Source of the DNA: an uncultured Methanosarcinales archaeon
Lineage (GTDB): Archaea > Nanobdellota > Nanobdellia > Woesearchaeales > WJKL01
DNA length: 63,617 nucleotides
Direction of reading: 5' to 3'
Assembly: GCA_964521755.1 (NCBI GenBank)
Contig: CAZFSZ010000003.1
Span: 1-63,617 of the forward strand
Shown here: positions 1-63,617 of the stretch, one piece after another
Position numbering within the stretch: position 1 is the stretch's first letter
Layout of the letters: the number at the start of each line of letters is the position of its first letter
Made by a program: the position numbers and the translations under genes
The notes under the pieces: model-generated
Databases searched by the model: none
Told to the model about the DNA's origin: nothing
What the model saw: only the letters and a program-made list of their open reading frames with translations

Positions 1-51
1 AAGTTTACTCACAGAATAGTTTCTGAGAGTCTCTTTTTGCGAAGCAAAAAG

Positions 52-59
52 TTTAAATA
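52..59 (+). promoter_or_regulatory. TATA box (TTTAAATA) for the ABC transporter operon
   Basis: The 8-nt box has its upstream edge 30 nt before the ATG at 82, the same spacing seen at many first genes in this window. Confidence 0.45.
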
Positions 60-81
60 GATTATAATAATATTATACATT

Positions 82-1026
82 ATGCCTTCACTTATCAAAT
101 TCAAGAATCTTACCAAACAATTCAAGGATAAAATAGTCCTAAAAAACATTAATCTTAAAATTAAAAAAGGAGAAATATTTGGCATTATTGGAATGTCTGG
201 TTCTGGAAAAACAACCTTGTTAAACACTTTGATTGGTTTTTTAGACCCTGAAAAAGGAGATATTTATTATTACAACAAAAAAACAAAAAAACATGAGCCG
301 ATTTCTGAAGATCCTCTTAAAAAAAGAAAGATGTTTGGCTTTGCAACTCAGATGCCGTCTTTTTACCCCAAATTAACAATAGAGGAAAATCTTGACCATT
401 TTGGCTCTCTTTATAACCTAAAAAGCAAGACAAGGAAAAAGAACATCAAAAGACTCCTTAAGATGATAGATTTAAAGTCTGAAAAAGACCTTCTTGCTCA
501 AACCCTTTCAGGAGGTATGGAAAAACGCCTGGGAATAGCATGCGCTCTTGTCCATGACCCTGATGTACTTATACTCGATGAACCAACCGCAAATCTTGAC
601 CCTGTTCTAAGAGAGGAGACATGGGGGCTTGTTGAAAAGATAAATAAGTCAGGCACTACAGTAATAGTAGCATCTCATCTGTTGGATGAACTTGAGCCAA
701 TCTGCAGCAGGATAGGGATACTCCATAATCATTCATTAGTCAAGATAGGGACACCTGACCAGTTAAAAGGAAAATATTCAAAAAATGAAGAGATAAGACT
801 TACTGTTTCAGGAAAACACAACCAAATAAAAAAAATAATGAAAAAAGCGCCATATATCAAAAAGATAAAAAAAGATGGAGACACCCTTATATTTTACACC
901 CCTAATCCACTAAAAACATTATATAATCTTTTAAATAAAGTTGATAAATTAAAGCAAAAGGTTTTGGAATTGGAGGTTAGCAGACCTTCACTAAAAGAAG
1001 TATTTGAGTCAATATATAGCAAATAA
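82..1026 (+). CDS. ABC transporter ATP-binding protein
   Basis: Walker A GMSGSGKTT, ABC signature LSGGMEKR, Walker B VLILDEPT. Confidence 0.9.
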   Translation: MPSLIKFKNLTKQFKDKIVLKNINLKIKKGEIFGIIGMSGSGKTTLLNTLIGFLDPEKGDIYYYNKKTKKHEPISEDPLKKRKMFGFATQMPSFYPKLTIEENLDHFGSLYNLKSKTRKKNIKRLLKMIDLKSEKDLLAQTLSGGMEKRLGIACALVHDPDVLILDEPTANLDPVLREETWGLVEKINKSGTTVIVASHLLDELEPICSRIGILHNHSLVKIGTPDQLKGKYSKNEEIRLTVSGKHNQIKKIMKKAPYIKKIKKDGDTLIFYTPNPLKTLYNLLNKVDKLKQKVLELEVSRPSLKEVFESIYSK

Positions 1027-1054
1027 AAGAGGTGAACTGCTTAAAGCAGCAAAG

Positions 1055-2716
1055 ATGCTTTCATTGTTTAAGATAATAAAGAAGAATCTAAAGTTGTTGA
1101 TCAGAAGCAAGAGCTCAGCTTTGATCATAATATTAGGTCCTTTGCTGGTTATTTTTCTTGTTGGAATAGCTTTTGATAACTTAAATCAATATAGTTTAAG
1201 TATAGGGACTTATTCAAAATCTTATTCTCCTTTAACTGACTCTTTTATAACTAAACTTGAGGGAAAGAATTTTAGGGTAGAAAAAATAAGTTCAGAAGAA
1301 GAGTGCATTGATCTGATAAGACAGGGAAAACTTAATACCTGCATAACTTTTCCCAAAAATCTGGATCTGGATTCAGATCAGATGAATGAGATTGTGTTTC
1401 ATGTTGATAATTCTAAGATAAATCTTGTCTGGATGGTTTTAGAGTCAATATCAGACAAGCTTTCTGAGCGTTCTTCAGAACTAAGCCTTGATCTGACCAC
1501 AGATCTGCTGAACAAGATAGATTTAACTAATGATGAACTTTATAAGATTCGGCCAACCATAACAAATCTTAAAACAGAAAACAAGAATTCAGCAGATCTT
1601 ATAGATGATGCAGAAAGAAGAATTACTGCAAATGTAAATGATTTAAGGAAAAAACAGGCAGCAATGCACACTACTTTGGTTCGTAAAATAAATAGCGCAC
1701 AAGAGTTGGTTTACGATATTAAACAAGTGATAGATCAGACAGAATATAATTCCACCAAACAAAAACTAGAGGAGCTAAAAACAGACCTCATTGCCCTAGA
1801 GAATAAAATAACAGTTCAGGGAGAGAGCCTTAGTGATTGGAAAATACTGGAAAATATATTAGAAGACATTAATGAAATCGCTATAAATAATCTTAATTCA
1901 ATAGACAACAATCTCAAAAAATCCGAAATCAAGATAAAAGAGATTCAGTCAGCGGTCAATAAAGTATATGGCGAAGTCTCTGACATAAAAATAACAAACG
2001 CAACCACTATTGTAAACCCAATAACAACGAGAATAAAGCCTGTAACCAGAGAAAGAAGTTATCTTAATTACCTATTCCCTGCTCTTGTAATTCTAGTAAT
2101 TATGTTCATATCAATTCTTTTGGGAAATACATTGGTTATGATGGAAAAACACTCTCCTGCTTATTTTAGGAATTTCATAACCCCAACTAGAGACATTATC
2201 TTTATTCTTGCAACTTATTTAACCAATGTCATTCTTGTATTTCTTCAACTGATAATTATTCTGTTGATTTCTTCTGTTTTCTTTAAAGCCCAGATTCTGT
2301 CTACAATTCCCGCCACAATCTTGATACTTTTATTGTCCATAACATTTTTTACTTTTGTAGGCATGACTATAGGATATATTTTTACTTCAGAAGAAACTTC
2401 AACACTTGCAGCAATATCCATAGGAGCAATATTTTTATTTCTCTCTAATGTAATCCTGCCATTAGAAACAATGCCTGATTCAATAAGGAATGCTGCAAGA
2501 TTCAATCCTTTTGTGCTTGGAGAATCCCTGTTAAGAAAAGCAATAATCTTTCAGACAAAATTTTCTCTGCTTTATAGGGATATTCTAACATTATTGGCAT
2601 ATTCACTTGTCCTGTTTTTGATTATATGGATATCTCAAAAGATAGTAAGAAAACATCTTATCCATAAGATCAGCTTTCATAAAAGCAAGCCAAAAAAGAA
2701 ACCAAAAAAGAAGTAG
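1055..2716 (+). CDS. ABC-2 type transporter permease with a large extracytoplasmic coiled-coil domain
   Basis: One N-terminal TM helix, a ~300-aa coiled-coil-rich segment, then about 5 C-terminal TM helices. It directly follows the ATPase. Start moved to the Met at 1055 because the ORF-track start at 1004 overlaps the upstream gene. Confidence 0.7.
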   Translation: MLSLFKIIKKNLKLLIRSKSSALIIILGPLLVIFLVGIAFDNLNQYSLSIGTYSKSYSPLTDSFITKLEGKNFRVEKISSEEECIDLIRQGKLNTCITFPKNLDLDSDQMNEIVFHVDNSKINLVWMVLESISDKLSERSSELSLDLTTDLLNKIDLTNDELYKIRPTITNLKTENKNSADLIDDAERRITANVNDLRKKQAAMHTTLVRKINSAQELVYDIKQVIDQTEYNSTKQKLEELKTDLIALENKITVQGESLSDWKILENILEDINEIAINNLNSIDNNLKKSEIKIKEIQSAVNKVYGEVSDIKITNATTIVNPITTRIKPVTRERSYLNYLFPALVILVIMFISILLGNTLVMMEKHSPAYFRNFITPTRDIIFILATYLTNVILVFLQLIIILLISSVFFKAQILSTIPATILILLLSITFFTFVGMTIGYIFTSEETSTLAAISIGAIFLFLSNVILPLETMPDSIRNAARFNPFVLGESLLRKAIIFQTKFSLLYRDILTLLAYSLVLFLIIWISQKIVRKHLIHKISFHKSKPKKKPKKK

Positions 2717-2741
2717 TTTTTTATAGTTAATTCTTATTTGT

Positions 2742-3236
2742 TTGTGTATGATAATCATTATATCTGGAACCCCTGGAACCGGAAAGACCACCCTTGCAAA
2801 AAAATTGATGAATGTATTAAATTATCCTCTGCTTGATTTAAAACATTTCATAAAGGAAAAAAATCTTGCAGAATCCTATGACAAAAAAAGAAAAACAAAT
2901 ATCATAGATATAAAAAAGCTGAATAAAGAGATTATAAAAGAGATTAAAAAAGTCCAGAACCAGCATTCGCCTAAAGGGATGATCATAGAATCTCATCTTT
3001 CCCACTATCTTCCAAAAAAATATGTAGGTTTGTGTATTATAACAAAAACAGGTTTAAAAACCTTAAAGAAAAGGCTTCAAAATAGGGGCTACAGCAAAGA
3101 AAAAATAAGAGAAAACATGGATTCAGAGATATTTGATGTCTGTTTAAATGAAGCAAAAGAAAGAGGCCACAATATATTAATAATAGACACAACAAAAACA
3201 ATAAATATAAAAGAAATAGCAAAAAAAATAAAATGA
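2742..3236 (+). CDS. P-loop nucleoside kinase, AK6/Fap7-like putative adenylate kinase
   Basis: N-terminal P-loop ISGTPGTGKTT. The ~160-aa size fits archaeal Fap7-type kinases. Confidence 0.65.
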   Translation: MCMIIIISGTPGTGKTTLAKKLMNVLNYPLLDLKHFIKEKNLAESYDKKRKTNIIDIKKLNKEIIKEIKKVQNQHSPKGMIIESHLSHYLPKKYVGLCIITKTGLKTLKKRLQNRGYSKEKIRENMDSEIFDVCLNEAKERGHNILIIDTTKTINIKEIAKKIK

Positions 3237-4342
3237 CAAAAAAACTGGCAGCGTTAGAGATTCATTATCTTTTAAAGGAATTTGAAACTTTGATAGATGC
3301 AAAAGTAGACAAAATATATGCTCCCAGGAAAAAAGAGCTGTTTCTGCGGCTTCATGTCCCAAATAAAGGAAAAAGAATATTAAAGATAGATGAAAAATCA
3401 ATGTATCTCACTGAATCAAGGCCAAAAGCGTCTTCTCCTTCTGATTTCTGCATGTATTTAAGAAAAAAATTATCTAATGCAAGGCTCAGGAAAATAGACC
3501 AAATAAGGTTCGAAAGGATAGTTTCTTTGACATTTGAAACCAAAACCCAGAATTTTCAGCTTATTGCTGAACTTTTCAGCAGAGGAAATATAATCTTGGT
3601 TCAGGACAAGAAAATCCTGGTTGCTGCAGAATATCAAAAATGGAAAACCAGGACAATCAGGCCTAGAGCAGTATATAAACATCCCAAAAAAGAATATAAT
3701 TTCTTGACCATAAAAAAGAAAGATTTCAAAGAGCTTCTTTCTTCTACAAACAAGGAAAATATTGTAAAATCCCTTGCTGTTGACCTGGGTCTTGGGGGAA
3801 CATATTCAGAAGAAGCATGTTTACTATCCAAAATTGACAAAGATAAAGACACTAAAAAAATGGATGATAAAGAGATCACTTCATTGTTTTCTGCATTGAC
3901 TGAAATTAAAAACAAAAAACTGGACCCAAGAATAGTCTATAAAAAAGATAAGATAATGGATCTTGTTCCATTTAAACTAGATATATATAAAGATCTTAAG
4001 CAGAAAAAAGCAGAATCATATTCAAAGATATTAAGCAAATATTTCTTAAAGATAAAATCAAGAATCCAAAAGCAAAAAAAGCAGAAAAAGCTTAACCAAA
4101 TAAAAGAGATCATAAAAGAACAGAAGCAAAGCATAAAAAATCTCAAAAAACAGGAAAAGATCAACAGAGAAAAAGCAGAAAAGATATATGAGAACTATCA
4201 AAAAATATCCAAACTCCTTAGCGAGCTTAAAGAAATCTCCAAAAAACATCCTTGGAAAGAGATAAAAGAAAAGCTAAAAAAACATAAACTTATCAAAGAA
4301 GTTATTCCCAAAGAAAAATCAGTTGTTATATATATTAAATAA
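3233..4342 (+). CDS. NFACT-N domain protein (Rqc2/FbpA N-terminal family), short form
   Basis: The N-terminal ~150 aa fit the NFACT-N pattern (DFCMYLRKKLSNARLRKIDQIRFERIV, LIAELFSRGNIIL). A K/E-rich coiled coil follows, and no NFACT-R/C part is visible. Confidence 0.55.
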   Translation: MTKKLAALEIHYLLKEFETLIDAKVDKIYAPRKKELFLRLHVPNKGKRILKIDEKSMYLTESRPKASSPSDFCMYLRKKLSNARLRKIDQIRFERIVSLTFETKTQNFQLIAELFSRGNIILVQDKKILVAAEYQKWKTRTIRPRAVYKHPKKEYNFLTIKKKDFKELLSSTNKENIVKSLAVDLGLGGTYSEEACLLSKIDKDKDTKKMDDKEITSLFSALTEIKNKKLDPRIVYKKDKIMDLVPFKLDIYKDLKQKKAESYSKILSKYFLKIKSRIQKQKKQKKLNQIKEIIKEQKQSIKNLKKQEKINREKAEKIYENYQKISKLLSELKEISKKHPWKEIKEKLKKHKLIKEVIPKEKSVVIYIK

Positions 4343-4347
4343 AAAAA
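4341..4347 (-). terminator. oligo-T run immediately after the 5S rRNA 3-prime end
   Basis: Seven A on the plus strand give TTTTTTT on the minus strand directly downstream of the 5S end. Confidence 0.4.
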
Positions 4348-4483
4348 GGTGGCAGCTTATCATGTTTCCCGCGTAGTGCGGTACACCATGATACGGAGGC
4401 TTGCTTAACTTTTACACATGTAAGCAATAGCTTAACATTCTGTGTTCAAATGGGTACAGGTGAACCAAGCCCCTATGGCCGCC
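4348..4483 (-). rRNA. rrf: 5S ribosomal RNA, orphan copy with an extra internal segment
   Basis: The minus strand reads GGCGGCCATAGGGGCTTGGTTCACCTGTACCCATTTGAACACAGAATGTTAAGC...TATCATGGTGTACCGCACTACGCGGGAAACATGATAAGCTGCCACC. It has the conserved loop C/helix III core, a helix I closure (GGCGGC/GCTGCC) and helix IV/V pairing (TATCATG/CATGATA, CCGC/GCGG). A TATA box sits 24-31 nt upstream. Confidence 0.85.
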
Positions 4484-4506
4484 TATAGATAAGAAAAAAT
4501 CAGGTA

Positions 4507-4514
4507 TTTATAAA
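4507..4514 (-). promoter_or_regulatory. TATA box (TTTATAAA) for 5S rRNA
   Basis: Palindromic box 24-31 nt upstream of the 5S 5-prime end at 4483. Confidence 0.5.
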
Positions 4515-4526
4515 GATTACGAAAAA

Positions 4527-5333
4527 TTAAACTATTTTCTTTGTATCTTTCTTTGTATGTATATGAATCTCTTTCTCACTGCTTAAATGTCCGTTAAGCA
4601 TGCCCTTCTCAGCTAATACAGGAAATACATCTTTTTCCAGCCAATCTCCGCTGTATTCAAATATTTCAGGCCCTGTAACAAACATACTGCTGAAACCAAT
4701 ATATGTATCTGAATCTTTTGGTTTTTGTATAAATTTGAGTATTTTGCTTCCTTCTATCTTAACAATACCTTTTTTACTTGGAGTAGCTGAAGAAGTAAGC
4801 ATCAAAGTAGTTGCAGCATTCTGCTTTAGATGATCATTCCAAAGCTCTTCAATATTTATTTTATTAAAGAATATGTCTCCATATATGACCAAAAAATTAG
4901 AGTTTATTTTTCCTTTTAATAATCTTAGGCTGTCTGCACTTCCTGATGATTTCTTTTCTTCAATATAATTGATTTTAACACCATATTTATCCCCATTTCC
5001 AACTAAGTTAAATACAGCAGTAAGAATTGGCTTTCTTGCAATAATAAATATAGTTTTAAAATTATTTTTTCTTAGTTTTTTTATTCCTTCTTCAATTAAA
5101 GTATTGTTTTTAATATTTGTAGTTATTCTATATTCATTTTTATTGATCTTTTGTTTTTTTACACTTCCACCACTTAAAATAACTGCAGTTTTATTTTCTC
5201 CCAGGGCATTGTCAACCAAATGCTCAATAGCCTGGCTTCTGTTTCTAATGTTAATATTATCAACTATATTATCAACTTCTTTTAACAGCCTTTTGTTTAT
5301 AGTAATGCTTATCTTTTCTTTCATGTCTTTCAT
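4527..5333 (-). CDS. Ribbon-helix-helix (CopG/NikR-like) domain fused to a sugar-nucleotidyltransferase-fold domain
   Basis: The N-terminus KISITINKRLLKEVDNIV...RNRSQAIEHLV is an RHH pattern. The remainder has an NTP_transferase-like layout (AVILSGG..., VIYGDIFF) but lacks the canonical GxGTRL loop. Promoter spacing favours the second Met at 5324 as the true start. Confidence 0.6.
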   Translation of the reverse strand: MKDMKEKISITINKRLLKEVDNIVDNINIRNRSQAIEHLVDNALGENKTAVILSGGSVKKQKINKNEYRITTNIKNNTLIEEGIKKLRKNNFKTIFIIARKPILTAVFNLVGNGDKYGVKINYIEEKKSSGSADSLRLLKGKINSNFLVIYGDIFFNKINIEELWNDHLKQNAATTLMLTSSATPSKKGIVKIEGSKILKFIQKPKDSDTYIGFSSMFVTGPEIFEYSGDWLEKDVFPVLAEKGMLNGHLSSEKEIHIHTKKDTKKIV

Positions 5334-5346
5334 AAGATTCTTTAAC

Positions 5347-5354
5347 TATAAAAA
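5347..5354 (-). promoter_or_regulatory. TATA box (TTTTTATA) for the RHH-nucleotidyltransferase gene
   Basis: Upstream edge 30 nt from the Met codon at 5324 but only 21 nt from the one at 5333. Confidence 0.35.
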
Positions 5355-5425
5355 GCTTCCCAAAAAGTAGGAAAAAGTAGGATAAAGGTAAGATATTTAA
5401 ATAAAAAATAAATTTCATTCTTAAA

Positions 5426-5740
5426 ATGACTGCTAATATATTAGAAAAAGAAGTATGCAAACAAAAAACACAAAAAAAACCATATCTTATAACTTTTCTT
5501 ACAAATGAAGATTGTGCAGTTCCGAGAAATATAGATTTAAGAAAAGAAGAATGTCCTGATCATGATTTTAAATCTACAGTGGAGTGGGCAAAAGAATTGT
5601 ACGGCAAAGATAATGTAATATATCATAATTCATTGGGAAGGCCTTTCTTTAATCACAATATGACTGCTTCTATCTATGTCAGAGGGGAGACTTCTTCTGA
5701 TTTAAGTTTATTCAGATATAAAAGAGGGGAAAATAGTTAA
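5426..5740 (+). CDS. hypothetical protein
   Basis: A 104-aa ORF in the same direction as ugd and just upstream of it. No recognisable motif. Confidence 0.35.
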   Translation: MTANILEKEVCKQKTQKKPYLITFLTNEDCAVPRNIDLRKEECPDHDFKSTVEWAKELYGKDNVIYHNSLGRPFFNHNMTASIYVRGETSSDLSLFRYKRGENS

Positions 5741-5743
5741 AAT

Positions 5744-7045
5744 ATGAAAATAACAATAATGGGAACAGGTTATGTTGGATTGGTGATGGGAACTTGTTTC
5801 GCAGACCTTGGAAATGATGTAATTTGTTTGGATATTGATGAAAAAAAGATAGATAATCTTAATTCTGGAATCCTCCCAATATATGAGCCTGGATTAAAAG
5901 AATTAGTAAAAAGGAATAAGAGAGAAGGCAGGCTGATTTTTACTACAAACAAAGAAAAAGCAATACAGGATTCTCAAGTTATATTTATTGCAGTTGGCAC
6001 CCCCATGGGAGAGAATCATGAAGCAGATTTAAGATTCGTAAAGGCAGTTGCAAAAGATGTTGGAATTTATATGAATGAATACAAAGTTATAGTAGATAAA
6101 AGCACAGTTCCTGTTGGAACAGGGGACATAGTAAAAAAGATTATAAAAGAAAATCAAAAAAAACTATTTGAAGTTGATGTTGTGTCAAATCCTGAATTTC
6201 TTAAAGAAGGCTCAGCAATAAAAGATTTCCAAAATCCCGATAGGATTGTTATAGGCTCTGATTCAGAAAAAGCAAAAAAAATAATGGAGAATCTTTACAA
6301 GCCGCTGGCAAGAACAAACAGGCCAATTCTTTTTACCGATATCAAAAGTGCAGAACTTATTAAATATGCCTCTAATGCAATGCTGGCAACAAGAATATCT
6401 TTTATGAATGAACTTTCTCACCTGGCAGAAAAAGTGGATGCAGATATAAAAAAAGTAGCCAAGGGAATGGGGCTTGATGATAGAATAGGCCCAAGATTCT
6501 TGCAGGCAGGAGTAGGGTATGGAGGATCATGTTTTCCAAAAGATGTTCAGGCATTGGTACAGACCATGAAAAAGAATAAGTGCAGTGCAAAAATATTAGA
6601 GTCAGTTGAAGAAGTAAATAAAAAACAAAAACTTTCACTGATTCCAAAATTAAAATCATTTATTCCTGAATTAGAAAACAAAACCATTGCTGTTTGGGGG
6701 CTTGCATTTAAACCCAAAACAGATGATATTAGAGAAGCGCCGGCAGTAAATTTAATTCATGAATTGCAAAAACAAGGTGCAAAAATAAAAGCATTTGATC
6801 CAGTTGCCCAAAAAAATGCTAAAAAATATCTTCAAGGAGTAGAATATGCTGAAAATCCCTATAAGGCGATTGAAGATGCAGATGCCCTGTTGATAGCCAC
6901 AGAATGGGATGAATTCAGGGAACTGGACAAAGAAAAGATAAAGTCTTTTTTAAATAACCCCTGTGTTGTTGATGGAAGAAATATTTGGGAGCCTGAAGAG
7001 ATGAAAAAATTGGGATTTAGTTATATTGGTGTAGGAAGAAAATGA
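5744..7045 (+). CDS. ugd: UDP-glucose 6-dehydrogenase
   Basis: Rossmann motif MGTGYVGL, catalytic GGSCFPKD, 433 aa with the typical three-domain length. Confidence 0.93.
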   Translation: MKITIMGTGYVGLVMGTCFADLGNDVICLDIDEKKIDNLNSGILPIYEPGLKELVKRNKREGRLIFTTNKEKAIQDSQVIFIAVGTPMGENHEADLRFVKAVAKDVGIYMNEYKVIVDKSTVPVGTGDIVKKIIKENQKKLFEVDVVSNPEFLKEGSAIKDFQNPDRIVIGSDSEKAKKIMENLYKPLARTNRPILFTDIKSAELIKYASNAMLATRISFMNELSHLAEKVDADIKKVAKGMGLDDRIGPRFLQAGVGYGGSCFPKDVQALVQTMKKNKCSAKILESVEEVNKKQKLSLIPKLKSFIPELENKTIAVWGLAFKPKTDDIREAPAVNLIHELQKQGAKIKAFDPVAQKNAKKYLQGVEYAENPYKAIEDADALLIATEWDEFRELDKEKIKSFLNNPCVVDGRNIWEPEEMKKLGFSYIGVGRK

Positions 7046-7788
7046 CTAAAGTGTTGATATTAGCAGCAGGATATGCAACAAGATTATATCCTTTAACTAA
7101 AGATAAAGCAAAGCCTTTATTGCCTGTAGCTGAAAAACCTCTGATTGAATATATCATAGAAAAAATTTATGAGGTTGAATGTGTAGATGAGATTATTGTT
7201 GTAACTAATGCTAAATTTTATGAAGATTTTAAAGAATGGAAATCTTCTTTTGATTCTAAGATCCCGATCAAGATTTTAAATGATGGATCTACTTCAAATG
7301 AAAACAGGCTTGGAGCTATAAAAGATATAAAGTTTGCAGTGGATGAGGAAAATATTGATGAAGACTTACTTGTATTAGCAGGAGATAATCTCTTTGAATT
7401 TAGTTTAAAAGATCTTTATGATTATTATAAAGAGAAGAATGCTCCTGTAACCTTGGCTTATGATACTGGTAATATAGATATTGTTAAAAACAGACATGGA
7501 GTTGTTGTTTTAGATAAAGAAAATAAAGTAATAGATTTTCAGGAAAAGCCGTCTGCTCCTAAATCTACAGTAAAATCTATTGCCTGCTATGTTTTGAACA
7601 AAAAAGCAATAGACTTATTGGATGATTATATCAGCAAAGGAGAAAATACAGATGCCCCAGGGTTTTTTATCGAATGGTTGTGCAAAAAAACTGATTTTTA
7701 TGCTTATATTATAGAAGAGCCTATTTTTGATATTGGAAATATGGAAAGCTATAAAAAGGCAAACGAAACATATAAAAAGACAAAATAA
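7042..7788 (+). CDS. sugar-phosphate nucleotidyltransferase (paralogue 1)
   Basis: LILAAGYATRLYPLTKDKAKPLLPV N-terminal nucleotide-binding loop. A 4-nt overlap with ugd. Confidence 0.8.
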   Translation: MTKVLILAAGYATRLYPLTKDKAKPLLPVAEKPLIEYIIEKIYEVECVDEIIVVTNAKFYEDFKEWKSSFDSKIPIKILNDGSTSNENRLGAIKDIKFAVDEENIDEDLLVLAGDNLFEFSLKDLYDYYKEKNAPVTLAYDTGNIDIVKNRHGVVVLDKENKVIDFQEKPSAPKSTVKSIACYVLNKKAIDLLDDYISKGENTDAPGFFIEWLCKKTDFYAYIIEEPIFDIGNMESYKKANETYKKTK

Positions 7789-7861
7789 ATAAATTCTACA
7801 GGTGATAATAAATGAAACTTACGAATGAAATGAGTAAGGTTTGTCATTGGAGGCAAAAACA

Positions 7862-8614
7862 ATGACAAAAGCTTTAGTATTAGCAGCAGGATACGCAACA
7901 AGACTTTATCCAATAACCAAACATATTTCTAAACCGCTTCTTCCAGTAAATGGAAAACCAATGATTGAATATATTCTAGATAAAATATCTTTAATAGACG
8001 AGATTGATGAAATCTATATTGTAACCAACAAAAAATTCTATCCTCATTTTAAGCTTTGGTATGATAGGATAAAAGCAGCAGGAGTTTATGACAAGAAAAT
8101 AAAAATAATAAATGATAATACTGTAAAAGATGGAACAAAGCTGGGAGCCATAGGAGACATGAAATATGTTGTTGACCAGGAAAATATCAAAGATGATCTT
8201 CTTATTGTTGGCGGAGATAACTTATTTGAATTTAATCTGCAGGATACTGTTGATTATTTCAAAGAAAAAGACCAAAATGTAGTTGCTTTGCATGATATAA
8301 AAGACCATGAAGCAGTTAAAAAATATTCAGTAGTGGAATTAAATCCTGAAGATAAATTAATTGATTTTGAAGAAAAACCTGAAAAACCAAAATCAACTTT
8401 GATTGCTATCTGTACTTATATCTTTAAGAAAGAAACTCTTCCTAGAATAACAGAATATATAGAAAAAGGAAACAATCCAGATGCACCAGGTTATTTCATA
8501 GAATGGCTTTATGAAAACGATGAAATCTACGGTTGGGTATTTTCAGAATCATGGTATGATATTGGAAGCGTAGAACAGTTCGAAGAAGCTAATTTAAAAT
8601 ACGGAGGAATTTAG
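7862..8614 (+). CDS. sugar-phosphate nucleotidyltransferase (paralogue 2)
   Basis: LVLAAGYATRLYPITKHISKPLLPV, colinear with the upstream paralogue. GGAGG at 7849-7853 precedes the ATG at 7862; the ORF-track start at 7841 is a TTG. Confidence 0.8.
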   Translation: MTKALVLAAGYATRLYPITKHISKPLLPVNGKPMIEYILDKISLIDEIDEIYIVTNKKFYPHFKLWYDRIKAAGVYDKKIKIINDNTVKDGTKLGAIGDMKYVVDQENIKDDLLIVGGDNLFEFNLQDTVDYFKEKDQNVVALHDIKDHEAVKKYSVVELNPEDKLIDFEEKPEKPKSTLIAICTYIFKKETLPRITEYIEKGNNPDAPGYFIEWLYENDEIYGWVFSESWYDIGSVEQFEEANLKYGGI

Positions 8615-8838
8615 TCTAAATATCCTAATCCTCTTAGTCTTTCTTTTACTTTTTCTTCATCTTCTTCAGAATAAACTTCTTCTTTTTCCTCTTCATTATC
8701 TTCTTTTTCATTCTCAAGCCTATCCACAACCTGTTTTAGAATATATTCCACATATTTTTCCACATTTTTGAATTCATCTGAAGAATCTACTCTCTTTTGA
8801 AGTTTTTTTGTTATTTTGTTTGGTATTTTTATTTTCAT
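8611..8838 (-). CDS. small acidic protein, possibly ribbon-helix-helix
   Basis: 75 aa with an N-terminal strand-helix-helix-like pattern, an E-rich tail and a C-terminal RLRGLGYLD. TATA box at 8864-8871. Confidence 0.4.
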   Translation of the reverse strand: MKIKIPNKITKKLQKRVDSSDEFKNVEKYVEYILKQVVDRLENEKEDNEEEKEEVYSEEDEEKVKERLRGLGYLD

Positions 8839-8863
8839 ATTTAGAACAAGAATTGTAGATTAT

Positions 8864-8871
8864 TTTATAAA
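8864..8871 (-). promoter_or_regulatory. TATA box (TTTATAAA) for the 75-aa gene
   Basis: 26-33 nt upstream of the ATG at 8838. Confidence 0.4.
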
Positions 8872-8914
8872 CTTTTTGATTAAATTTAAATACTTCTTAA
8901 AAAATATATATTTT

Positions 8915-10387
8915 ATGGGTTATGCGAGAAAAGCTGCTAAAAGCACAATTATTGTATTTGTTATAAGTATAGCTGCTGCTTTCTTAGGATATTTAATTAG
9001 AATGGTTTTAGCTAGGAAACTAACTCCTGCTGACTATGGTTTATTTTTTGCTGTCTTTACTTTTGTAAATTTTATTAGTATCTTTAAAAATTTGGGTTTA
9101 ACACATGCATTAGTCAAGTATATTCCTGACTTTCAAGTCAAGAAAAAACTAGATTCAATTAAAAGTGCTATCGTTACTGTTTTAGGTGTGAAAGTAGTTC
9201 TCTCTTTGATCTTTGCTTTGGGTATAATTTTATTTTCAGGCTATCTGGCTGACCATTATTTTAAAAATAAAGCTGCCGTTCCTTTACTTTTTATATTTGC
9301 CCTCATCATTGTAATTCAAAACTTAAAAGAAACACTTAAACTTCTTTTCAATGCTTTCCAAAAAATGACTTCTTTTTCATTTATGTATTTTATTGAAAAT
9401 CTAACGGTCTTAACTCTTATAATATTATTTTCTTATCTAAATCTCGGTGTTCTTTCTCCGGCTTTAGCTTACTTGTCTGCCTATTTGTTTGTTTTTGTTT
9501 TGTTCTTTCCTATCTTCCTTAAAACCTACAACATCTTTAGATATAAAACAAATCTGTCTTCCCAATTAACAAAAAAGCTCTTTAAATTTGGAATCCTCAC
9601 TACACTAGCAGGAGTTGGAGGCACCATCATCCTTTACACAGACACATTAATATTAACTCACTTCAGCTCTTTAGAAGAAGTCGGTATCTATAACGTTGTA
9701 GTTCCTACCGCTATGCTCCTTGACTTCTTTGGAAAATCTGTAGGACAGGTTATTTTTCCAATGGTTTCTGAACTTCATGCTAAAAAACTTAAAAAATACA
9801 TCTCTAAGGGCGCCCTACTATTACAAAAATATTCTTTTATCATCGTCATCCCTGCTGCATTGATTATGTTTTCTTTTCCTAGATTAATCATAAAAACATT
9901 ATTCGGAGCAGAATATATTTCTGGAGCTTTAACTTTACAACTATTAGTTATTGGGCTCATCTTTTTAGTTATAGCAAAAATCAATATGACTTTGTTAAGG
10001 GCCATCGATAAACCAGAACTTGGAACCAAAATGATGCTCATAGGTGGTTTATTCAACCTTCTAACTAATTTTTATTTTATACCCAAATTTGGCATGGTCG
10101 GAGCAGGTATAACTTCTCTGGCTAGTTACTTATTAACTTTAATTGTTTCTATATTCTACTTAACCAAACACATCGAAATAAAAACCCTTTGGTTTAATTG
10201 GCTAAAGATATTCCTTTCTGGAATAATCTTCATTGGAACTATTGACTTAATTAAAAACATCCTAGACATCAACATCTTCCTGGAAGCTACCTTGGCTATT
10301 TTTTTAGGAGGAATTGTCTACTTATTTTCCATTTGGTTATTTAGAGTTGTTAATATAAAAGAACTAAGGAATGTATTTGGTTTCTAA
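8915..10387 (+). CDS. polysaccharide/oligosaccharide flippase (MOP/Wzx family)
   Basis: About 14 predicted TM helices with a Wzx-like length and layout. Start set at MGYARKAAKS (8915), with TTTAAATA at 8885-8892. Confidence 0.7.
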   Translation: MGYARKAAKSTIIVFVISIAAAFLGYLIRMVLARKLTPADYGLFFAVFTFVNFISIFKNLGLTHALVKYIPDFQVKKKLDSIKSAIVTVLGVKVVLSLIFALGIILFSGYLADHYFKNKAAVPLLFIFALIIVIQNLKETLKLLFNAFQKMTSFSFMYFIENLTVLTLIILFSYLNLGVLSPALAYLSAYLFVFVLFFPIFLKTYNIFRYKTNLSSQLTKKLFKFGILTTLAGVGGTIILYTDTLILTHFSSLEEVGIYNVVVPTAMLLDFFGKSVGQVIFPMVSELHAKKLKKYISKGALLLQKYSFIIVIPAALIMFSFPRLIIKTLFGAEYISGALTLQLLVIGLIFLVIAKINMTLLRAIDKPELGTKMMLIGGLFNLLTNFYFIPKFGMVGAGITSLASYLLTLIVSIFYLTKHIEIKTLWFNWLKIFLSGIIFIGTIDLIKNILDINIFLEATLAIFLGGIVYLFSIWLFRVVNIKELRNVFGF

Positions 10388-10480
10388 ATATCAATATTGT
10401 CTGTTATTTTTAACTCTTTGTATTCTTTCATAATTTTCTTTAAAACAATTTATCTAAAAATAACACAAGAGTGTTTGTCA

Positions 10481-11221
10481 TCATATTTCATTAAAATAAT
10501 TAATATTCTTTATATCGTTTTCTAAAGAAGATCCTTTTTTAGGCACTTCAAAAGTCACTCTCTTTTCCTTACCAATACATTTCTTTAAAAAAGAAGCATC
10601 TAAATCTCCTTCCCATAAATTTAAATGTTTATCTTTTTCATTACTTAAATCTGCTCCACAAATATGGAAAATATTTGGATTAAATTTAAGATAATTTTGT
10701 ATGGCTTCTTTATAATCTTTTCCCTGACTTAAAGCACTTTTAGCTGCATGACCAAAGTCTAAACAAAACCCAAGATTTCCTATTTTTAATAATTCTCTAA
10801 ATTCCTTAATATTATAAGCAACAAAAATTTCCCCATCAACCAATGATTTTTTAGGAACATTCTCTAATATAATTCTGTTATCTTTTATTTGCTTTAAAAA
10901 ATATTTTGTATTCTCTATACCTCCACCAAAACCAGGATGGAAGATTACTTGTTTTGAATTTAACTTATCTGCAAAAGATAAAGTTTCTTTTAACTTCTCC
11001 ATATTGGAATCAAATAAACTCTTATCAGCCATATTAAAACCATGCCCATAATGTGGACCATGAATTACTATCTGCATCTTTAACTTCTCAAAATCAAAAC
11101 CTTCATAAGAACCAGGAACAGTATATAATTCCACATAATTAATTATTTCTTTTTCGTATAATCTATTGGCTTCTTCAAACCATTCTTCATTAGTTGTCCA
11201 TAGTTTTATTCCTGGTTTCAT
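10481..11221 (-). CDS. xylose-isomerase-like TIM-barrel protein (sugar phosphate isomerase/epimerase family)
   Basis: AP_endonuc_2-like pattern (VIFHPG, CLDFGHA, HICGAD). Last gene of the sugar operon, with a 4-nt overlap with the GNAT gene. Confidence 0.6.
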   Translation of the reverse strand: MKPGIKLWTTNEEWFEEANRLYEKEIINYVELYTVPGSYEGFDFEKLKMQIVIHGPHYGHGFNMADKSLFDSNMEKLKETLSFADKLNSKQVIFHPGFGGGIENTKYFLKQIKDNRIILENVPKKSLVDGEIFVAYNIKEFRELLKIGNLGFCLDFGHAAKSALSQGKDYKEAIQNYLKFNPNIFHICGADLSNEKDKHLNLWEGDLDASFLKKCIGKEKRVTFEVPKKGSSLENDIKNINYFNEI

Positions 11222-11691
11222 TCTTTATCATCATTGCTCAGTTTCATTATTAAAAGATTATTTTTTCCTCTCTCTTTTTTAAACCCATTTCTTTTAAAAA
11301 TCTTTATTGAAGCAATATTATGTTTTTTTATCCTTCCTAAAATATATTTAAAATTTAAATCAGAAAAACCTATCTTACAAGCATTGGTCAAAACTTTATC
11401 TCCAATACCTTTCCCCCTATAAAATTTATGTAAAGCAAGGTTTATTTCAGCCCCGCCGTTCTTTTCATCAAACCTAACCTGTCCAATCCTGGAACCATCA
11501 AAAACAATAATGAACGTGTGTTTATCCTCATCAAATAATGATTTCGAAAACCAATCTCTATGCTCTTTAGGTGACACTCTTTCTTGGCTAATTGAGTTTT
11601 TACGGACAACAGCATCGTTCCTTAGATTAAAAAGGAACTTTGAATCTTCTTTTGTTGCTTCCCTTAAAGTTATCTTTTTCAATTTAATCAT
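11218..11691 (-). CDS. GNAT N-acetyltransferase (PseH-like position)
   Basis: Acetyl-CoA binding motif HKFYRGKGIGDKVL. Lies within the nonulosonic acid operon. Confidence 0.7.
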   Translation of the reverse strand: MIKLKKITLREATKEDSKFLFNLRNDAVVRKNSISQERVSPKEHRDWFSKSLFDEDKHTFIIVFDGSRIGQVRFDEKNGGAEINLALHKFYRGKGIGDKVLTNACKIGFSDLNFKYILGRIKKHNIASIKIFKRNGFKKERGKNNLLIMKLSNDDKE

Positions 11692-12511
11692 TATCTAATT
11701 TACATGCATTTACAACATTCTCCATCAACATAGCTACGGTCACAGGACCAACCCCTCCTGGAACAGGAGTAATATAAGATGCTTTATCTTCAACTTTCTC
11801 AATATCAACATCACCAAAGACTTTCTTTCCTTTTTTGGATATACCAGCATCGATTACAACTGCTCCCTCTTTAACATTTTTTATTAGACCGGGTTTGCCT
11901 ACAGCAGTTATCAATATATCAGCTTTTTTTACATGATAGTCTAAATTTTGAGTTTTTCTATGGCATAATGTAACAGTTGCCCCTCTGTTTACCAACATGA
12001 TTGCAAGAGGTTTTCCAACAATGTTGCTGCTATTGACTACTGCAACATTTCTGCCCGTGATTTCTACATCATTATCCTTTAATAATTTAATAATGGCTTT
12101 GGGAGTTGCGGGAGCAAAAATTTCTTTCCCAAACATTGTTTTCCCTAGATTTAAGAATGTTAGACCATCAACATCTTTTTTGTGATCAATTTTATTGAGT
12201 ATTTTTTCCTTTTCAAATTTATCAGGTAGAGGCAATTGTATTATTATTCCATTTGAAGTTTTATTCAGTTGTTCAATTTTGTTATACAATATCTCTTGAT
12301 CTATGCCCTTAGGAAAATTGTGTATCTTCACGTCAATTCCAATCTCCTTGCCCTTATCCTTCTTGATATTTGTATACAGTATAGATTCTGGATTATCTCC
12401 TACAAGCACTATTGATAAAACAGGTGTTTTCTTAAATTGTAAAATCTCTTTTTTGAGAGCTGAAAATACTTCTTCAGACAATTTTTTTCCATCCATTATT
12501 TTATTTTTCAT
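11684..12511 (-). CDS. folD: bifunctional methylene-THF dehydrogenase / methenyl-THF cyclohydrolase
   Basis: IIQLPLP, KKDVDG, TPVPGGVGPVTVAML. Confidence 0.9.
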   Translation of the reverse strand: MKNKIMDGKKLSEEVFSALKKEILQFKKTPVLSIVLVGDNPESILYTNIKKDKGKEIGIDVKIHNFPKGIDQEILYNKIEQLNKTSNGIIIQLPLPDKFEKEKILNKIDHKKDVDGLTFLNLGKTMFGKEIFAPATPKAIIKLLKDNDVEITGRNVAVVNSSNIVGKPLAIMLVNRGATVTLCHRKTQNLDYHVKKADILITAVGKPGLIKNVKEGAVVIDAGISKKGKKVFGDVDIEKVEDKASYITPVPGGVGPVTVAMLMENVVNACKLDND

Positions 12512-13055
12512 TTTTAGAACAACTGATTATTTTTTCTTCAGTAATTATAAAATCCATTTTTTCATCATGTTCTTCAAAAGGTATCTCATCCTTAACTTGA
12601 AAATTATAAGCTAAACCAACCTTCGTTGTATTTATATTATTAAGAAATTTATCATAATAGCCTCCCCCATAACCAATCCGAGCTCCGTTTCTATCAAAAA
12701 CCACGCCAGGGATAATCATCATATCGAGTTTTCCTTCAAATATTTTCTTCTTGGCTGGTTCAAAAACTCCAAATCGTCCCCTTTCTAAATCACCATCATA
12801 AGAAGAAAAATTCATCTCCATATGGTTACCTATGAAAGGAAGGTATATGTTTTTGTTTATATTTAATATATTTTTAGTAAAGACTTCTTTTCCCTTAGAA
12901 ACATAAAACCCAACATTTTGGCTCTGGTTAAACTTTTCCCAGTCTAAAAGCAAACCCATAATTATTTTGCTTCTTTTTTTAATCTCTTCTTCCGAAAGTG
13001 AATTCCTAATATTCAAAACTTGCCCTCTAATATTTTTTTTATTATCCATTTTCAA
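12501..13055 (-). CDS. 5-formyltetrahydrofolate cyclo-ligase
   Basis: MMIIPGVVFDRNGARIGYGGGYYDKFL is the family hallmark. 184 aa. Confidence 0.85.
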   Translation of the reverse strand: MKMDNKKNIRGQVLNIRNSLSEEEIKKRSKIIMGLLLDWEKFNQSQNVGFYVSKGKEVFTKNILNINKNIYLPFIGNHMEMNFSSYDGDLERGRFGVFEPAKKKIFEGKLDMMIIPGVVFDRNGARIGYGGGYYDKFLNNINTTKVGLAYNFQVKDEIPFEEHDEKMDFIITEEKIISCSKNEK

Positions 13056-13521
13056 TTTTCTCCAAGCTTTTTAGAAGAACTTGAGAATACAGTGGGTAAA
13101 GTTCATTGTAGACCTCTACTATTGATGTTCCTTCTATCTTCTTAAAATCTTCACAAATGACTTGCCCTTCATCTATATTTTCTGTCATAATATGGCAACC
13201 CACTGAAGCCTTTTTATTTCCATCAACCAACAACCTCTTAATCGGATCAGCCCCCTTGTATTTATACAAGCAAGGGTGCAAATTGATACATAAACCCATA
13301 TCAAGTATCTTTTTTGGAATAATTTTTCTACCATGACAACAAACAAACAAATCAAAATCATCAATTTCATCTAAAGTTATCTCTTCTAAATCAAAATTAC
13401 TAGCTAAATCTTTTATTAGAGCATCTTCAGCAATAACTCTTGGGCTATATCCTTTTGATAAAAGAGTAAGCAAAGCTATAATGCCTGCTTGTCTTCCCCC
13501 ATAAAAAATAACTTTTTTCAT
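13042..13521 (-). CDS. formyltransferase catalytic-core protein (candidate sugar N-formyltransferase)
   Basis: INLHPCLYKYKGADPI and VGCHIMTENIDEGQVI give the Asn/His/Asp triad of Formyl_trans_N. Only 159 aa, with no C-terminal domain. Confidence 0.7.
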   Translation of the reverse strand: MKKVIFYGGRQAGIIALLTLLSKGYSPRVIAEDALIKDLASNFDLEEITLDEIDDFDLFVCCHGRKIIPKKILDMGLCINLHPCLYKYKGADPIKRLLVDGNKKASVGCHIMTENIDEGQVICEDFKKIEGTSIVEVYNELYPLYSQVLLKSLEKIENG

Positions 13522-14579
13522 TATTTTTCTCCAATATCTTTTAAATTAAGAGGCTCTCCTCTCTCCAACTCTTTTTTTGCTTTTTTACCCAAAACTTTTT
13601 CATAATGTTTTGGTTCTAAACCATAACCAGGCCTAATGACTCTAATATTTGCCTTAGTAAATTTTTCTCCTTTTTTAATATCATTGACTGCATAAATTGA
13701 TCTTCTGAAAACCATGTTTTTAACCTCATCTCCCGTTATTTTATAGTTAACTTCCCCTATTGACTGCTCAGCATTTCTTACCTTTTTTACCATCTCTAAA
13801 AGTTCCTTTGATTCAAGAGAAAAGCTTGCATCTGGCCCCCCATCTTCTCTTTTTAAAGTAAAATGTTTTTCAATAGCAACTGCTCCCATAGATACAGCAA
13901 CAATAGGGGCAACTACACCTAAAGAATGATCAGACAAGCCAGATAAAACATCAAATCTGTTTGGAATATCTGCAATTGTCTTGAGATTCATCTCTTCAAA
14001 CTTTGCTGGATAAGAACTTACACAATGAAGCAATATAATATCTTCAGCACCATTTTCTTTTAATGTTTTTACTGCTTCTTTAATCTCTTTTTCATTTGCC
14101 ATACCTCTCGACATAATCACTGGTTTGCCAGTTTTTGCAATCTTTTTTAATAAAGGTAAATGAGTAATCTCAAAGGAAGCAATCTTGTAAAGATTGACAT
14201 TAAGATCTTCTAAAAAATCAACGGCAGTTTCATCAAATGGTGTTGAGAACCAAACAAGCCCTTTTGACTCTGCATATTTTTTTAATTCTGGCTGCCATCC
14301 CCAAGGTGTATGAGCCCATTCATAAAGATCATAAAGAGTTTTTCCTTCCCACTCTTTTTTCCCCTTTACAATAAAATCTTCCTTGTCGCTATCAATTGTC
14401 ATTGTATCTGGAGTATAAGTCTGCATTTTAACTGCATTAACACCAGCTTCAGCAGCCTTATCGATCAATTTCTTAGCTCTATCCAAATCATGATTATGAT
14501 TCCCAGACATCTCCGCAATAATAAATACTGGTTGATCTTTTCCAATTTTAATTTTTTTGTTTTTTGTTCTTATTTCCAT
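13521..14579 (-). CDS. nonulosonic acid synthase (NeuB/PseI/LegI family)
   Basis: FIIAEMSGNHNHDLDRAKKLID N-terminus, TIM-barrel body and a C-terminal SAF-like segment. Confidence 0.85.
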   Translation of the reverse strand: MEIRTKNKKIKIGKDQPVFIIAEMSGNHNHDLDRAKKLIDKAAEAGVNAVKMQTYTPDTMTIDSDKEDFIVKGKKEWEGKTLYDLYEWAHTPWGWQPELKKYAESKGLVWFSTPFDETAVDFLEDLNVNLYKIASFEITHLPLLKKIAKTGKPVIMSRGMANEKEIKEAVKTLKENGAEDIILLHCVSSYPAKFEEMNLKTIADIPNRFDVLSGLSDHSLGVVAPIVAVSMGAVAIEKHFTLKREDGGPDASFSLESKELLEMVKKVRNAEQSIGEVNYKITGDEVKNMVFRRSIYAVNDIKKGEKFTKANIRVIRPGYGLEPKHYEKVLGKKAKKELERGEPLNLKDIGEK

Positions 14580-14668
14580 TTTCTAATTTGTTAAACTTTT
14601 AAATAATTGTAAGTCAATGAAACAACACCGCATTTTATTTTTAAAAATTATGATTATCTTCTTAAATA

Positions 14669-15799
14669 TCAAGAGATCATTTCAAAATAGCGTAAATTAT
14701 CTTCGTTAAATTGTTTGATTTGTTCATTTATATCTTTAAATTTTTTAAAACTATTCTTAGTGTCTTGTTTTAAAAGAGGAATAATTTGTGAGATCTGGTC
14801 CCGATATTCTTCACAAAAAATATAACTAAGAAATATTATCTTTTTTTTGAAAAATTTTGGGAACAAGATATAAAATAATCTTAAAATAAGAGTTATTATT
14901 GTATTAAATTTTTTTTTAACTGGTGTAGGAACAGATATTTTTTTATTTATTGTTAAACCATAATCTATTCCTCTTCCATCTTGTTCTAACAAATAAGAAG
15001 GTTTTCCAAAAGATAGAGCTGTAACATGACCATGCACTCTATAACCAACATGTAAATCATATTTTTTATATTCTCTAAGGCCTTCTTTATTATTATATAA
15101 TAAAGAATAAGAAATATTCCTATATTCTAAAAATTTTTTAATCATTTCATTTTCTCCATGAAAAAGAACCTCTACCTCTGATTTTGGAAATAATGATTTA
15201 AGATTAGAAATAAGTAAATCAAGAGCTTTTATGTATCTCTGTTGAGAATGAGGATCAGATATTGCTATTTTTTTTACTTTACTACTAATATCAATTTTCT
15301 TTGAAAAATTTTTAAGAAAAGCTATATCTCCTGAAAAATGAGCTTTTTTTAAACCTAACTTTTCACAAAAATATTGAGAAAGATACCCTCTAGTTGTAAA
15401 AAAAATTGATTGCCTATCTAATTCCTTAATTAAATCAATATCCTTTTCACTATATCCAGATAACATAGATTCTTTTTTAAATATATCAAGAGAAGTACCA
15501 GCAGATACCACAGCCAATTTTTTATTTTTCTTAAGTATATATTTAAGTGTTGGGTAAAATTTAAGAATATTTTTTCTTATTGCAAAACAAGCAAAAATGA
15601 TTACATCTGCATTTTTAATTTTTTTAAGAGCTTTTTTGTCTTTTTTCTCCCGCCAAATTATCTCAATAGATATATTTTTTTGAGTCTTATTTAAAGCTTT
15701 AATAACAGATTGAGTAATAAGTAAATCGCCGATATTTTTTGATCCTTGTTCTGGATAAGTAGAGATGATTAAATAATTTTTTATTTTTTGTTTTTTCAT
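14669..15799 (-). CDS. polysaccharide pyruvyl transferase family protein
   Basis: GSKNIGDLLI, TTRGYLSQYFCEKLGL...SGDIAFL and GYRVHGHVTALSFGKPSYLL follow the PS_pyruv_trans pattern. Confidence 0.55.
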   Translation of the reverse strand: MKKQKIKNYLIISTYPEQGSKNIGDLLITQSVIKALNKTQKNISIEIIWREKKDKKALKKIKNADVIIFACFAIRKNILKFYPTLKYILKKNKKLAVVSAGTSLDIFKKESMLSGYSEKDIDLIKELDRQSIFFTTRGYLSQYFCEKLGLKKAHFSGDIAFLKNFSKKIDISSKVKKIAISDPHSQQRYIKALDLLISNLKSLFPKSEVEVLFHGENEMIKKFLEYRNISYSLLYNNKEGLREYKKYDLHVGYRVHGHVTALSFGKPSYLLEQDGRGIDYGLTINKKISVPTPVKKKFNTIITLILRLFYILFPKFFKKKIIFLSYIFCEEYRDQISQIIPLLKQDTKNSFKKFKDINEQIKQFNEDNLRYFEMIS

Positions 15800-16527
15800 T
15801 TTTGATTCACTCTTTCATTGATTTTTTTTAAAAAAGTATTTTTCTCAAGAAATTTTACAACTTGGTTTAAATCAAAAAAATTGTCTTTCGAATATAATTC
15901 TTTAAATATTTTATTTAATAGTTCAAAATCCTTATGTTCATCTAATGTTAATCGATATTCAGAATAATCTTCATCATTATTTAATGAATATATTTTAAAG
16001 TTAGATGCATTTTTATGTATGTATCTTGTAACATGTTCTCTATTAATTTTTTTAGTTGCTTTTGAATCAATTAGTTTTAACGTTTCAAAGGACAACATTT
16101 CTACATCATATCCTCTTGGAAATTTTCTTATTGGAAAAATATTTGATATATAATCATAATTAGCATCTTTAAAAATTTTAATTAGTTTATTAATAATATT
16201 TTTGTCAACTAAAGGACAATCTGAAGTAACTCGAATGATGTTACCAAGTTCAAATTTTTTGGCGCATTTATAATATCTGTCCAAGACATCCTCCTCTGAA
16301 CCTCTGAAGTATTTATAACTTTTTTCTTCACAAAAAGAAACAATCTCATCATCTTGTTTCTCAACAGTTGTAGCCACTATAACTTCATCTACATCGGATT
16401 TTTTACATCTTTCAACAACATGTTGTAAAACTGGCTTACCAACTAAATCTAACATAATTTTCCTAGGAAGCCTTGTAGAACCCATCCTTGCTTGAATTAT
16501 GATCCCTGTCTTATTCAAAGTAATCAC
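15796..16527 (-). CDS. cytidylyltransferase (SpsF/PseF-like, CMP-nonulosonic acid synthetase candidate)
   Basis: IIQARMGSTRLPRKIM N-terminal motif. About 240 aa. Confidence 0.75.
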   Translation of the reverse strand: MITLNKTGIIIQARMGSTRLPRKIMLDLVGKPVLQHVVERCKKSDVDEVIVATTVEKQDDEIVSFCEEKSYKYFRGSEEDVLDRYYKCAKKFELGNIIRVTSDCPLVDKNIINKLIKIFKDANYDYISNIFPIRKFPRGYDVEMLSFETLKLIDSKATKKINREHVTRYIHKNASNFKIYSLNNDEDYSEYRLTLDEHKDFELLNKIFKELYSKDNFFDLNQVVKFLEKNTFLKKINERVNQK

Positions 16528-17638
16528 CTATTGCTTTTATAACCTCTTTTTGCCCTTCATCCTTTAGACTAGGATATATGGGCAGACTAAGTATCTTTCC
16601 ATAAAAATCTTCTGCCTTTGGACATAATCCTCTCTCATAACCTAACTTTTGATAATAAGGATGCCAGTAAACAGGAATATAATGTACCTGGCATAAAATA
16701 TCATTTTCTTTTAAATAATTAAATAAATCCAATCTTTTTTCTTTGTCAACTTTAACGACAAACAAATGATAAGCATTCAATTGGCCTTCATTTTCCTCGA
16801 TCACTTCTACATTATCCATGTCCTCAAAGGCTTTCTTATACTTATCAGCAATTTCTCCCCTTTTAGCAACAAATTCATCTATTTTATTTAACTGGCTCAC
16901 TCCCAAAGCACATTGTATATCACTCAATCTATAATTAAAACCAAGCTCCTGCATTTCACAATACCAGGGGCCATCCTTATCATTAACAAAGTTGTCTTCC
17001 TTTTTTGTAATTCCATGTGTTCTCAATATCAACAACTTTTCATACAATTCCATTGAATTGGTAGTTATCATCCCTCCTTCCCCAGTAGTTATATGTTTAA
17101 CAGGATGAAAACTAAAAACTGCCATATCAGAATATTGACAATCTCCTATCTTTGAACCCTTATATTTACCACCTAAAGCATGACAGGCATCTTCAATTAT
17201 AATTAAATCATTTTTATCAGCAACTTTTTTTATCTTTTTCATATTACAAGCTAGCCCCGAATAATGAACAGGAACAATAACTTTAGTTTTATCGACAACT
17301 TTCTCTTCAATCTTATCAACATTAATCAAACCTCGTTCATTTATATCTACAAACCTTGGTTTTGCCCCACAATACAAACCACAATTAGCTGAAGCAGCAA
17401 AAGTCATCGGAGAAGTAATCAATTCATCTCCATCAGTTAAACCGGCTGCTAAACAAGCTAAATGTAAAGCTGCTGTACCATTAGCCACAGCTACAGCATA
17501 TTTAACTCCAACATAATCAGCAAACTTATCTTCAAACTCTTTAATCTTGGGCCCAGTAGTTAAGAAATCACTCTCTAAAACTTTCTTTACTTCTTCGACA
17601 TCTTTCTTATCAATTGTTTGTCTTCCATAATTTATCAT
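16511..17638 (-). CDS. DegT/DnrJ/EryC1-type PLP aminotransferase (PseC-like)
   Basis: Family layout with the PLP-lysine context SFHPVKHITTGEGG. Confidence 0.85.
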   Translation of the reverse strand: MINYGRQTIDKKDVEEVKKVLESDFLTTGPKIKEFEDKFADYVGVKYAVAVANGTAALHLACLAAGLTDGDELITSPMTFAASANCGLYCGAKPRFVDINERGLINVDKIEEKVVDKTKVIVPVHYSGLACNMKKIKKVADKNDLIIIEDACHALGGKYKGSKIGDCQYSDMAVFSFHPVKHITTGEGGMITTNSMELYEKLLILRTHGITKKEDNFVNDKDGPWYCEMQELGFNYRLSDIQCALGVSQLNKIDEFVAKRGEIADKYKKAFEDMDNVEVIEENEGQLNAYHLFVVKVDKEKRLDLFNYLKENDILCQVHYIPVYWHPYYQKLGYERGLCPKAEDFYGKILSLPIYPSLKDEGQKEVIKAIGDYFE

Positions 17639-18681
17639 ATTAAATCCAAATCCTCAAACAAATCTTTTACTTCTTCTTTTGAAACTACTGCATTCTTTGA
17701 ACTATATCCTTTTAATTTTTCTTCATTTAATCTTTTTCCTTTTTTGACATAAACAGCATTGTTCTTCTTATTGTACTTTTCTATTTGAGAAGTTATCACA
17801 AACATATTTTTAAACCCATAAGTCCTTGGCACCTCAGATGTATTAACCATCATTTCGTTAATCTTCTCTCCTGGCCTAATACCAATCATTTCCACTCCGT
17901 TGTTTGCATCATGTTTTTCTTTCAAAATTTCAATCAAATCTGTAATCTTAAATGCAGGTAACTTAGGAACAAAAACTTCTCCTCCCTTACCATATCTAAT
18001 AGCATCAAAAATAAGATCAACTGCTTTTTTTGGACTTATAATGAACCTAGTCATTCTTTCATCTGTCAAAGGAATTTTCTCTCCATTTTTTATCTTTGAC
18101 TCAAAAAAAGGTATTACTGATCCTGTACTTTGTAAAACATTTCCATATCTAACACAAGAAAAAATTGTTGGTTTATCTCCTTTATTATAATTACTTTCCA
18201 CAAAAATCCTTTCACTTACAAATTTACATGCTCCATATGTGTTGACCGGAGAACAAGCCTTGTCTGTAGAAACAAAAATGGCTTTTTTGACATTGTTCTC
18301 TAAGCAAGCATCTACCACGTTTTGAGTTCCTAAAACATTTGTTTTTATACATTCCTCTACATTATACTCTAAAATATCTAATCTCTTAAGAGCGGCTGCA
18401 TGAATCACTATATCGCAATCTCTAGCAGCTTTTTTCAATCTTTCTTTATCCCTTACATTTCCAATCAAATTCCTGATATTATCTTTATAATTAAGTTTAC
18501 TTAATTTATTATCTCCATTAAACCACTCTTTTAGTTTATGGTGTTTTACTTCATCTCTACTTAAAACACGAATAGAATGAGGTTTGTACTTTAAAATTCC
18601 TTTTATTAGGTGTCTTCCTAAAAAACCAGTGCCTCCTGTGATTAATATTGTTTTGCCTTCAAACATTTCTTCATTTTTCAT
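17635..18681 (-). CDS. UDP-GlcNAc 4,6-dehydratase (PseB/FlaA1/CapD-like SDR)
   Basis: ILITGGTGFLG, SRDEVKH, STDKACSPVNTYGACK (YxxxK). Confidence 0.85.
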   Translation of the reverse strand: MKNEEMFEGKTILITGGTGFLGRHLIKGILKYKPHSIRVLSRDEVKHHKLKEWFNGDNKLSKLNYKDNIRNLIGNVRDKERLKKAARDCDIVIHAAALKRLDILEYNVEECIKTNVLGTQNVVDACLENNVKKAIFVSTDKACSPVNTYGACKFVSERIFVESNYNKGDKPTIFSCVRYGNVLQSTGSVIPFFESKIKNGEKIPLTDERMTRFIISPKKAVDLIFDAIRYGKGGEVFVPKLPAFKITDLIEILKEKHDANNGVEMIGIRPGEKINEMMVNTSEVPRTYGFKNMFVITSQIEKYNKKNNAVYVKKGKRLNEEKLKGYSSKNAVVSKEEVKDLFEDLDLI

Positions 18682-19144
18682 CTAGATCACCTTTCCATAG
18701 ATTTAACATATCATAATCCTCAAACTTATGAACTTTTGTTGTCAAAGATTCAGACCAATCTACAATATTATCAAACTTTTTTCTCATCTCATCTGTAATT
18801 TTACCTAAATCATCATAATCTTTAGATATTATCACAATCTTAAAATCCCATTCTCCGGCAAGTTCTATCAATTCTGTCACTCTTTCATGTTTTCTCAAAT
18901 AATCAATAAATTCTTTTTTATCACCATGTAATTTAACCAACACTTCCACTATATTAGGAAAACCAAAATGTCTCGGTCTTAGTTGGACTTTTGGATAAAA
19001 CACTTCTCCTTCCATTTTTTCTATTCTTTTCTTTACAGAATCAACAGACAAATCCACTCTTTTACCAATATCCGTTAAAGACATCCTACAATTTTTTTGC
19101 AATAAATTAAGTATTTTGCAGTTTTTTTTGTCTAATTTAACCAT
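18671..19144 (-). CDS. Lrp/AsnC family transcriptional regulator
   Basis: N-terminal HTH (ILNLLQKNCRMSLTDIGKRVDLSVDSVKKRIEKM) plus a C-terminal RAM-like half. Confidence 0.8.
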   Translation of the reverse strand: MVKLDKKNCKILNLLQKNCRMSLTDIGKRVDLSVDSVKKRIEKMEGEVFYPKVQLRPRHFGFPNIVEVLVKLHGDKKEFIDYLRKHERVTELIELAGEWDFKIVIISKDYDDLGKITDEMRKKFDNIVDWSESLTTKVHKFEDYDMLNLWKGDLDEK

Positions 19145-19167
19145 TTTAACTTAAAAAATAAGACTAA

Positions 19168-19175
19168 TTTATAAA
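19168..19175 (-). promoter_or_regulatory. TATA box (TTTATAAA) for the Lrp/AsnC gene and downstream sugar genes
   Basis: 24-31 nt upstream of the ATG at 19144. The flanking sequence is nearly identical to the 5S promoter. Confidence 0.5.
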
Positions 19176-19187
19176 TATTACGAAAAT

Positions 19188-20999
19188 TTATAACATATCT
19201 TTAATGACTTTAACCGCTCTTTCACTTGCCTTACCATCTAAAGCAAAAAAATGCTTTTCTAAAAAGTCATCACTTTTCTTTGAAAAAGAAGAAAAATCGC
19301 CTTCAATAATTCTATTCACCTCAATTTGAAGTTCTTCTTGACTAACAGCCAGAGGAACAATTTTTCCTATAGCATAAGGTAATCTAAAATCACTGTTCCC
19401 AAAATTAACAACTACCATGGGTTTCCCTGCTATTAAAACTTCATAACCAATCGTAGATTCATAGGTAATCACTAAATCAGATACTGCCAATAAATCTTTA
19501 AAGTCTATGTAACACACTATTGCATAATCTTCAACACCAAACTTAGACAAATAATTCTTTATTGTACTTTTGATGTTTGGGTCCTCATTTGGATGTAATT
19601 TTATGATTACCTGACCATCATAATTACTCAAACACTCGATAGCTGTCCTCAAATATTTTTTTTCCCAAGAAAGAGAACCAGTAATAATGAGAAAGATTTT
19701 CTTTTTTTCATCAAACCCAAGTTTGTCATAAACCTTATCTTCATTAACATCACTTAGATTCTCTACCAAAGAATCATACTTTGGAGCACCAATTATTTTA
19801 AGCGCATTAGTTGGGTAATGAGCCTCTTTCACAAACCATTTCTTAGAGCAATCGCCCCACAACAATTTTAAATCAGGCAAAGGCCTCCACAAAGAACTTG
19901 AAGATTTATTCATCTCCTTTGTTTTTGTACTCCTTAAGTAATCATTCTTGTCATATACTAATTCCCCTTCGAAACAAATAGTATTAGTGTCTTTTTTTCT
20001 GGCATTCACAATAAAACCTTTATCATAAAAATTTTTTTCATGTTCTAACAACACAATTGATGGTTTTTCTTCTTCCAACATTTTCCTTGTAGACACCAAA
20101 ACATCAGCAACATAATAACTTAAAACCCCAAAAATATAATCTAAACTATCTTTTACTAAAGGATAAAAATTTATGCCTTTGTAACTTAAAGAATCTTTAA
20201 ACTCTGATCTTCTCATGATATTTCTTCCCAATTCACCAAACTTTTTCCCTTTCTTAAAAATATTAAAGATCAACCTAACATCATAATAATCCCCTATAAA
20301 ATTAGATTTTTGTTTTCTCAAAAAATACCTCCGGATTGTCTTTCTCAAATTATTAAAACTATGAGGCCTATCATACTCCACCATTTTATAATCGATTTCT
20401 TCCTTATCCAATTCTTTGATTATAGAACCAAAAAACAGATCATCTTTAACACCTTCCAGTGTATGTCTATCATTAGTCAAAATAAAAACATCCTTTTTGT
20501 CTCTATTTCTCTTATGAAAGAACGACAATAAAAATCTAAAAAACAGTCTAATTTTAATGAAAAATATAACCAAAAATTTATTATGATAAAATTTTTTTTT
20601 GTCCTTCTTAATTTTATTTTTTACAATGTCAATCCCTTCTTTTTCTCCTATCTTTCTTAAAACAAAGTAATCTACACTGTCAACACCAGATAAAATGATT
20701 TCTTCCGGCTTATTACCCTTAACTAACCATAAATAAAAATCAATCTTATACAAAACTCGAGAAAAAGACAAAAGAGGACCTTCTAATACACGAGAGCTAT
20801 CTCTAATGAAGTATTCATAAAAATACCAAAGAGTGTGACCATTCCAAACCAAGATATCTTTAAGAGATTTCCCGCCATATAATTCCTTATCGGCCCATCC
20901 CTCAACCCATTTATACCCATAACTAAACATTTCTTTTTCTTTTTTGAATTCCCTATCATAAACACTTATCTTCTCCTCATTTAAATATAACTTTTTCAT
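19188..20999 (-). CDS. hypothetical protein with a GT-B-like C-terminal half (WecB/TagF-like)
   Basis: The C-terminal ~200 aa (IIKLHPNEDPNIK, ITYESTIGYEVLIAGKPMVVV, ALDGKASERAVKVI) resemble 2-epimerase/TagF-type GT-B folds. The N-terminal 400 aa are unassigned. Confidence 0.4.
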   Translation of the reverse strand: MKKLYLNEEKISVYDREFKKEKEMFSYGYKWVEGWADKELYGGKSLKDILVWNGHTLWYFYEYFIRDSSRVLEGPLLSFSRVLYKIDFYLWLVKGNKPEEIILSGVDSVDYFVLRKIGEKEGIDIVKNKIKKDKKKFYHNKFLVIFFIKIRLFFRFLLSFFHKRNRDKKDVFILTNDRHTLEGVKDDLFFGSIIKELDKEEIDYKMVEYDRPHSFNNLRKTIRRYFLRKQKSNFIGDYYDVRLIFNIFKKGKKFGELGRNIMRRSEFKDSLSYKGINFYPLVKDSLDYIFGVLSYYVADVLVSTRKMLEEEKPSIVLLEHEKNFYDKGFIVNARKKDTNTICFEGELVYDKNDYLRSTKTKEMNKSSSSLWRPLPDLKLLWGDCSKKWFVKEAHYPTNALKIIGAPKYDSLVENLSDVNEDKVYDKLGFDEKKKIFLIITGSLSWEKKYLRTAIECLSNYDGQVIIKLHPNEDPNIKSTIKNYLSKFGVEDYAIVCYIDFKDLLAVSDLVITYESTIGYEVLIAGKPMVVVNFGNSDFRLPYAIGKIVPLAVSQEELQIEVNRIIEGDFSSFSKKSDDFLEKHFFALDGKASERAVKVIKDML

Positions 21000-21003
21000 C
21001 TTC

Positions 21004-22404
21004 TCACAAATCCAAATGATTTAGCACATCATTAATTTTGCTTTTTTCTTTTCTAAAAAAAAAGCAATCGATTAATTCATGTAATCTTTTTTGCACCTTT
21101 GGATATTTTCCAAAAAGATTATCTTTTTCCCAAGGATCCTTCTTCAAATCATACAATTCTTTAACTCCTCCATGAATAACTCCGCACCTCTTACAACCTG
21201 AAAAATCATTGCTAGCAGGCAAGATCAATTTATAATCTTCGCTTCTTACACACACTTTTTCCTGTAAATGATTCTCCTCTGCAAAAACGAATTTTTTTCC
21301 TTCCTTCCTTTTGATAACTTCTTTCAAACTTTTCCCATCCAAACCATCAAAATCAAACCCTAGCAAATCCAATATTGTTGGCATTATATCTATATTTTGA
21401 ACCATGCCTGAAAATTTGACATTATTACCCAACTTAGGATACCTCACAATTAAAGGAATATTAAGACTTTCATCATACAATCCATGATGATCAAACAATA
21501 TTCCATGTTCTACTAAACTTTCACCATGGTCTGCTGTGATGATCAAAATTGTATCATCATATAATTCTTTCCGTTTTAATTCTTCCACAATACGACCAAT
21601 CATATCATCAACATACCTTATACTGCCATTGTACCTGGCAATAATATCTCTGGCATCATCTGAACCGACCGTCAAAGCCTTATAAAAATCTTTTACTTCT
21701 TCATTCTCAAACCTTTCCAATAAATTACCCATCGATATTTTTTCTTTCTTCTCCCCAAAAAACATATTTTTATACTTTTTACTACAATTATAAGGTGCAT
21801 GCACATCCCAGAAATGAACAAACATAAAAAAAGGATCTTCTTCCTTTTTAATAACCTGGACTGCCTTTTTTGTCAATTCTTTCGCATCTGGGTAGGGTTT
21901 AAACTTAGAAATCAACCAATGAAGCTTATCAGAAAAATACAACTTCATCATTGAATTAAGAACTACCTTATTTTTTTTAATCTTCTTAATCAGCTTTTTT
22001 AAGAATACATTTTTTTTATTCTCATCGAAACTATTAAGATAAAAATCAAAGTCTTTTTTATGCCACCTACCCAACCAATCCAAACCATACGTCTTATAAC
22101 TTTCTTTTTTCAGAATGCTTTGGAGCATAGTTTGACCCTCAACAAAATTTTTTATGCTATTCTGTTTAACATACTCAGCATGTCTTCTAATCCCATGATT
22201 TATTGGATACAAACCTGTCATCATAGATGTAACTGCTGGGTCTGTAGCATTTATAGTAGTAAAAGCATTTTCAAATAAAATGCCATCTTTAGCAATAGAA
22301 TCAATATGTGGTGTTGTAGGCAATCTATAACCATAACTACTAACATTTCTTGCCCTTAATGCGTCAACAAGTAATATTATCACATTAGGTCGTTTATTTT
22401 CCAT
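21004..22404 (-). CDS. sulfatase-like alkaline-phosphatase-superfamily enzyme with a Thr in the nucleophile position
   Basis: PNVIILLVDALR... and ATDPAVTSMMTG align to the sulfatase CxPSRxxxxTG block, but with T-D-P-A-V. Start set at MENKRPNVI (22404). Confidence 0.7.
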   Translation of the reverse strand: MENKRPNVIILLVDALRARNVSSYGYRLPTTPHIDSIAKDGILFENAFTTINATDPAVTSMMTGLYPINHGIRRHAEYVKQNSIKNFVEGQTMLQSILKKESYKTYGLDWLGRWHKKDFDFYLNSFDENKKNVFLKKLIKKIKKNKVVLNSMMKLYFSDKLHWLISKFKPYPDAKELTKKAVQVIKKEEDPFFMFVHFWDVHAPYNCSKKYKNMFFGEKKEKISMGNLLERFENEEVKDFYKALTVGSDDARDIIARYNGSIRYVDDMIGRIVEELKRKELYDDTILIITADHGESLVEHGILFDHHGLYDESLNIPLIVRYPKLGNNVKFSGMVQNIDIMPTILDLLGFDFDGLDGKSLKEVIKRKEGKKFVFAEENHLQEKVCVRSEDYKLILPASNDFSGCKRCGVIHGGVKELYDLKKDPWEKDNLFGKYPKVQKRLHELIDCFFFRKEKSKINDVLNHLDL

Positions 22405-23074
22405 TCTTTCCAGCCACCACACAAATGTGTTTATAAATTCCAAACCAAGACAGTAATTTCTTAAAAAAGTTTAAATCGTAACCTTTTTCCACTGAGTGCA
22501 CATCCAAATAAATATCGACTTCATTCACTAGTTCATTTTTAGTATATTGGTTCGGGTGAAAACCGCTATCAATCAGATATTTATTACCTGTCAAAATATA
22601 AATAATCTTCATAATCAAATTGCAATTAGGGGTTACTAATATAAATCTACCTTCATTACTCAAAATTCTATCCACCTCTTTATACATTCTTTTAATCTCT
22701 TTTTTATCACCAACATGTTCAATCATATCAAAAGAAAAAATAAGGTCAAAATAGTTCTTATCTAAATCCAATTTATCCCCACATGACTGGTTAAATATTT
22801 TAACGTGCGGCATCTCTTCTTTGGCCCGATCAGCAACTTCTTTTACAACTTCAACCCCATACAGATCATGATTATGATTAGTAACATTTATTATCTTTAA
22901 AACATCACCAAAAGCACAACCATAATCAAGAATTTTTAAAGGATTTAATAAATTTTTAAATTTTTTAAGAAAAAGTACTTGATTAGTTATGCGCCTCAAA
23001 TTAAAGACCATATTAAACTTTTTTCTCCATTTAAACATAGATTCACTATCTCCATTAATATATTTCTTCCTCAT
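22394..23074 (-). CDS. class I SAM-dependent methyltransferase
   Basis: Motif I ILDYGCAFGDV. Start at MRKKY (23074) forms an ATGA overlap with the AsnB stop. Confidence 0.8.
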   Translation of the reverse strand: MRKKYINGDSESMFKWRKKFNMVFNLRRITNQVLFLKKFKNLLNPLKILDYGCAFGDVLKIINVTNHNHDLYGVEVVKEVADRAKEEMPHVKIFNQSCGDKLDLDKNYFDLIFSFDMIEHVGDKKEIKRMYKEVDRILSNEGRFILVTPNCNLIMKIIYILTGNKYLIDSGFHPNQYTKNELVNEVDIYLDVHSVEKGYDLNFFKKLLSWFGIYKHICVVAGKNGK

Positions 23075-24843
23075 TTCATAAACCACCCATACCATATTTC
23101 AAACATTAAAATACTCCACAGTTTCTGTGCCAAAATAAAATTTAACTTGTAATTATCTCCTGTTTTTTTAATCTTATAGAGTAGCTTATAAATATAATCT
23201 TTTTTATATAAATTATGATTATTCTTATCTAACAACCTTTTCAATTTCTTACCAAGAATATCCTTAAACCAATAATCAATAGGCACATCAAACCCATGCT
23301 TCCTTCTTTTGATTATTTCCTTTGGTATAAATTTTTCAAATGATTTTTTTAACACATGCTTTTCGTTCCACAATCTTAATTTGTATTTTAAAGGTATAGA
23401 GAAAGCAAACTCTACTAATTCATGATCCATATAAGGAACTCTTTGCTCTAAACCAAAAGCTGAACTCATCTTATCAGCTTTCAAAAAGAAGTCATTTGGC
23501 AACAAAGTCTTAATATCAAATTCCTGGGCATTCAAAACCTCTTTATTATAATCATTCCTCCAAAAAATACTTCCATCATACTTCTCTACCCCTAATTTAT
23601 TTAGCTCTTCATTATCAAACAACCTAATAGTTTCAAAAAAAGAAGAGTAAGCATTTTTTCCTTTCATTTTCATCAACCTTTTCAAAACATCGTTATTAAA
23701 ATCAAAAAATACAAAATGTTTCAAAAATTCCCCATAATGAAACATTTTATACCTATCATAACCACAAAAGACCTCGTCGCCACCATCTCCACTCAAAACA
23801 ATTTTATTGTATTCACTTACTTTTTTAGATAAAACAAATATAGGCAAAAAACCAGGATCTCCAATAGGCTCATCCATATGATAAACCATATCATCTAAAT
23901 ATTTCTCAACATTGTCTTTATTAATCTTAAATTCATGATGATTGGTCTTAAAATAATTGGCTACTTTATTTGCATAAGGCAGTTCATTAGTAGTGTCAAA
24001 ACCAATGGAAAAAGTATTAAGACTATCATTAAACTTTTTAGCTAACCCAGTGATTATAGAACTGTCTATTCCTCCAGACAAAAGACAAGCTACAGGTACA
24101 TCAGCCACCATACGCCTTTCAACAGATTCTTTCATTAACTTCTTCAACCTTTTCTTATAAAAAATAAAGGATTTATCTCCTATTGTTTGTTTTTTTAATT
24201 TATAATATCTTTCATACTCCCTAACTTTTTTGTCTCCAACATCATAAACCATATAATGAGCAGGTAAAAATTTATTAATGCCTGCTATCAATGTTGTCTT
24301 ACCTAAAGTAAACCTAAAATTAAAAAACTGCTTCAACCCTTCCTTACTTACCTCTCTTTTATCTAAAAAAGAAAGCAAGCTCTTCATTTCTGAAGAAAAA
24401 ACAAATTTTCCATCATCGATATAGTAAAGAGGTTTAATTCCAAACCTATCTCTGGCTAAAAAAAATTCTCCTTTTTTTTTATCATAGATACAAAAAGCAA
24501 ACATACCATTTAACTTATTTAGAAAGTATTTTCCCCACTTATCATAAGCATAAACTAAAACCTCAGTATCAGACCTTGTTTTGAAATCATACTCCTTAAG
24601 TTCCTTTTTTATCTCTTTGTAATTATAGATCTCTCCATTATAAACAACCACATACCTACCTAGCAATTTCATGGGTTGTTTTGCTCTTTTCGACAAATCA
24701 ATTATACTCAGTCTTCTATGGCCCAAGGAAACTCCATCACTAAAATAATCTCCACAATCATCAGGACCCCTATGACTAATTAAATCTCTACTTTCTTTCA
24801 ATAACTCTTCATCTTTCCAGTCAAAACCAATTATACCACACAT
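23071..24843 (-). CDS. asparagine synthase-like glutamine amidotransferase (AsnB/PseA/WbpS-type)
   Basis: N-terminal MCGIIG nucleophile and PP-loop SGGIDSS. Confidence 0.88.
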   Translation of the reverse strand: MCGIIGFDWKDEELLKESRDLISHRGPDDCGDYFSDGVSLGHRRLSIIDLSKRAKQPMKLLGRYVVVYNGEIYNYKEIKKELKEYDFKTRSDTEVLVYAYDKWGKYFLNKLNGMFAFCIYDKKKGEFFLARDRFGIKPLYYIDDGKFVFSSEMKSLLSFLDKREVSKEGLKQFFNFRFTLGKTTLIAGINKFLPAHYMVYDVGDKKVREYERYYKLKKQTIGDKSFIFYKKRLKKLMKESVERRMVADVPVACLLSGGIDSSIITGLAKKFNDSLNTFSIGFDTTNELPYANKVANYFKTNHHEFKINKDNVEKYLDDMVYHMDEPIGDPGFLPIFVLSKKVSEYNKIVLSGDGGDEVFCGYDRYKMFHYGEFLKHFVFFDFNNDVLKRLMKMKGKNAYSSFFETIRLFDNEELNKLGVEKYDGSIFWRNDYNKEVLNAQEFDIKTLLPNDFFLKADKMSSAFGLEQRVPYMDHELVEFAFSIPLKYKLRLWNEKHVLKKSFEKFIPKEIIKRRKHGFDVPIDYWFKDILGKKLKRLLDKNNHNLYKKDYIYKLLYKIKKTGDNYKLNFILAQKLWSILMFEIWYGWFMK

Positions 24844-25965
24844 CTAATTGTATAACCTCTCATACCCACTAATAACATTATCCCAATCAAAATCTTTGAT
24901 TTTCTTCTTTCCTTTCCTACCCATTTTCTTCCTTAACTTTTCATCCTCTACTAAATTCTTGATTTTCTTAGCATAACAAGAAACCTCTTCTTTTTCACAT
25001 AAAAAACCTGTTTCTTTATCAACAACTAAATCAGTTGTGCAGGGGATTCTGCTGCTCACTATTGGTAGGCTCATAGTCATAGCCTCCATAATCACCCCAG
25101 CCAAACCTTCTCCTCTGCTTGGCAGAAAAAATATATCTGCTGCTTTATAAAATCTTCCAACATCTTTTCTAAATCCTGTAAATACCACTTCCTTAATACC
25201 TTTAGCCATCTTTTCATATCTTTCCTTGCTAGGGCCATCTCCTATCAAAACAAACTTTGTTTTATTTTTTAATTCTTTAGCTGTTTCAATGATCAAATCA
25301 ATTCCTTTTCTTGGAACCATCAGACCAACAAACAACACAATTGTATCATCTTTACTAATATCAAGTTCTTCTCTCACTCCTTCCTTAACATCTTTAAACT
25401 TCTCCAATTCAATTCCTGTTGGAATAACTTTTAACTTCTTTTTAGAAATGCCTACTTTCAAAGCATAAGGAGCTAAACTCTTGCCATAAACTGTAATTAT
25501 ATCTGGCACTCCAAACATTAGCCAACCCAAAAAGAAATAATAACTATTGTAAAAAAAATCAAACATCTTTCCCATTGAAAAACTATAACTGGGAATTGTA
25601 TCTGTTGTTAAAATCAAATTTTTTCTAAAAATTAAATTCCCTAATACTACAAATAAATTTACTAAATAATGATAAGTCCACATATGAATATTCTTATACT
25701 TAAAAAAAATCCTCAACAGATTAACAAGAAACATTGGAGTAATTGGAATAGGCCATTCCATATTTAGAAAAGGAACATTAATTGTAGAATAAGTATATAT
25801 TTTAGCTTTTTTCACATCACTGTAATGCAGTTTTTTATTTACTGCTTTAAACAATTTTTTAGGTATAAACAAACCTATTTCTTTTTCATCCCCTAATCTA
25901 TCAATTAGCTCTGCAATAGGTCTTTTTAACAATACAGTTGGGTTTACATAACAAACATTTTCCAT
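24844..25965 (-). CDS. glycosyltransferase family 4 (GT-B)
   Basis: EGLAGVIMEAMTMSLPIVSS (EX7E region). First gene of the minus-strand block. Confidence 0.85.
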   Translation of the reverse strand: MENVCYVNPTVLLKRPIAELIDRLGDEKEIGLFIPKKLFKAVNKKLHYSDVKKAKIYTYSTINVPFLNMEWPIPITPMFLVNLLRIFFKYKNIHMWTYHYLVNLFVVLGNLIFRKNLILTTDTIPSYSFSMGKMFDFFYNSYYFFLGWLMFGVPDIITVYGKSLAPYALKVGISKKKLKVIPTGIELEKFKDVKEGVREELDISKDDTIVLFVGLMVPRKGIDLIIETAKELKNKTKFVLIGDGPSKERYEKMAKGIKEVVFTGFRKDVGRFYKAADIFFLPSRGEGLAGVIMEAMTMSLPIVSSRIPCTTDLVVDKETGFLCEKEEVSCYAKKIKNLVEDEKLRKKMGRKGKKKIKDFDWDNVISGYERLYN

Positions 25966-25986
25966 ACCTTAAAAAATAATAAGAAC

Positions 25987-25994
25987 TTTATAAA
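25987..25994 (-). promoter_or_regulatory. TATA box (TTTATAAA) for the GT4-led minus-strand block
   Basis: 22-29 nt upstream of the ATG at 25965. Confidence 0.45.
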
Positions 25995-26042
25995 GATTTA
26001 CTTAATATTCATCTATAAATTTATAATCTTTTCTTAGCAATA

Positions 26043-26050
26043 TTTATAAA
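26043..26050 (+). promoter_or_regulatory. TATA box (TTTATAAA) for the GT-C-like gene
   Basis: 24-31 nt upstream of the ATG at 26074. Second box of a divergent promoter pair. Confidence 0.45.
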
Positions 26051-26073
26051 CAATACTTAGTAACAAATGAATC

Positions 26074-27939
26074 ATGAGCCAACTTTTCAAAAAATTTATC
26101 AAAAAATTAACTTGGCAGGATTATTTGTTAATTGTTATCATCATTCTTTTTTTAGGTTTACAAATGAGTTTAATCAATAGTTACAAACAACTACCTGCAC
26201 CTTTGTACGGAGGAGACCTTTATTGTCAACTTGGAGCTGTCAATCATGTCAAACATGGTGGTAACCCTCTAGTAAACTTCCGTAATAGTGATCCTATATC
26301 TAATTACTTTCCTCTTTATACAATAATTGTTGGTGGATCATCTTATTTGTTTAATACAAATCCTATGTCCACTATGTTCTTTTATTCATATATCTTTACC
26401 GCTCTTGCTCTCATCTCTCTTTACCTTTTAGGCTATTTCCTCTTTAAAAATAAAACAATTGCTCTCTTTGTCCCCCTCATATACTTCCTACTTCACCCCT
26501 TCAAAATAATCATTAAATATACTTACTTTTCATATCTATTAATTTTCCCAGCTTTCTTCTTATTTTTATACTTAACTTTTTCTAGTCAAAAAAAGAAATA
26601 TCTCTTTGCTCTCGTAACCGGAATAATGTATGGTTTGGGCTCCTTATCTCATGGTATCATCTTCCCTGTCTTAAGTATTTTTATGATCCTTATTTTCTTC
26701 TACTTATTTATATGGAAATACTTAGAAAAAAAGAAAAAAATAACATTCAACAAAAGATTATGGAAAAAAGATCTAAAAGAAAATATCATTATCTTGGCTC
26801 TTATTTTCATCCCAGGACTAATTATTGCCCAACTTTACTGGCTTCCCATTATTAAAAACACATTATTTGGACAGGAAACCTCTAATTCCGCTACCCTATT
26901 AAACATGAATGTTCCTTCATCTTATAACCCTTTCATAGACTTTTTCAAAAAAATATTTGATTTCAAAAATTTATTCAATTCATTCGTAACTATCTTATTT
27001 TTAATATCTATTCCTTTACTATCCGCTATCAAAAAATACAACGAAGCAACTAAATATATCATACTCACTTCTATAGGAGCTATCTTCTCAATTTTCTCTC
27101 TATTAATCTTATCTGGCATCACCAATATAAATCTAAATACGGTCTTACTGAAAATCATTCATCATTTCTGGGTACCTCTAGCAATCACTCTACTCAGCTC
27201 TTTTTCTCTATTAGTCATATTTAAAGTAACCAAAAAGAAAAGGAAAAAACTATCTTTAATTATTGCCATCATAATGATTGTATTCTTTTTAGTAGGAAAC
27301 TTAGCAGCTTACCAAGATTACAAAAACAACAAATGGCACCAAGCAGGTAAGAAACCTCTTTCCCCCCACCTAAATGAAATAGCCAATTACATAAAGAGCA
27401 ATACTAATGTTAATGATGCTATCTTAACCAATAAAGAACTAGGGTTTTCCATTAATGGTTTAACAGGAAGAAAATTGGTTGCTCAACCTGTTGGCCATAA
27501 AAACTTACTTTATGACTTCAATGCCAGGGAAAGAGATTTAGCCTTAATGCTTTACGGAAATGGTTCTACCCCTAGAAGAGATCTATTTAAAAAATACAAT
27601 GTTCAATACTTCTATTGGGATAATTACTGGATAGAAAGTGAATTCCACTTTAATGAAAAAGGACAAATAGTTGGTTTATTTGACCCTCTCGAATTGCTTA
27701 ACACAGAAAAAAATAAGAAGATATTAACAAAATTTAATGTTACTTATTCAGAAGAATATCTTGAACTAAACCCTAACAAAAGAGGCAACGTTCAAAAATA
27801 TGATGTACTTTTAGTTAAACCCCGATTTGATCTTACCCATCCTTGGCATCCTTCTCTAGATAATTTCTTAACTCTAGAAAAAGAAATTAAAAGAAGAGGC
27901 CAAACAGTAGTCAAATTATATGAGGTTAAGAATGAATAA
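26074..27939 (+). CDS. polytopic membrane protein, GT-C-like (ArnT/PMT-type glycosyltransferase candidate)
   Basis: About 12-13 TM helices followed by a ~200-aa soluble C-terminal domain. Confidence 0.45.
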   Translation: MSQLFKKFIKKLTWQDYLLIVIIILFLGLQMSLINSYKQLPAPLYGGDLYCQLGAVNHVKHGGNPLVNFRNSDPISNYFPLYTIIVGGSSYLFNTNPMSTMFFYSYIFTALALISLYLLGYFLFKNKTIALFVPLIYFLLHPFKIIIKYTYFSYLLIFPAFFLFLYLTFSSQKKKYLFALVTGIMYGLGSLSHGIIFPVLSIFMILIFFYLFIWKYLEKKKKITFNKRLWKKDLKENIIILALIFIPGLIIAQLYWLPIIKNTLFGQETSNSATLLNMNVPSSYNPFIDFFKKIFDFKNLFNSFVTILFLISIPLLSAIKKYNEATKYIILTSIGAIFSIFSLLILSGITNINLNTVLLKIIHHFWVPLAITLLSSFSLLVIFKVTKKKRKKLSLIIAIIMIVFFLVGNLAAYQDYKNNKWHQAGKKPLSPHLNEIANYIKSNTNVNDAILTNKELGFSINGLTGRKLVAQPVGHKNLLYDFNARERDLALMLYGNGSTPRRDLFKKYNVQYFYWDNYWIESEFHFNEKGQIVGLFDPLELLNTEKNKKILTKFNVTYSEEYLELNPNKRGNVQKYDVLLVKPRFDLTHPWHPSLDNFLTLEKEIKRRGQTVVKLYEVKNE

Positions 27940-29566
27940 AGTATTCATTCTTGGCATTGATGGTGGAACACTAGATTTAGTAAGACCTTGGGCTGAAAAA
28001 GGACATCTACCTACCTTCAAAAAACTACTGGATCAAAATATAAGTGGCAACCTCAAATCTACCATACCTCCTTTAACTGGCCCTGCTTGGACTTCTTTTT
28101 TTACCGGGCAAAACCCAGGCAAGCATGGTTGTTTTGATTTTATGAAAAGAAAAAATAATTCTTACCAGAGAGAACCGATTAACATTGAAAAAATCCATCA
28201 AAAAACCATCTGGCATTTACTCAGCAAAGCAGGTAAAAAAATATGTTCTATTAACGTTCCTGTTACCTATCCACCAAAAAAAGTTAATGGTTATATGATA
28301 ACTGGCCTCATGACCCCCTCTACTAAAGAAAATTTCACTTATCCAAAAAAACTCAAAAAAGAAATACTAAAAAAATTTCCTTCTTATAAAATATCCATAG
28401 AGGGAACCTATCAACCAGGACAAGAAAAAGAGATAATTAAAGAATTAAGAGAGATAACAAAAACCAGAACTAAAGTAATCAAACATATGTATAAAAAAGA
28501 AAATTTTGATTTATTTATGGCTGTCTATGGGTCTTCTGATTATATGTCTCATTGGTTCTGGAGATACATGGACAAAAATCATTCCTTACATCAACCAAGA
28601 AAATCAAAAATATGGGAAAATGCTATCCTTAATTATTATAAACTGCTAGACAAACAAATCAAAGAAATACTCCACCTTATAGACAAGAACACAACCTTAT
28701 TTATCATTTCTGATCACGGCTTTGGTTGTTATGAAAAAGGGGTTTATATCAATAGTTGGCTCATCAAAAAAAGATATCTAAAATTAAAAAATAGGGTCTC
28801 CACCAAAATAAAATATTCGCTTCATCGAAACGGCCTCAATCTCAGCAACATTTTTCAAACCATCCAAAAACTAAGACTAGCCAACAACCCTCTACTAACC
28901 AAATTAGGGTTAAGTCATGGGCTTAGCAAGAAATCAGAATCTACCAGAAAAAAAATCCTCAACTTATTCAACTCATTACTTTTACTCTCATTTAAAGATG
29001 TTGACTGGCCAAAAACAAAAGCTTATTCTATAGGTAACTATGGACAAATATACCTCAACGTGAAAGGGAGAGAGCCACAAGGATCCATCAAAAAAGAAGA
29101 TTACAAAAAAGTTAGGAATGAATTGACAAAAGATCTCAAAACTATCAGAGACCCAAAGACAAAAAAAACAATTGATATTGAAGTTCTTAAAAAAGAAGAA
29201 ATCTACAAAGGACCATTCACTAAAAGAGGCCCTGACTTGTTCTTCATTATGAACAATTTTCGTTATATAGCAGCCCGTTATTTTGAATTTGGTTCTCCAA
29301 AACTATTTGGTCCCCCTCACAGAAATCTGTCTGGATCCCATAGAATGAATGGTATATTTATTGCTTATGGAAAAGAAATAAAAAAAGGAGGTATCAATCC
29401 TTCCTTGATTGATATTGCTCCTACAATTCTACACATGCTTAACGTGCCTATACCTAAAGAAATGGATGGAAAAGCACTCACAAATATTTTCAAAAAAGAA
29501 TCAAAATTTAAACAAAAACCTACTTACAAAAAAAAAGAGCCTTTTATTAAAAAAATTAATATTTAA
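27932..29566 (+). CDS. type I phosphodiesterase / nucleotide pyrophosphatase family (alkaline phosphatase superfamily)
   Basis: ILGIDGG... and STIPPLTGPAWTSFFTG (Thr nucleophile context), later ISDHGF. GAGG at 27922-27925 precedes the ATG at 27932. Confidence 0.7.
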   Translation: MNKVFILGIDGGTLDLVRPWAEKGHLPTFKKLLDQNISGNLKSTIPPLTGPAWTSFFTGQNPGKHGCFDFMKRKNNSYQREPINIEKIHQKTIWHLLSKAGKKICSINVPVTYPPKKVNGYMITGLMTPSTKENFTYPKKLKKEILKKFPSYKISIEGTYQPGQEKEIIKELREITKTRTKVIKHMYKKENFDLFMAVYGSSDYMSHWFWRYMDKNHSLHQPRKSKIWENAILNYYKLLDKQIKEILHLIDKNTTLFIISDHGFGCYEKGVYINSWLIKKRYLKLKNRVSTKIKYSLHRNGLNLSNIFQTIQKLRLANNPLLTKLGLSHGLSKKSESTRKKILNLFNSLLLLSFKDVDWPKTKAYSIGNYGQIYLNVKGREPQGSIKKEDYKKVRNELTKDLKTIRDPKTKKTIDIEVLKKEEIYKGPFTKRGPDLFFIMNNFRYIAARYFEFGSPKLFGPPHRNLSGSHRMNGIFIAYGKEIKKGGINPSLIDIAPTILHMLNVPIPKEMDGKALTNIFKKESKFKQKPTYKKKEPFIKKINI

Positions 29567-30555
29567 TTTTTTTCTCCAAAATGAATCTTTTTATTCAATG
29601 AATAGAACATACAAGCATAAAAGATACTCATAACCATAAAAACTGATCTGTCAAGTAAAGCCAAAGAAAAACCTAGGTCACTACTTACATTAAAAATCAA
29701 AAATAATAAAACTATGATTGCTTCTTTTGATCCTAAACTACTTGGAGCCATACTTATAGCTCCCAACCCAACAGCTAAGAAATAAATTCCCAAAACAGAA
29801 ACAAAACTAACTTCTAGACCTAAGGCAACCGACAAGATATAAAATCTTGTTCCCTGAATAAACCAAGCCAAAAAAGTCAATAAGACACCAAATAATAAAA
29901 CTTCCTTATCACCACTTAAATCTCGCATTTCTTCTAAAAATAATTTCCCATACTTTTTCATATGTTTCCTTAAACCAAAAACATCAAAAAAATTAAAGAA
30001 AAAATTATCTTCTATAAAATCAAATAACCACGAAACAAACACGGGTTTTCTTATTAATAAAAAAAAAGCCAAAATAATGAACAATATTAACAATGAAAAA
30101 ACAACAAAAACTTCTCCAACATGCACACTATTCAACAAAAATAAAGATAATAACCAAAAAATACCTAAAACAACAATAACTCCAAAGTTAAGAAACTTCT
30201 CAAATAAAGCTGAACTAAAACCTTTTATAAAACTATAATCTTTAAGTTTTTTAAGAGCATAAGCCCTATAAAAATCACCAGCCACATTAGGCATAAATAA
30301 AAAAACAAAGTTAGATGCACTAAATATTTTGAAAGATTTCTCCAAACCCAAATCTAATCCTCTTCTCTCTAATATTTTAGTCCAACGATAAGATTTAATC
30401 AAAACCGAAATAAAGGTTAAACCAAGAGCCAACAAAAAATAATAAAAATTAATCTCACAGATTTTAATAAAAACATTTTTTACATCAACAAAATAGAAAA
30501 GGGCAGCTAAAATAAAGAACCCTAAAGCAAAAGAGAACCATTTTTTCTTATCCAT
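29563..30555 (-). CDS. UPF0104 / lysyl-PG-synthase-TM-like flippase-like membrane protein
   Basis: About 8 TM helices with the family-typical size. Adjacent to the GT2 genes. Confidence 0.55.
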   Translation of the reverse strand: MDKKKWFSFALGFFILAALFYFVDVKNVFIKICEINFYYFLLALGLTFISVLIKSYRWTKILERRGLDLGLEKSFKIFSASNFVFLFMPNVAGDFYRAYALKKLKDYSFIKGFSSALFEKFLNFGVIVVLGIFWLLSLFLLNSVHVGEVFVVFSLLILFIILAFFLLIRKPVFVSWLFDFIEDNFFFNFFDVFGLRKHMKKYGKLFLEEMRDLSGDKEVLLFGVLLTFLAWFIQGTRFYILSVALGLEVSFVSVLGIYFLAVGLGAISMAPSSLGSKEAIIVLLFLIFNVSSDLGFSLALLDRSVFMVMSIFYACMFYSLNKKIHFGEKN

Positions 30556-30576
30556 ATACTATAGAAATAAACAACC

Positions 30577-31458
30577 TTATTTTAAATTTTCTATTACATT
30601 AGTTCTTTTTATTATCAATTCAGAAACAAGTCCTAAAAGACTTATTTGAATAGCTGCTAAAAAAAAAGCTACAGAAGCAGATCCTACATGCCCTACACCC
30701 AAATAATCAATAAATCCCTTTACTAAACTACCAACAAATAAAATAAGGGCTATAGGAACAAACACTTTCATAGGATTGAAATAAGTAACCAACCTAAGAA
30801 GTAAACTATTAAAACCAACAAAATCCTTTATAGGGTGTATCGTACTTTTACCTTTTCTTTTATTGTAATTAATTGTGATATATTTTACTTCATAATTGTT
30901 AGTTAGACAGGCCATTGTTATTGTACTAGTAAATGAAAATCCTTGAGGGAAAAGATCCCAAAATCTCACTGCAATTTTTTTTTTAAAAATTCTTAATCCA
31001 GAATTTAAATCAGGGATTTTTGTGTTAGCTAGATAACTTGCTAACTTTCTTAAAAACCATTTTGCTGGTCTTCTTAACAAAGGTATACTAACTTTTTTTC
31101 CTATTCTAGCACCCACAACCATATCATATTTATCAATATAATTTAATAATCTAGGTATATCTTTTATTGGGTAAGTACCATCGGCATCTGTAATTAAAAT
31201 CCACTTACTTTTAGCCTCTTTTATTCCTGTCTTAAGAGCTCCACCATAGCCTTTATTTTTTGTATGTTCTATAACTCTAATTCCTTTTATTTTTTTCAAT
31301 ATCTCTTTACTTTTATCTTTACTAAAATCGTCTACAGCAATTATTTCAAAATTATAGTCTAAATCCTTAATAGTTTCTTTTATTTTACGTAAAGTAAAAG
31401 AAACTGTTTTTTCTTCATTATAAACAGGAATTACTATACTTATTTTAGTCTTTTTCAT
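30577..31458 (-). CDS. GT2 glycosyltransferase with C-terminal TM helices (dolichyl-phosphate hexose synthase-like)
   Basis: ISIVIPVYNEEKT, AVDDFSKD, TDADGTYP; two C-terminal TM helices. Confidence 0.85.
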   Translation of the reverse strand: MKKTKISIVIPVYNEEKTVSFTLRKIKETIKDLDYNFEIIAVDDFSKDKSKEILKKIKGIRVIEHTKNKGYGGALKTGIKEAKSKWILITDADGTYPIKDIPRLLNYIDKYDMVVGARIGKKVSIPLLRRPAKWFLRKLASYLANTKIPDLNSGLRIFKKKIAVRFWDLFPQGFSFTSTITMACLTNNYEVKYITINYNKRKGKSTIHPIKDFVGFNSLLLRLVTYFNPMKVFVPIALILFVGSLVKGFIDYLGVGHVGSASVAFFLAAIQISLLGLVSELIIKRTNVIENLK

Positions 31459-31786
31459 TTTTCTCCTTCTTCTCTATTGCTATCCTACTTACTAAAGAAG
31501 TTATAGTTTCCTCTATCTTCTGTAGTTTGATATATATCTGAAATATAAGAAAAAACAATATAATAATACTCACATAAATTGCAATATCTATCCCTCTTCC
31601 TACCCCCAATATATTAGCTAAAAAACTAGTAGTTGAGGGCAGTATTGAAACTATGATTATTGCTGTCCATATTATGCTCCAAAATACAAATGAAGAGGCT
31701 TTTAGTTTTTCCTTCTTGAATTTTTGAATTGTTTTGACTAACAAAAACAATGCAAATACTATTCCAAAAATTTGAATTAATTGCAT
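31445..31786 (-). CDS. small membrane protein (DUF2304-like GT2 partner)
   Basis: 113 aa with 3 TM helices, sandwiched between two GT2 genes as is typical for this family. Confidence 0.55.
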   Translation of the reverse strand: MQLIQIFGIVFALFLLVKTIQKFKKEKLKASSFVFWSIIWTAIIIVSILPSTTSFLANILGVGRGIDIAIYVSIIILFFLIFQIYIKLQKIEETITSLVSRIAIEKKEKNEKD

Positions 31787-31787
31787 T

Positions 31788-32462
31788 TTAATCTATAAGT
31801 TTTTTTAACAGCATTTTTACAAATATTCTCAATGCATTCCACGAACTCTGTCCTTTTTTCTTTGAATAATCTGTATATCTGATATTTACTGGTACTTCTT
31901 TATACTTTAATCTCTTTTTCTTTATTTCCTCAATAATTTCAGAAGCATGCTCCATTCTGTTGGATTTAATTTCTATTTTTTTAGCTGACTTTTTACTCAT
32001 AGCTCTCAAACCATTATGTACATCAGTCAGTTTAATTCCATACATCGTTCTTATAACATATATACCGCATTTAAGCACTATTCTCTTAAAAAAAGGAACA
32101 TTTGATTTTTTATCTAAAAATCTGCTTCCCAAACAAATATCTACTTTTCCTTCTTTCACAGGCTTAATTAATTTTTCAATATCTTCAGCTCTGTGCTGTC
32201 CGTCTGCATCAAATGTAACTATAATATCAGCATCTTTTTTAAGTGCATAATCTATTCCTGTCTTAAGAGCAGCACCCTGCCCCCTATTTACAATATGCTT
32301 AAGTACTGTTGTACTTTCATCTGAAGCAACTTTAGAAGTATTGTCTCTACTGTTATCATCAACAACAACAATATTCCCATAACCATTTTTTTTAAGATCC
32401 TTAATTACTTTTCTTATGGTTTTTTCTTCATTATAAGCAGGAATCACAATAAATTCTTTCAT
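31788..32462 (-). CDS. GT2 glycosyltransferase
   Basis: VIPAYNEEKTI, VVDDNSRD, TFDADGQH. Confidence 0.85.
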   Translation of the reverse strand: MKEFIVIPAYNEEKTIRKVIKDLKKNGYGNIVVVDDNSRDNTSKVASDESTTVLKHIVNRGQGAALKTGIDYALKKDADIIVTFDADGQHRAEDIEKLIKPVKEGKVDICLGSRFLDKKSNVPFFKRIVLKCGIYVIRTMYGIKLTDVHNGLRAMSKKSAKKIEIKSNRMEHASEIIEEIKKKRLKYKEVPVNIRYTDYSKKKGQSSWNALRIFVKMLLKKLID

Positions 32463-32484
32463 TTTTATATTAAAAGTTTTATTC

Positions 32485-32492
32485 TTTATAAA
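32485..32492 (-). promoter_or_regulatory. TATA box (TTTATAAA) for the GT2 operon
   Basis: 23-30 nt upstream of the ATG at 32462. Confidence 0.45.
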
Positions 32493-32498
32493 TTTTTT

Positions 32499-35400
32499 TT
32501 AAGAAGTAGAATTTGTTTGAATTTCAATATCTTTGACTAATTCCTCTTTTTCTTTATCAAATATATTGTTCTTTGTTTTTCCATTCCAATCTACCTTCCA
32601 GACATAAATTTGTCCACCTGTAATTTGTTTTCTTTCACTAAAAAGATCAAAATATTTAGAACCATGCCCCTGAAGATAGAAAAGTTTTGTAAATGTAGAT
32701 TCAACTAATCTATAATCCATCAAGATTATTCTATAATTTCCATTTTCCAAAGGCACAAATACTGCTCCTAACTCAACATTATTATTTGTAGTTAATATCT
32801 GTCCATCAAATTCCTTGACTATAATATCCTCATCTTCAGGAATAGCTATTTTCTTTGGATATATCTTTCCTCCAGAAGAATCAATCCATGCTTCATTATT
32901 TTCAATATCTAATTTCATTCCATTATTACAGACAACTAAATTTTCTTCCTTTACACATCTTCCTTCTCCAGCATAACTTGGCCACGGAGCAATCCATGAA
33001 TCAGCCTGTCTTGTTGAAGTTATTGCCTGAACATCATAATAATATTCTTCTGCTTTTTCTTCTGAATAGTTGAATTTATTCTGGATAATTTCAACTGCTT
33101 CTTCTCTGTTTTTTACTTTTCTTAATTTATTATAGATATAAGCTCTTTTAAAATCCCAGCTTCCAAAATGAGCCCATACTCCTGATTTTCCAACCATATC
33201 CTCTGAAGTTATGTAATAATTCTCAGGAGCCTCGCAGTGTGTATATTGAATAACTTCTTCAACTTCTTCTTCAGTTATATACTCTCTTAAATAGTCTTTT
33301 GCATTTTCCTTCTCCATAACAATAATTTCATTCAATATATCAATAGATTTTACAGTATCATTTAATATATTATCCAAAACCCAAAAAGCATTGTTATTTC
33401 CACAGTCAACCATTCTTAATATTCCAACAGCTTTTTCTTCATCATTTTCCAATAAACTTTTTCCAACCCAATGAGCCATATGTCTGTCCTGTCCTCCACC
33501 GTCAAAAGTAACTCTTCTATCTGCTAAAGTAATAAACCAATGTCCGAAATCCCACCAACTATTGATTATAGCATCTTCACTTGATTTTTCTTTTATCTCA
33601 GTTAAAGTATCATACCATGCATCATTCATACTTGGAATTTCATTCTTTGCAGTTTTATTTGCTGAAGAAATAGGTCCAGCCAATAACAATAAAAGAACCA
33701 ATATCAGAACAATATTAACAACATTCTTCGGAATCTTCATCTCTTTATTGATCCATTTAGAAGCAAACTGATAAATTATTCCTGCTCCAGCTCCAAAAGC
33801 TATTGAAAAAGCAGGCACCAATAATAATACAAATCTTACTCCCTGTGTTGAAGCATAGATAGTTCCAATAAACCATACAGCAAGCAAAAAGAACTGTTTA
33901 AAATATCTCTCTCCTGATTTGTCTTTTTTTGTTAATGTAAGAGCAAGCCCTAACAATGAAAAAGCAAACAAAAATTTCCCTCCAATCTGATTTGCTATTG
34001 TTTTAATAGAAGCTGTATTTAATTCTGCAACTGTTGTTCTAATATTTGGCCAGATAGAAGTAATTCCTACTGTTTTAAGACCTGTTATTATTTTGGTCGG
34101 TTTATTGAAGAATCCATCATAAAATATATTAAAATCTTTAAATAAGGCAATAAATATTCCAGAGAAAACAACAAATATTAACAATATTATTAATGTATTC
34201 TTAACCTTTGGTTGTTTAAATAATTCCAACCAATTCTCTTTAATCTTCTTTCTATTAATAAAAATACTATAAATAAGATAGACACCAATCGCTCCCAATA
34301 TGGCATTAAAAATATACCACCATCCAGACCAAGCAAAAGCAAACAACCCAATAGATAATCCTGATAAACAAGTCAACCCAATCTTCTTTTTCCAATTTTC
34401 TGCTTCAAAAGCCTCTAAAAACAGCCAAACAGCAAGCAAAGGAAATAAGACATTATAGGCATCTGTATCTGAAAATCCTCCTGCTGTTCTTCCTAAAAAA
34501 GCAGAATTTACTGCAACCATCATTCCTGCAAAAAATCCTCCAACATTACCTCCAATTCTTTTACCAATAAAAAAAGCAGGAAGTACAGCCAATGCTGAAA
34601 TGATAACAGGAATCAGAAACATAACTCCCATCAAAGAAACATCATTATTAAAAAAACTTACAAATTTGTATAGATAACCTGAAAAATAGCTGTGAAACGA
34701 CATTGAAGATGGAGAGCCAATCGGAGCCATTCTTTGCCCATCCCAATCTTGCTTTTTATCGAAATTAATATCAGACCCTCTTCCTTCTAGATACAATTTT
34801 ATATCTTCACTAACACCATATTCTCCTCCAACATAAGTTGTTCCTGCTTGTCCATTCTCAATATAATGCCTTACATGCCTCATATAATAATAAGGATCAA
34901 TAGCTAAAAGATAGGTATTTCCGTCTTCATCTTTCATCCTTTCCTTAAAACTCTCAGCAGTAGCTTCAATCTCTTTCTCTAATCTATTTTCATTCTCATT
35001 CAAAAATTCTATAAACTGGCTTTGGATCAAGCTTTGTTTGTTGGCATCAGGAAGATTAGGATACTGCTTGTCTATATCATTCTTTATCTGATTTTGATAA
35101 AAACTATAAACACTGTTTTCTGCCCACTCTTCAGTTACAGGAAGATCAGCTGGATACATCCTAAAAAACACAGAAAAAAATACTGCAGTCAATATCAATA
35201 ATATAGGAATTGCACATTTTTTATCTTTAAAAAAACCAGATATTCTTCTAAAATCAATTGAAAGCTCTTCTGATTTTTCTTCTTCTACCTTTTCAACTTT
35301 CTCCTCTTCTTTCTCTACCTTCTTCTCTTCCCTCTCTTCCTCTTTCTTTATTTTATTTTCTTTTTTTTCCAAATCTTCTATTTTTTTCTTTTCTTTTTCT

Positions 35401-35606
35401 ATAATCTTCTCACTGTCTTCTAATTTTTCTAATCTTTCTTTTCCTTCTTTCTCTTCCTCTTTTAATTCCTCAATCTTAATCTTCTCTTCTTTAATATCTT
35501 CTTCAACTTCTTTCTCAGCCTTTTCAGCTTTAGAACTAGCTTTCTTTCTTTTGAAAAAATTCTTTATCTTTTTCAAATCAATTGAAATCTCTTCATCATC
35601 TTCCAT
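32499..35606 (-). CDS. aglB: archaeal oligosaccharyltransferase AglB (STT3 family) with a ~130-aa K/E-rich N-terminal extension
   Basis: WWDFGHW (the WWDYG motif), SDTDAY (DxD) in the first loop, about 13 TM helices and a large C-terminal soluble domain. Confidence 0.92.
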   Translation of the reverse strand: MEDDEEISIDLKKIKNFFKRKKASSKAEKAEKEVEEDIKEEKIKIEELKEEEKEGKERLEKLEDSEKIIEKEKKKIEDLEKKENKIKKEEEREEKKVEKEEEKVEKVEEEKSEELSIDFRRISGFFKDKKCAIPILLILTAVFFSVFFRMYPADLPVTEEWAENSVYSFYQNQIKNDIDKQYPNLPDANKQSLIQSQFIEFLNENENRLEKEIEATAESFKERMKDEDGNTYLLAIDPYYYMRHVRHYIENGQAGTTYVGGEYGVSEDIKLYLEGRGSDINFDKKQDWDGQRMAPIGSPSSMSFHSYFSGYLYKFVSFFNNDVSLMGVMFLIPVIISALAVLPAFFIGKRIGGNVGGFFAGMMVAVNSAFLGRTAGGFSDTDAYNVLFPLLAVWLFLEAFEAENWKKKIGLTCLSGLSIGLFAFAWSGWWYIFNAILGAIGVYLIYSIFINRKKIKENWLELFKQPKVKNTLIILLIFVVFSGIFIALFKDFNIFYDGFFNKPTKIITGLKTVGITSIWPNIRTTVAELNTASIKTIANQIGGKFLFAFSLLGLALTLTKKDKSGERYFKQFFLLAVWFIGTIYASTQGVRFVLLLVPAFSIAFGAGAGIIYQFASKWINKEMKIPKNVVNIVLILVLLLLLAGPISSANKTAKNEIPSMNDAWYDTLTEIKEKSSEDAIINSWWDFGHWFITLADRRVTFDGGGQDRHMAHWVGKSLLENDEEKAVGILRMVDCGNNNAFWVLDNILNDTVKSIDILNEIIVMEKENAKDYLREYITEEEVEEVIQYTHCEAPENYYITSEDMVGKSGVWAHFGSWDFKRAYIYNKLRKVKNREEAVEIIQNKFNYSEEKAEEYYYDVQAITSTRQADSWIAPWPSYAGEGRCVKEENLVVCNNGMKLDIENNEAWIDSSGGKIYPKKIAIPEDEDIIVKEFDGQILTTNNNVELGAVFVPLENGNYRIILMDYRLVESTFTKLFYLQGHGSKYFDLFSERKQITGGQIYVWKVDWNGKTKNNIFDKEKEELVKDIEIQTNSTS

Positions 35607-35629
35607 TTTATCTTCTTGAGGAAATTAAC

Positions 35630-36715
35630 CTAATTTATAAATTTTGTTGTATATTTCAACACAGATGGTTTTTTCAATAAAATCCCCAAAATCAATTTTT
35701 TTGGATTGTCCCTGCTGTATTTATTCATAATTTGCTTAATTTTTGGATTATTTAATTTTTTAAGTAGATCATTATAATCTTTATCAGAAAAATTATTTAA
35801 CACCTGCCTAATTTTTAGATGGAGTTTTAATTTTCTATTTAGTTTTTTTAACTCTTTTTTATAATCTTTTTTATTAACCAAACAATCAGCTAATATCTTT
35901 GCTCCCTTTAAACCAGGAACTAACCCTCCTCCTGTAGTAGCTTTTAACTGAGCAGCAGCATCCCCTACTAGATATATATTTTCTTCATTTACTTTAATTT
36001 TCTTATCAAATATAGGAATTAAACCTGCTTGATGCTCTATAATATTTTTTTTAAGTATATTTTTATTTTTCAGAAATTTATTGAACTTGTCTTTAGAATC
36101 TTTTCTAGAAGCAATACCTACTCTAGCTACTTTCTCAGACTCAGGGACTATCCAGGCAAAAAAATCCTTACATAAGCTTCCCAAATAAACTTGATATAAT
36201 CCCAAGTCATAATTTCCTTTAATTCTTGCTTGAACTCCAAAATAGAATTCTCTTTTTCCAAACATTTTGTTGGATTTAGCAACTTCTGATAAAGGGCCGT
36301 CTGCTCCAATTATATATTCTGATTCAAGCTCCTGTATTTTATTGTCTTTATCAGCCACAACTGCGTTATTATTTCTTATTCCAAGATATTTATGATTAAG
36401 ATAAATCTTAGCACCATTTTTTTTGGCTTTTTTAGCTAAATATTTATCAAATTTTTCCCTATTTATTACAATATCATTTACAGGAAGAGTTAATTTTTGA
36501 TTTTTAGAAAAAATCTTTATTTTACTGGTTTTATTGGCTATAAATTCTTTTTTTAGATTTAAAATTTTTTTAATTTCGGGAGTTATTATACCTGTACATT
36601 GTATTGGCTTTCCAATCTCTGCCTTTTTTTCATATATAGCTACATTCTTGCCTTTCTTAGCCAACAACCCCCCTAAAAAACAGCCTATTGGCCCTGCTCC
36701 GATTATAACAATCAT
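35630..36715 (-). CDS. geranylgeranyl reductase family FAD-dependent oxidoreductase
   Basis: IIGAGPIGCFLGGLLAKKG dinucleotide fold and LVGDAA motif. 361 aa. Confidence 0.8.
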   Translation of the reverse strand: MIVIIGAGPIGCFLGGLLAKKGKNVAIYEKKAEIGKPIQCTGIITPEIKKILNLKKEFIANKTSKIKIFSKNQKLTLPVNDIVINREKFDKYLAKKAKKNGAKIYLNHKYLGIRNNNAVVADKDNKIQELESEYIIGADGPLSEVAKSNKMFGKREFYFGVQARIKGNYDLGLYQVYLGSLCKDFFAWIVPESEKVARVGIASRKDSKDKFNKFLKNKNILKKNIIEHQAGLIPIFDKKIKVNEENIYLVGDAAAQLKATTGGGLVPGLKGAKILADCLVNKKDYKKELKKLNRKLKLHLKIRQVLNNFSDKDYNDLLKKLNNPKIKQIMNKYSRDNPKKLILGILLKKPSVLKYTTKFIN

Positions 36716-36824
36716 ATTATCCCCTTATTTGATTAAATAAATTCAAGTTTGTTGAATATTCCCTCAACTGAGATTTAATATAAATTAAAGAGAAAAAGAT
36801 AAAAAAAATAAAAAAATACTACAT

Positions 36825-38078
36825 TTAGTAGTAAGTTTCTTCTTGAAGTTCTTCGTCTTTTCCTTTCAGTCTGTTAAAACCAACAATTAAGCCGATTACA
36901 ACCAAAAGTACAACAAGAACAACTAATGCAGCTTCTAGGCCTTTCTTAGCTTTATCCCAGCCATTGCTTCCAGCTTCAACGTTAGCATCCAAAGTAATCT
37001 CTTTAACTGTTTCGTCTCCGCTTTTGATAGTTAGTCCAAAGCTTTGTGCTCCTTCGCTAGCATCTTCGTTAGCTGAAACATATACATAAACAACCTTTGT
37101 TTCACCAGCACTTAGAACAGCTACATTTGGACTGATTTTTATATCTGCCCAGTTTCCTGCTTCAGCGCTTATTGTATATGTGTTTGCTGAGTTCCCAGTG
37201 TTGCTTATTGTTAATGGATAAACAGCTCCGGTTTCACCTGCTGTTACTGTCTGAGCTTCTGCACTAACAGCGATAACTGTCTTGTCTTCGTCTAATCCGC
37301 AGACATCTCCTTCAACAATATTGATTAAGAAGTTTTCAGATATTTCTTCATCTCCTTCGTCAAATTCAACAGTTACTGTTGCTGTGTATTCACCAGCTTC
37401 AGCACATTCAGGTATTCTCATCCAAAGATCTTCACTAGTTACAGAGTCTTCTTCCTCAACTTCATCAACATAATCAGAAACACTGATTCCAAGCTCAGGA
37501 ATGCTTACTCTAACCTTAACATCTTCTTCTGTCTCTTCTCCCATGTTTTTCATTCTTACTCTAGTGTACAAAGCTCTTCCAGCCTTAACCTGATTTTCAG
37601 GGTCAAAGATAACGTCTTTGATCTTCATAAGGTTCTTTGCTGGTTTAACTCTGATTATAGTTGTATATTCAACTTCTTCATCAGAATTTCTGTCACTTAC
37701 TTCAATTCTCAAAGCATACTCTTCATCTTCAACTTCCATTCTTTCTGGTAAGCTTATATAAAGAGTCTCATATCTGGTATCTCCAGCATCCATTGAGAAT
37801 TCTTCTGTCTTGTCTGTTGCTTCATCACTGTCATGGTCTGTCTCTACTGTAGCTTCTACTTTAAGAGTGTCAGAATCTTCCAGAGCTTCAAGCTTAACTT
37901 CAACCTCTAGTTCTTCTGTTCCTCTCTCTATAGCTAGATTGTCGCCATCTTCAACAACTTTGCCGTCAACGTAAACCTTTTCGATTGAAACAGGTACGCT
38001 ATCCGCATTTGCTATTCCGGAGATAGCGAACAAGCCTATTAGCATTATTGCCAATACACTTAATATTTTTGCTTTCAT
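36825..38078 (-). CDS. acidic surface protein, S-layer-like, with signal peptide and C-terminal TM anchor
   Basis: Signal peptide MKAKILSVLAIMLIGLFAISGIANA, CARDB-like beta-sandwich repeats, a C-terminal helix ALVVLVVLLVVIGLIVGF and a short charged tail. Strong GGAGGG SD. Confidence 0.6.
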   Translation of the reverse strand: MKAKILSVLAIMLIGLFAISGIANADSVPVSIEKVYVDGKVVEDGDNLAIERGTEELEVEVKLEALEDSDTLKVEATVETDHDSDEATDKTEEFSMDAGDTRYETLYISLPERMEVEDEEYALRIEVSDRNSDEEVEYTTIIRVKPAKNLMKIKDVIFDPENQVKAGRALYTRVRMKNMGEETEEDVKVRVSIPELGISVSDYVDEVEEEDSVTSEDLWMRIPECAEAGEYTATVTVEFDEGDEEISENFLINIVEGDVCGLDEDKTVIAVSAEAQTVTAGETGAVYPLTISNTGNSANTYTISAEAGNWADIKISPNVAVLSAGETKVVYVYVSANEDASEGAQSFGLTIKSGDETVKEITLDANVEAGSNGWDKAKKGLEAALVVLVVLLVVIGLIVGFNRLKGKDEELQEETYY

Positions 38079-38087
38079 TTTTTGTAT

Positions 38088-38093
38088 CCCTCC
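38088..38093 (-). promoter_or_regulatory. Shine-Dalgarno GGAGGG for the S-layer-like gene
   Basis: Nine nt upstream of the ATG at 38078. The gene has a leader, unlike most first genes here. Confidence 0.5.
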
Positions 38094-38218
38094 GTATACG
38101 GTTTTTATCTAAATTTGAATTATCTACCCACACCCTTTATTTATAAAATATAAATTTGAACCCTTTATAAACCTTTTGGTTTTTAGTATACTAGAGTAAC
38201 AACAATATTTAACTACTT

Positions 38219-39724
38219 TTAAATAACTGTTATTTCCCTATAAATTATTCTTCTCATATCATCATTGCTAAAACTTAGCTTTATTGTATATGTTCCCTGT
38301 TCTGCATATTCTGGTATTCTTAGCTGAAGGTTCTTTGAGGTTTCATCTCCATTGTTAAGGTTAAATGATCCGCTCATATCCCTTACTGCTAGTTTCTGTA
38401 TGCTTGCACTTATCTTAATATTTTCCAGATCATTTGTTCCTATATTCTCTACACTTGTTCTTATTCTTACTATATCTCCTGCCGGCATATACTCATCACT
38501 GCTTATCTTTGCTCTTACTGCAAGTTTGTTGTCTATGATTATTTCTTCATCATCTACATCATCATCATCTTCTACAATAATTGTATATGGCTGGCTGTCG
38601 CTTCCTCCATTGCCGTCTTCAACAATTACAGTAACATCATATTCTCCTTCTTCCTCAGGAACCCATTCTATCAAACCTGTTTCAGAATCAATAGTCATCT
38701 CTTGTGGTGATTCTGTTAGTGAGTATGTTAAATTATCTTCAAATTTGCCAATAAAAAAATCTACTTGATCTCCTGTAACTTCTCCTGCTTCTTCTATTAT
38801 TATGTCATTTACACCAATTACTGTACCATCTAACAATACAAACATATCTCCTTCTCCTAAATTATTGGTTAATTCACCATTAACCTCAAATTTAACTTCT
38901 GGAGAATTTCTATCAATATAATTTACTTTAACTTGGTAATTTTTTCCATCACACAAACCACTACTGGTTTCCCCTTGCTCCAAAACATCACTAAAACATT
39001 CAGATAGACTATTATTATCTGGATCATACGCATCAACATCATAATTATATCTCATTCCAACATCAGCTTCAGTTACAGGTCTTGAGGTTATTACAGGATT
39101 ATTATTATCTTCATCATCATCGCCATCATCAATTACTTCAATATTAATTCTGTCTGTATCAGTTTTTCCATCATCATCAGTTACTGTCAGTCTGATAGTA
39201 TAGACTCCTTCATCTGTATATACATGTTCTACATTAACTCCATTTCCAGAGCTTTCATCTCCAAAATCCCATTCATAGCTTACAATATCTCCGTCAGGGT
39301 CATAAGAACCGCTTCCGTCAAATACGATATTTTCATTGATCTCTGCAGAATCAACTGCTTCTATGTTTGCGATTGGTGGAAATTCATCAGGGATGTCAGG
39401 ATCATCGTCATCTCCGATTGGCCCGTCAAATGGTCCCGGACCTGGTCCTTCATCATCAATAGGTGTAAAATCATCATCTCCTTCAAAATCATAATCATCA
39501 TCACTCCAGTCATCAGTATCATCTACCCAGTCATCTGTTTCATCACTCCAGTCATCAGTATCATCTTCCCAATTATCTGTTTCATCACTCCAGTCATCAG
39601 TATCATCTTCCCAGTCATCTACCTCTCCATTTGGAATGATAGAATCCCAGCTTCCCATAAATCCTGCAGCTATAGAACTAATTAGACAAACTGCCATGAT
39701 TATTGCTAGGATTATTTTTTTCAT
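38219..39724 (-). CDS. secreted highly acidic protein with DDW repeats, a PKD domain and a CARDB-like C-terminal domain
   Basis: Signal peptide, (E/D)TDDWxDDTDDWSD repeats, PKD signature FDGSGSYDPDGDIVSYEWDFGD. The C-terminal module RIPEYAEQGTYT is shared with the neighbouring gene (RIPECAEAGEYT). Confidence 0.65.
   Translation of the reverse strand: MKKIILAIIMAVCLISSIAAGFMGSWDSIIPNGEVDDWEDDTDDWSDETDNWEDDTDDWSDETDDWVDDTDDWSDDDYDFEGDDDFTPIDDEGPGPGPFDGPIGDDDDPDIPDEFPPIANIEAVDSAEINENIVFDGSGSYDPDGDIVSYEWDFGDESSGNGVNVEHVYTDEGVYTIRLTVTDDDGKTDTDRINIEVIDDGDDDEDNNNPVITSRPVTEADVGMRYNYDVDAYDPDNNSLSECFSDVLEQGETSSGLCDGKNYQVKVNYIDRNSPEVKFEVNGELTNNLGEGDMFVLLDGTVIGVNDIIIEEAGEVTGDQVDFFIGKFEDNLTYSLTESPQEMTIDSETGLIEWVPEEEGEYDVTVIVEDGNGGSDSQPYTIIVEDDDDVDDEEIIIDNKLAVRAKISSDEYMPAGDIVRIRTSVENIGTNDLENIKISASIQKLAVRDMSGSFNLNNGDETSKNLQLRIPEYAEQGTYTIKLSFSNDDMRRIIYREITVI
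39499..39620 (-). repeat. 42-nt in-frame tandem repeat, about 2.9 copies
   Basis: catcactccagtcatcagtatcatct[a/t]ccca[g/a]t[c/t]atctgttt at 39499-39540, 39541-39582 and 39583-39620. It encodes the DDW acidic repeat. Confidence 0.85.
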
Positions 39725-39766
39725 TTTCTTGTTTTTTAATTAATTAAGTAAAAAAATAAAAATAAT

Positions 39767-40624
39767 TTATTTTTTCCCGTATTTAGGTGCTTCAAGATCA
39801 GTTATGCTCTCTAAGTAGCCATCTTCTATGTTTCTTTTTGGTTCCCCAAATACAGTTGAAGTTGCTGAAATTATTTCATAGTTTCCATTGTTGCCGTCTT
39901 TAAGATTTGAAAGATATTTTCCATCAAAGTCCCTTGATTCTGAATTATATTCTCCTTTTTCAGAAAGTTTAACAAGGTCTTCAAATGTTATTGTTACTCC
40001 AGGCATATCTCCTGTTCCGTCTGCTTCAGGCATCTCTTCAAATCTGTTTTCAAGTAATGCACTGTAATCTTTCTGCCCTAAAATTTCTTTTATATCATTG
40101 AATTTAATTCCACTGATAGTGATTCTGTTTCCTTCACTTGATCCAACTCCCCTATGTTTTCCATCATAATTAATGTGCATCATTATTCCTAGATCTACTT
40201 CTGCATTCTGATAGAAATCTTCTTCTAATGCATTATACAATGCTTCCATTTTATTTATGTTTTCTTTTGCTTCTTTGTTTCCAATACCATCTGCAATTGA
40301 AGGATGTCCTTTGATTTCACTTATTCTTTTTTTGATAGATTTAAGTGCACTTTCAGGGATATATCCGCCTAGTTCATAACCTTCTATTGTGTTCCATACA
40401 TCATTATACCCTGCTTCTGATATTTGTTTTTCTAATTTACTTTCAGTTTCATCATCACTTTTTTTTGTTTCTGTTTTTTCTTCTGCTTTTATTTCTTTTT
40501 TGACTGCTGGTTTGTTAAGTTCTTTTTCTTCTTTACCATTTCCAGCATAGATTAAAGTTCCAACAGCTGCTAATCCTGCTAATGCAGTAGTGCCGACCCA
40601 TCCTAAAATTTTTTTATTGACCAT
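39767..40624 (-). CDS. N-terminally membrane-anchored hypothetical protein
   Basis: TM helix ILGWVGTTALAGLAAVGTLIYAG, a K/E linker, then a ~200-aa acidic domain with no recognised motif. Confidence 0.5.
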   Translation of the reverse strand: MVNKKILGWVGTTALAGLAAVGTLIYAGNGKEEKELNKPAVKKEIKAEEKTETKKSDDETESKLEKQISEAGYNDVWNTIEGYELGGYIPESALKSIKKRISEIKGHPSIADGIGNKEAKENINKMEALYNALEEDFYQNAEVDLGIMMHINYDGKHRGVGSSEGNRITISGIKFNDIKEILGQKDYSALLENRFEEMPEADGTGDMPGVTITFEDLVKLSEKGEYNSESRDFDGKYLSNLKDGNNGNYEIISATSTVFGEPKRNIEDGYLESITDLEAPKYGKK

Positions 40625-40641
40625 TTTTTATCTCCTCCAAA

Positions 40642-41583
40642 TTAAAATTTTCTCCTGTAAAAGCCTTTGAATCTTCCCCCAAAACCTTGTTCGTCTTGGT
40701 AGAATCCTTCTAATCCAATGCCCCAGTGATTGTTGAATATTTTTGTGAATCTGACCTCTAATCCAATATCATTCTCTGTTTCTCCGTCAAAACCTTTTTC
40801 ATTTTCATTATATAATCCGATTAAAAGGTCATAATCTTTTCCTAATAATCCTCCATAGACAGAGACAATATCTTTTTTTGAATCACCTATTGATTCAAAA
40901 TCTGTTTTAAGCCTGTCAAAATCAATACCAGCATAGAAATCATTAAAAAATTTTTTGAATCCTAATGTAAGTGCGCTTTCTTTGTAGTCTTTTTCTTCAC
41001 CATAATCAAACTCTCCATCGCCTTGATTATAGCTGACAAATCCTTTCCAGCCATCTCCAATAAATTTAGCTCCAATTCCCAATTTGTCAACATCCATATC
41101 TTCTATTGGATAATTGTCAAATTCTGTTTTGGCTTTTCCCAATCTAACTACAGAATTTATCTTTCCCCAGTCAAATTCAAAAGGATGATAAGCTGCAGCT
41201 TGATATCCTTTTTCATTAAAATCAACTTTTCCCATATTTTCAGTATCTTGTGTTCCTCTTGTATTATATGCAAAAAAACCAAGCGGTCTGCTGCTTATCT
41301 TAGCAGAAGCATTTATAGCATTGTAATCTTCTGCTCCAACTGCTTGTAATTTAGCTAAAAGATCAAAACCATCTGTAAAAAATTCAGGAGATTCTGCTTC
41401 CTGCATTGTTTCTCTTCTTTCAGCAGGCTCTTCAGCATGAACACTTTCATTTGCCAAAAAAGGAACCCAAGCAGGTGCTGTAATCAAAGCATATCTTCCA
41501 AAATTCTTAGATGTATCTATAACTTTAGAACATGATTTTTTTACGATATCTGTTAGTTTATGTGTCATCTTATTTTTCCTCAT
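40642..41583 (-). CDS. secreted beta-strand-rich protein with outer-membrane-barrel-like features
   Basis: Signal-like YALITAPAWVPFLANESVHA. There are repeated amphipathic G/Y/F/D/N-rich strands (IGLEVRFTKIF, WGIGLEGFYQ, LGIGAKFIG, GFVSYNQG), a terminal Phe (GFYRRKF) and no TM helix. Confidence 0.45.
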   Translation of the reverse strand: MRKNKMTHKLTDIVKKSCSKVIDTSKNFGRYALITAPAWVPFLANESVHAEEPAERRETMQEAESPEFFTDGFDLLAKLQAVGAEDYNAINASAKISSRPLGFFAYNTRGTQDTENMGKVDFNEKGYQAAAYHPFEFDWGKINSVVRLGKAKTEFDNYPIEDMDVDKLGIGAKFIGDGWKGFVSYNQGDGEFDYGEEKDYKESALTLGFKKFFNDFYAGIDFDRLKTDFESIGDSKKDIVSVYGGLLGKDYDLLIGLYNENEKGFDGETENDIGLEVRFTKIFNNHWGIGLEGFYQDEQGFGGRFKGFYRRKF

Positions 41584-41687
41584 AAGTTGTGATTACTACA
41601 TGGTAGTAGTGGTTATATATAAACCTTACGGTTTTTTGAGCATTTTTAAATGGTAAATCTATCAAGAATCTCTTTTTTATAATAAAA

Positions 41688-41806
41688 TGGGGATGCTGGG
41701 ATTCGAACCCAGATCTGGTGGTATATCCCAGGTATAATTCATCGTCTTTAGACTCATCGCTCCATGACTGGAGCCACCCATTCTAGCCAGGTTATACTAC
41801 ATCCCC
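41688..41806 (-). tRNA. tRNA-Trp (CCA) with a 45-nt intron at canonical position 37/38
   Basis: Acceptor GGGGATG/CATCCCC, anticodon stem GGTGG/CCACC with loop CTCCAG|A, T arm CTGGG-TTCGAAT-CCCAG. No encoded CCA. The D stem is weak. Confidence 0.82.
41723..41767 (-). other. tRNA-Trp intron (BHB)
   Basis: 3-nt bulges AG|U and AU|A are separated by the U33-A, C34-G, C35-G helix. The inner helix is CA.GG/CC.UG. Confidence 0.7.
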
Positions 41807-41820
41807 TTATGGTAAGTAAA

Positions 41821-41828
41821 TTTATATA
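41821..41828 (+). promoter_or_regulatory. TATA box (TTTATATA) for rtcA
   Basis: 24-31 nt upstream of the ATG at 41852. Confidence 0.4.
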
Positions 41829-41831
41829 CTA

Positions 41832-41839
41832 TTTATAAA
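41832..41839 (-). promoter_or_regulatory. TATA box (TTTATAAA) for tRNA-Trp
   Basis: 26-33 nt upstream of the tRNA 5-prime end at 41806. Confidence 0.45.
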
Positions 41840-41851
41840 TATTCCTACTAT

Positions 41852-42898
41852 ATGCTCAAAATAGATGCAAGTCATGGAGAAGGCGGCGGACAGATTATCA
41901 GGACAGCTCTAGCTTTATCAACAATAACCGGAAAGCCGTTTGAAGCAAAAAACATAAGACACGGAAGAAAGGTCTCTGGATTAAAAGCTCAGCACATCAA
42001 ATGTGTTAAAGCATTAGAAAAATTAGCCAATGCCAAATCTAAATATACTATAATAGGCTCAGAGATTCTAAAGTTTACCCCAGGAAAAATCCGTCCGCAA
42101 ACATTAACTATAGATATAGGAACAGCCGGCTCTATCTCTCTTTTGCTTCAATCCCTCTTGCTCCCATGCATCTCAGCAGAGGACAAGATAATCCTAAAGA
42201 TAAAAGGAGGAACTTCTGGAAAATGGGCTATGCCTTACGATTTCTTGGCCAATGTGTTAATCCCCCAAATTAAAAGATTTACAGAATCAACAGATATAAA
42301 ACTGGAAAAAAGAGGATATTATCCAAAAGGCGGCGGAAAGATAATCCTAAAGATAAAACCTCTGGAAAAAAAGGAATTTCCCAGGATAAACAATTTAAAT
42401 CAGGAAAATCTGATCCAGATAAAGGGGATCTCTCACGCATCCAATCATCTTCAGGATGCTGAAGTAGCTGAAAGAACAGCAAAGTCAGCAAAAATTTTAC
42501 TCTCAAAATTTGATGCCCCTATTAATATACAAAAAGAATATGCAGACACCCTATCCCTGGGATCAGGGATTACCCTATGGGCAGTATTCTCCAAAGAAAA
42601 AAATGAGATAAATGTAAAAGACCCAATTATATTAGGGGCAGATTCTTTGGGAGAAAAAGGAAAAAAATCAGAAAAAGTTGGCAAAGAAGCAGCAAATAAA
42701 TTAATCAAAGAAATTGAATCAAAAGCCCCTGTTGATAAACACACCGCAGATAACTTAATTCCATTCTTGGCAGTAGCAGGAGGAAAAATAAAAGTATCAA
42801 AGATAACAAACCACACAAAAACAAATATCTGGGTATGCGAGCAGTTTCTTGACAAAAAATTCAATATAGACGAAGAAAACAACATCATTTCTGTTTAA
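41852..42898 (+). CDS. rtcA: RNA 3-prime-terminal phosphate cyclase
   Basis: HGEGGGQIIRTALALS N-terminal motif and a conserved His context (DKHTADNLIPF). 348 aa. Confidence 0.92.
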   Translation: MLKIDASHGEGGGQIIRTALALSTITGKPFEAKNIRHGRKVSGLKAQHIKCVKALEKLANAKSKYTIIGSEILKFTPGKIRPQTLTIDIGTAGSISLLLQSLLLPCISAEDKIILKIKGGTSGKWAMPYDFLANVLIPQIKRFTESTDIKLEKRGYYPKGGGKIILKIKPLEKKEFPRINNLNQENLIQIKGISHASNHLQDAEVAERTAKSAKILLSKFDAPINIQKEYADTLSLGSGITLWAVFSKEKNEINVKDPIILGADSLGEKGKKSEKVGKEAANKLIKEIESKAPVDKHTADNLIPFLAVAGGKIKVSKITNHTKTNIWVCEQFLDKKFNIDEENNIISV

Positions 42899-42918
42899 CC
42901 TTTAGAAACAGTAACATT

Positions 42919-42926
42919 TTTAAATA
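42919..42926 (+). promoter_or_regulatory. TATA box (TTTAAATA) for the Zn-ribbon/aEF-1beta pair
   Basis: 24-31 nt upstream of the ATG at 42950. Confidence 0.4.
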
Positions 42927-42949
42927 TCTTATTAACATTACATCTTACT

Positions 42950-43120
42950 ATGGAAAAATTAACATGCAATTCATGCAAGAAAAGAATAACAAATAAACCA
43001 GGTTCAGCTGCATTCAAATGTCCTGCATGCGGAAAATCCACAATTGTCCGTTGCAAGCACTGCAGAGAGATAGTTGCAAAATATACCTGCCCTGAATGTG
43101 GTTTTACAGGACCTAATTAA
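42950..43120 (+). CDS. small double Zn-ribbon protein (the type usually found next to aEF-1beta)
   Basis: My translation: MEKLTCNSCKKRITNKPGSAAFKCPACGKSTIVRCKHCREIVAKYTCPECGFTGPN, with four CxxC pairs. Below the ORF-track size cutoff. Confidence 0.65.
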   Translation: MEKLTCNSCKKRITNKPGSAAFKCPACGKSTIVRCKHCREIVAKYTCPECGFTGPN

Positions 43121-43134
43121 AGAGGTAATATAAA

Positions 43135-43413
43135 ATGGCAAACGTTGTTGTAACATTAAAGATAATGCCTGAATCTCCTGAAGTAGATTTAAACAAGATA
43201 GAGGCAGATGCAAAAAAGAAGATTATTGATTTTGCAGGAGAAGGAGAGATAAAATCAGAGCAGGTGCCTGTAGCATTTGGATTAAAATCACTAAATATGA
43301 TATTTGTTATGCCTGAAGACAAAGGTTCTACTGAGCCTATAGAAGACGCAGTCGGAGACATCAAGGGCGTCCAGTCAGTAGAGGTTTCTGATGTCAGAAG
43401 AGCTGTAGGTTAG
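43135..43413 (+). CDS. ef1b: elongation factor 1-beta (aEF-1beta)
   Basis: MANVVVTLKIMPESPEVDLNKIE... with the typical ~90-aa length. AGAGGT SD upstream. Confidence 0.9.
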   Translation: MANVVVTLKIMPESPEVDLNKIEADAKKKIIDFAGEGEIKSEQVPVAFGLKSLNMIFVMPEDKGSTEPIEDAVGDIKGVQSVEVSDVRRAVG

Positions 43414-43440
43414 GATTGATTTTTCTGCTTGTATAAAATA

Positions 43441-46400
43441 TCATTTAGTATTTTTCTTGTTCATTTCTTTCTTTAGATAACATTTCTCAGCAAAAGCAGC
43501 TATCTCAGCTTCTAGGTTGGGAAGTTCAGATTCTCCAAAAACAGCGTCCATAAAAGGTATTATCTTTTCATCCTTTGTTTTTGCTTTTAATCTCTTGTTC
43601 TGTATTATAGATTGTATCTTTGAGGTTGCCAGTGTTTCCTGCATGCATCCAAAAGGCCCCACATGGTAGATCCCGCAGATATCATTTAATTTTCCTTTAG
43701 AAAACAGATATGTTTCACTTATAGAAAGCACACTTTCTCCTCCAACTCTTTTTTCATATACAAGTTCTTTCTGAGCATTGTTTATCATCGATTTTGGGTC
43801 ATGAGGTTTTCTTCCCTCTAGAAAATCTGAGACCGGAGCATATAATCTTTCATTTAATCCTTTCATATACCTTCCCTTTAACACAGAAGCAACATATCCT
43901 TTCCAGTCTTTCCTTTCCTTGTATTTTTCTATACTGTCTTTATTTACATATTCAAGCCACTGACTGGGCATACCAAGTATAACCTCTAACCCGTATTTTT
44001 CAAGAAGCCTTATTGATGCCTGATTTGCCATCTCATGGCATCTTACAAATATTTCTCCGTTCATCACAACCACAGGTTTCCTTTCTATACTTTTGTCTAT
44101 TATATTCTCAAAATTTTCCGCAGCATTCTTCATGAATTCCCTCAGCTCTTTTGTTTTCCCTCCTTTTTCAACTATTTTGTACAGCTTTTTCTTTAACTTT
44201 TCATATTCTTTGTCAGCAAGCTTTCTTTCCTTCTCATAAGGCCTTGTTCTCAACAGCATATCATATAATATATCACTGCAGAAGCTTCCTTTGTAAAACA
44301 ACGCAGATAACTTTGCCAGCTCTAGTTTAGATACAGGAACATTTGTATAGTCAACCTCACAGTCAGGAGATATGACCGGCACATCTTTAAAGCCGTTCTT
44401 ATCAAAAAACTTCCTCATCATCACATGATACTGCCCCTGTCTGCACGGCCCTTTTGTCTGTGGTTCAAATACTGCTGCCTTTTTATTTGGGTCAATCCCT
44501 TTTTTTGATAGCCCATAAAGCCATGCAAGATGATCTCCTACCTGGAATGAAAAAGGCCTGCATGTGTTTGTACTTACAAATTTTCTTGCCATCTCCTGTG
44601 ATTTTTCTGTTCTTGTAGGCATTACTTCTGAATTAAATCCTCTTGCCCTGAATGAAGCAGCAAGTACATTTGAATCATCCCCCATATAAGGGATACCTAT
44701 AATCCTATTTTTCATCTCAGCTTCAGGTATATTGTTGTAAAAATCACATATCTCAACTTTTTTTGGAGTGTGTTTTTTAACAACCTCCCAGTTAGCCAAA
44801 GTTCTTGTTCCAAACTGTGCATTGCTGTTGTGCCCGTCTGTCTGCAAAACCAGATAAGGTTTCTCAGCCTTGTTTATTATTTCCTCTTCATGATAAAGCA
44901 GCAGAGAGTCAGTTCCGCAGTTAAAATTAGTCTCTCTTACAGGATACATCAGAGGGTCCATCGCAGTCATAAGATTATATTTTATCATGCTCTGCCCCTG
45001 ATACCAGTACATGTTGTCAGCTATCTTAGATAAATCAATTTCAGGAGCTTTCAAAAAGAATGAAGGTATAAAATGAAGCCCGTAAGAGGCAAACAATTCA
45101 TGCACTTTTGAGCTTGCCTTGTCATCTAATATAGTATATCCTCTTCCTATTCCTATAAATATCTTTTCTCCTTTTTCTTTCAGATTATCAACAAGCTTCT
45201 TTCCTGTTGAATACACCTTTTCCAGAAATTCCTTTTCAGCTTTTTTTGCATCTTCAACAGCTTTCTTGACTTTCTCAATGCTGAATCTTTTATCAAAAAC
45301 CCGGTTTAAGTCATTTAGGATGTCTTTTTCAATCTTGTTGTCTGGATCATCAAAGTTTATCACAGGAAGCAGAACATCATCATTATCAAGGCTTAGCGCA
45401 TCTTTTATCAAAAAACCGCTTCCCCCCACATAAGGGCAGAACCTGTATTTCTTTTTTCCAGAACCTATAGTATTTACTAAAAATATCTTATTCCTTCCTT
45501 TTCTTAGATATCTTTTCAGATAAGCACAATGTCCATATGCTAATTTGATGGGATAACATGTTTCAGGATGCGCATGGTTTATTCCAAGATTTGCAATCTC
45601 ATCGTCTGATTCAGGGCTTATCCCTATATCAAACCCAAGCTTATTGTACAATGCTGTATAAAAAACACCTTTTTCATTCAAAAAAGTAAGGCTTCTTGGA
45701 ATCAATATCCTTTCATTGCCTTCTTTATTTTCTTCCAGATTAATACTGTATTTTTCAAGATGTTTGTTTAATATCTTTTTGTACATCTCAACATAATTCA
45801 GGGTTTTTTTAACATAAGTTGATGTATTTCCTTTTGGACACAAGCCCCCTGAATAGATAACATCATCTCCTATCTTATAAACCTGAAGCTTGCAGTCCCT
45901 TACTCCGCAGGTATCATCTACAATCCTGCTGCAGTTCTCTATTTTTTTCTCAAACTTCATGTCAGCGATATCCAAACCCCTAAATTTACTTTCAAATGAA
46001 ATGTCTTCTTTTTTCAGCCTCTCAATCTCATCATACACAGCAATCACAGCACCCAATGCCCCAAAAAGCTGCCTGTGAGGAAAAGCATGTATCTCCATAC
46101 CTGAATGCAATGCCAGTGCAGCCAAACATGATTTTCCGTTGAAAGGCCCCCCTTGTGCAGAGGCATAATCCCCAAATTTCTCATTTCCTACAAACTTGTT
46201 GACATAACCCCCCATAAATCCAAAGGCGATGGCAGCTGCTATCTCTTCTTTAGGAAACCCCATTGCTATAAGTTTTGAGATTCCTGCTTCTGTAAAAACT
46301 CCGCAGGTTTCATCTACAACAGGGGTTTTTTTTGCTTTTAGTGCATATTCATGGAATGTTGTCTTGATATCAAGTCCTACCATCTCAACCATGTTGTGCA

Positions 46401-47910
46401 TAGTCTGCCCAGTGCCGGCCATACAGCTGAGGTTCATCTTTGATTTTTTTACTGTTCCGTCTTTGTTAAAAAGAGTGAATTTTGCATCCTGACCTCCAAG
46501 TTCAAAGATTGTATCAACATTCTTGTTAAAATGCTTTACTCCAAATGCATGGCAGGTAATCTCATCTTTTACAATATCAATACATTTTTTCTCAGGATTT
46601 TTCTTTAAATCAGTGAAAAGCTTGTGATAAAAAGCACCAGAACTTCCTGTATAAGCAGTCCCTTTTATCTCTATCTTATCTCTAAGAAATTCTCTTATCT
46701 GCCTGAACATCTCCTGTGCAGTCTGCAGAGGCTTTCCGTTTGTATAAAGGCATATCTCAGCGATTATCTTTAAGTTATCAGCATCTGCGATTATAGCCTT
46801 TGTTGTTGTGCTTCCTCCATCCACCCCTATCAGCACATCTTTTTCAGGCTCATTATATATAGTAAGGTCATCTTTCTTTGCAATAGCATACTCTTCTTCA
46901 TATATCTTTACTTTATCTAAAGCAGAGGACAACGGAGGGGCTGTCTTTATCTTTTCTTTTTCAGCTTTAGCAATAGAGCCTAACCTTTCTATATCTAATA
47001 TTTTCTCAGTTCCTTTTGCCTTTACAGCAGCACCGATAGCTCCAACTTTTTTATAATTTTCAGGAACTGAGATTTCAACTCCAAGCTCTTTCTCAAGCAT
47101 ATCAACAAAAAATCTGTTTCCAAAAACCCCCCCTGTTGCAGCTGCTTTTTTGTTTTTGTCCAAAAATCTTGTTTTGATAACATCGCTTTTATAGTTCTTT
47201 GCGATCCTTAAAAACATCCCTTTGAGAATATTCTTTATCTGTTCTCCGCTGTTCTGAAGGTGTATCATATCTGACTGTACAACAACTCCGCATCTTCCTC
47301 CTACATCTATGTCTTTGTCTGATTTGGATATCTCTTCTTCAGTTCTTTTGAACATCTTGATCAGGTTTTCCTGAAGCGCTTTTCTGTTGTCTTTCCTGTT
47401 CTCTCCTATCTTCCCTTTTTCTAGAAATTCGTTTTCAAAAAATCTTCTGCACTGCTTTGTTATCAATATTCCAGATCCTCCTCCGCATTTTGTTCCGGTT
47501 CCATGATCAGGCACAAAACTTTTGTATCCATCTTCTGTCTTTACTTTTTCTCTTTCAAAGAAATAAGGGTCTTTTGCTCCTATATGAAAAATATAATCAG
47601 CATCTTCTGCTGCTATCCCTGCTCCAGCAGGTATCGCAATAGTGTCATGAAAAAAAGGCATTTCTGTTTTTTCAGCTATAAACTCTCCAACACTGCCTGT
47701 AAATGCAGTTGTAGCTATCTTTCTTCCATACTTTGAGATTATATCTTCATAGATATCCTTCAAAGCCTCGATAGGATTTCCAAAATGCATCACTGATTCA
47801 GACGAATATATTATCTTTCCTTTTTCATCTAAAACAACAGCATGAACAGAATCACTGCCCGCATCAAATCCTGCAGTATATTTGTTAATACCCATAACTA
47901 AAGAAACCAT
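43441..47910 (-). CDS. fusion of two BcrAD/BadFG-type activase ATPase domains with DUF2229 and HgdB-like (2-hydroxyacyl-CoA dehydratase-like) domains
   Basis: ASKHA phosphate-1 motifs GFDAGSDSVHA and GVDGGSTTTKA. Cluster-Cys contexts GTKCGGGSG/GRCGVVVQSD and SCMAGTGQT/ETCGVFTEAG. The C-terminal half is rich in conserved-looking Cys (ETCYPIK, NCGTDS, NTCRPF, GPFGCMQE). Confidence 0.78.
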   Translation of the reverse strand: MVSLVMGINKYTAGFDAGSDSVHAVVLDEKGKIIYSSESVMHFGNPIEALKDIYEDIISKYGRKIATTAFTGSVGEFIAEKTEMPFFHDTIAIPAGAGIAAEDADYIFHIGAKDPYFFEREKVKTEDGYKSFVPDHGTGTKCGGGSGILITKQCRRFFENEFLEKGKIGENRKDNRKALQENLIKMFKRTEEEISKSDKDIDVGGRCGVVVQSDMIHLQNSGEQIKNILKGMFLRIAKNYKSDVIKTRFLDKNKKAAATGGVFGNRFFVDMLEKELGVEISVPENYKKVGAIGAAVKAKGTEKILDIERLGSIAKAEKEKIKTAPPLSSALDKVKIYEEEYAIAKKDDLTIYNEPEKDVLIGVDGGSTTTKAIIADADNLKIIAEICLYTNGKPLQTAQEMFRQIREFLRDKIEIKGTAYTGSSGAFYHKLFTDLKKNPEKKCIDIVKDEITCHAFGVKHFNKNVDTIFELGGQDAKFTLFNKDGTVKKSKMNLSCMAGTGQTMHNMVEMVGLDIKTTFHEYALKAKKTPVVDETCGVFTEAGISKLIAMGFPKEEIAAAIAFGFMGGYVNKFVGNEKFGDYASAQGGPFNGKSCLAALALHSGMEIHAFPHRQLFGALGAVIAVYDEIERLKKEDISFESKFRGLDIADMKFEKKIENCSRIVDDTCGVRDCKLQVYKIGDDVIYSGGLCPKGNTSTYVKKTLNYVEMYKKILNKHLEKYSINLEENKEGNERILIPRSLTFLNEKGVFYTALYNKLGFDIGISPESDDEIANLGINHAHPETCYPIKLAYGHCAYLKRYLRKGRNKIFLVNTIGSGKKKYRFCPYVGGSGFLIKDALSLDNDDVLLPVINFDDPDNKIEKDILNDLNRVFDKRFSIEKVKKAVEDAKKAEKEFLEKVYSTGKKLVDNLKEKGEKIFIGIGRGYTILDDKASSKVHELFASYGLHFIPSFFLKAPEIDLSKIADNMYWYQGQSMIKYNLMTAMDPLMYPVRETNFNCGTDSLLLYHEEEIINKAEKPYLVLQTDGHNSNAQFGTRTLANWEVVKKHTPKKVEICDFYNNIPEAEMKNRIIGIPYMGDDSNVLAASFRARGFNSEVMPTRTEKSQEMARKFVSTNTCRPFSFQVGDHLAWLYGLSKKGIDPNKKAAVFEPQTKGPCRQGQYHVMMRKFFDKNGFKDVPVISPDCEVDYTNVPVSKLELAKLSALFYKGSFCSDILYDMLLRTRPYEKERKLADKEYEKLKKKLYKIVEKGGKTKELREFMKNAAENFENIIDKSIERKPVVVMNGEIFVRCHEMANQASIRLLEKYGLEVILGMPSQWLEYVNKDSIEKYKERKDWKGYVASVLKGRYMKGLNERLYAPVSDFLEGRKPHDPKSMINNAQKELVYEKRVGGESVLSISETYLFSKGKLNDICGIYHVGPFGCMQETLATSKIQSIIQNKRLKAKTKDEKIIPFMDAVFGESELPNLEAEIAAFAEKCYLKKEMNKKNTK

Positions 47911-47931
47911 TAAAAGATTCTTTAAAAACTT

Positions 47932-48951
47932 TTAGCTTTTCATCAGTTTGATCAATTTCTTTTCTTCAATATCACTTCTTATAGAATTATCTGCAAAATG
48001 AGTCAATGCAACTTTATAGCCTTTTTTCTTTATTTTCTTAATCAATACATCCTGTTTTATCATCTCTAATTTGTTCTTCTTGCATATTTTCGGCAGATTA
48101 TAGAATCCAACAACAGGAATTTTGCTTTCCCTTTTTATTATATCTAAAAATTTATCATTTCCCAGCTTCGCAACTGCAGAAGCAAGCTTTTTACCCCGCA
48201 ACTGCCCAAGCCATAAAGGTCCGGCATCATTAAACATCCCGTGCTTCTCAATAATCTTGTCAACCTTCTGCTTTCCCTTTTCACATCTGAAAAATATCCT
48301 GTAATAATGATCCTTAAAATATGAATATATTGGAGTTAAAGCTTTGTCATGATCTGCCCCTATCAGCTGCACCTTCCTGATCAATATCCTCAACCCGTTT
48401 TCATGCATTGTTGAATTTTTTTGAGGAACAGCCCAGTACTTTCTTTTACATGCATTTACAAAACTTCCAGCCAGACAGCCGGTATCTGTTGCAGTAACAG
48501 CTAAAATTCCGTTTCTTCCCAGCCTTTTAATTGCAGAATCTAAAAACACATTTGGACTCCCAAAAGGATCAACATCGACATAATCAAACCCCTTGCTTTC
48601 CAAGATAAACATATTTGCATCTTTGTTAAAGACTCTTGCCCTACTCTTCACCTTGTTCTTATTTAGATTTTCCTTGATAACTTTAACAGCTTCTTTGTCA
48701 ATATCATTTATCCATAATTCTTTAATCTTTGATTTAGGCAGTTCTTTCAAAAATCTAACAGCCCTAACTCCACTCCCTCCCAAAGGCAGTCCAATTGTCA
48801 TCTTTTTATTATCAATAGCTTTCAAGACTAAAACAGAAACAGTCCTGTTAAACTCCATAACTGGATTGTAAAAAACAGGAAGTTCTTTTGAAATCTTCAT
48901 CTCTTTAGGAACTTTAATCTTTACTTTGCCTTCTGTAATTATTTTATACAT
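47932..48951 (-). CDS. trm1: tRNA (guanine26-N2)-dimethyltransferase
   Basis: FYNPVMEFNRTVSV and DVDPFGSPNVFLDSA. Confidence 0.85.
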   Translation of the reverse strand: MYKIITEGKVKIKVPKEMKISKELPVFYNPVMEFNRTVSVLVLKAIDNKKMTIGLPLGGSGVRAVRFLKELPKSKIKELWINDIDKEAVKVIKENLNKNKVKSRARVFNKDANMFILESKGFDYVDVDPFGSPNVFLDSAIKRLGRNGILAVTATDTGCLAGSFVNACKRKYWAVPQKNSTMHENGLRILIRKVQLIGADHDKALTPIYSYFKDHYYRIFFRCEKGKQKVDKIIEKHGMFNDAGPLWLGQLRGKKLASAVAKLGNDKFLDIIKRESKIPVVGFYNLPKICKKNKLEMIKQDVLIKKIKKKGYKVALTHFADNSIRSDIEEKKLIKLMKS

Positions 48952-48974
48952 CTTATTAAAAAACTGATCAAATC

Positions 48975-48982
48975 AATATAAA
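48975..48982 (-). promoter_or_regulatory. TATA box (TTTATATT) for trm1
   Basis: 24-31 nt upstream of the ATG at 48951. Confidence 0.4.
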
Positions 48983-49170
48983 CCTTTCTTTTCCGACAGA
49001 TTTTTAAACCATCTTCCTCTCCTTTTTCTGTGATAAAAAATGCCCATAATTCTTTATTTCTAGACCACAGGTCACTGGACATTTACCCCCGTAAGATATT
49101 TAAGTGTTAGAATCTTATTTTTCTTTAAGATTTCTTCATTGAAATCCAATAAGCTCTCTGGTGATTTCAG

Positions 49171-50373
49171 ATGAATTCAAATATTCAGAAAAAATTAAAG
49201 CATTCTAAAAAAATAGATTTTACAGATAGTCCTTTCTCTAAAATTATATCCAATAAAAAGCATATTTCAAATATAATAAATATCGCTTCTAGAAAAATTA
49301 ACACAAAATTAAATACTCCAATTGCAAAAGGAATTAATATTGAATTAAGAACTTGGAAAAAATTTATTCAGGGAAAGTATATCAAATCTTTATCTTATGA
49401 TAGAATAAATAACTTTTGCAATATTTCCATAAATAGTGCTAGAAAAGGTATATATCTAATAGATGATATAAGAAATCCAAATCTTCCACTAAATTTTGAT
49501 TCAAAAGAAGGAGCAAGATTAGATGCAGGAATAATTAACGAAGGTAGGATGAGAGACAGGATAATAGAATATACCAATAAAGACAAAGAAGTATTAAATA
49601 AAATTTTAAAATACAGTAAAAAACTTTTAGGAAATAATTTTTCCCCCAATATTAGAATTGATAGGAGAGATAGCACACGATGCATCTCTTTTCCACCAAT
49701 TTTTGCAAAACATTATTCTAAATTAGGTTTTACAAAACAGAACAAAAGTTCAGCCCCAATTCATATTCCTCAATATATCTTAGATAATGAAGATTATCAA
49801 AAGATATGGTGGCAGGGAAACTTAAGCGAAGAAGCATCCATACATTATCTAATTCATAAAAATAAAAAACTCAAAAATACTTTCTATATAACTCCAAGAA
49901 TTCAATTGAATAGAGTAAAATCCGTAAAATTAAATTTATCTAATCTTAATAAAGAAACTACTTATTATCAAAAAGATTTACCCAAAAGCATTGTAACATC
50001 ATTGAAAATGAATCCTTTAAGATTGATGCTTGATGAAGCTAGCATATTAAATACATTTGATATCCAGACTCAACCATATTTTTCTAAACTTTATGTAAAT
50101 AAATTAAATCAGACAACTGCCACATATACTATCTTGCTTTATAAACTTGAAGACATAGAAAAATACATCACTAACATTGGATTTGAACTAAAAAGACATA
50201 AAAAACAGACAGAAATTTTATTTAATAGCCGAGGCAGACATAACCTAGGTGAAATAAGAGATATTTTAATAAAATTTTATAAATTGACACCAAAATACTT
50301 AAGAGGGATCAAAAAGATAAGGTTTAATAAGTGGTTATCTTTTGAAGATAAAAAAGAATTACTAAAAAAATAA
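49171..50373 (+). CDS. free-standing HTH plus double LAGLIDADG-like domain protein
   Basis: Motif-1-like GARLDAGIINEG and motif-2-like IPQYILDNEDYQKIWWQGNLSEEASI. The latter is colinear with IPQKILQSNNEIIASFLKGIFDAEGYV of the aRF1 intein in this window. The N-terminal IAKGINIELRTWKKFIQGK segment is HTH-like. No Hint splicing blocks. GGTGAT SD at 49160-49165. Confidence 0.5.
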   Translation: MNSNIQKKLKHSKKIDFTDSPFSKIISNKKHISNIINIASRKINTKLNTPIAKGINIELRTWKKFIQGKYIKSLSYDRINNFCNISINSARKGIYLIDDIRNPNLPLNFDSKEGARLDAGIINEGRMRDRIIEYTNKDKEVLNKILKYSKKLLGNNFSPNIRIDRRDSTRCISFPPIFAKHYSKLGFTKQNKSSAPIHIPQYILDNEDYQKIWWQGNLSEEASIHYLIHKNKKLKNTFYITPRIQLNRVKSVKLNLSNLNKETTYYQKDLPKSIVTSLKMNPLRLMLDEASILNTFDIQTQPYFSKLYVNKLNQTTATYTILLYKLEDIEKYITNIGFELKRHKKQTEILFNSRGRHNLGEIRDILIKFYKLTPKYLRGIKKIRFNKWLSFEDKKELLKK

Positions 50374-50374
50374 A

Positions 50375-52147
50375 ATGATTAGACAACCAATAGTAGTTTT
50401 TATGGGGCATGTGGATTCAGGAAAAACAAGTTTACAAGATTTTATTAGGCATACCTCTGTCGCAAAAGCAGAAGCAGGAGCGATTACGCAGGCTATCGGA
50501 GCATCCATAATCCCTCTAGAAACAATAAAAAAAGTTGCAGGTCCATTATTAGATAAATTGAATATAGACCTTACAATTCCAGGACTTTTAACTGTAGATT
50601 CACCAGGACACGCAGCATTCACAAACATAAGAAAACGAGGAGGAAACTTAGCAGATATCGCAATTGTCGTTATTGACATCAATGAAGGTATCATGCCTCA
50701 GACAAAAGAAGCTATTGAAATTCTAAAAACATACAAAACCCCTTTTATAATCGCTTTGAACAAGATTGACCTCATCAAAGGATACAAAAAAACAGAAGGC
50801 CCTTTACTGAAGAAGATAGAATCCCAGGATGATGCAGTAAAAAAACATATAGAGACAAAACTTTACGAGATTGTAGGAGAACTCCATGAGATGGAATTTG
50901 AATCAGAGCGTTTTGACAGGGTAAATGATTATACAAAACAGATCGCATTGGTTCCGACATCTGCAGAGACGGGAGCAGGAATTCCAGAATTATTGATGGT
51001 CATGACAGGTCTTGCCCAAAGATATCTTGGAGACAAGCTGGAATGTGACAGCAAAGCACCTGCAAGAGGGATAATACTTGAGATAAAAGAAGAAAAAGGC
51101 CTTGGAAAAACTCTTGATGTTATTTTATACGATGGCTGTCTAAAGATAAAAGATACTTTTGTAATCGGTTCGTTGGGAGAACCAATAGTCACAAAGGTCA
51201 AGGCATTGATGCAGCCCTCTCCGCTTCAGGAGATGAGAGACAAGAAAACAAAATTCAAGGCAGTTAAAGAGGTTACCGCAGCTACAGGAGTAAAGATTTC
51301 TGCAAAAGAGATTGATGATGCAGTTGCAGGTATGCCTGTCCACTCTGCATATGAAAATAATATAGAAGAGATAAAAGAAAAGGTTCAGAAAGAAGTAAAA
51401 GAAGTTCTTATCCAGACAGACAAGGAAGGGATAATTGTAAAAGCAGATACTCTTGGAAGCCTTGAAGCAGTTGACAATCTCTTAAAAGAAAAAGATATCT
51501 CCATAAGAAAAGCCACAATAGGAGATATAACAAAAAAAGATCTGACTGAAGCAGAGTCGATGTATGAGACAGACCCGCTTCAGACAGTGGTTCTCGGATT
51601 TAATGTCAAGGTATCTCCAAAAGCAAAACCTTTTGTTAAATCATCAAAAGCAAAAGTCATCACAGATGATGTAATCTATAAGATAATAGAAAACCTAGAA
51701 AAATGGCAGGAAGCAGAGAAGAAAAGACAGGAAGCAAAACAGCTTGAAGGAATAACAAAACCCTGCAGAATCAAGATGCTTGGAAAGGGTTACATATTCA
51801 GGCAGAACAATCCCGCTGTTTTTGGGGTTGATATTCTTGAAGGAGAGCTCAAAGCAGGAACCCCTTTGATGAAAGAAGACGGTTCCAAGGTAGGCATAGT
51901 AAAATCAATACAATTAGAGCAGGAAACCATAGAAAAAGCAGAAAAAGGAAAACAGGTTGCTGTTTCTGTTCCAGGCATAACCATTGGCAGGCAGATAGAA
52001 GAAACAGACACATTCCTCTCTGATATTCCAGAGGAAGATTTCAGAAAAGCAAAAAAACTAAAAGAACATCTTTCACAGGAAGAAAAAAAATTATTAAAAA
52101 AAATAGCTGAGATCAAAAGAAAAGAAAACCCTGTTTGGGGAATTTAA
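50375..52147 (+). CDS. infB: translation initiation factor aIF5B (IF2 homologue)
   Basis: G1 GHVDSGKT, G3 DSPGH, G4 NKID. 590 aa, no intein. Confidence 0.93.
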   Translation: MIRQPIVVFMGHVDSGKTSLQDFIRHTSVAKAEAGAITQAIGASIIPLETIKKVAGPLLDKLNIDLTIPGLLTVDSPGHAAFTNIRKRGGNLADIAIVVIDINEGIMPQTKEAIEILKTYKTPFIIALNKIDLIKGYKKTEGPLLKKIESQDDAVKKHIETKLYEIVGELHEMEFESERFDRVNDYTKQIALVPTSAETGAGIPELLMVMTGLAQRYLGDKLECDSKAPARGIILEIKEEKGLGKTLDVILYDGCLKIKDTFVIGSLGEPIVTKVKALMQPSPLQEMRDKKTKFKAVKEVTAATGVKISAKEIDDAVAGMPVHSAYENNIEEIKEKVQKEVKEVLIQTDKEGIIVKADTLGSLEAVDNLLKEKDISIRKATIGDITKKDLTEAESMYETDPLQTVVLGFNVKVSPKAKPFVKSSKAKVITDDVIYKIIENLEKWQEAEKKRQEAKQLEGITKPCRIKMLGKGYIFRQNNPAVFGVDILEGELKAGTPLMKEDGSKVGIVKSIQLEQETIEKAEKGKQVAVSVPGITIGRQIEETDTFLSDIPEEDFRKAKKLKEHLSQEEKKLLKKIAEIKRKENPVWGI

Positions 52148-52157
52148 TTCTTATCTA

Positions 52158-52415
52158 TTATTTTAGCAGTTCATCCATTGATTTTTTCGATTTGCCTTTT
52201 CCTTTGCTTTTTTTAACAGCTTCTTTTGCAGCCTTTTCTAGATCTACTCCTAAATCCTTCAGTTCCTTTATATGCATCTGCATCAGCTGCTCTACTACAT
52301 TTAATATCTTCTGCATCTCTTCTCTTTCTTTTGCTAAAGTAGCCAAAGCGCCTTTGTGAAATCCGATTCTTTCTTCTTCTGAAGCTTCTTTGTTTTTCTT
52401 TGCCATAATAATCAC
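52158..52415 (-). CDS. small K/E-rich coiled-coil protein
   Basis: An 85-aa ORF convergent with infB. No motif. The start may be MAKKNKE at 52406. Confidence 0.35.
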   Translation of the reverse strand: MIIMAKKNKEASEEERIGFHKGALATLAKEREEMQKILNVVEQLMQMHIKELKDLGVDLEKAAKEAVKKSKGKGKSKKSMDELLK

Positions 52416-52448
52416 CTTTTATCTAAAATTTTCTTTCACTATATAAAC

Positions 52449-53282
52449 CTAACCCATATGCAGTTCAACAATATCATCATTTTTTAACTTGTGGTCAATG
52501 CCTACTCTCTGCCCGTCATGGGTGGCTGATTTTCCCCATACTCTTGCAAACCTAAACTTCTTGATAAAATCCTTGTGAACATGCTCAGCCATATCCTCTA
52601 TAGTGCTTCCTTTTTCAATCGCAAATGGGGGATAGCTCGGTTCTTTTCCAGGCTCTTTTGTATATACCTTTATTGTATCCAGGCTTCTCCATATATCTTT
52701 CTTTATATCGTTGTTTTCATTATATATTATCTGCTTTGCATTTATATCATCAAGCTCTTTTCTAAGCACTTCATATTCTTCTGTATTCTTGAAAAGAAGC
52801 ACAACCAGATCAGCCTGATTTATTATTCCCAGATATGCTTTTCCATTTTCAGTTTCTGAAAAATTATCAACTATCGCCGGAATCTCCACCATCTGAAGCT
52901 TAATTCCCTTGTAATCCATCATTCCGATCTCAGGCTTTGCAGTGGTATATGGATAGTCTGCAACCTCTGCACCAGCCCCTGTTAATTTGTTCAGTAATGT
53001 GCTCTTTCCTGAATTGGGCGTCCCAACCAAAACAATTTGGGCTGCACCTTCTTTTGGGACAGTTATCCCTCCTCTGCCTTTCTTTTGCTCAGCCTCTTTT
53101 TTCTGTTTTTCTTTTAATTTAGAAATCTTTGTCTTTATCTCCTGCCTTAGCTTTTCAGCTCCTTTGTGGGTTGGAGCTGTACTTAACATCTTCTTCAGAG
53201 CCCTGAGTTTCTCTTCAGTGGTGCTTGCTCTGGTATATTCCATCTCAGCAGCTGAATACTCAGCTGTTACATTTGTTGGCAT
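52449..53282 (-). CDS. DRG/Obg-like GTP-binding protein with a C-terminal TGS domain
   Basis: GTPNSGKST (G1), DYPYTT (G2) and a C-terminal TGS-like end (GQRVGIDHKLKNDDIVELH). Start set at MPTNV (53282), supported by the TATA spacing. Confidence 0.78.
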   Translation of the reverse strand: MPTNVTAEYSAAEMEYTRASTTEEKLRALKKMLSTAPTHKGAEKLRQEIKTKISKLKEKQKKEAEQKKGRGGITVPKEGAAQIVLVGTPNSGKSTLLNKLTGAGAEVADYPYTTAKPEIGMMDYKGIKLQMVEIPAIVDNFSETENGKAYLGIINQADLVVLLFKNTEEYEVLRKELDDINAKQIIYNENNDIKKDIWRSLDTIKVYTKEPGKEPSYPPFAIEKGSTIEDMAEHVHKDFIKKFRFARVWGKSATHDGQRVGIDHKLKNDDIVELHMG

Positions 53283-53307
53283 CTTATAAAAACACAATTG
53301 CGGAAGA

Positions 53308-53315
53308 TTTATAAA
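53308..53315. promoter_or_regulatory. single palindromic TATA box (TTTATAAA) shared by divergent DRG and MscS genes
   Basis: Lies 26-33 nt from the ATG at 53282 (minus strand) and 23-30 nt from the ATG at 53338 (plus strand), inside a 55-nt spacer. Confidence 0.45.
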
Positions 53316-53337
53316 TATATTCCTTAATATTAACAGC

Positions 53338-53898
53338 ATGTCCAATCTAATAAACCAAACTACTGTTTATCTTGATGTTGTTTTTTCTCAGCTTTTCACT
53401 AAACTAATAGTTGCAGTTATCATACTTCTTATTGGATTTGTCATCGCAAGAATAGCTGGAAAACTGACCCAAAAGATACTTCATGAGATAGAGCTTAACA
53501 ACATCCTCAAAAAAGCAGGAGTAAAGATGGAATTGGAGGATATATTGAGCAACCTTGCAACTTATTTGATTTACTTCTTCACTATAATCTGGGCTCTAAA
53601 TTCTATGGGTTTAACCACAACTATCCTGAACATGGTCTCAGCAGCATTCCTTGTCTTGATAATAATATCAATAATCCTGGCTGTAAAAGACTTTTTTCCA
53701 AATATGATTGCAGGACTATTCATTTATAGAAAAGGCCTGATAAAAATAGGAGACAATGTAAAGATAGACAACATCAGGGGAACAGTAAAAAAGATAACTT
53801 TGATAGAGACAGAAGTAAAGACAAGCTCAGGAGACACTATCTATATTCCAAACTCAAATATAACTAAGAAAGAGATTTTAGTTAAGAAAAAGAAATAA
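53338..53898 (+). CDS. small-conductance mechanosensitive channel (MscS family, short form)
   Basis: Three TM helices followed by a beta domain IGDNVKIDNIRGTVKKITLIETEVKTSSGDTIYIPNSNI. Confidence 0.7.
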   Translation: MSNLINQTTVYLDVVFSQLFTKLIVAVIILLIGFVIARIAGKLTQKILHEIELNNILKKAGVKMELEDILSNLATYLIYFFTIIWALNSMGLTTTILNMVSAAFLVLIIISIILAVKDFFPNMIAGLFIYRKGLIKIGDNVKIDNIRGTVKKITLIETEVKTSSGDTIYIPNSNITKKEILVKKKK

Positions 53899-53917
53899 AA
53901 TTTGATATATTTAAAAC

Positions 53918-54175
53918 TTAAGCTATTTTCTCTAACACACTAACAATGTTCCATATCTGTGTTCTGATATAAGGCTGCAGGTTCGGGTCATCTGCAATTT
54001 CTTCAAGTTCATGCAGAGCCTTGTTAACTCTTATAGAAACTTCTTTGTCTTCTTCCAGCGAAATTACAGTCACTACTATCCTTTCTTTTACATTTCTTGG
54101 AACAGAATCTTCTTCAAGTTCTTTCAAAATAGAAATAACACTCTGGATCTGTTTTTCTGTATCCATCTTGATCAC
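53918..54175 (-). CDS. UPF0147-like small helical protein
   Basis: 85 aa with the VPRNVKERI motif. A 4-nt overlap with prefoldin beta. Confidence 0.5.
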   Translation of the reverse strand: MIKMDTEKQIQSVISILKELEEDSVPRNVKERIVVTVISLEEDKEVSIRVNKALHELEEIADDPNLQPYIRTQIWNIVSVLEKIA

Positions 54176-54513
54176 TTCTTCTTTTCTTTTTCGGGATTTA
54201 GATTCTTCATAACTTCAGACCGCATAGAGCTTGCCTTTTCTTTCATTTCTTTTTCCTGCTTTTCCAGAGTTTTTATCCTAAGCTCAAGCATCTCTTTCTT
54301 TTCAGTAAGATCATTTTTCAAATCTTCCTTGTCAGCGCTTACCATTATATTTCCGACTATTTTGAAAGTTTCTTTGCTTTTTTCCATCTCTTTCAATGCA
54401 GACTCAACTTCCACCAGCCGGGTCTGTATCTGCTGTTTTTGGGCAAGAAAACTCTGCATTCCCTGTTCAATCATCTGCAATTTTTGAATCTTTTCCTGTG
54501 TTTTTTCATCCAT
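54172..54513 (-). CDS. pfdB: prefoldin subunit beta
   Basis: 113 aa, two coiled-coil arms around a beta hairpin (KIVGNIMV). Confidence 0.85.
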   Translation of the reverse strand: MDEKTQEKIQKLQMIEQGMQSFLAQKQQIQTRLVEVESALKEMEKSKETFKIVGNIMVSADKEDLKNDLTEKKEMLELRIKTLEKQEKEMKEKASSMRSEVMKNLNPEKEKKK

Positions 54514-54514
54514 T

Positions 54515-54736
54515 TTAAATCTTGTTTAATTTTTCATAAACAGTTATCAGTTTTGTAATTCCGTTCATTGTTGCTCTCAATGCAACCGAATCCTCGGCTT
54601 TAATCTCAAACAACAAATAATCTTTTTTCTTTTTAATCTCAAAATTGGATCTTTTTTTATCAGCTAATTCCGGCTTAAAACATGAGTAAAGTCTTTCCGG
54701 ATCCCCGTAAACCTTTATTTCAGCAGCCAACTTCAT
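54515..54736 (-). CDS. pcc1: KEOPS subunit Pcc1-like protein
   Basis: 73 aa with DSVALRATMNGITKLITV. It sits in the conserved archaeal position between rpoP/rpl37ae and prefoldin beta. Confidence 0.6.
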   Translation of the reverse strand: MKLAAEIKVYGDPERLYSCFKPELADKKRSNFEIKKKKDYLLFEIKAEDSVALRATMNGITKLITVYEKLNKI

Positions 54737-54870
54737 CTTGCTTTAACTTTGGTTGTTTCTGTTCTTGACTTGAACAGCATCTTGCTTCCGCAATAAGGGC
54801 ATCTGACTCTCTTTCTCAAATATTCAGCAGCAACTCTTTTGTTGCAGTTAAAACATTTATAGCTTACCAT
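54733..54870 (-). CDS. rpoP: DNA-directed RNA polymerase subunit P (Rpo12)
   Basis: My translation: MVSYKCFNCNKRVAAEYLRKRVRCPYCGSKMLFKSRTETTKVKAR, a CxxC...CxxC zinc ribbon. ATGA overlap with pcc1. Below the ORF-track cutoff. Confidence 0.8.
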   Translation of the reverse strand: MVSYKCFNCNKRVAAEYLRKRVRCPYCGSKMLFKSRTETTKVKAR

Positions 54871-54872
54871 TT

Positions 54873-55157
54873 TTATTCTTCTTTTTCCTCATTTATCTTT
54901 TCTTCAGGCTCTTCTTCTTTTTCCTCTGTTTTTATTTCTTTCCTTACAGAATAAGCCTTTCCAGTGAATTTTGCACCGCATTTTCTGCAGTTCCATATCC
55001 CTGCAGCAACCCTTTTTACCTTTGGTGCACGACAGTACGGGCAGATGTGTTTTCCCTTTTGAACTGCTTCAACTTCAGCTAGTTTATGCTTTACTCTTCT
55101 TCCATATCTTGCGCCGAATCTTTTTACTGATCTTAATTTTTTCTTTTTTTCTGCCAT
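54873..55157 (-). CDS. rpl37ae: ribosomal protein L37Ae (eL43) with an acidic C-terminal tail
   Basis: RFGARYGRRVK..., CPYC...CRKCG zinc ribbon. GGGAG SD 7 nt upstream. Confidence 0.92.
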   Translation of the reverse strand: MAEKKKKLRSVKRFGARYGRRVKHKLAEVEAVQKGKHICPYCRAPKVKRVAAGIWNCRKCGAKFTGKAYSVRKEIKTEEKEEEPEEKINEEKEE

Positions 55158-55182
55158 ATGATATCTCCCTTTTACATTAAGA

Positions 55183-55288
55183 TGGGGCTACCCAGACTCT
55201 CAAAGACAAAAACATATATTTTGCCTAATTTGAACTGGGGTCGTAGCGTCCCAAACGCCAAAGGCTAGCCAAACTACCCCATAGCCCC
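55183..55288 (-). tRNA. tRNA-Pro (UGG) with a 32-nt non-canonical intron in the T-loop (59/60)
   Basis: Acceptor GGGGCTA/TAGCCCC, D stem GGGT/GCCT, anticodon arm TGGCG-TTTGGGA-CGCTA, T stem CCCAG/CTGGG. The T-loop TTCAAA|T is interrupted by the intron. Confidence 0.8.
55197..55228 (-). other. tRNA-Pro T-loop intron (BHB)
   Basis: Outer helix is the T stem, followed by 3-nt bulge AG|U. The central 4 bp are UUCA/UGAG (one G-U), followed by 3-nt bulge AA|U. The inner helix is 8 bp, AGGCAAAA/UUUUGUCU. Cutting after the second bulge nucleotide restores a 7-nt T-loop. Confidence 0.7.
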
Positions 55289-55325
55289 ATGCAAGTAGTT
55301 AAGTATATTCGAAAACTTAGATTTG

Positions 55326-55333
55326 TTTATAAA
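55326..55333 (-). promoter_or_regulatory. TATA box (TTTATAAA) upstream of tRNA-Pro
   Basis: 38-45 nt upstream of the mature tRNA 5-prime end, which implies a short leader. It is the only TATA-like box upstream of the tRNA-Pro/rpl37ae unit. Confidence 0.4.
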
Positions 55334-55402
55334 ATTTACTAAAATTCTAGTAAACCCGTAAGCAAAACCCGTTATTTCTTGCTATATTTAGTTTAGGCAA
55401 GT

Positions 55403-55410
55403 TTTATAAA
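55403..55410 (+). promoter_or_regulatory. TATA box (TTTATAAA) for aRF1
   Basis: 23-30 nt upstream of the ATG at 55433. Confidence 0.45.
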
Positions 55411-55432
55411 GATGATGTTTTTTTGTTAAACT

Positions 55433-58054
55433 ATGGCTCTAACATCAAAACAGAAGTTTGAATTGAAGAAATTGGTAAAAGAATTAAGCCGATATAGAGG
55501 GAGGCATACTGAATTGGTTAGTGTATATGTTCCTAAAGGTTATGATATGAACAAGATAATCAATCATCTGTCTCAAGAGCAGAGCACTGCTGAAAATATA
55601 AAGTCAAAATCAACCAGGAAAAATGTGATTGATGCGCTGGAAAAGATGATCCAGCACCTTAAGGTTTACAAAAAAACACCTGAGAACGGATTGGCTGTCT
55701 TTTCAGGCAATGTTGCTGAAAGAGAAGGGCAGTCAGATGTTCAGGTTTGGAGTGTAGAGCCTCCAGTGCACCTAAACCAAAGGCTTTACAGGTGTGACAA
55801 GGAATTTGTCCTTGAGCCTTTGGATATGATGCTGGAGCACAAGAATGTCTATGGGCTGGTTGTTATGGACAGGAGAGACGCCAATATCGCTCTCCTCAAG
55901 GGAAAAACCATAGTTCCGTTAACTAAAACCCATTCCCAGGTTCCTGGAAAGTTCCGTGCTGGGGGGCAATGTATCTCTCCCGATTCTCTAGTCCAGTTAT
56001 CTGATGGTTCTATACCTAAAATTAAAACCGTTCATAATCCAAATATAGTCAAATCAGTTATGATCAAAGACAGTTTTACAATTAACGATTCTAATATAAC
56101 AGATAAATGGAATGCAAAGAAGAAGCAAATTTATAAAATTATTACAAAAAATCCTCGTTTGGAGGTTCAATCTTCAAAAGATCATATTTTTTTTGTGGCT
56201 GCTTCTAATGGGCTTATTGAAAAACCTGCTGAAGAATTAAAAAAAGGAGACCATTTAATAATGCCAGAGAAAATAAATATCAAAGGAAAAACACATAGGT
56301 TAAATTCAAAAAAATATTATAATTCTTTTATAATTTCTAAGAAAGGTCAAAAACTTCTTAAACAAAAAAGACAAAAGAAAAAGCTATTTCAAAGACAATT
56401 AGCAAAAAAAATCAATGTAGCTCAAACTACAATCTCTTCTTATGAACTTGGAAAATTAAACGCAAAAAGAGAACAACTGAAAAAAATTTGTAATGCGTTA
56501 GATATAAATTTTAAAGATTTTATTAAAAACAACACCCGGCCATTTCTTTATAAAAAAATAAAATTGCCTATTAAATTAAATGAAAAATTTGCTCAATTTT
56601 TGGGATACCTCATAGGAGATGGTTGTATAGAGAAAGACAGAATAACATTTTTTGAACAATACAGGGATTTAGCGTTATCCTATCAAAAAAAATTTAGTAA
56701 ACTATTTGAAATGGATCTAAGCTATCGATTCAGAAAAAATAAAAATTACCATCAAATAAGATTCACAAGTAGGCCTTTAGTAAGATTAATTCAAAATGAA
56801 TTCCCTGAAATCAAAAAGTCATTAGATTCAGAAATTCCCCAAAAAATACTGCAGTCTAATAATGAAATCATTGCCTCGTTCTTAAAAGGTATTTTTGATG
56901 CTGAAGGGTATGTTTCTACAAGAAAACAGGTCGCACTTGGAATTAATAATAAAAGATTAGTTCAGCAGCTGCAGCTTGCGTTGTTAAGATTCAGTATAAT
57001 TGGCTCTATGCACGAATATGATAATAAGGTTAATATTCATAGCAATAATCCAAGATTTACATTAGATATAACAGAAAAAAAATCATTAAAATTATTTAAG
57101 AAATTTATTGGTTTTACCTCTAAAAAGAAAAGTGAAAAATTAAAATCTATAATAAAAAACAAATCTGGTAAAAGCAATATCAGACAAATTGTTGTTTCAG
57201 GAAGAAAAATAAAAAAAATAATCGAAAATGCAGGATATAATTTGCAATTATTCCCTAAAGTTAATTGTTTCTTCAGAAATGAAAGAATGATGGGTAAACA
57301 AACATTTAAAAATTCTATCTTATCAAATATAAAAGATGAAAAATTGTTTAAACAATTAGAAGAAATTTATCATTATTCTATTCTTCCAGTGAAGATTCAT
57401 GAAATAGAAAAAAGAAAAAAACCAACTAAAATGGTTGATATATCAGTAAAAAATCAAAACTTTATAGCAAATGGTTTAATTGTCCATAATTCTGCTCAGA
57501 GATTCGCAAGGATAAGAGAGGGAGCTGCCAAAAGGCACTACAAAAAAGTTGCTGACTATGTAAAGAACGAATTTCTAAAGAATAAAAATCTAAAGGGGAT
57601 CATAGTTGGGGGTCCTGGTCCGACTAAAGAGGATTTTGTTGAAGGAGGCTACCTTACAGGGGATTTAAAAAAGAAGGTGATTGCAGTTAAAGATCTGTCA
57701 TATACTGGAGACTTCGGTCTGCAGGAACTGGTAGACAAGTCCCAGGATGTTCTCGCAAAAGAAGAAATCGCTTTTGAAAAAAAGCTGATGGGCAATTTCT
57801 TTGAGATTCTTTCTAAAAATCCTGGAAAAGTAAGTTATGGAGAAAAAGAAGTGATGAAAAATTTAAAATTAGGGGCAGTAGACATCCTGCTTTTGTCAGA
57901 AGTTCTTGAAGATGAAAAGGTGGAAGAGTTTGAAAATGAATCAGAAAAAGTAGGCACAAATGTTGAGATTATCTCTACAGAGACAAGAGAAGGTGCTCAG
58001 CTGAAAGACATAGGAAAGATCGCGGCTATACTGAGATACGAAGTACAGCAATAA
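55433..58054 (+). CDS. prf1: peptide chain release factor aRF1, interrupted by an intein
   Basis: NIKS motif (AENIKSKS). The GGQ motif is followed directly by Cys1 of the intein, and the extein resumes SAQRFARIREG. The exteins total 366 aa. Confidence 0.92.
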   Translation: MALTSKQKFELKKLVKELSRYRGRHTELVSVYVPKGYDMNKIINHLSQEQSTAENIKSKSTRKNVIDALEKMIQHLKVYKKTPENGLAVFSGNVAEREGQSDVQVWSVEPPVHLNQRLYRCDKEFVLEPLDMMLEHKNVYGLVVMDRRDANIALLKGKTIVPLTKTHSQVPGKFRAGGQCISPDSLVQLSDGSIPKIKTVHNPNIVKSVMIKDSFTINDSNITDKWNAKKKQIYKIITKNPRLEVQSSKDHIFFVAASNGLIEKPAEELKKGDHLIMPEKINIKGKTHRLNSKKYYNSFIISKKGQKLLKQKRQKKKLFQRQLAKKINVAQTTISSYELGKLNAKREQLKKICNALDINFKDFIKNNTRPFLYKKIKLPIKLNEKFAQFLGYLIGDGCIEKDRITFFEQYRDLALSYQKKFSKLFEMDLSYRFRKNKNYHQIRFTSRPLVRLIQNEFPEIKKSLDSEIPQKILQSNNEIIASFLKGIFDAEGYVSTRKQVALGINNKRLVQQLQLALLRFSIIGSMHEYDNKVNIHSNNPRFTLDITEKKSLKLFKKFIGFTSKKKSEKLKSIIKNKSGKSNIRQIVVSGRKIKKIIENAGYNLQLFPKVNCFFRNERMMGKQTFKNSILSNIKDEKLFKQLEEIYHYSILPVKIHEIEKRKKPTKMVDISVKNQNFIANGLIVHNSAQRFARIREGAAKRHYKKVADYVKNEFLKNKNLKGIIVGGPGPTKEDFVEGGYLTGDLKKKVIAVKDLSYTGDFGLQELVDKSQDVLAKEEIAFEKKLMGNFFEILSKNPGKVSYGEKEVMKNLKLGAVDILLLSEVLEDEKVEEFENESEKVGTNVEIISTETREGAQLKDIGKIAAILRYEVQQ
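55970..57490 (+). mobile_element. 507-aa intein with an XRE-type HTH and a LAGLIDADG homing endonuclease, inserted between Q and S of GGQS
   Basis: Block A CISPDSLV, block B SSKDHIFF, C-terminal blocks MVDISVKNQNFIANGLIVHN followed by +1 Ser. LAGLIDADG motifs FLGYLIGDGCI and FLKGIFDAEGYV. HTH QRQLAKKINVAQTTISSYELGKLNAKREQLKKICNAL. Confidence 0.87.
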
Positions 58055-58321
58055 AAAATAAAAAATTAAAAAAATTAAATTCTAAAAATCTGTTCCTCTT
58101 AGAATCTCTTTCCAAAGCTCTTTTTCTATCTCATAGATTATATTTTCTTTTTCCCCAAATCTTTCTGCTCCCATATCACAGATTCCATTTTTTTGGTTAA
58201 ATATCTTTGTTCCCATTTTTCAACCCCCACAGGTTTTTCCCAGCTTTTGCTGGAATAATCATAATAAAGCATTACAAAAATATATACTTTTGCTGTGATA
58301 AGTATATAGCAAAAAGAAAAA

Positions 58322-58329
58322 TTTATATA
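58322..58329 (+). promoter_or_regulatory. TATA box (TTTATATA) for the AbrB-PhoU-like gene
   Basis: 25-32 nt upstream of the ATG at 58354. Confidence 0.4.
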
Positions 58330-58353
58330 GCTGTAGTAATATATATTAGTTAT

Positions 58354-59241
58354 ATGGAGTCAAGAAAAATCCAGTTGGTAGGAAATCGTTCTTATTCTGT
58401 CTCTCTTCCTAAAAAATGGGTATTAGCAAACAACCTAAAGGAAAAAGAGGTTGTTTTTATAGATATAAACAACAATGACGAATTGATAATTAAGAAAGCA
58501 GATACAGAAAACCAAAAAAAAGAAAGCATAACTGTCAACCTGGAAGAGATAGACAATATAGCAGAGTTTTTGATGATATGTTATGTTAAAAATATTAATA
58601 ATATCACCTTATTAACTAAAAAACAAGAATACGAAAAGATAAAATCAATAAGAAACGTACTTAAATATTTAGAAGGCTATGATATAATATCTGAAAACAA
58701 TAATAAGATAAAGATTTCATTCTTGTTCAACACCATCAATATCAATCTAAAAAAGATCCTTATCAGGATGAATTATCTGTTAAAATTAGAGCTGACTTCT
58801 ATAAGCAATAAAGACAATGAAGCATTAGAAGAAACAGAGACTTCTATCGATAAGTTATACCATCTTTCAAAAAGGATATTATTCTCCTGCATAAGAAACA
58901 AGAAATTAAGAAAAGAAAATGATATCAAACATGATGAAGATACCTTCTTTTACAAAGACATATTCAAAAAATTAGAAAATATCGGAGACAATATAGTTAA
59001 GCTGAAAAACCAGGATCTGTCCAAAAAAGAAACAAAAGAATTGAATAAATTTTTGGAATTGTTGTCGGATTTGTTGATAAAAAAGCAAGATGCCTCCAAA
59101 ATAAAGAATGCATTGTCAAAAATCAGGTTTAATTCTCAAGATGATTATACAGACAGGATATTGGGAAGATTAAATGAATTGGGCATAGATATAATTGAAA
59201 ATGCAGTTTCAATAAAGTTTAACAAAACCTACTTTTCATAA
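58354..59241 (+). CDS. SpoVT/AbrB-domain protein with a PhoU-like helical domain (archaeal phosphate-uptake-regulator-like)
   Basis: N-terminal KIQLVGNRSYSVSLPKKWV swapped-hairpin motif, then helical repeats. Start at MESRK, chosen on promoter spacing. Confidence 0.55.
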   Translation: MESRKIQLVGNRSYSVSLPKKWVLANNLKEKEVVFIDINNNDELIIKKADTENQKKESITVNLEEIDNIAEFLMICYVKNINNITLLTKKQEYEKIKSIRNVLKYLEGYDIISENNNKIKISFLFNTININLKKILIRMNYLLKLELTSISNKDNEALEETETSIDKLYHLSKRILFSCIRNKKLRKENDIKHDEDTFFYKDIFKKLENIGDNIVKLKNQDLSKKETKELNKFLELLSDLLIKKQDASKIKNALSKIRFNSQDDYTDRILGRLNELGIDIIENAVSIKFNKTYFS

Positions 59242-59273
59242 ACAATATAAACAACTTATTCTTCTCAAAATTT

Positions 59274-59942
59274 ATGAACCTTATCCAAAAAGCATATTCA
59301 GAATTGTATCCAGAAAAAACTCTGGATTACAATACAAATTTAGTCTATTCAGGAAGATTCAAGGCATATAATGCAAACGCATCCAAATCCGCAACAACAA
59401 TAACAATAAAGCTTTCCAAAAAATGGAAAAAGATATCAGAAGACATCCAAATCGGACTTATCCAGTCAATCCTTGTTAAGCTATTCAAGACAAAAAAAAG
59501 GACAATGAACATGGATCTTTACACTAATTTCATCAAACATGTCCATATATCAGTTCCAAAGACAAATACAGATCCTCTGCTTGAATTATCATTCAACAGG
59601 GTAAATGAAAAATATTTTTCTAATCAGATAGAAAAACCAAATCTAAGATGGGGTTCTGCTTCAGTAAGAAAACTTGGCTCTTATGATTACCAGTCAGATG
59701 AGATATCTATCTCTACCATATTCAAAAACCGCCCTTATCTGCTGGATTATGTTATGTACCACGAGATGCTCCATAAAAAACACAAGTTCTATCAGACAAA
59801 GACAGGAAGATTATACCACCACACCTCAAAATTCAAAAAAGATGAAAAAGCATTTGAAAATTCAAAAGAGATAGAAAAAAATATCACAAAAATCTGCCGT
59901 AAAAAGCGGTTGTCTAAAGCTTTGAATCTTTTCAGGTTTTAG
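59274..59942 (+). CDS. SprT-like / DUF45-like zinc metallopeptidase
   Basis: YVMYHEMLHKKH (HExxH) near the C-terminus. 222 aa. Confidence 0.5.
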   Translation: MNLIQKAYSELYPEKTLDYNTNLVYSGRFKAYNANASKSATTITIKLSKKWKKISEDIQIGLIQSILVKLFKTKKRTMNMDLYTNFIKHVHISVPKTNTDPLLELSFNRVNEKYFSNQIEKPNLRWGSASVRKLGSYDYQSDEISISTIFKNRPYLLDYVMYHEMLHKKHKFYQTKTGRLYHHTSKFKKDEKAFENSKEIEKNITKICRKKRLSKALNLFRF

Positions 59943-60033
59943 GGGTTTAAACTGCTCAATATATACAGCAAGGCTTATTTTGTTCAGTTATAACTTCAAA
60001 TAAGCTTAAAACAGCCTTCTTTAAATCATAACC

Positions 60034-60041
60034 TTTATATA
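60034..60041 (+). promoter_or_regulatory. TATA box (TTTATATA) for the histone/aIF5A/L40e unit
   Basis: 42-49 nt upstream of the histone ATG. GGAGGAG SD at 60071-60077 implies a short leader. Confidence 0.4.
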
Positions 60042-60082
60042 TCTCCTGCTTCAATCTTAATCATATTTTTGGAGGAGATATT

Positions 60083-60292
60083 ATGTCATCAAAAAGATTA
60101 TTGCCTTTGGCTGCAATGGAAAAAATTCTCAAGCAATCCGGAGCAGAGAGGGTTTCAGACAAGGCAAAAGCTGCCTTAAAATTGATAGTAGAAGAAAGAG
60201 CAGAAAAGATAGCATCACAGGCTGTTAGATTTGCTGCACATGCTGGAAGAAAGACAGTAAAAGCAGGAGATGTAAGATTAGCTGCTAAATAA
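60083..60292 (+). CDS. archaeal histone (HMf family)
   Basis: A 69-aa histone fold: LPLAAMEKILKQSGAERVS...AAHAGRKTVKAGDVRLA. Confidence 0.92.
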   Translation: MSSKRLLPLAAMEKILKQSGAERVSDKAKAALKLIVEERAEKIASQAVRFAAHAGRKTVKAGDVRLAAK

Positions 60293-60313
60293 TATTAAGA
60301 TAGGGGGATTAAC

Positions 60314-60709
60314 ATGGGAGAAGTAAAACAGACTAGCGTAGGAAATTTGACCAAAGGAAGTTATGTTGTTGTTGATGGTGTTGCCTGCAAGGTTAAAGGC
60401 ACCCAAACATCAAGGCCTGGAAAACACGGCCATGCAAAAGTAAGATTAGAGGCTGTTGGTTTGATCGACGGCAAGAAAAGAGTTATAGTCATGCCAGGAC
60501 ATGACAAGATAAAAGTTCCGATAATAGGGAAAAAAACAGCACAGGTATTGTCAATTCAGGATAATACTGCAAATGTTATGGATTCAGAAACATATGAAAC
60601 ATTTGATCTGAAGATACCTGAAGATTTAAAAGGAGATGTTGTTGAAGGTTCAAATGTGCTTTACTGGGAGATCCTTGACCAGAAAACAATGAAACAAGTC
60701 AAGGAATAA
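60314..60709 (+). CDS. eif5a: translation initiation factor 5A
   Basis: TSRPGKHGHAKV hypusine loop. 131 aa. Confidence 0.95.
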   Translation: MGEVKQTSVGNLTKGSYVVVDGVACKVKGTQTSRPGKHGHAKVRLEAVGLIDGKKRVIVMPGHDKIKVPIIGKKTAQVLSIQDNTANVMDSETYETFDLKIPEDLKGDVVEGSNVLYWEILDQKTMKQVKE

Positions 60710-60729
60710 TTAAATTTAAGGAGATAAAA

Positions 60730-60891
60730 ATGGCAAAAATAGAAGAAGCAGACAAAAGGCTTTTTAGAAATGTATTTGTCTGCATGAAATGCAAATCAAA
60801 GATAAAGGCAAATCCGATGAAGGTTTCAGAGGGAAGAGTAAGCTGCAGAAAATGCGGCTCAAAACAGCTGAAACCCATAAGAAAGAAATAA
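60730..60891 (+). CDS. rpl40e: ribosomal protein L40e
   Basis: My translation: MAKIEEADKRLFRNVFVCMKCKSKIKANPMKVSEGRVSCRKCGSKQLKPIRKK, with C..C/C..C. AGGAG SD upstream. Below the ORF-track cutoff. Confidence 0.8.
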   Translation: MAKIEEADKRLFRNVFVCMKCKSKIKANPMKVSEGRVSCRKCGSKQLKPIRKK

Positions 60892-60920
60892 CTTTGTAAA
60901 TAAAGAGGTAATCAAGACAA

Positions 60921-62126
60921 ATGGATATCCAGGTAATAGCAGCAGTAATCTTTGTTTTATTTCTTGTCTTTTTTATCATCAAAAAAAGAAAAAACATTGT
61001 TTTGCAAAAGATACTTTTTCCTTTTCTTTATCTTGTTCTTTACAGGAGCAACTTTGGGATAAAATTCATCAACAGATTTGCAAAAAAGTATAGGGAATGG
61101 ATAATTTTCTTTGGATACTGCTGCGTAGGCATAGGCATAGTTGGCATGGTATTTATATCCATCAATATTATTCTTATGATATGGACCCTGATTACTGCTC
61201 CAGTTTCACAGCCAGGTGTTGCTCTTGTCTTGCCTTTTACAAATGTTCCTGGAATAGGTTATCTTTCTTTTTTTCATTGGATTATTGCCATTTTTGTATT
61301 AGCAATTGTACATGAGTTTTCCCACGGAATCGTTGCCAAAGCTCATGGTTTGCCGATAAAATCATCAGGCTTTGCTTTCTTTGCTTTATTAGCTCCGATA
61401 ATACCTGCCGCTTTTGTAGAGCCGGACGAAAAAAAACTTTCCAAATCCAAAGATATAGTTCAATACTCTATTTTTTCAGCAGGACCAATAATCAATATTT
61501 TATTAGCTCTTTTGATCTTGATTGCCATGCCATATGTTATCAGCCCTTCAAAATTAGCCCCATTTGAATCTACAATAACTGAACCTGTCGGATTTTCATT
61601 TGAGCTGACTAATTCCACTTTGCCTGCAGCAAAAGCAGGGCTAGAAGATGGGATGATTATAGATTCTTTTAATGGACAGCCAATAACAGAAGTTGCTCCT
61701 TTCCTTGAAAAGATGTACTACTGCTCATCTTCTGGAGACAATGTAACATTGGGTGCAAACGGAACTGCTTATGCTATTACCACTGTAGCTTCAGAGGATG
61801 GAGAAAGAGGTATAGTAGGAATACAGAACTTTGTAAATGAAAGAAAGATGAAGCCAAAATATGCATGGCTGAAGCATCCGTTCTATTGGACAAAAGATCT
61901 GTTTAAATGGCTTTTCCTGCTTAATTTCTTTATTGGCTTGTTTAATCTTCTTCCTTTAGGAATAGTTGACGGCGGAAGAATACTTAAGACATTTTTAGAT
62001 AAGACAATAAAAAATAAATTAAAAGCAAGAAAGGTATGGAGTTTTATCTCAGCATTCTTTTTGATATTGCTGTTGTTTGGATTAGCAACAACTTATTTAG
62101 GAAATCCTTTTGCATTTTTAAGATGA
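60921..62126 (+). CDS. site-2 protease family (M50) membrane metalloprotease with a PDZ-like insert
   Basis: HEFSHG (HExxH) in a TM helix and NLLPLGIVDGGRIL near the C-terminus. Confidence 0.85.
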   Translation: MDIQVIAAVIFVLFLVFFIIKKRKNIVLQKILFPFLYLVLYRSNFGIKFINRFAKKYREWIIFFGYCCVGIGIVGMVFISINIILMIWTLITAPVSQPGVALVLPFTNVPGIGYLSFFHWIIAIFVLAIVHEFSHGIVAKAHGLPIKSSGFAFFALLAPIIPAAFVEPDEKKLSKSKDIVQYSIFSAGPIINILLALLILIAMPYVISPSKLAPFESTITEPVGFSFELTNSTLPAAKAGLEDGMIIDSFNGQPITEVAPFLEKMYYCSSSGDNVTLGANGTAYAITTVASEDGERGIVGIQNFVNERKMKPKYAWLKHPFYWTKDLFKWLFLLNFFIGLFNLLPLGIVDGGRILKTFLDKTIKNKLKARKVWSFISAFFLILLLFGLATTYLGNPFAFLR

Positions 62127-62782
62127 ATCTTTCAGTAATTCTAGTTGAAGCGAAAAACAGCGGAAACGTCGGAGCTATTGCAAGAAGCATGGCTAATTTC
62201 GGCTTTTCAAAATTAATTTTAGTTAATCCAAGATGCAAACATCTTTCTCAGACAGCAAGGAACAGAGCAAAATGGGCTCAGGATGTCTTAAAAAAAGCAA
62301 AAGTTGTAAATAAAATTCCAAAAGTTGATACTTTGATTGCAACAACTGCAAAGCTTGGCTCTGATTACAACATTCCTCGTGTTCCAATTTCTCCTAAGCA
62401 ACTTTCAAAAGTTGCAAAAGGAAATATAGGTTTATTATTCGGCAGAGAAAGTATAGGATTGACAAATGAAGAAATTCAACAGGCAGATTTTGTAGTCTCA
62501 ATCCCAGCTTCAAAAAAATATCCTGTAATGAATCTCAGCCACGCTGTAACAATCCTTCTTTATGAAATCTCAAAAGAAGACCACACCTTTCACATCAAGC
62601 TTGCAACAGAAGCAGATAAAAGACAAGTCTTAAAACTTCTCAATCAAAAGATGAAATCCATGGATTTCAAAACAAAAGAAAAAAAACAAACTCAAATCAA
62701 AGTCTGGAAAAGAATGATTTCAAAATCTTTCTTGACAAGAAGAGAAGCTTTTGCTTTGATGGGATTTCTGAAGAAATCATAA
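62123..62782 (+). CDS. SpoU/TrmJ-type tRNA/rRNA 2-prime-O-methyltransferase
   Basis: VILVEAKNSGNVGAIARSMANFG, later LLFGRESIGL and NLSHAV. ATGA overlap with the S2P stop; the ORF-track start at 62036 is inside the S2P gene. Confidence 0.8.
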   Translation: MNLSVILVEAKNSGNVGAIARSMANFGFSKLILVNPRCKHLSQTARNRAKWAQDVLKKAKVVNKIPKVDTLIATTAKLGSDYNIPRVPISPKQLSKVAKGNIGLLFGRESIGLTNEEIQQADFVVSIPASKKYPVMNLSHAVTILLYEISKEDHTFHIKLATEADKRQVLKLLNQKMKSMDFKTKEKKQTQIKVWKRMISKSFLTRREAFALMGFLKKS

Positions 62783-63238
62783 TTATTTTATCAAACTTCC
62801 CATAACATCTTGGAAAAAAACTTCTTTGCCTTTATATTTCACAGCTTCTCTCCCAGTAAAATAACTATAATCTCCTTTTATCTTAAATGTGTATTCAAAA
62901 TCTCCTTGCTTAAACTTCTTTGGACATCTAAAAGGCAAATTATGAGTAGTTTTCATTAATGCTTTTTTCAAAAAGCCATAAACTTTCTCAATAAATTCTT
63001 TAGAATCTGATAATGCTTTGCCTTGATAACTCATACACCAAACTGGCTTGTTCTTATAGAAAACAATTTCTTTTCCAGGAGGCCACACCCATCCAGAATA
63101 AGAATCATGATATCTCCAATCTCCATCAACAAAATCATAATCTTTGTGTCCTGCAATAATAGATTTACATTTTATCTTTTTAGGGGCAGCATAGGTGTTT
63201 TTATGTGCCTTTGCAATAAATTTCAATAGTTCTTTCAT
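62783..63238 (-). CDS. hypothetical protein (DUF5680-like by recollection)
   Basis: 151 aa with the GDWRYHDSYSGWVWPPGKEIVFYKNKPVWCMSYQG pattern. A 4-nt overlap with the upstream wHTH gene. Confidence 0.4.
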   Translation of the reverse strand: MKELLKFIAKAHKNTYAAPKKIKCKSIIAGHKDYDFVDGDWRYHDSYSGWVWPPGKEIVFYKNKPVWCMSYQGKALSDSKEFIEKVYGFLKKALMKTTHNLPFRCPKKFKQGDFEYTFKIKGDYSYFTGREAVKYKGKEVFFQDVMGSLIK

Positions 63239-63552
63239 TTTCTCTTATCAAACCATTTCTTAACTCTCATATCAATCTTAGGCTTTGCTTCCTTCCCTAA
63301 TGAATAATAGATTTTCTCAGCTTGTCCGCCCCAGGAATAATCTCCTTTCTCCATCTTTATCGCCTGCACTTTAAACTCATTTGTCGCAAGACCTTTCTTC
63401 AAATGATAATAGATGCTTCTCATAGTTACTGCTGGAAATATTTCCCTGTAAACTCTGTAGATATCATACCCATATCCTTTCTTCATAAAATAAAGTATCT
63501 CTACAATATTCTGCCTTATCTTTGATTCAACAGGTCTCCCTCTCTTCGCCAT
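63235..63552 (-). CDS. small winged-helix DNA-binding protein (PadR-like)
   Basis: IRQNIVEILYFMKKGYGYDIYRVY...TMRSIYYHLKKG is a wHTH pattern. 105 aa. Confidence 0.5.
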   Translation of the reverse strand: MAKRGRPVESKIRQNIVEILYFMKKGYGYDIYRVYREIFPAVTMRSIYYHLKKGLATNEFKVQAIKMEKGDYSWGGQAEKIYYSLGKEAKPKIDMRVKKWFDKRK

Positions 63553-63617
63553 AACAAATAAAATCTAAAACTTATTTAAATACCTTTCCATATTGAAAAT
63601 AAATAATATTTTTCGTA

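Follow-up and report, generated by a model that had tools for sequence, protein, structure and literature searches.

Described systems in which a nonulosonic acid is formylated belong to the pathways for pseudaminic acid (Pse) and for legionaminic acid (Leg): PseJ, the characterised Pse formyltransferase, makes the precursor of Pse5Ac7Fo (PMC11040635); in Leg-type clusters the formyl group is added following PIG-L deacetylation (SugarBase preprint); and formylated Leg is found on a haloarchaeal S-layer N-glycan, the first-pass annotation of the present DNA having correctly named 5-N-formyl-legionaminic acid, which occurs in Halorubrum (PMC6137143). The locus considered here lies in a stretch of 63,617 nucleotides (the window), and its preferred reading, to which a probability of about 0.68 is attached, is that one operon yields a pseudaminic-acid-type sugar that is N-formylated and CMP-activated, and itself provides part of the formyl-donor supply; the product would most likely be CMP-Pse5Ac7Fo for AglB-dependent N-glycans.

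The host, of the tiny, symbiotic type (Woesearchaeota), is an archaeon judging by an intron-bearing tRNA together with aIF5A, aIF5B, eRF1 and AglB in the window; the aIF5B shares 91% identity with a protein of a Candidatus Woesearchaeota MAG. On the minus strand, from 18681 to 10481, ten genes form a block whose neighbours are joined by overlaps of 1–17 nt, with a single gap, of 89 nt, that separates the pyruvyltransferase-family gene from PseI; the order is PseB, PseC, a PseF-like cytidylyltransferase, the pyruvyltransferase-family gene, PseI, a 159-aa formyltransferase (FT), 5-formyl-THF cyclo-ligase (MTHFS), FolD, a GNAT acetyltransferase and an AP_endonuc_2 TIM barrel. All the open reading frames first reported for the operon were recovered on this strand at the same coordinates, as was every motif quoted from their translations (INLHP..GADPI, GCHIMTENIDEG, GYGGGYYDKFL, LPLP, DVDG and PVPGGVGPVT); the coupling of FT, MTHFS and FolD to each other and to both neighbours, described as overlaps of 1–14 nt, is borne out by junctions of 1 nt (PseI/FT), 14 nt (FT/MTHFS), 11 nt (MTHFS/FolD) and 8 nt (FolD/GNAT), followed by 4 nt (GNAT/AP_endonuc_2), and the PseB-like and PseC genes also overlap by 4 nt. 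An AsnC/Lrp-type gene (18671..19144, minus strand; HTH_AsnC-type and AsnC_trans_reg domains), overlapping the start of pseB by 11 nt, possibly encodes the regulator of the operon, and an AglB/STT3 oligosaccharyltransferase (32499..35606, minus strand; PF02516 STT3, 144.4 bits, and an STT3-PglB core domain), encoded at the other end of the glycan island that includes the operon, probably uses the completed glycan.

The PseB-, PseC- and PseF-like genes that had been noted upstream are indeed present, and with the other genes of the block, all on the minus strand, they suggest the following route. UDP-GlcNAc would be converted into UDP-4-amino-4,6-dideoxy-L-AltNAc by a PseB-like UDP-GlcNAc 4,6-dehydratase, the enzyme of the first step (17635..18681; Polysacc_synt_2, 308.7 bits; TIGR03589 PseB, 357 bits, short of its cut-off, 408), and by the PseC aminotransferase (16511..17638; TIGR03588 PseC, 509.9 bits, cut-off 423.5), whose product, a 4-amino sugar nucleotide, is the likely formyl acceptor. 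FT would then move a formyl group from N10-formyl-THF to this 4-amine, which becomes N7 of the nonulosonic acid, hence Pse5Ac7Fo; in doing so it would replace, or act beside, the GNAT N-acetyltransferase (11218..11691; Acetyltransf_3, 69 bits), which is weakly PseH-like (TIGR03585 PseH, 52.8 bits, short of its cut-off, 93.1), and as FT would have in a PseH-like GNAT a competitor for that amine, the product may be a mixture, or FT may act elsewhere. PseG is absent from the genes of this pathway, so that the route here differs from the textbook one, a point which the first-pass annotation left unmentioned. For the removal of the nucleotide, the candidate substitute for PseG, and a conserved partner of FT, is the AP_endonuc_2 (xylose-isomerase-like) TIM-barrel protein (10481..11221; PF01261, 49.3 bits), whose family profile has its best matches in MJ1311 and endonuclease IV, and which is found at 10 of the 40 well-flanked FT loci (those flanked by 3 kb or more on each side), in none of them together with PseG or DUF218. 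The sugar would be condensed with PEP by the pseudaminic acid synthase PseI, of the NeuB family (13521..14579; TIGR03586 PseI, 493.5 bits, cut-off 340.25; with the NeuB_NnaB model the protein stays below that model's own cut-off), activated with CMP by the CTP_transf_3 cytidylyltransferase (15796..16527; PF02348, 115.6 bits), and transferred onto surface proteins by the glycan island and AglB. The cytidylyltransferase, which reaches only 27 bits with the PseF equivalog model, is presumed to be a PseF-type CMP-sugar synthetase; its homologues occur at most FT loci, and in L039 (surveyed loci bear L-numbers) it is fused to PseC. The polysaccharide pyruvyl transferase-family gene (14669..15799; PF04230, 82.1 bits) is an accessory one, with no homologue among 118 related loci (E<1e-4).

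The formyltransferase itself (13042..13521, minus strand) is a compact catalytic N-domain (PF00551 Formyl_trans_N, 44.1 bits, cut-off 26.1) of a family with more than 150 members, 160–180 aa long, from CPR and DPANN MAGs; it is predicted to be the sugar N-formyltransferase of the Pse pathway, its acceptor and donor being read solely from family membership and context. The Asn/His/Asp triad on which this assignment had been made to depend is present (N80/H82/D117) and invariant in an alignment of 28 family members. The AF2 model (pLDDT 97.2) matches formyltransferase N-domains with a TM of 0.9 and has no C-terminal domain, unlike Fmt, which has one. In the structural comparison proposed for setting sugar N-formyltransferases against Fmt and PurN, the fold is that of a formyltransferase N-domain; neither sequence nor fold searches tell FT apart from the catalytic domains of Fmt, ArnA or PurN. 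Among single-sequence PDB matches, VioF and the Francisella 4-N-formyltransferase, both sugar N-formyltransferases, rank highest. At 33 of the 40 well-flanked non-redundant loci, and in 22 of the 27 genomes that represent species, a PseI-type synthase lies within 1.2 kb of FT; four loci (L066, L088, L095 and L100) carry PseG-FT fusions. As members of this family nearly always adjoin PseI and in some cases are fused to PseG, the predicted product, an N-formylated 5,7-diamino nonulosonic acid, is supported.

Within the Pse pathway the acceptor could be other than the PseC product, namely N5 after deacetylation, the nonulosonic acid, either free or linked to CMP, or another glycan amino sugar, with the GNAT as the true PseH. 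This would suit the presence of a PseH-like GNAT in the same operon, and the fusion of GNAT to FT in L044 and its adjacency in L078 (it lies nearby in L067 and L071) suggest that the two act jointly and not as alternatives; moreover, the Leg-type clusters L119 and L121 formylate after a PIG-L deacetylase step. Such an acceptor is nevertheless very unlikely: domain scans revealed no deacetylase gene in the window's operon; PseG-FT fusions put FT at the UDP-sugar stage; the analogue PseJ reportedly uses the PseC product, a finding ascribed to Reimer et al. in 2018; and at 35 of the 40 well-flanked loci a PseH-like GNAT is undetected near FT, which leaves N7 unacylated unless FT acts, and fits FT supplying the N-acyl step.

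The identities first given to FT and to the two folate genes are confirmed by profile scans (Formyl_trans_N, 5-FTHF_cyc-lig and both FolD domains). MTHFS (12501..13055, minus strand; TIGR02727, 152.7 bits, cut-off 84.9; PF01812 5-FTHF_cyc-lig, 131.7 bits) catalyses the ATP-dependent conversion of 5-formyl-THF into 5,10-methenyl-THF, and its nearest relative (50% identity) is the MTHFS of the FT-MTHFS-SHMT-FolD block of L119. FolD (11684..12511, minus strand; PF02882, 202 bits, and PF00763, 97 bits), a bifunctional methylene-THF dehydrogenase and methenyl-THF cyclohydrolase leading to 10-formyl-THF, displays the motifs YTNIK, QLPLP, DVDG, PATP and PVPGGVGP, and has N-S-S in place of the usual G-R-S in its nucleotide motif. 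The three nearest FolD homologues examined (55–61% identity) all lie inside sugar or NulO clusters: L119 and L121 are Leg-type, with a different, longer formyltransferase and a PIG-L deacetylase, and L120 has the order SHMT-FolD-flippase. Domain scans found no SHMT, Fhs or glycine cleavage system in the operon or in the whole 63.6 kb.

The first-pass annotation had described a closed loop from 5-formyl-THF to the sugar; the single chemical steps are right but the closure is not, because formyl transfer leaves THF, and no enzyme of the operon makes 5-formyl-THF from it. By analogy, the missing input appears in related clusters as SHMT (L006/L016, L029, L039, L118, L119 and L120), placed between MTHFS and FolD in L029 and L119 and beside them in L006, L039, L118 and L120, and serine via SHMT is most likely the one-carbon source here too. 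The cycle would run from serine through methylene-THF, methenyl-THF and 10-formyl-THF to the sugar, both FolD activities, dehydrogenase and then cyclohydrolase, turning 5,10-methylene-THF into N10-formyl-THF, and one THF being released per formyl transfer; SHMT, which relatives encode inside the cassette, would be encoded elsewhere in the genome of this host. MTHFS would be a side-branch salvage or repair enzyme, which returns 5-formyl-THF, whether this is scavenged folate or a by-product with which SHMT and methenyl-THF chemistry reaches a dead end, to 5,10-methenyl-THF and so keeps a small folate pool from being trapped.

Alternatively, 5-formyl-THF could be the stored donor of a private loop, MTHFS and the FolD cyclohydrolase making 10-formyl-THF with no need of the dehydrogenase or of SHMT; this would agree with a cassette of MTHFS and FolD in 63.6 kb devoid of SHMT, Fhs and GCV genes, and with the change of the NADP-type motif to N-S-S, which is compatible with a weakened dehydrogenase. 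In its workable form folinate, the most stable natural folate, would be scavenged from a host and enter via MTHFS; DPANN archaea are thought to be host-dependent for cofactors, and the weak ECF S-component match and CofE-like glutamyl ligase beside SHMT-FolD in L118 hint at folate uptake and retention in cassettes of this type. Yet this scheme is unlikely, since the THF released by FT cannot regain 5-formyl-THF through the encoded enzymes, a bulk surface sugar is not sustainable on the stoichiometric use of a vitamin-level cofactor, and SHMT in the fuller cassettes points to a serine-fed, catalytic cycle; MTHFS, besides, is the dispensable part, because many loci carry FolD without it (L015, L023, L041, L050, L051 and L054–L056).

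At 14 of 95 non-redundant loci, and at 8 of the 40 well-flanked ones, FT has folate genes no more than 2.5 kb away, a linkage beyond chance (binomial P <1e-5, even if the genome is taken to measure 0.6 Mb and to hold three folate genes) and an optional one, as about 80–85% of FT loci have no linked folate genes. The linked loci are dispersed over at least seven separate places of the FT tree and vary in gene order: FT-FolD in Staskawiczbacteria, FT-MTHFS-SHMT in Woesearchaeota, FT-x-FolD in Micrarchaeia and FT-MTHFS-SHMT-FolD, the fullest form of the cassette, in Aenigmatarchaeota; FT-SHMT-x-(MTHFS-FolD fusion)-AP_endonuc_2 in L039, the closest relative; FolD-MTHFS-FT-GNAT in L078; and FT-AP_endonuc_2-x-SHMT-FolD in L118. 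Six loci have FT-FolD (L041, L050, L051, L054, L055 and L056), in five of which CTP_transf_3 comes after FolD. Besides the MTHFS-FolD fusion of L039, the only one of three in an FT-linked locus, the other two adjoin a DegT/PseC-like gene (L123) and a PMT_2 gene (L122), and the folate cassette is also attached to a second, non-homologous formyltransferase type in Leg-like clusters. Scattered positions and differing gene orders argue for repeated selection of proximity; the absence of FolD/MTHFS linkage from the NulO genes of relatives, which was to have told against a functional wiring of the folate genes to the sugar pathway, is not what the neighbourhoods reveal, and the fact that CPR bacteria and further DPANN archaea share the linkage speaks for that wiring.

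It might be objected that FolD and MTHFS are ordinary one-carbon genes, serving for instance thymidylate or amino-acid metabolism, and drawn into the operon by genome compaction or hitch-hiking: both look like normal family members, only about 15–20% of FT loci have folate genes, unrelated genes often come to share an operon in reduced genomes, and these may be the only copies in a genome of which 63.6 kb are seen. Sole-copy status, however, is compatible with functional coupling to FT, and the recurrence of the linkage at seven or more places of the FT tree, in different orders, and with two non-homologous formyltransferase types, the direct adjoining or overlap of the folate genes with FT, the sugar-cluster setting of the three nearest FolD homologues examined and the low chance expectation make hitch-hiking a highly doubtful explanation. 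As a reason for the co-location it is proposed that 10-formyl-THF may be spent chiefly on sugar formylation in so reduced an archaeon, which is presumed to do without the formylation of fMet-tRNA and probably without purine synthesis.

The pairing of FolD and cyclo-ligase within a sugar operon, of which the first-pass annotation knew no described case, is not special to this archaeon and turns out to be a recurrent cassette, shuffled or fused, in many uncultured archaea and ultra-small bacteria. Pse N-formylation is not new either, PseJ being already known, and the FT family forms a branch distinct from it.

The sugar operon is composed of ten open reading frames, identified by Pfam domain and equivalog scans and all on the minus strand, running from 18681 down to 10481. 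The first of these encode a PseB-like dehydratase (17635-18681; TIGR03589 357 bits, below the cut-off of 407.75), PseC (16511-17638; equivalog score 509.9 bits, above the cut-off of 423.5), a CTP_transf_3 cytidylyltransferase recognised by domain scan (15796-16527; PseF equivalog 27.4 bits against 205.7) and, again by domain scan, a polysaccharide pyruvyl-transferase-family protein (14669-15799), whose gene, lying between those of the cytidylyltransferase and PseI, has a counterpart in none of the 118 related loci. There follow PseI (13521-14579; equivalog 493.5 bits, above 340.25), a Formyl_trans_N protein of 159 aa (FT; 13042-13521; PF00551 44.1 bits, cut-off 26.1), the 5-formyl-THF cyclo-ligase MTHFS (12501-13055; TIGR02727 152.7 bits against 84.9, PF01812 131.7 bits against 27), FolD (11684-12511; PF00763 96.7 bits, PF02882 202.2 bits), a weakly PseH-like GNAT (11218-11691; PseH equivalog 52.8 bits against 93.1) and an AP_endonuc_2 TIM-barrel protein found by domain scan (10481-11221). 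The PseB, PseH and PseF candidates all score under their equivalog cut-offs, with strong matches to the general families. Proceeding from the PseB end, neighbouring genes overlap by 4, 17 and 4 nt and, after an 89-nt gap, by 1, 14, 11, 8 and 4 nt; the tight coupling described in the first-pass annotation is thus borne out, the gap being its sole break. The motifs quoted there are present, and the identities given to the formyltransferase, MTHFS and FolD hold, with Pfam or equivalog scores over the cut-offs (for FolD, both Pfam domains).

The gene of an AsnC/Lrp-family regulator (18671-19144, minus strand) runs 11 nt into pseB at its start codon and is apparently part of the sugar-operon transcript; just upstream of it, a 603-aa protein (19188-20999, minus strand) carries a C-terminal Glyphos_transf/Epimerase_2-like (GT-B) domain and is a candidate for a NulO transferase or an alternative hydrolase, its place being taken in related CPR loci by Capsule_synth (KpsS-like) genes. 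Around the operon extends a glycan island some 30 kb long, which comprises nucleotidyltransferases, UDP-glucose dehydrogenase, a flippase, glycosyltransferases, a sulfatase and an asparagine-synthase-like amidotransferase and ends with an AglB/STT3 oligosaccharyltransferase. An archaeal host is indicated by aIF5A, aIF5B (sharing 91% identity with a protein from Candidatus Woesearchaeota), an intein-bearing eRF1, Trm1 and an intron-containing tRNA. The eRF1 gene (873 aa; 55433-58054, plus strand) is split by an intein with LAGLIDADG homing-endonuclease and HTH_3 domains, while the tRNA gene (119 nt; 41688-41806, minus strand), presumably intron-containing, was matched by Rfam at 44.7 bits and found by ARAGORN not at all. 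A 1489-aa protein (43441-47910, minus strand) combining two BcrAD_BadFG ATPase stretches with a DUF2229 CoA-enzyme-activase domain is unexpected for a reduced DPANN genome. Pfam scans of all open reading frames of at least 120 aa revealed no further folate-dependent or folate-charging gene in the 63.6 kb.

The PF00551 match spans residues 56-129 of the FT, which belongs to a compact family of more than 150 proteins, 160-180 aa long and 40-71% identical, which come, with few exceptions, from metagenome bins of CPR/Patescibacteria and DPANN. The formyltransferase triad (Asn80, His82, Asp117) is invariant across 28 aligned members, and the N-subdomain of the window FT is reduced in length compared to the majority of the family. 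The AlphaFold (AF2) model (pLDDT 97.2) has no C-terminal domain; in Foldseek the query-normalised TM is 0.83-0.91 to the catalytic domains of Fmt, ArnA, WbkC and WlaRD, and 0.8-0.9 with that of VioF included, and the best single-sequence PDB matches are VioF (E 3e-12) and the Francisella 4-N-formyltransferase. The structural comparison of sugar formyltransferases with Fmt and PurN that had been proposed for this protein confirms the fold of a formyltransferase N-domain, a fold that cannot tell a sugar enzyme from Fmt; indeed, neither profile nor fold search really separates sugar formyltransferases from Fmt or ArnA, the catalytic domains all scoring alike. Identity with Fmt is rejected on other grounds, namely the TIGR00460 score (45 bits against 201.5), the end of the protein after the catalytic domain, the archaeal host and the sugar context; PurN is rejected by TIGR00639 (26.5 bits against 150.1) and, again, by the sugar context. 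A grouping with Fmt/PurN together with a missing triad, which the first-pass annotation had named as speaking against a sugar substrate, is not what is found, the triad being invariant and both models below cut-off. Orthology with PseJ (PDB 6ci2 and 6ci4) is rejected as well: the family profile reaches PseJ with 26.6 bits (E 4.4e-5), compared to 45-55 bits for Fmt, ArnA and VioF, and PseJ is not within the top 50 fold matches of the model. The FT thus forms a branch of its own and is most probably a functional analogue of PseJ.

Related loci (27 species-representative ones from GTDB genomes, 80 from metagenomes and 11 individually fetched) were annotated by searches with the proteins of the window and, in addition, SHMT, PseG and WbuX; collapsing the FT sequences at 95% identity left 95 loci including the window, 40 of which are well flanked, with at least 3 kb on either side of the FT. 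Of these 40, 33 have a PseI-type synthase no further than 1.2 kb from the FT, the majority of the 40 also carry PseB, PseC and a cytidylyltransferase, and a PseH-like GNAT is encoded in only five. The enzymes of the pathway are repeatedly joined to one another: PseG is fused to the FT in proteins of 526-550 aa (loci L066, L088, L095 and L100), the FT to a GNAT in a 440-aa protein (L044, 9746-11068) and PseC to the cytidylyltransferase in a 629-aa protein (L039, 3236-5125), while in an Iainarchaeum and a Methanomicrobiales genome a bona fide PseG (TIGR03590 197-201 bits) immediately precedes the FT. Cluster context, the PseG-FT and FT-GNAT fusions and the order of PseG before FT place the FT at the UDP-sugar stage, in the slot that normally belongs to PseH, and the product expected from that slot is the 7-formamido sugar Pse5Ac7Fo; by this reasoning the FT most probably acts in the Pse pathway, and a GNAT beside it could make Pse5Ac7Ac in parallel or add a second acyl group. 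The adjacency to PseI, the PseG-FT fusions and VioF as the top PDB sequence match make the FT a candidate sugar N-formyltransferase, and the N-formylated NulO predicted by the first-pass annotation gains support from the same adjacency and fusions. WbuX-type N-acetyl-sugar amidotransferases occur near the FT in 16 of the 40 well-flanked loci (including L001, L007, L015, L050, L051 and L054), in L002/L015 with HisH/HisF-like partners, which suggests Pse derivatives bearing formyl and acetamidino groups together. The compact FT is found also in Pse clusters of methanogens (L027, L036 and L037, from Methanosarcinaceae, Methanomicrobiales and Methanofastidiosum), in none of which are folate genes linked to it; the main C1 carrier of methanogens being tetrahydromethanopterin and not folate, the formyl donor of these FTs is in question.

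Of the 95 loci, 14 have folate genes no further than 2.5 kb from the FT; for the well-flanked set the figure is eight of 40. With three folate genes placed randomly in a genome of 0.6-1.5 Mb, the chance of such linkage is at most 1e-5. The gene orders vary. In the window, the FT is followed by MTHFS, FolD, GNAT and AP_endonuc_2; in L039, by SHMT, an intervening gene, an MTHFS-FolD fusion and AP_endonuc_2. Among well-flanked loci, it is the L039 FT that comes nearest to that of the window, with 66% identity. An Aenigmatarchaeota genome (L029) has the order FT-MTHFS-SHMT-FolD; a second Woesearchaeota genome (L006/L016) reads FT-MTHFS-SHMT, after which its contig stops, and one gene separates the FT from FolD in L023, from a Micrarchaeia genome. 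L078 reads FolD-MTHFS-FT-GNAT, and in L118 the FT is followed by AP_endonuc_2, an intervening gene, SHMT and FolD. Finally, FT-FolD is the arrangement in L015 (Staskawiczbacteria) and in six metagenome loci (L041, L050, L051, L054, L055 and L056), with a cytidylyltransferase after FolD in each of the seven but L041, whose 1.7-kb contig stops at that point. The folate-linked loci occupy at least seven separate places in the FT tree (neighbour-joining, without support values, and thus showing dispersal only). The MTHFS-FolD fusion of L039 (466 aa; 8511-9911) is matched by two further such proteins (P0140 and P0141); in L123 the start of the fusion gene is overlapped by a DegT/PseC-type aminotransferase gene, and in L122 it adjoins a PMT_2 glycosyltransferase gene. 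The folate genes thus form a cassette that recurs among FT loci, with its order shuffled and its members at times fused, and the window cassette looks like the archaeal block minus SHMT. The proposal that folate genes are wired to the sugar pathway is upheld by this linkage, by the several gene orders and by the fusions, and the recurrence of FolD and MTHFS beside NulO synthase clusters that a neighbourhood survey was meant to reveal is indeed seen; the uniqueness implied for the arrangement is not, since it recurs in other archaea and in CPR bacteria. Straight after SHMT-FolD in L118 (5128-6610), and in this one locus only, are found a match to an ECF-transporter S-component, weak and under the cut-off with 22.9 bits, and a strong match to the F420-0:gamma-glutamyl ligase (CofE) family, by which folate uptake and glutamylation functions may be joined to the cassette.

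The FolD of the window retains the motifs YxxxK, QLPLP, DVDG, PATP and PVPGGVGP, and its top NCBIfam model scores 276.5 bits, under the equivalog cut-off of 355. At residues ~160-169, V-N-S-S-N-I-V-G-K-P stands in place of the usual nucleotide-binding motif G-R-S-x-x-V-G-x-P; the loss of the Arg may point to an altered cofactor preference or dehydrogenase activity. Its nearest homologues (55-61% identity) also reside within sugar clusters: L119 (1033-6148), with an FT of 257 aa, MTHFS, SHMT, FolD (reading N-H-S at the N-S-S position), a NeuC/LegG-like epimerase and a PIG-L deacetylase; L121 (4398-8843), with NeuB, PIG-L, an FT of 254 aa, an epimerase and FolD; and L120, with SHMT, FolD and a flippase. 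The long FTs of L119 and L121 (254-257 aa) have no BLAST similarity to the window FT, whereas the MTHFS and FolD of the window are closest to those of L119 (50% and 61% identity), so that the folate module pairs with NulO formyltransferases of two families.

One step of the pathway is apparently vacant, as a phmmer search with a verified PseG (from L034; TIGR03590 197 bits) detected no homologue anywhere in the window at E<1e-4. Among the 40 well-flanked loci PseG is present in seven, AP_endonuc_2 in ten and DUF218 in eight, no two ever together; this three-way exclusivity has P = 7e-4 under independence, a statistic that ignores phylogeny, and the pairwise exclusion of PseG and AP_endonuc_2 (0 of 28 loci with both) is not significant (Fisher p = 0.16-0.21). 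The AP_endonuc_2 protein, encoded also in L001, L004/L018, L007, L032, L037, L039, L057, L067, L071, L084, L085 and L118, has invariant His, Glu and Asp positions across its family, and a PDB profile search places the family nearest to endonuclease IV-type metal phosphodiesterases and MJ1311. If it carried out the PseG step, the set of L039 (PseB, the PseC-cytidylyltransferase fusion, PseI, FT and AP_endonuc_2) would correspond one-to-one with the six Pse steps. The protein may thus be a non-homologous replacement of the UDP-sugar hydrolase PseG, to be taken as a lead only.

The mechanism proposed here is drawn from established folate biochemistry. A sugar formyltransferase consumes N10-formyl-THF and frees THF, which would be re-loaded so that the cycle runs catalytically: SHMT would generate 5,10-methylene-THF from serine, FolD would convert it to 5,10-methenyl-THF by its dehydrogenase activity and then to N10-formyl-THF by its cyclohydrolase activity, and MTHFS would return 5-formyl-THF to the folate pool. 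In a side reaction of SHMT, methenyl-THF gives rise to 5-formyl-THF, an inhibitor of folate enzymes; to our knowledge, only MTHFS brings it back. Given these roles, FT-MTHFS-SHMT-FolD would constitute a complete line from serine to formyl sugar with its own repair enzyme, and this is a better reading than the closed loop of the first-pass annotation, in which formyl donor was regenerated from 5-formyl-THF, there being no step from THF to 5-formyl-THF. As for the window organism, whose cassette has no SHMT, a glyA elsewhere in the genome is the preferred explanation; the organism might instead import 5-formyl-THF and feed it through MTHFS, the gene it does have in the operon, but such uptake seems insufficient for a bulk sugar. 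In archaea the initiator tRNA is not formylated, and purine synthesis is commonly missing from DPANN genomes; sugar formylation is thus possibly the main sink of 10-formyl-THF, and a joint transfer of donor supply and FT would be advantageous, which may be why the genes cluster. To this overall mechanism of the operon we assign a probability of roughly two thirds. A far wider picture is also conceivable, and rather unlikely to hold as a whole: that reduced DPANN archaea (and some CPR bacteria) keep the oxidised folate C1 branch mainly to decorate surface NulOs, by means of a mobile cassette, complete in itself, that can be fitted to Pse or Leg clusters alike. Its members would be FT, MTHFS, SHMT and FolD, at times as fusion proteins, and perhaps genes of folate uptake and glutamylation as well. 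These archaea lack fMet-tRNA formylation and probably purine synthesis, and AP_endonuc_2 or DUF218 would have taken the place of PseG in the same clusters.

Were these readings true, the persistence of FolD, SHMT and MTHFS in highly reduced DPANN and CPR genomes would have its reason in the supply of formyl groups for a surface sugar, and formylated Pse or Leg would be predicted to occur widely at the cell surface of these uncultured episymbionts, for which cell-cell contact with the host is central. The compact family of ~160 aa, distinct from PseJ, is a candidate minimal sugar N-formyltransferase; Pse5Ac7Fo is currently made chemically (PMC11040635), and such an enzyme would serve its chemoenzymatic synthesis. 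The MTHFS-FolD, PseG-FT, FT-GNAT and PseC-cytidylyltransferase fusions are usable for annotating clusters of this kind, and the AP_endonuc_2 and DUF218 proteins are testable candidates for the PseG step.

Among known systems, the O-antigen/LPS sugar N-formyltransferases (VioF, WbtJ/4nv1, WlaRD, WbkC, FdtF/QdtF and the ArnA N-domain) have the catalytic fold and the Asn/His/Asp triad in common with the window FT. Their donor is N10-formyl-THF and they act on dTDP-, GDP- or UDP-hexosamines; they measure 240-400 aa, compared to 159 aa here, and possess additional domains (C-terminal or ankyrin), and we know of no FolD, MTHFS or SHMT in their clusters. Closer in pathway is PseJ, which, from 2018 work by Reimer and colleagues, is said to be the formyltransferase of the CMP-Pse5Ac7Fo pathway in Anoxybacillus kamchatkensis, formylation replacing the acetylation by PseH. 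Like the window FT, PseJ is a small single-domain Formyl_trans_N enzyme without a C-terminal domain, encoded in a Pse cluster, and shares with it the role, predicted for the FT, of formylating where PseH would acetylate; the two are distant relatives only, at the 26.6 bits of the family profile, and we are aware of no report of folate genes in the PseJ cluster. The housekeeping cycle of GlyA/SHMT, FolD and MTHFS/YgfA employs the same enzymes as the window and its relatives, presumably for the same reactions, the salvage by MTHFS of the SHMT by-product 5-formyl-THF being established biochemistry; what differs is that the folate genes are here translationally coupled to a glycan pathway, are fused together in relatives, and are inherited together with a sugar enzyme that consumes formyl groups, not with purine or fMet functions. 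PseJ and the chemistry of Pse5Ac7Fo are cited in PMC11040635.

The remaining comparison is with Leg clusters of archaeal or environmental origin, which, like the window, are NulO clusters with an embedded formyltransferase: in Halorubrum sp. PV6 the formyltransferase gene is HrrPV6_1050 (PMC6137143), and in Ca. Kuenenia stuttgartiensis the cluster contains a deacetylase and a formyltransferase (SugarBase preprint), an architecture shared by the PIG-L and long FT of L119 and L121. The product of such clusters goes onto S-layer N-glycans (PMC6137143; SugarBase preprint). These systems are Leg-type, having a NeuC/LegG epimerase, a deacetylase and formylation at N5; their FT is longer, and the window FT is non-homologous to it at BLAST level. 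The word folate is absent from PMC6137143 and from the SugarBase preprint. Within a limited coverage of the literature, in which a prior report is possible, no earlier description was found either of FolD, MTHFS or SHMT embedded or fused in NulO clusters or of the compact FT family as a Pse enzyme. Sugar N-formyltransferases using N10-formyl-THF, PseJ with Pse5Ac7Fo, and formyltransferase genes in Leg clusters are already known; the finding is a NulO cluster combining a non-PseJ formyltransferase with an in-cluster module that charges its cofactor.

Follow-up and report, generated by a model that had tools for sequence, protein, structure and literature searches.

An archaeal gene on the minus strand of a 63,617-nucleotide stretch of Woesearchaeota DNA (the window) encodes a protein that is predicted to form a closed, single-chain 14-stranded β-barrel of the bacterial outer-membrane type. 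Transmembrane β-barrels of the OMP type are regarded as a hallmark of the outer membranes of bacteria, mitochondria and plastids, and in an archaeon they are unexpected. The gene itself is genuine, belongs to its chromosome and is conserved, the two faces of its predicted strands differ in composition, and its distribution is narrow, with replacement of the cassette in sister genomes. We tentatively favor, with somewhat less than even confidence, the reading that the protein is an exported OmpG/CymA-type barrel that serves as a passive channel at the contact with another cell. The features of the locus and of the protein are collected in Table 1.

Table 1. Coordinates of the barrel gene, its protein regions and its neighbors in the window.
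Feature	Position	Strand	Basis or remark
Candidate TATA-box-like element TTTATATA	41616..41623	-	found by reading the sequence; the first ATG lies about 35 nt downstream
Barrel protein CDS	40642..41583	-	313 aa from the first ATG; stop codon 40642-40644 (ORF list)
Export segment (putative), residues 29-50	41434..41499	-	read from the sequence; maximum 19-residue Kyte-Doolittle mean 1.08
Acidic linker, residues 51-73	41365..41433	-	between export segment and strand 1; alignment A1
Predicted 14-stranded antiparallel barrel, residues 74-313	40645..41364	-	AlphaFold2 model m85c81546126a
Most conserved motif YHPFEFDW, residues 132-139	41167..41190	-	end of strand 4 and turn 2; alignment A1
tRNA-Trp(CCA) with 45-nt intron	41688..41806	-	directly upstream of the barrel gene; Rfam RF00005, 44.7 bits; ARAGORN -i
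Partner gene, 285 aa	39767..40624	-	17 nt downstream of the barrel gene, same strand
PKD/He_PIG/CARDB secreted surface protein, 501 aa	38219..39724	-	42 nt after the partner gene; Pfam PKD_4, E 1.2e-32
Ig-like (FixG_C / NPCBM_assoc) surface protein, 417 aa	36825..38078	-	Pfam and sequence
AglB/STT3	32499-35606		E 9.5e-42; about 5 kb from the barrel gene

The open reading frame that an earlier note on this DNA had singled out was recovered at its coordinates, and its signal-like segment, eight exemplary strands and C-terminus (GGRFKGFYRRKF) were all found in the translation. The likelier start is Met6 at 41568, which yields 308 aa; its ATG is preceded by GAGG 9 nt 5', the database gene model P0001 is likewise 308 aa long, and the alignment of the ortholog from the relative L001 begins at the same residue. 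The element TTTATATA may be an archaeal promoter for the pair of barrel and partner gene. Comparison with the 81%-identical ortholog over 307 codons (dN/dS 0.30) shows a coding frame on which purifying selection acts, and the GC content of the gene (0.34) matches that of its surroundings.

The neighborhood is syntenic in four Woesearchaeota MAGs (including L001, L002 and L008), and the junctions of the barrel locus are spanned by independent contigs assembled from two other samples; contamination or chimerism of the assembly, already doubted in the earlier note, is therefore unlikely, and the gene is native to the archaeal chromosome. Of the two archaeal genes that had been named as flanks, the tRNA-Trp indeed lies directly upstream, whereas AglB is present but stands too far off to be adjacent. 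Default ARAGORN missed the tRNA, which was called with the option -i. The partner protein starts with a hydrophobic segment, which a linker rich in K and E connects to a three-helix bundle (residues 58-140) and an α/β domain (model pLDDT 65.2; best fold match uninformative, Z 9.1, to generic helical bundles); it had no match in Pfam, NCBIfam or the Atlas, and a sequence search returned one homolog, but the proteins encoded at the same position in three other MAGs align with it at 24-67% identity. Farther downstream, the PKD/He_PIG/CARDB gene is conserved beside the variable slot in relatives, and the Ig-like protein, which carries a signal peptide and a C-terminal TM anchor and resembles S-layer proteins, is conserved in L001 and L008.

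To the N-terminal side of the barrel, the putative export segment comprises a basic n-region followed by a short hydrophobic core (Y31-A44, with two prolines), V-H-A and acidic residues (VHA|EE). The short core is conserved, and in all six family members Asp or Glu comes directly after a small-x-Ala site, which reads VHA, VNA or FGA. Such a segment may act as a signal peptide that is cleaved off or, alternatively, as a weak signal anchor; an anchor is suggested by the 30 residues that precede it in the query and by the 70-130 extra residues in four relatives. Since the Kyte-Doolittle mean does not exceed 1.08 in any 19-residue window, the protein contains no classical TM helix, in agreement with the earlier note. 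The acidic linker, which has low pLDDT and short helices at 53-62 in the AlphaFold2 model, carries a conserved motif, ESPxFF(S/T)D, just before strand 1. The part of the protein that follows the export segment is small (about 260 residues), and the protein should therefore be easy to express and test.

AlphaFold2, supplied with an alignment of only six sequences, modeled 14 antiparallel strands (pTM 0.74; pLDDT about 80 over residues 70-313 and 74-87 per 10-residue block over residues 71-313); three models agree and two of the five were poor (pLDDT 55 and 33). The predicted strands are 10-20 residues long and are joined on one side by short turns (RP, DW, DG, ND, GKD and FNNH). In VIA-align the model matched OmpG (2f1c) with Z 22.6 (rmsd 3.2 over 234 aa) and CymA (4d5b) with Z 22.2 (rmsd 2.7 over 237 aa), and the best 50 entries of 48,161 chains were all bacterial outer-membrane barrels. 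Foldseek returned 398 matches at E<=1e-3, headed by OmpG (E 1.3e-9), and the nearest clusters by language-model features were exclusively bacterial OMPs (score 0.95). The fold is accordingly predicted to be a closed 14-stranded barrel of the OmpG/CymA type, which sharpens the 12-14 strands estimated before; a sandwich or propeller was not obtained. A β-pore-forming toxin, in which each monomer contributes one or two hairpins, was considered as well and rejected, as the model closes the full barrel from one chain; toxins of the haemolysin/aerolysin type had no entry among the best 50 structural matches.

The two faces of the predicted strands are asymmetric. With the faces assigned by the sequence parity chosen for hydrophobicity, not from coordinates, 49 of 66 out-face positions near the short turns (74%) are hydrophobic compared with 19 of 60 in-face positions, a difference that was reached by 0 of 1000 shuffles. 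Asp and Glu are absent from the out-face near the turns (0/66) but occupy 15 of 35 positions in its distal half, and aromatic residues flank five of the six short turns. Conservation is higher on the in-face (0.72 vs 0.55 on the out-face; 14 vs 4 invariant residues), where this assignment places the invariant K78, K95, K173, K180 and K210 together with D74, E136, N143, Y132 and Y258. In the motif YHPFEFDW five positions (Y132, H133, F135, E136 and D138) are invariant among the six members, with Y132 and E136 assigned to the lumen side and H133 and F135 to the outer face. A soluble binding barrel, one of the options raised earlier, is hard to reconcile with a lumen that is polar and conserved and with an outer band that is hydrophobic and lacks acidic residues.

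For the hydrophobic belt expected of such a barrel the results were mixed: the predicted strands show a band beside the short turns, but tests that ignore the strand positions gave values close to those of shuffled sequence. With 9-residue windows the query scored 4, which 137 of 200 shuffles reached, compared with 12 for OmpG (0/200); with 7-residue runs the query scored 4 (173/300) and the family profile 6 (54/500), compared with 10 for OmpG (0/300). Two relatives, P0006 and P0004, passed the strand-blind test (2/200 and 5/200 shuffles, respectively). These failed strict tests, together with the thin and glycine-rich nature of the belt and the presence of the invariant H133 and of Lys/Arg residues on the putative lipid face, would fit a barrel that is real but not embedded in lipid, its band packing instead against protein in homo-oligomers, with the partner protein or with the S-layer lattice, so that the protein would be a structural pore or a ligand-binding surface module. 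The position of the gene among those for S-layer-like and PKD surface proteins, along with AglB, and the conservation of the partner gene point in the same direction. However, a local protein interface would not require an outer face that, beside the turns, is free of acidic residues and predominantly hydrophobic over all 14 strands, and no solved non-membrane structure is among the best 50 structural matches. We therefore regard this alternative as rather unlikely, albeit one to be taken seriously.

The barrel model might also be an artefact, produced by a shallow alignment together with an alternating residue pattern, the true fold being a soluble β-rich secreted domain such as a sandwich, a solenoid or a single-layer sheet. 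Besides the small number of sequences and the two models of low confidence, this is suggested by the Atlas recognition value of the query, which at 2021 is below the 2300 reached by 91 of 100 known families, and by the period-2 hydrophobic moment: the neighboring soluble Ig-like protein (z 3.3) is at least as strongly amphipathic as OmpG (z 2.8) and the query (z 2.0). Because this moment fails to tell OMPs apart from soluble proteins of the Ig-like kind, it was dropped as a test for the belt. Against an artefact speak the agreement of the three confident models over 240 residues, the restriction of the language-model neighbors to OMPs, and the fact that strand register, short turns, turn aromatics, acid-free band and conserved inner face all fit one topology. 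An artefact is thus improbable to our mind.

A third explanation is that the protein acts as a housekeeping porin in an archaeal outer membrane, which would make this lineage of Woesearchaeota diderm, a state that has been reported for ARMAN, Ignicoccus and Altiarchaeum. The predicted OMP-type fold, with termini and short turns on one side, would suit such a porin; the available passages of two reviews describe two membranes in some DPANN-type archaea (PMC4243693, PMC8871954), and a passage in a study of PopA mentions a possible distal relative of that protein in Altiarchaeales (PMC12228718). However, the gene is single-copy, and the S-layer-like neighbor appears to be anchored C-terminally in the cytoplasmic membrane, as is typical of monoderm archaea. 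Moreover, the organism's own genome (92% complete) gave no match at E<=1 to Omp85/BamA (PF01103), a family whose positive control matched in 8 of 14 named genomes, and no match to the OMP families OMP_b-brl (PF13505), Gcw_chp (PF09694) or KdgM (PF06178). The resemblance of the C-terminus to a bacterial β-signal, whose motif is GxxΦxΩ, held only partially: an aromatic residue closes the last strand in all six members, but Phe is the final residue in only four, the GxxΦxΩ-like pattern fits two (P0003 and P0005), a basic tail follows in five, and no Omp85 that could read such a signal was found.

The distribution of the gene likewise speaks against a housekeeping role. It is missing from three of the six sister genomes of the same GTDB family, one of which belongs to a genus that otherwise has the barrel, and in all three the syntenic slot is filled by something else. 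Beside RtcA, these genomes (G311, G206 and G345) encode unrelated TM/coiled-coil proteins, and all the same retain the gene for the Ig-like protein downstream (E 1e-21). Exchange of modules on a shared anchor was considered for this slot, but the N-terminal region of P0004 showed no similarity to the 790-aa replacement protein of G311 (E 0.14). Taken together, a housekeeping porin seems quite improbable, and we read the protein as an exported membrane-type channel encoded in a variable surface or host-contact cassette, a location that we infer.

Among 1.84 billion representative proteins only five relatives were detected; the three that can be placed (P0002, P0004 and P0006) all come from Woesearchaeota genomes, and P0003 and P0005 carry no taxon. 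The family occurs in four of 401 genomes of the order, all within one GTDB family, and in two of 401 across the phylum, and its conservation spans two genera, with identities of 33-81%. A word-indexed profile search revealed no further member, and scanning metagenome contigs with the family alignment revealed no locus. Neither the 1.84e9 representatives nor 5.8e9 clusters contained a bacterial sequence relative. The query matched no Pfam family at E<=1, including Porin_OmpG (PF09381), and no NCBIfam family; none of the six members matched a Pfam OMP family at E<=10, the PDB held no match, whether it was searched from the single sequence or from the profile, and hhalign against OmpG returned a probability of 0.7%. 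A match to the Halocin-8 N-domain, seen in one of the six members (E 0.16), was dismissed as chance. Lateral acquisition of a bacterial porin-like gene was among the options of the earlier note. Such a transfer, if recent and perhaps without function in the archaeon, would fit a fold class that is otherwise bacterial or organellar as well as the statement in a published survey, as far as its passage on archaea goes, that archaeal OMBB hits are "very unlikely" to fold into working barrels and represent errors or non-functional transfers (PMC8346858). Given the missing bacterial relatives, the matching GC content, the conservation across the two genera under purifying selection and the archaeal-style architecture with N-terminal extension and conserved partner gene, we consider it highly improbable.

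Under the favored reading of a cell-contact channel, the N-terminal hydrophobic segment would carry the protein through Sec across the archaeal cytoplasmic membrane and would afterwards be cleaved or be retained as a tether. The acid-free band, about 4-5 alternating residues per strand beside the short turns, and the aromatics at the turns suggest that the barrel becomes embedded in lipid, and the lipid layer entered would be one other than the cell's own cytoplasmic membrane. As the distal strand halves are long and highly charged, crossing a membrane unaided would be costly. The polar, lysine-bearing lumen points to a passive channel that probably favors small anionic or polar solutes. Tethered or released, the barrel may then enter the membrane of a partner or host at cell contact. 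This role is favored over that of a housekeeping porin because the slot holds unrelated surface proteins in sister genomes and because Omp85 and other OMP families were not found in the genome.

A native and selected archaeal gene with a predicted OMP fold in a genome without a detected Omp85 raises the question of how such a barrel inserts without BAM, and also which membrane it enters in an archaeon that has a small genome and is probably host-dependent or symbiotic. A barrel that resides in the host membrane would give concrete molecular access to the way in which DPANN cells exploit their hosts, whereas one in the cell's own outer layer would be relevant to the number of times that diderm envelopes have evolved. 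One may go further and propose, though we think it rather doubtful, that DPANN archaea own BAM-independent OMP-type barrels, here a tethered or released 14-stranded channel that the symbiont would place in the host membrane where the cells touch and that would draw small anionic metabolites, which either originated independently or diverged beyond recognition from bacterial OMPs. In the passages covered by a full-text literature search, no archaeal OMP-type β-barrel is described apart from the passing remark on Altiarchaeales (PMC12228718).

Among known systems, the monomeric porin OmpG of E. coli (PDB 2f1c, 2iwv, 2wvp) is the best structural match of the barrel model (VIA-align Z 22.6, rmsd 3.2 Å, 234 of 252 residues; Foldseek TM 0.69, target-normalised). 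Both are single-chain 14-stranded meander barrels of similar size, in which the short turns lie on the same side as the termini and the wall extends beyond the belt. In contrast to OmpG, with which no sequence relationship was detected (hhalign 0.7%, no Porin_OmpG match), the archaeal protein has a thinner belt that is richer in glycine and a conserved, lysine-rich lumen, it occurs in an archaeon without a detected Omp85, and in its relatives the export segment is preceded by a long N-terminal extension. CymA, the cyclodextrin channel of Klebsiella oxytoca (4d5b), and FadL/TodX (1t16, 3brz; Z 19.4 and 17.6, respectively, in VIA-align) are likewise 14-stranded monomeric channels without sequence similarity to the query. 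In CymA and FadL/TodX an N-terminal segment enters the lumen, and the conserved ESPxFF(S/T)D before strand 1 could be its counterpart; because the N-terminal segment is modeled with low confidence, such a plug is given here as a possibility only. Ihomp1/Imp1227 of Ignicoccus hospitalis is a small α-helical oligomer, not a β-barrel, and is unrelated to the family described here. It is, to our knowledge, the one pore-forming protein described from an archaeal outer membrane, reportedly by Burghardt et al. in 2007, a paper listed among the references of PMC4243693. PopA of Bdellovibrio bacteriovorus (PDB 9gf0; PMC12228718) resides, according to the passages available, in a true bacterial outer membrane, is made with BAM and forms a pentamer with a lipid-trapping chamber, unlike what is predicted for the archaeal protein. 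It nevertheless provides a functional analogy, with a structural match of Z 12.1, and the possible distal relative mentioned in that paper belongs to the DPANN-associated Altiarchaeales.

The 313-aa product of the barrel gene contains every peptide quoted in the earlier note. The public gene model (P0001, the query in what follows) starts at Met6, yielding 308 aa; in the sequence a GAGG is read 9 nt 5' of the Met6 ATG and a TTTATATA box about 35 nt 5' of the first ATG. The absence of a TM helix was borne out, the best 19-residue window having a KD value of 1.08, which is too low. The sole hydrophobic stretch of the protein, Y31-A44, harbors two prolines, and on its C-terminal side V-H-A precedes acidic residues. 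In four of the five sequence relatives (P0003-P0006) the hydrophobic segment is preceded by 70-130 extra residues that are conserved among the carriers. This region (residues about 1-100) contains the motifs KYSQNSQ and TENGF, gave no family match, and is lacking in the window protein and P0002. Judged by sequence, the segment of the four extended relatives is closer to a signal anchor (N-in, with basic residues before and acidic residues after it) than to a classical signal peptide. Nevertheless, 6/6 members share a conserved small-x-Ala site with Asp/Glu after it. We infer that the protein is exported, and both a cleaved signal peptide and a tether would fit its N-terminus.

Features of the barrel-gene region in the window
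Feature	Coordinates	Strand	Remarks
BcrAD/DUF2229 protein	43441-47910	minus	1489 aa; two BcrAD_BadFG ATPase regions and DUF2229 (CoA-enzyme-activase type)
tRNA-Trp(CCA)	41688-41806	minus	45-nt intron; found with Rfam and ARAGORN -i; directly upstream of barrel gene
Barrel CDS	40642..41583	minus	313-aa translation
Partner gene	39767-40624	minus	285 aa; starts 17 nt after barrel gene
Secreted PKD/He_PIG protein	38219-39724	minus	downstream, co-oriented
S-layer-like Ig-domain protein			C-terminal anchor; downstream, co-oriented
Geranylgeranyl-reductase-like enzyme			downstream, co-oriented
AglB/STT3	32499-35606		downstream, co-oriented
GT2 glycosyltransferase			downstream, co-oriented

The barrel gene is native to the archaeal chromosome, conserved and under selection, and belongs to a tiny lineage-specific family. 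As proposed earlier its flanks are archaeal, comprising the intron-containing tRNA, RtcA, aEF-1beta, a geranylgeranyl-reductase-like flavoprotein and AglB/STT3; default ARAGORN returned 0 tRNAs in the whole window and missed the tRNA-Trp. The order 1470-1489-aa BcrAD/DUF2229 protein, aEF-1beta, RtcA, barrel gene and partner gene is also found in two named Woesearchaeota MAGs (L001 and L002). In the unpublished genome G129, RtcA, barrel gene and partner gene follow in the same order with aEF-1beta beside RtcA, and the gene beyond encodes a TRM-like methyltransferase, not the BcrAD/DUF2229 protein. Continuity of the contig was checked against contigs assembled independently in one microbial-mat metagenome study, of which three DNA runs cover the region. 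One 24-kb contig, which may derive from the source sample, is identical across 39584-42900; short contigs from two other samples cross the partner/barrel junction (40494-40760) and the barrel/tRNA/RtcA junctions (41313-41810, 41490-41869). The recurring synteny, the bridging contigs and a dN/dS of 0.30 over 307 codons (against the 81%-identical ortholog) make bacterial contamination or assembly chimerism very unlikely; the earlier note had held contamination to be unlikely. The GC content of the gene (0.34) is similar to that of its surroundings. The very large BcrAD/DUF2229 protein is itself unusual for a 1.25-Mb DPANN genome and adjoins aEF-1beta in L001 and L002 too.

Pfam, NCBIfam and PDB sequence searches gave no match for the barrel protein. 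An exhaustive HMMER scan of 1,835,955,588 representatives revealed the five relatives (37-81% identity), to which word-indexed searches added none. The family was present in 4/401 sampled genomes of the order, one of them G129, all in one GTDB family (3/6 other members) and two genera, and in 2/401 sampled genomes across the phylum. A profile comparison with E. coli OmpG gave no homology (probability 0.7%).

AlphaFold2 (AF2) was run with the 6-sequence alignment. The model obtained (mean pLDDT 71.4, pTM 0.74; the five models scored 71, 69, 68, 55 and 33) had block pLDDT values of 74-87 over residues 71-313, with residues 1-61 disordered. The 12-14 strands estimated earlier correspond in the model to 14 antiparallel strands (74-312) with connections of 1-5 residues. 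Foldseek against the PDB, with OmpG first, yielded 398 matches at E<=1e-3 among a total of at least 500; all matches listed were bacterial outer-membrane proteins (OMPs) except one artificial metalloprotein, 9j9n. With VIA-align against 48,161 representative chains, OmpG (Z 22.6, rmsd 3.2 A over 234 aligned residues) and CymA (Z 22.2, 2.7 A over 237) were followed by 14-strand BAM-associated chains, FadL, PorV and TodX (Z 17.6-20.8), the best 50 entries all being bacterial outer-membrane barrels. Protein-language-model neighbours were likewise all bacterial OMPs (Fusobacteriota OMPs, OmpG, KdgM, porins and autotransporters; score 0.95), at a recognition value of 2021, below the 2300 mark. The prediction of a 14-strand barrel of the OmpG/CymA kind carries moderate-to-good confidence, and the strand faces show an OMP-like asymmetry. 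The aromatic C-terminal motif described before held in part: an aromatic residue closes the last strand in 6/6 members, but Phe is the final residue in 4/6, the other two, P0004 and P0005, having short basic tails there.

Absence of a lipid-facing belt had been named as an outcome that would speak against a membrane barrel, and the belt was assessed from sequence patterns both strand-blind and with AF2 strand positions. Strand-blind, windows of 9 residues with at least 4/5 alternate residues hydrophobic numbered 12 in OmpG (reached in 0/200 shuffles) and 4 in the query, which is not separable from shuffled sequence (137/200); P0006 had 12 (2/200) and P0004 10 (5/200). Alternate runs of 7 residues numbered 10 in OmpG (0/300), 4 in the query (173/300) and 6 in the family profile (54/500), and in the family it is only runs of 5 residues that exceed expectation (17, a number reached in 5/500 shuffles). 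These window and run tests count against a belt. By the period-2 moment, OMPs could not be told apart from the soluble Ig-like protein encoded nearby. Tests with strand positions, in contrast, speak for a belt. In the 9 residues per strand closest to the short turns (RP, DW, DG, ND, GKD, FNNH) and termini, 49/66 residues on one face are hydrophobic vs 19/60 on the other, a difference reached in 0/1000 shuffles; family-wide the values are 74% for the presumed lipid side and 27% for the presumed lumen side. Asp/Glu on the outer face occur at 0/66 positions near the turns vs 15/35 farther along these strands, in their distal halves. Aromatics lie at or beside 5/6 internal short turns (W139, W179, F216, Y251, W287). 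The lumen face is better conserved (mean 0.72 vs 0.55 outside), with 14 invariant residues, including K78, K95, K173, K180, K210, D74, E136, N143, Y132 and Y258, whereas the outer face has 4 (H133, F135, G140, A172). On the predicted strands the pattern is of the OMP type, variable yet hydrophobic outside, conserved and polar inside. A lipid-facing belt is probable in the model; the protein would be embedded in lipid and form a channel with a basic, anion-favouring lumen.

The surroundings of the barrel gene are a cell-envelope neighbourhood. By sequence and model, the partner protein has a hydrophobic segment at its N-terminus together with a K/E-rich linker, a bundle of three helices and an alpha/beta domain; its alignment, and hence part of its model, includes one row from the unpublished G129, and no family, fold or Atlas match was found. 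Proteins encoded at the corresponding place of three further MAGs share 24-67% identity with it, and counterparts diverged to 24-30% identity yet retain a Y..L...F ... GN.IT motif. At the start of the PKD protein is an acidic tandem repeat of DDW/DET-type units that varies in length and number between the window copy (501 aa) and that of L001 (4672-5910, 412 aa), and the window copy has an additional insert of ~90 aa mid-protein.

In the three genomes of the same GTDB family without the barrel, unrelated genes fill the slot beside RtcA: a 790-aa TM/coiled-coil protein and a 511-aa protein in G311 (L013, G311:C31), a permease and an 851-aa protein in G206 (L015, G206:C23) and, among others, a 1376-aa coiled-coil TM protein and a 305-aa protein in the unpublished G345 (L014, G345:C48). 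One of the large TM/coiled-coil proteins in these slots carries PAEK repeats, and the 790-aa protein showed no similarity to the barrel protein. A large Ig-like surface protein comes after the slot genes in G311, where it is homologous to the window PKD protein (E 1e-21), and in G206; the part of G345 that was read showed no such protein. Since unrelated genes occupy the slot in these sister genomes, the barrel-partner pair behaves like one surface cassette among several that can replace one another.

We favour a role of the barrel at the surface or in host contact, in which it would enter another cell's membrane; that the distal strand halves are long and charged, and that no insertase was found, are real obstacles to such a role. 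Alternatively, it might sit in an outer membrane of the archaeon itself. According to two reviews (PMC4243693, PMC8871954), ARMAN, Ignicoccus and Altiarchaeum have two membranes. This location is possible but less likely than host contact, because the barrel gene is single-copy in its genome (1.25-Mb, 126-contig, 92%-complete assembly), where neither Omp85/BamA (PF01103; control search positive in 8/14 named genomes) nor the OMP_b-brl, Gcw_chp and KdgM families were found, because other genes take the place of the cassette in close relatives, and because the S-layer-like protein encoded nearby has its anchor in the cytoplasmic membrane. Packing of the barrel in a protein lattice and a mis-modelled soluble beta protein are further alternatives to the host-contact role.

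A described archaeal OMP-type barrel was not found in our literature search; one survey judged archaeal barrel hits unlikely to be functional (PMC8346858), and another paper (PMC12228718) raises the possibility of a distal relative in Altiarchaeales. Compared to OmpG, the hydrophobic band of the query is thinner (about 4-5 alternate residues), richer in glycine and includes an invariant His. The fold class is known and the family is new by sequence, and the setting is unusual in being archaeal and in the lack of BAM, the N-terminal extension, the conserved partner and the cassette behaviour.

Follow-up and report, generated by a model that had tools for sequence, protein, structure and literature searches.

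The open reading frame at 55433..58054, on the plus strand of the window (the whole stretch of DNA analysed, 63,617 nucleotides), encodes an 873-aa precursor of aRF1, the only aRF1 copy found within the window. The precursor matches the Pfam domains eRF1_1, eRF1_2 and eRF1_3, and scores 410 bits against the NCBIfam aRF1 equivalog TIGR03676 (cut-off 234.7). The NIKS (ENIKSK), YxCxxxF (YRCDKEF) and GGQ motifs are all found, the last of them interrupted by an intein. The N-extein (aa 1-179, 55433..55969), as located by Pfam and TIGR03676, covers domain N, where NIKS and YxCxxxF lie, together with the first part of domain M, and ends with GKFRAGGQ; the C-extein (57491..58054) starts with SAQRFARIREG and runs through the stop codon, comprising the remainder of domain M and domain C. 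Both, like all features described below, lie on the plus strand. Joined without the intein, the exteins form a 366-aa aRF1, 94% identical to the intein-free protein P0121, which reads GGQ|SAQRFARIREG at the equivalent place.

The intein is of class 1, 507 aa long, and occupies precursor aa 180-686 (55970..57490), between Q and S of GGQS. It starts with CISPDSLV, where Cys1 is aa 180, encoded from position 55970, and ends with LIVHN, where the terminal Asn is aa 686 and its codon closes at 57490; the penultimate residue is His506, the last Asn507, and the +1 residue Ser. The N-terminal part of the HINT domain (intein aa 1-122, 55970..56335) includes block B, S69-K-D-H72, at 56174..56185; the C-terminal part (intein aa 471-507, 57380..57490) contains blocks F and G, with D490 and H506-N507. 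The Pfam family Intein_splicing is matched with 80.8 bits (cut-off 35.8), and the NCBIfam model TIGR01443, intein_Cterm, with 24.7 bits (cut-off 15.6). The boundaries, indicated by Pfam, NCBIfam and the AF2 model, are independently supported by an empty site: the syntenic contig L001 carries an intein-free aRF1, 94% identical in its extein, where the site is precisely empty (...GCTGGTGGGCAA|TCAGCTCAAAGATTC...), and the blastn alignment of the window with this contig breaks exactly at 55970 and 57491. The sequence-only reading had placed a 507-aa intein at the Q|S junction of aRF1, bounded by Cys1 and by HN followed by Ser+1, and all of this is borne out by the reading frame coordinates, the family scores and the alignment with an intein-free aRF1; the Hint blocks, whose absence would have spoken against it, are present. 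A chimera of assembly, which had also been considered, is excluded, since identical architecture and junctions recur in more than 100 independent assemblies.

Inteins at the same site are numerous: at least 214 distinct ones were collected. Cys1, HN and Ser+1 are found in 120 of the 120 top hits. In all 214 the block-B His (H72) and the block-F Asp are invariant, and position 69 is either S or T; the invariance of Cys1 and of the terminal Asn in this larger set is circular, as the set was collected by a pattern demanding both. From these motifs we infer that the precursor is made as one chain and that its HINT domain excises the intein.

The AF2 model of the intein (pLDDT 94.5, pTM 0.92) shows three further modules between the two HINT parts. 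The largest is a double-motif LAGLIDADG core (intein aa 205-397, 56582..57160), recognised by Pfam, AF2 and Foldseek. Its first motif, LGYLIGDG (56600..56623), supplies the acid D217, and the second, LKGIFDAEG (56882..56908), the acid E312; the core matches LAGLIDADG_3 with 53.8 bits (cut-off 22.5). Both motifs and the family match confirm the double LAGLIDADG core proposed from the sequence. In the model the endonuclease folds into two alpha-beta-beta-alpha-beta-beta-alpha halves, and Foldseek matches it to I-DmoI and I-Tsp061I, with a TM to target of about 0.7. The catalytic acids, at the positions of D217 and E312, survive in 211 of the 214 inteins; P0088, L037 and L070 are the three homologues with acid loss. 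The endonuclease columns are the best-conserved portion of the intein. The nested LAGLIDADG homing endonuclease is apparently active.

Between HINT-N and the endonuclease lies an XRE/Cro-C1-type helix-turn-helix (HTH) domain of five helices (intein aa 124-188, 56339..56533). Pfam HTH_3 is matched at intein aa 130-183 with 45.2 bits (cut-off 23, E 9e-12); HTH_26 scores 26.8 bits against a cut-off of 22, and HTH_19 falls exactly at the cut-off (30.2 against 30.2). The helices of the AF2 model span residues 124-136, 141-147, 152-160, 167-176 and 181-188, with pLDDT 94-97; the string from which the domain had originally been recognised corresponds to intein aa 141-177 (56390..56500). While the presence and the position of the domain, as originally noticed, hold, the accompanying claim that it falls outside the standard architecture of inteins was overstated. 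The HTH is present in 185 of the 214 aRF1-site inteins, and the same HINT-HTH-LAGLIDADG layout is found in inteins of FttA, of Top6A, of an MBL-fold protein and of a DHHA1 protein; moreover, all solved endonuclease-bearing inteins have accessory domains, two of them HTH-like (PMC8966425). The domain is cleanly absent from 28 of the 214, where it corresponds to a clean indel of about 77 aa, and the HTH-less forms, for example the 431-aa intein of P0259 or L036, are scattered across the intein tree. The acids of the endonuclease are still there in these 28, and the element can therefore persist without the HTH. The recognition helix reads Q-T-x-I-S among aRF1 alleles, with Q152 and S156 conserved in at least 80% of them, and differs in inteins of other hosts. 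On sequence grounds, the HTH is probably an old modular piece of a wider archaeal intein family, with several clean losses, and is best read as an accessory DNA-binding module, rather than as a regulator specific to aRF1.

A second accessory module, of four helices, follows the endonuclease and precedes HINT-C in the AF2 model (intein aa 411-467, 57200..57370). It was also modelled alone by AF2, with pLDDT 91. A Foldseek search with the isolated module gave nothing significant, all matches being at E = 1 or worse; those at the top, weak at TM 0.35-0.5, are XRE-family HTH domains. Its position is that of the "ACD" of the Tli and Pho VMA inteins (PMC8966425, Beyer & Iwai 2022).

Hosts of the aRF1-site inteins are Woesearchaeota, Aenigmatarchaeota, Iainarchaeota, Nanohaloarchaea, Micrarchaeota and Thaumarchaeota; the family is common in tiny DPANN archaea. 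Intein length is nearly constant: among the 120 top hits, 108 were measured by pattern, and every one of these is 503-510 aa long. Since the available pairs share about 55-70% protein identity and their synonymous sites are saturated, amino-acid conservation was used instead of dN/dS: column conservation is 0.62-0.72 for the intein vs 0.67-0.73 for the extein, and mean pairwise identity is 0.58 among inteins and 0.60 among exteins. A survey of prf1 among relatives found both intein-bearing and precisely empty sites. The best 120 extein relatives listed are all intein-free, and for 31 of the 108 intein-bearing exteins the nearest neighbour is intein-free, a statistic drawn from two differently biased lists of 120 top hits. 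No systematic difference separates the target sites of alleles with the intein from those of alleles without it, and no systematic "immunising" synonymous changes were found at the target site in the latter.

The distances between inteins correlate with those between their exteins (Mantel r = 0.56; none of 999 permutations attained this value), which argues for mostly vertical descent; a long residence with such descent is the best reading of these sequence comparisons. At this locus the GC content of the intein is 26%, vs 41% for the extein. This cannot be taken as a sign of recent foreign origin, since the intein is below the extein at 58 of the 59 loci and its GC follows that of each host genome. 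A scan of viral contigs for a vector gave only relatives of 29% identity or less, none of them in aRF1. A free-standing LAGLIDADG reading frame next to an intein-free aRF1 (L098) was also considered, and has no similarity to the domains of the aRF1 intein.

A separate observation concerns the motif itself. In a clade of aRF1 orthologues of Aenigmatarchaeota type GGQ is replaced by GGW, and others read GGM, GGF or GGS. For the GGW, GGM and GGF alleles, a shift of the splice boundaries, restoring GGQ from the Gln at +2, is rejected: only the standard boundaries give a canonical spacing to R-[FY], and GGWSA proteins exist which are intein-free. These variants put the "universal" GGQ in question, and may matter more than the intein.

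Taken as a whole, the locus is best explained, with a probability of about 0.78, by a canonical class-1 homing intein, inserted at GGQ|S in the aRF1 of a Woesearchaeota-type DPANN archaeon, with the HTH as an accessory DNA-binding module. Translation would yield the single 873-aa chain; HINT would then excise the 507-aa intein and join GGQ with SAQRF, so that an ordinary aRF1 of 366 aa results. Either the freed intein or the precursor would serve as a site-specific endonuclease against prf1 alleles that lack the intein, cutting at or near GGNCAR|TCNGC, and repair would copy the intein in. Such homing is predicted from the intact endonuclease combined with the patchy presence of the element, and would be the reason why the element persists with an intact endonuclease across DPANN phyla, beside precisely empty sites. 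The XRE-type HTH_3 would add contacts next to the LAGLIDADG target of about 20 bp, in a role comparable to that of the DRR of PI-SceI or of the ACDs of archaeal VMA inteins. Conservation of the whole intein at the rate of an essential host protein, over phylum-level divergence, goes beyond the prediction of a simple invade-fix-decay homing cycle, and a role beneficial to the host could fit it too.

A different view, for which we see a small chance, is that the intein has been domesticated: splicing would be a switch gating the supply of active aRF1, and the HTH would make the intein or the precursor a DNA-binding regulator, as in WhiA. The intein does evolve no faster than the essential extein at nearly constant length, persists over at least six archaeal phyla, carries a bona fide XRE-type HTH and has WhiA (3hyi) among its structural neighbours; other archaeal inteins are documented to splice conditionally, RadA being an example cited in PMC4760082. 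Against these points stand the almost general retention of the endonuclease acids, which WhiA-like proteins have lost, the repeated loss of the HTH while the intein stays, and the identical HTH module in inteins of unrelated host genes. Precisely empty sites are, moreover, common in close relatives, so the host thrives without the intein. A stronger form appears very improbable: the intein would have been kept over phylum-level time since splicing gates, after translation, the sole activity for peptide release of the cell (termination might be slowed under stress, for instance), and the excised intein would also be a DNA-binding regulator. If true, it would mean that a mobile element was recruited for the control of translation termination in archaea with reduced genomes.

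It is also very improbable that the element is a decaying relic, with splicing kept, endonuclease and HTH non-functional, and vertical inheritance until loss. The correlation of intein and extein distances, with its mostly vertical descent, agrees with such a history, as do the GC content of the intein, matching that of each host genome, and the lack of an evident vector, viral contigs providing distant relatives only. A dead endonuclease should, however, shed its acids and gain indels, yet acid loss is confined to three homologues, lengths vary by a few residues, and the endonuclease columns are the most conserved ones. That the HTH is directed to the ribosome or to RNA, being kin to MBF1/EDF1, whose HTH binds the small ribosomal subunit, and holding the precursor of aRF1, or the intein once excised, at the ribosome, was suggested by weak PDB sequence matches to EDF1/MBF1 chains (E 4e-3 to 7e-3) and by a 26-bit match to the aMBF1 model TIGR00270. 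The latter is far under its cut-off of 110, and ordinary XRE DNA-binding proteins match equally well or better (C.BclI in the PDB; RstR, HipB and DicA in NCBIfam); the module is also carried by inteins whose hosts are DNA and RNA enzymes unconnected with the ribosome. These matches being too weak and non-specific, a ribosome-binding HTH of MBF1 type was rejected, and we consider it the remotest of explanations.

On the best reading, then, the aRF1 intein behaves as a textbook homing intein, and no new principle is needed. The sequence-only reading had asked whether an insertion allele in the aRF1 GGQ is already catalogued: the database search showed it to be abundant in public sequence data, under the JGI automatic annotation [quoted passage not shown]. 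A literature search found no paper on an aRF1 intein, or on an XRE-type HTH within an intein. The main text of Novikova et al. 2016 (PMC4760082) describes inteins as rare in core translation proteins, naming aIF2 and RNA polymerase, and no release factor. The interest of the locus lies in the position of the intein, at the catalytic GGQ tip of the sole class-I release factor, where every termination event would need splicing; such a dependence may reasonably be expected here, as for any intein in the active-site motif of a single-copy essential gene. The interest lies also in the size of the family, spread over several phyla with its endonuclease intact. The natural versions with and without HTH, at one target site, provide a ready comparison for the roles of accessory DNA-binding domains, and aRF1 inteins are a possible source of new meganuclease scaffolds.

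Among known systems, the closest are the archaeal inteins TliVMA/PhoVMA (7QSS, 7QST), PI-PfuI (1DQ3) and PI-TkoII/PI-PkoII (2CW7), which share with the aRF1 intein the HINT domain, the double-motif LAGLIDADG and a helical domain before HINT-C. They are the best matches both by PDB sequence and by Foldseek (E 5e-24, for TliVMA 7qss, to 2e-16; TM to target 0.64-0.77), although overall identity is only 14-18%. The insertion sites differ, being the aRF1 GGQ|S here and the V-ATPase P-loop, RNR or DNA polymerase in the solved archaeal inteins. The aRF1 intein has an extra XRE-type HTH_3 between HINT-N and the first LAGLIDADG helix, where VMA inteins feature a loop of 28-32 residues (PMC8966425). The ACDs of TliVMA and PI-TkoII have themselves been described as HTH-like, and accessory domains of endonuclease inteins modulate DNA recognition (PMC8966425).

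In PI-SceI, the yeast VMA1 intein, the DRR lies on the N-terminal side of the endonuclease, in or next to HINT, and similarly widens the DNA contacts (PMC8966425). The structural match (1vde, 1lws; E 2e-12 to 7e-10) comes with a poor global superposition (rmsd about 25 A, TM 0.4), and the DRR is not an XRE-type HTH, nor is the host an archaeon but a eukaryote. The inteins of aIF2/IF-2, of RNA polymerase A'' and of FttA/aCPSF1 are likewise homing inteins that interrupt conserved motifs of essential proteins of information processing, with a different host gene: the NCBIfam models of intein-containing IF-2 and RpoA'' match the aRF1 intein, and the FttA inteins P0318, P0338 and P0388 feature the identical HINT-HTH_3-LAGLIDADG order. 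The bacterial transcription factor WhiA, a domesticated LAGLIDADG protein devoid of the catalytic acids, resembles the aRF1 intein in combining a LAGLIDADG fold with an HTH. WhiA, however, is free-standing and without HINT, and has its HTH at the C-terminal end, whereas the aRF1 intein features a HINT domain and conserved acids.

The aRF1 precursor is encoded in the window by a single long ORF of 873 aa (55433..58054, forward strand), where Pfam matches eRF1 domains 1, 2 and 3 and the NCBIfam aRF1 model TIGR03676 scores 410 bits (cut-off 234.7). The intein starts with CISPDSLV at residue 180 (nt 55970) and ends with IVHN at residue 686 (nt 57490): it is 507 aa long, as the sequence-only reading had it, and is flanked by GKFRAGGQ and SAQRFARIREG. 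It is the only intein, in the only aRF1 gene, within the window. The insert matches Pfam Intein_splicing (80.8 bits, cut-off 35.8) and LAGLIDADG_3 (53.8 bits, cut-off 22.5); the NCBIfam intein C-terminal model is above its cut-off, the N-terminal one slightly below (20.5 vs 24.5 bits). The extra helix-turn-helix (HTH) proposed in the same reading is recovered as an HTH_3 domain at intein residues 130-183 (45.2 bits, cut-off 23). At 26.0%, the intein is poorer in GC than the two exteins (42.1% and 38.8%) and the window as a whole (31.8%).

In an AlphaFold2 model based on 83 homologues (pLDDT 94.5, pTM 0.92), HINT strands occupy intein residues 1-122 and 471-507, the five helices of HTH_3 residues 124-188, the two alpha-beta-beta-alpha-beta-beta-alpha halves of the endonuclease residues 205-397, and a further four helices residues 411-467. 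The LAGLIDADG motifs are LGYLIGD217G and LKGIFDAE312G. By sequence and structure prediction, both endonuclease acids are present, HTH and folds are intact, and the set of residues for class-1 splicing is complete.

When the spliced 366-aa extein is used as a query, every one of the best 120 matches is an aRF1 that lacks an intein, is about 365 aa long and comes from Woesearchaeota or Nanoarchaeota. The top match, P0121 (94% identity), is encoded by L001, a 71 kb contig collinear with the window: the two share ribosomal protein L37ae, Pcc1 and prefoldin upstream, histone and aIF5A downstream. By blastn, about 14 kb align at 82% identity; the alignment stops at window position 55970 and restarts at 57491, and the empty site of L001 reads GGGCAA|TCAGCT, with zero bases between. 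The two contigs therefore differ by the clean, in-frame presence or absence of 1521 bp at Q|S of GGQS, the very junction originally claimed. An assembly chimera is ruled out, as the GGQ|C ... HN|S junctions are identical in all of the 120 best intein matches, which come from independent assemblies.

Other features of the neighbourhood may be reported here. An insertion of about 1.1 kb with low GC (58095..59228), directly downstream of aRF1, is absent in L001, where the flanks are contiguous; its ORF (58207..59241, forward strand, about 295-344 aa) has an N-terminal AbrB/MazE-type domain (Pfam MazE_antitoxin, 34.8 bits). A second segment specific to the window relative to L001 (49044..50453) contains an ORF of 401 aa (49165..50370, forward strand), with no Pfam match. 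Just upstream of aRF1, in the spacer separating it from L37ae, lies an unannotated tRNA-Pro(UGG) (55180..55288, reverse strand); its intron, about 30-33 nt long, is at a non-canonical position, in the T-arm/T-loop region. It is missed by both ARAGORN and Rfam, and is called as tRNA-Pro (tgg) by ARAGORN after in-silico removal of the intron; its 5' half matches at the same place in L001. Another tRNA match, of 119 nt (41688..41806, reverse strand; Rfam, 44.7 bits), is unreported by ARAGORN and presumably carries an intron. In a related locus, L098, a free-standing ORF of 214 aa that contains two LAGLIDADG-like motifs (423..1067, reverse strand) is found immediately upstream of an intein-free aRF1, in the position of L37ae, Pcc1 and prefoldin of other genomes; no similarity was detected between this ORF and the domains of the aRF1 intein.

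Used as a query, the intein alone retrieves 342 database clusters at E <= 1e-5, and the 120 top-ranking ones consist entirely of aRF1 precursors: most are about 870 aa long, some are partial, intein identities are 53-71%, and nearly all carry HTH_3. These proteins are already public under automatic names: 'helix-turn-helix domain-containing protein' for many at NCBI, 'peptide subunit release factor 1 (eRF1)/intein/homing endonuclease' for some at JGI. Searched exhaustively, the representatives at 50% identity yield 3932 matches at E <= 1e-3, among which aRF1 GGQ-site inteins reach down to about 29% identity. Scanning one genome per GTDB species gives 79 loci, about 60 of which are aRF1 with an intein at the GGQ site; hosts are Woesearchaeota/Nanoarchaeota, Aenigmatarchaeota, Iainarchaeota/Diapherotrites, Nanohaloarchaea, Micrarchaeota and Thaumarchaeota/Nitrososphaerales. 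Among these genomes, two are complete (Ca. Forterrea and Ca. Fermentimicrarchaeum). All searches pooled, 214 distinct inteins occupy this site. Four loci (L004, L011, L026, L028) feature a typical Woesearchaeota-type aRF1 with intein (identity 58-62% in the first three, 46% in L028), yet are titled 'uncultured Methanosarcinales archaeon', probably through a binning or labelling error. In two Thaumarchaeota/Nitrososphaerales loci (L055, L061), and likewise for proteins P0301 and P0314, the aRF1 gene contains two inteins, one at GGQ|S and the other within the stop-codon-recognition motif YxCxxxF (Y-L-Y-R/M | C...VHN | C-D-D-H), where the +1 nucleophile is the invariant Cys of the motif.

Conservation was evaluated on 106 full-length Woesearchaeota-type precursors: intein domains and exteins are conserved to the same degree, the commonest residue having a mean frequency of 0.62-0.72 in the former versus 0.67-0.73 in the latter, with gaps nearly absent. 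Pairwise identity averages 0.58 among inteins and 0.60 among exteins. All 214 inteins keep the block-B His and block-F Asp, and 211 keep both endonuclease acids. Neither Cys1 nor the terminal Asn varies in the 214, but the collecting pattern required them; independent support for both comes from the junctions of the 120 best matches. Conservation and distribution fit an endonuclease maintained through selection.

Intein and extein distances are correlated (Mantel r 0.56, reached by 0 of 999 permutations). Their nearest neighbours agree in 32 of 108 cases, and for 31 of the 108 intein-bearing exteins the nearest neighbour lacks an intein, the comparison being between two differently biased search lists. 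Intein GC tracks the host genome, with 21% in Forterrea and 52% in Thaumarchaeota as extremes, and falls below extein GC in 58 of 59 loci: the GC dip of the window is thus a family trait, and recent import was rejected as its cause. The 66-bp target regions of 5 intein-free and 18 intein-bearing Woesearchaeota-type alleles vary at scattered synonymous positions alone, and no class-specific change was found between the two sets. Inheritance looks mostly vertical, and the data fit a long-resident homing element in dynamic equilibrium, lost repeatedly and probably regained.

The HTH is present in 185 of the 214 inteins, absent in 28 and intermediate in one. In an alignment of 14 diverse members, the two without it (429 and 431 aa) match the others before and after the domain and are short of about 77 residues corresponding to it. 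HTH-less forms are scattered amid HTH-bearing ones in a neighbour-joining tree built with HTH columns removed and without support values, which points to several independent deletions. The same order of HINT-N, HTH_3 and LAGLIDADG is found in inteins of FttA/aCPSF1 (3 examples), Top6A, an MBL/RMMBL protein, a DHHA1 protein and two further hosts. Other inteins have, at the place of the HTH, a segment of 85-90 residues with significant (HTH_26, HTH_3, HTH_7), weak or no Pfam match. The recognition helix starts with Q-T-x-I-S in aRF1 alleles of several phyla, Q152 and S156 being at least 80% conserved, and inteins of other hosts differ at these positions, in a comparison of few sequences. The HTH is most simply read as an old, modular DNA-binding accessory of the intein lineage, tuned to each target gene, dispensable and not peculiar to aRF1. 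A PDB sequence search matches it to a designed DNA-binding protein, to C.BclI and, equally weakly, to EDF1/MBF1; the MBF1 resemblance, being weak, was not taken as meaningful. Bacterial inteins from CPR and Omnitrophota (L064, L066, L067, L074, L076, L078), 22-29% identical to the aRF1 intein, also feature a segment of about 90 aa between HINT-N and endonuclease; they follow a G-[IV]-[GA]-H | C motif in a host protein about 1050-1130 aa long.

The aRF1 of the window is of the GGQ type, but 21 of 226 intein-bearing aRF1 sequences have W, M, F or S, not Q, before Cys1. These variants, with NIKS and YxCxxxF intact, occur at 5 or more places in the extein tree, beside GGQ|SQ forms: GGW in L042, L046 and L070, GGM in L063 and L080, GGS in L050, GGF in proteins P0250, P0269, P0277 and P0294; L081 also belongs to the aRF1 orthologues departing from the 'universal' GGQ. 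With the spliced GGW extein of P0264 as a query, 118 of the 120 best matches (P0394-P0513) are intein-free GGW proteins of about 400-405 aa (85 GGWSQ, 33 GGWSA), so that the departure from GGQ is independent of the intein. On the aRF1 equivalog model these proteins reach 463-497 bits (cut-off 234.7). Genes that flank GGW and GGM loci, among them an upstream class-I aminoacyl-tRNA synthetase, also flank GGQ-type loci of related Aenigmatarchaeota, which suggests orthologues rather than extra copies. Many substitutions of this glutamine keep partial hydrolysis in vitro, in bacterial RF1/RF2 and in eRF1; a natural clade without it would still be unexpected.

The precursor would splice to yield a normal aRF1. 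Before splicing, the GGQ tip would be broken by a 57-kDa insert and the peptidyl-transferase centre out of reach; in a small DPANN genome with one aRF1, of which 64 kb were inspected, it is plausible that all termination depends on splicing. The freed intein would cut intein-less prf1 genes, repair would copy the intein in, and the HTH would extend or strengthen the DNA contact. Alternatively, the intein might be a domesticated switch or regulator, or a decaying relic, or its HTH might bind the ribosome. Against these views stand the retained catalytic acids, the common empty sites, the apparently repeated loss of the HTH and the occurrence of the same module in unrelated hosts, and a plain homing intein is therefore favoured.

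Endonuclease inteins bearing accessory DNA-binding domains are well known, and inteins as a rule sit in active-site motifs of essential genes. No description of an intein in aRF1 or eRF1, or of an XRE-type HTH_3 domain inside an intein, was found in the open-access literature: host and site are probably new, the kind of element is not, and the HTH variant is noteworthy, with precedent. The top structural match in the PDB (Foldseek) is the TliVMA intein (E 5e-24), followed by PI-PfuI, PI-TkoII, the PhoVMA intein, then PI-SceI; the free-standing I-DmoI and I-Tsp061I, and also WhiA, rank lower. The four-helix module, modelled alone (pLDDT 91), gives no significant Foldseek match and a weak XRE-like resemblance; it takes the place of the 'accessory domain' of VMA inteins (Beyer and Iwai, PMC8966425). 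HTH_3 is a second accessory domain; it follows HINT-N and precedes the first LAGLIDADG helix, at a point where VMA inteins have just a loop; closer to it in position is the DNA recognition region of PI-SceI (PMC8966425).
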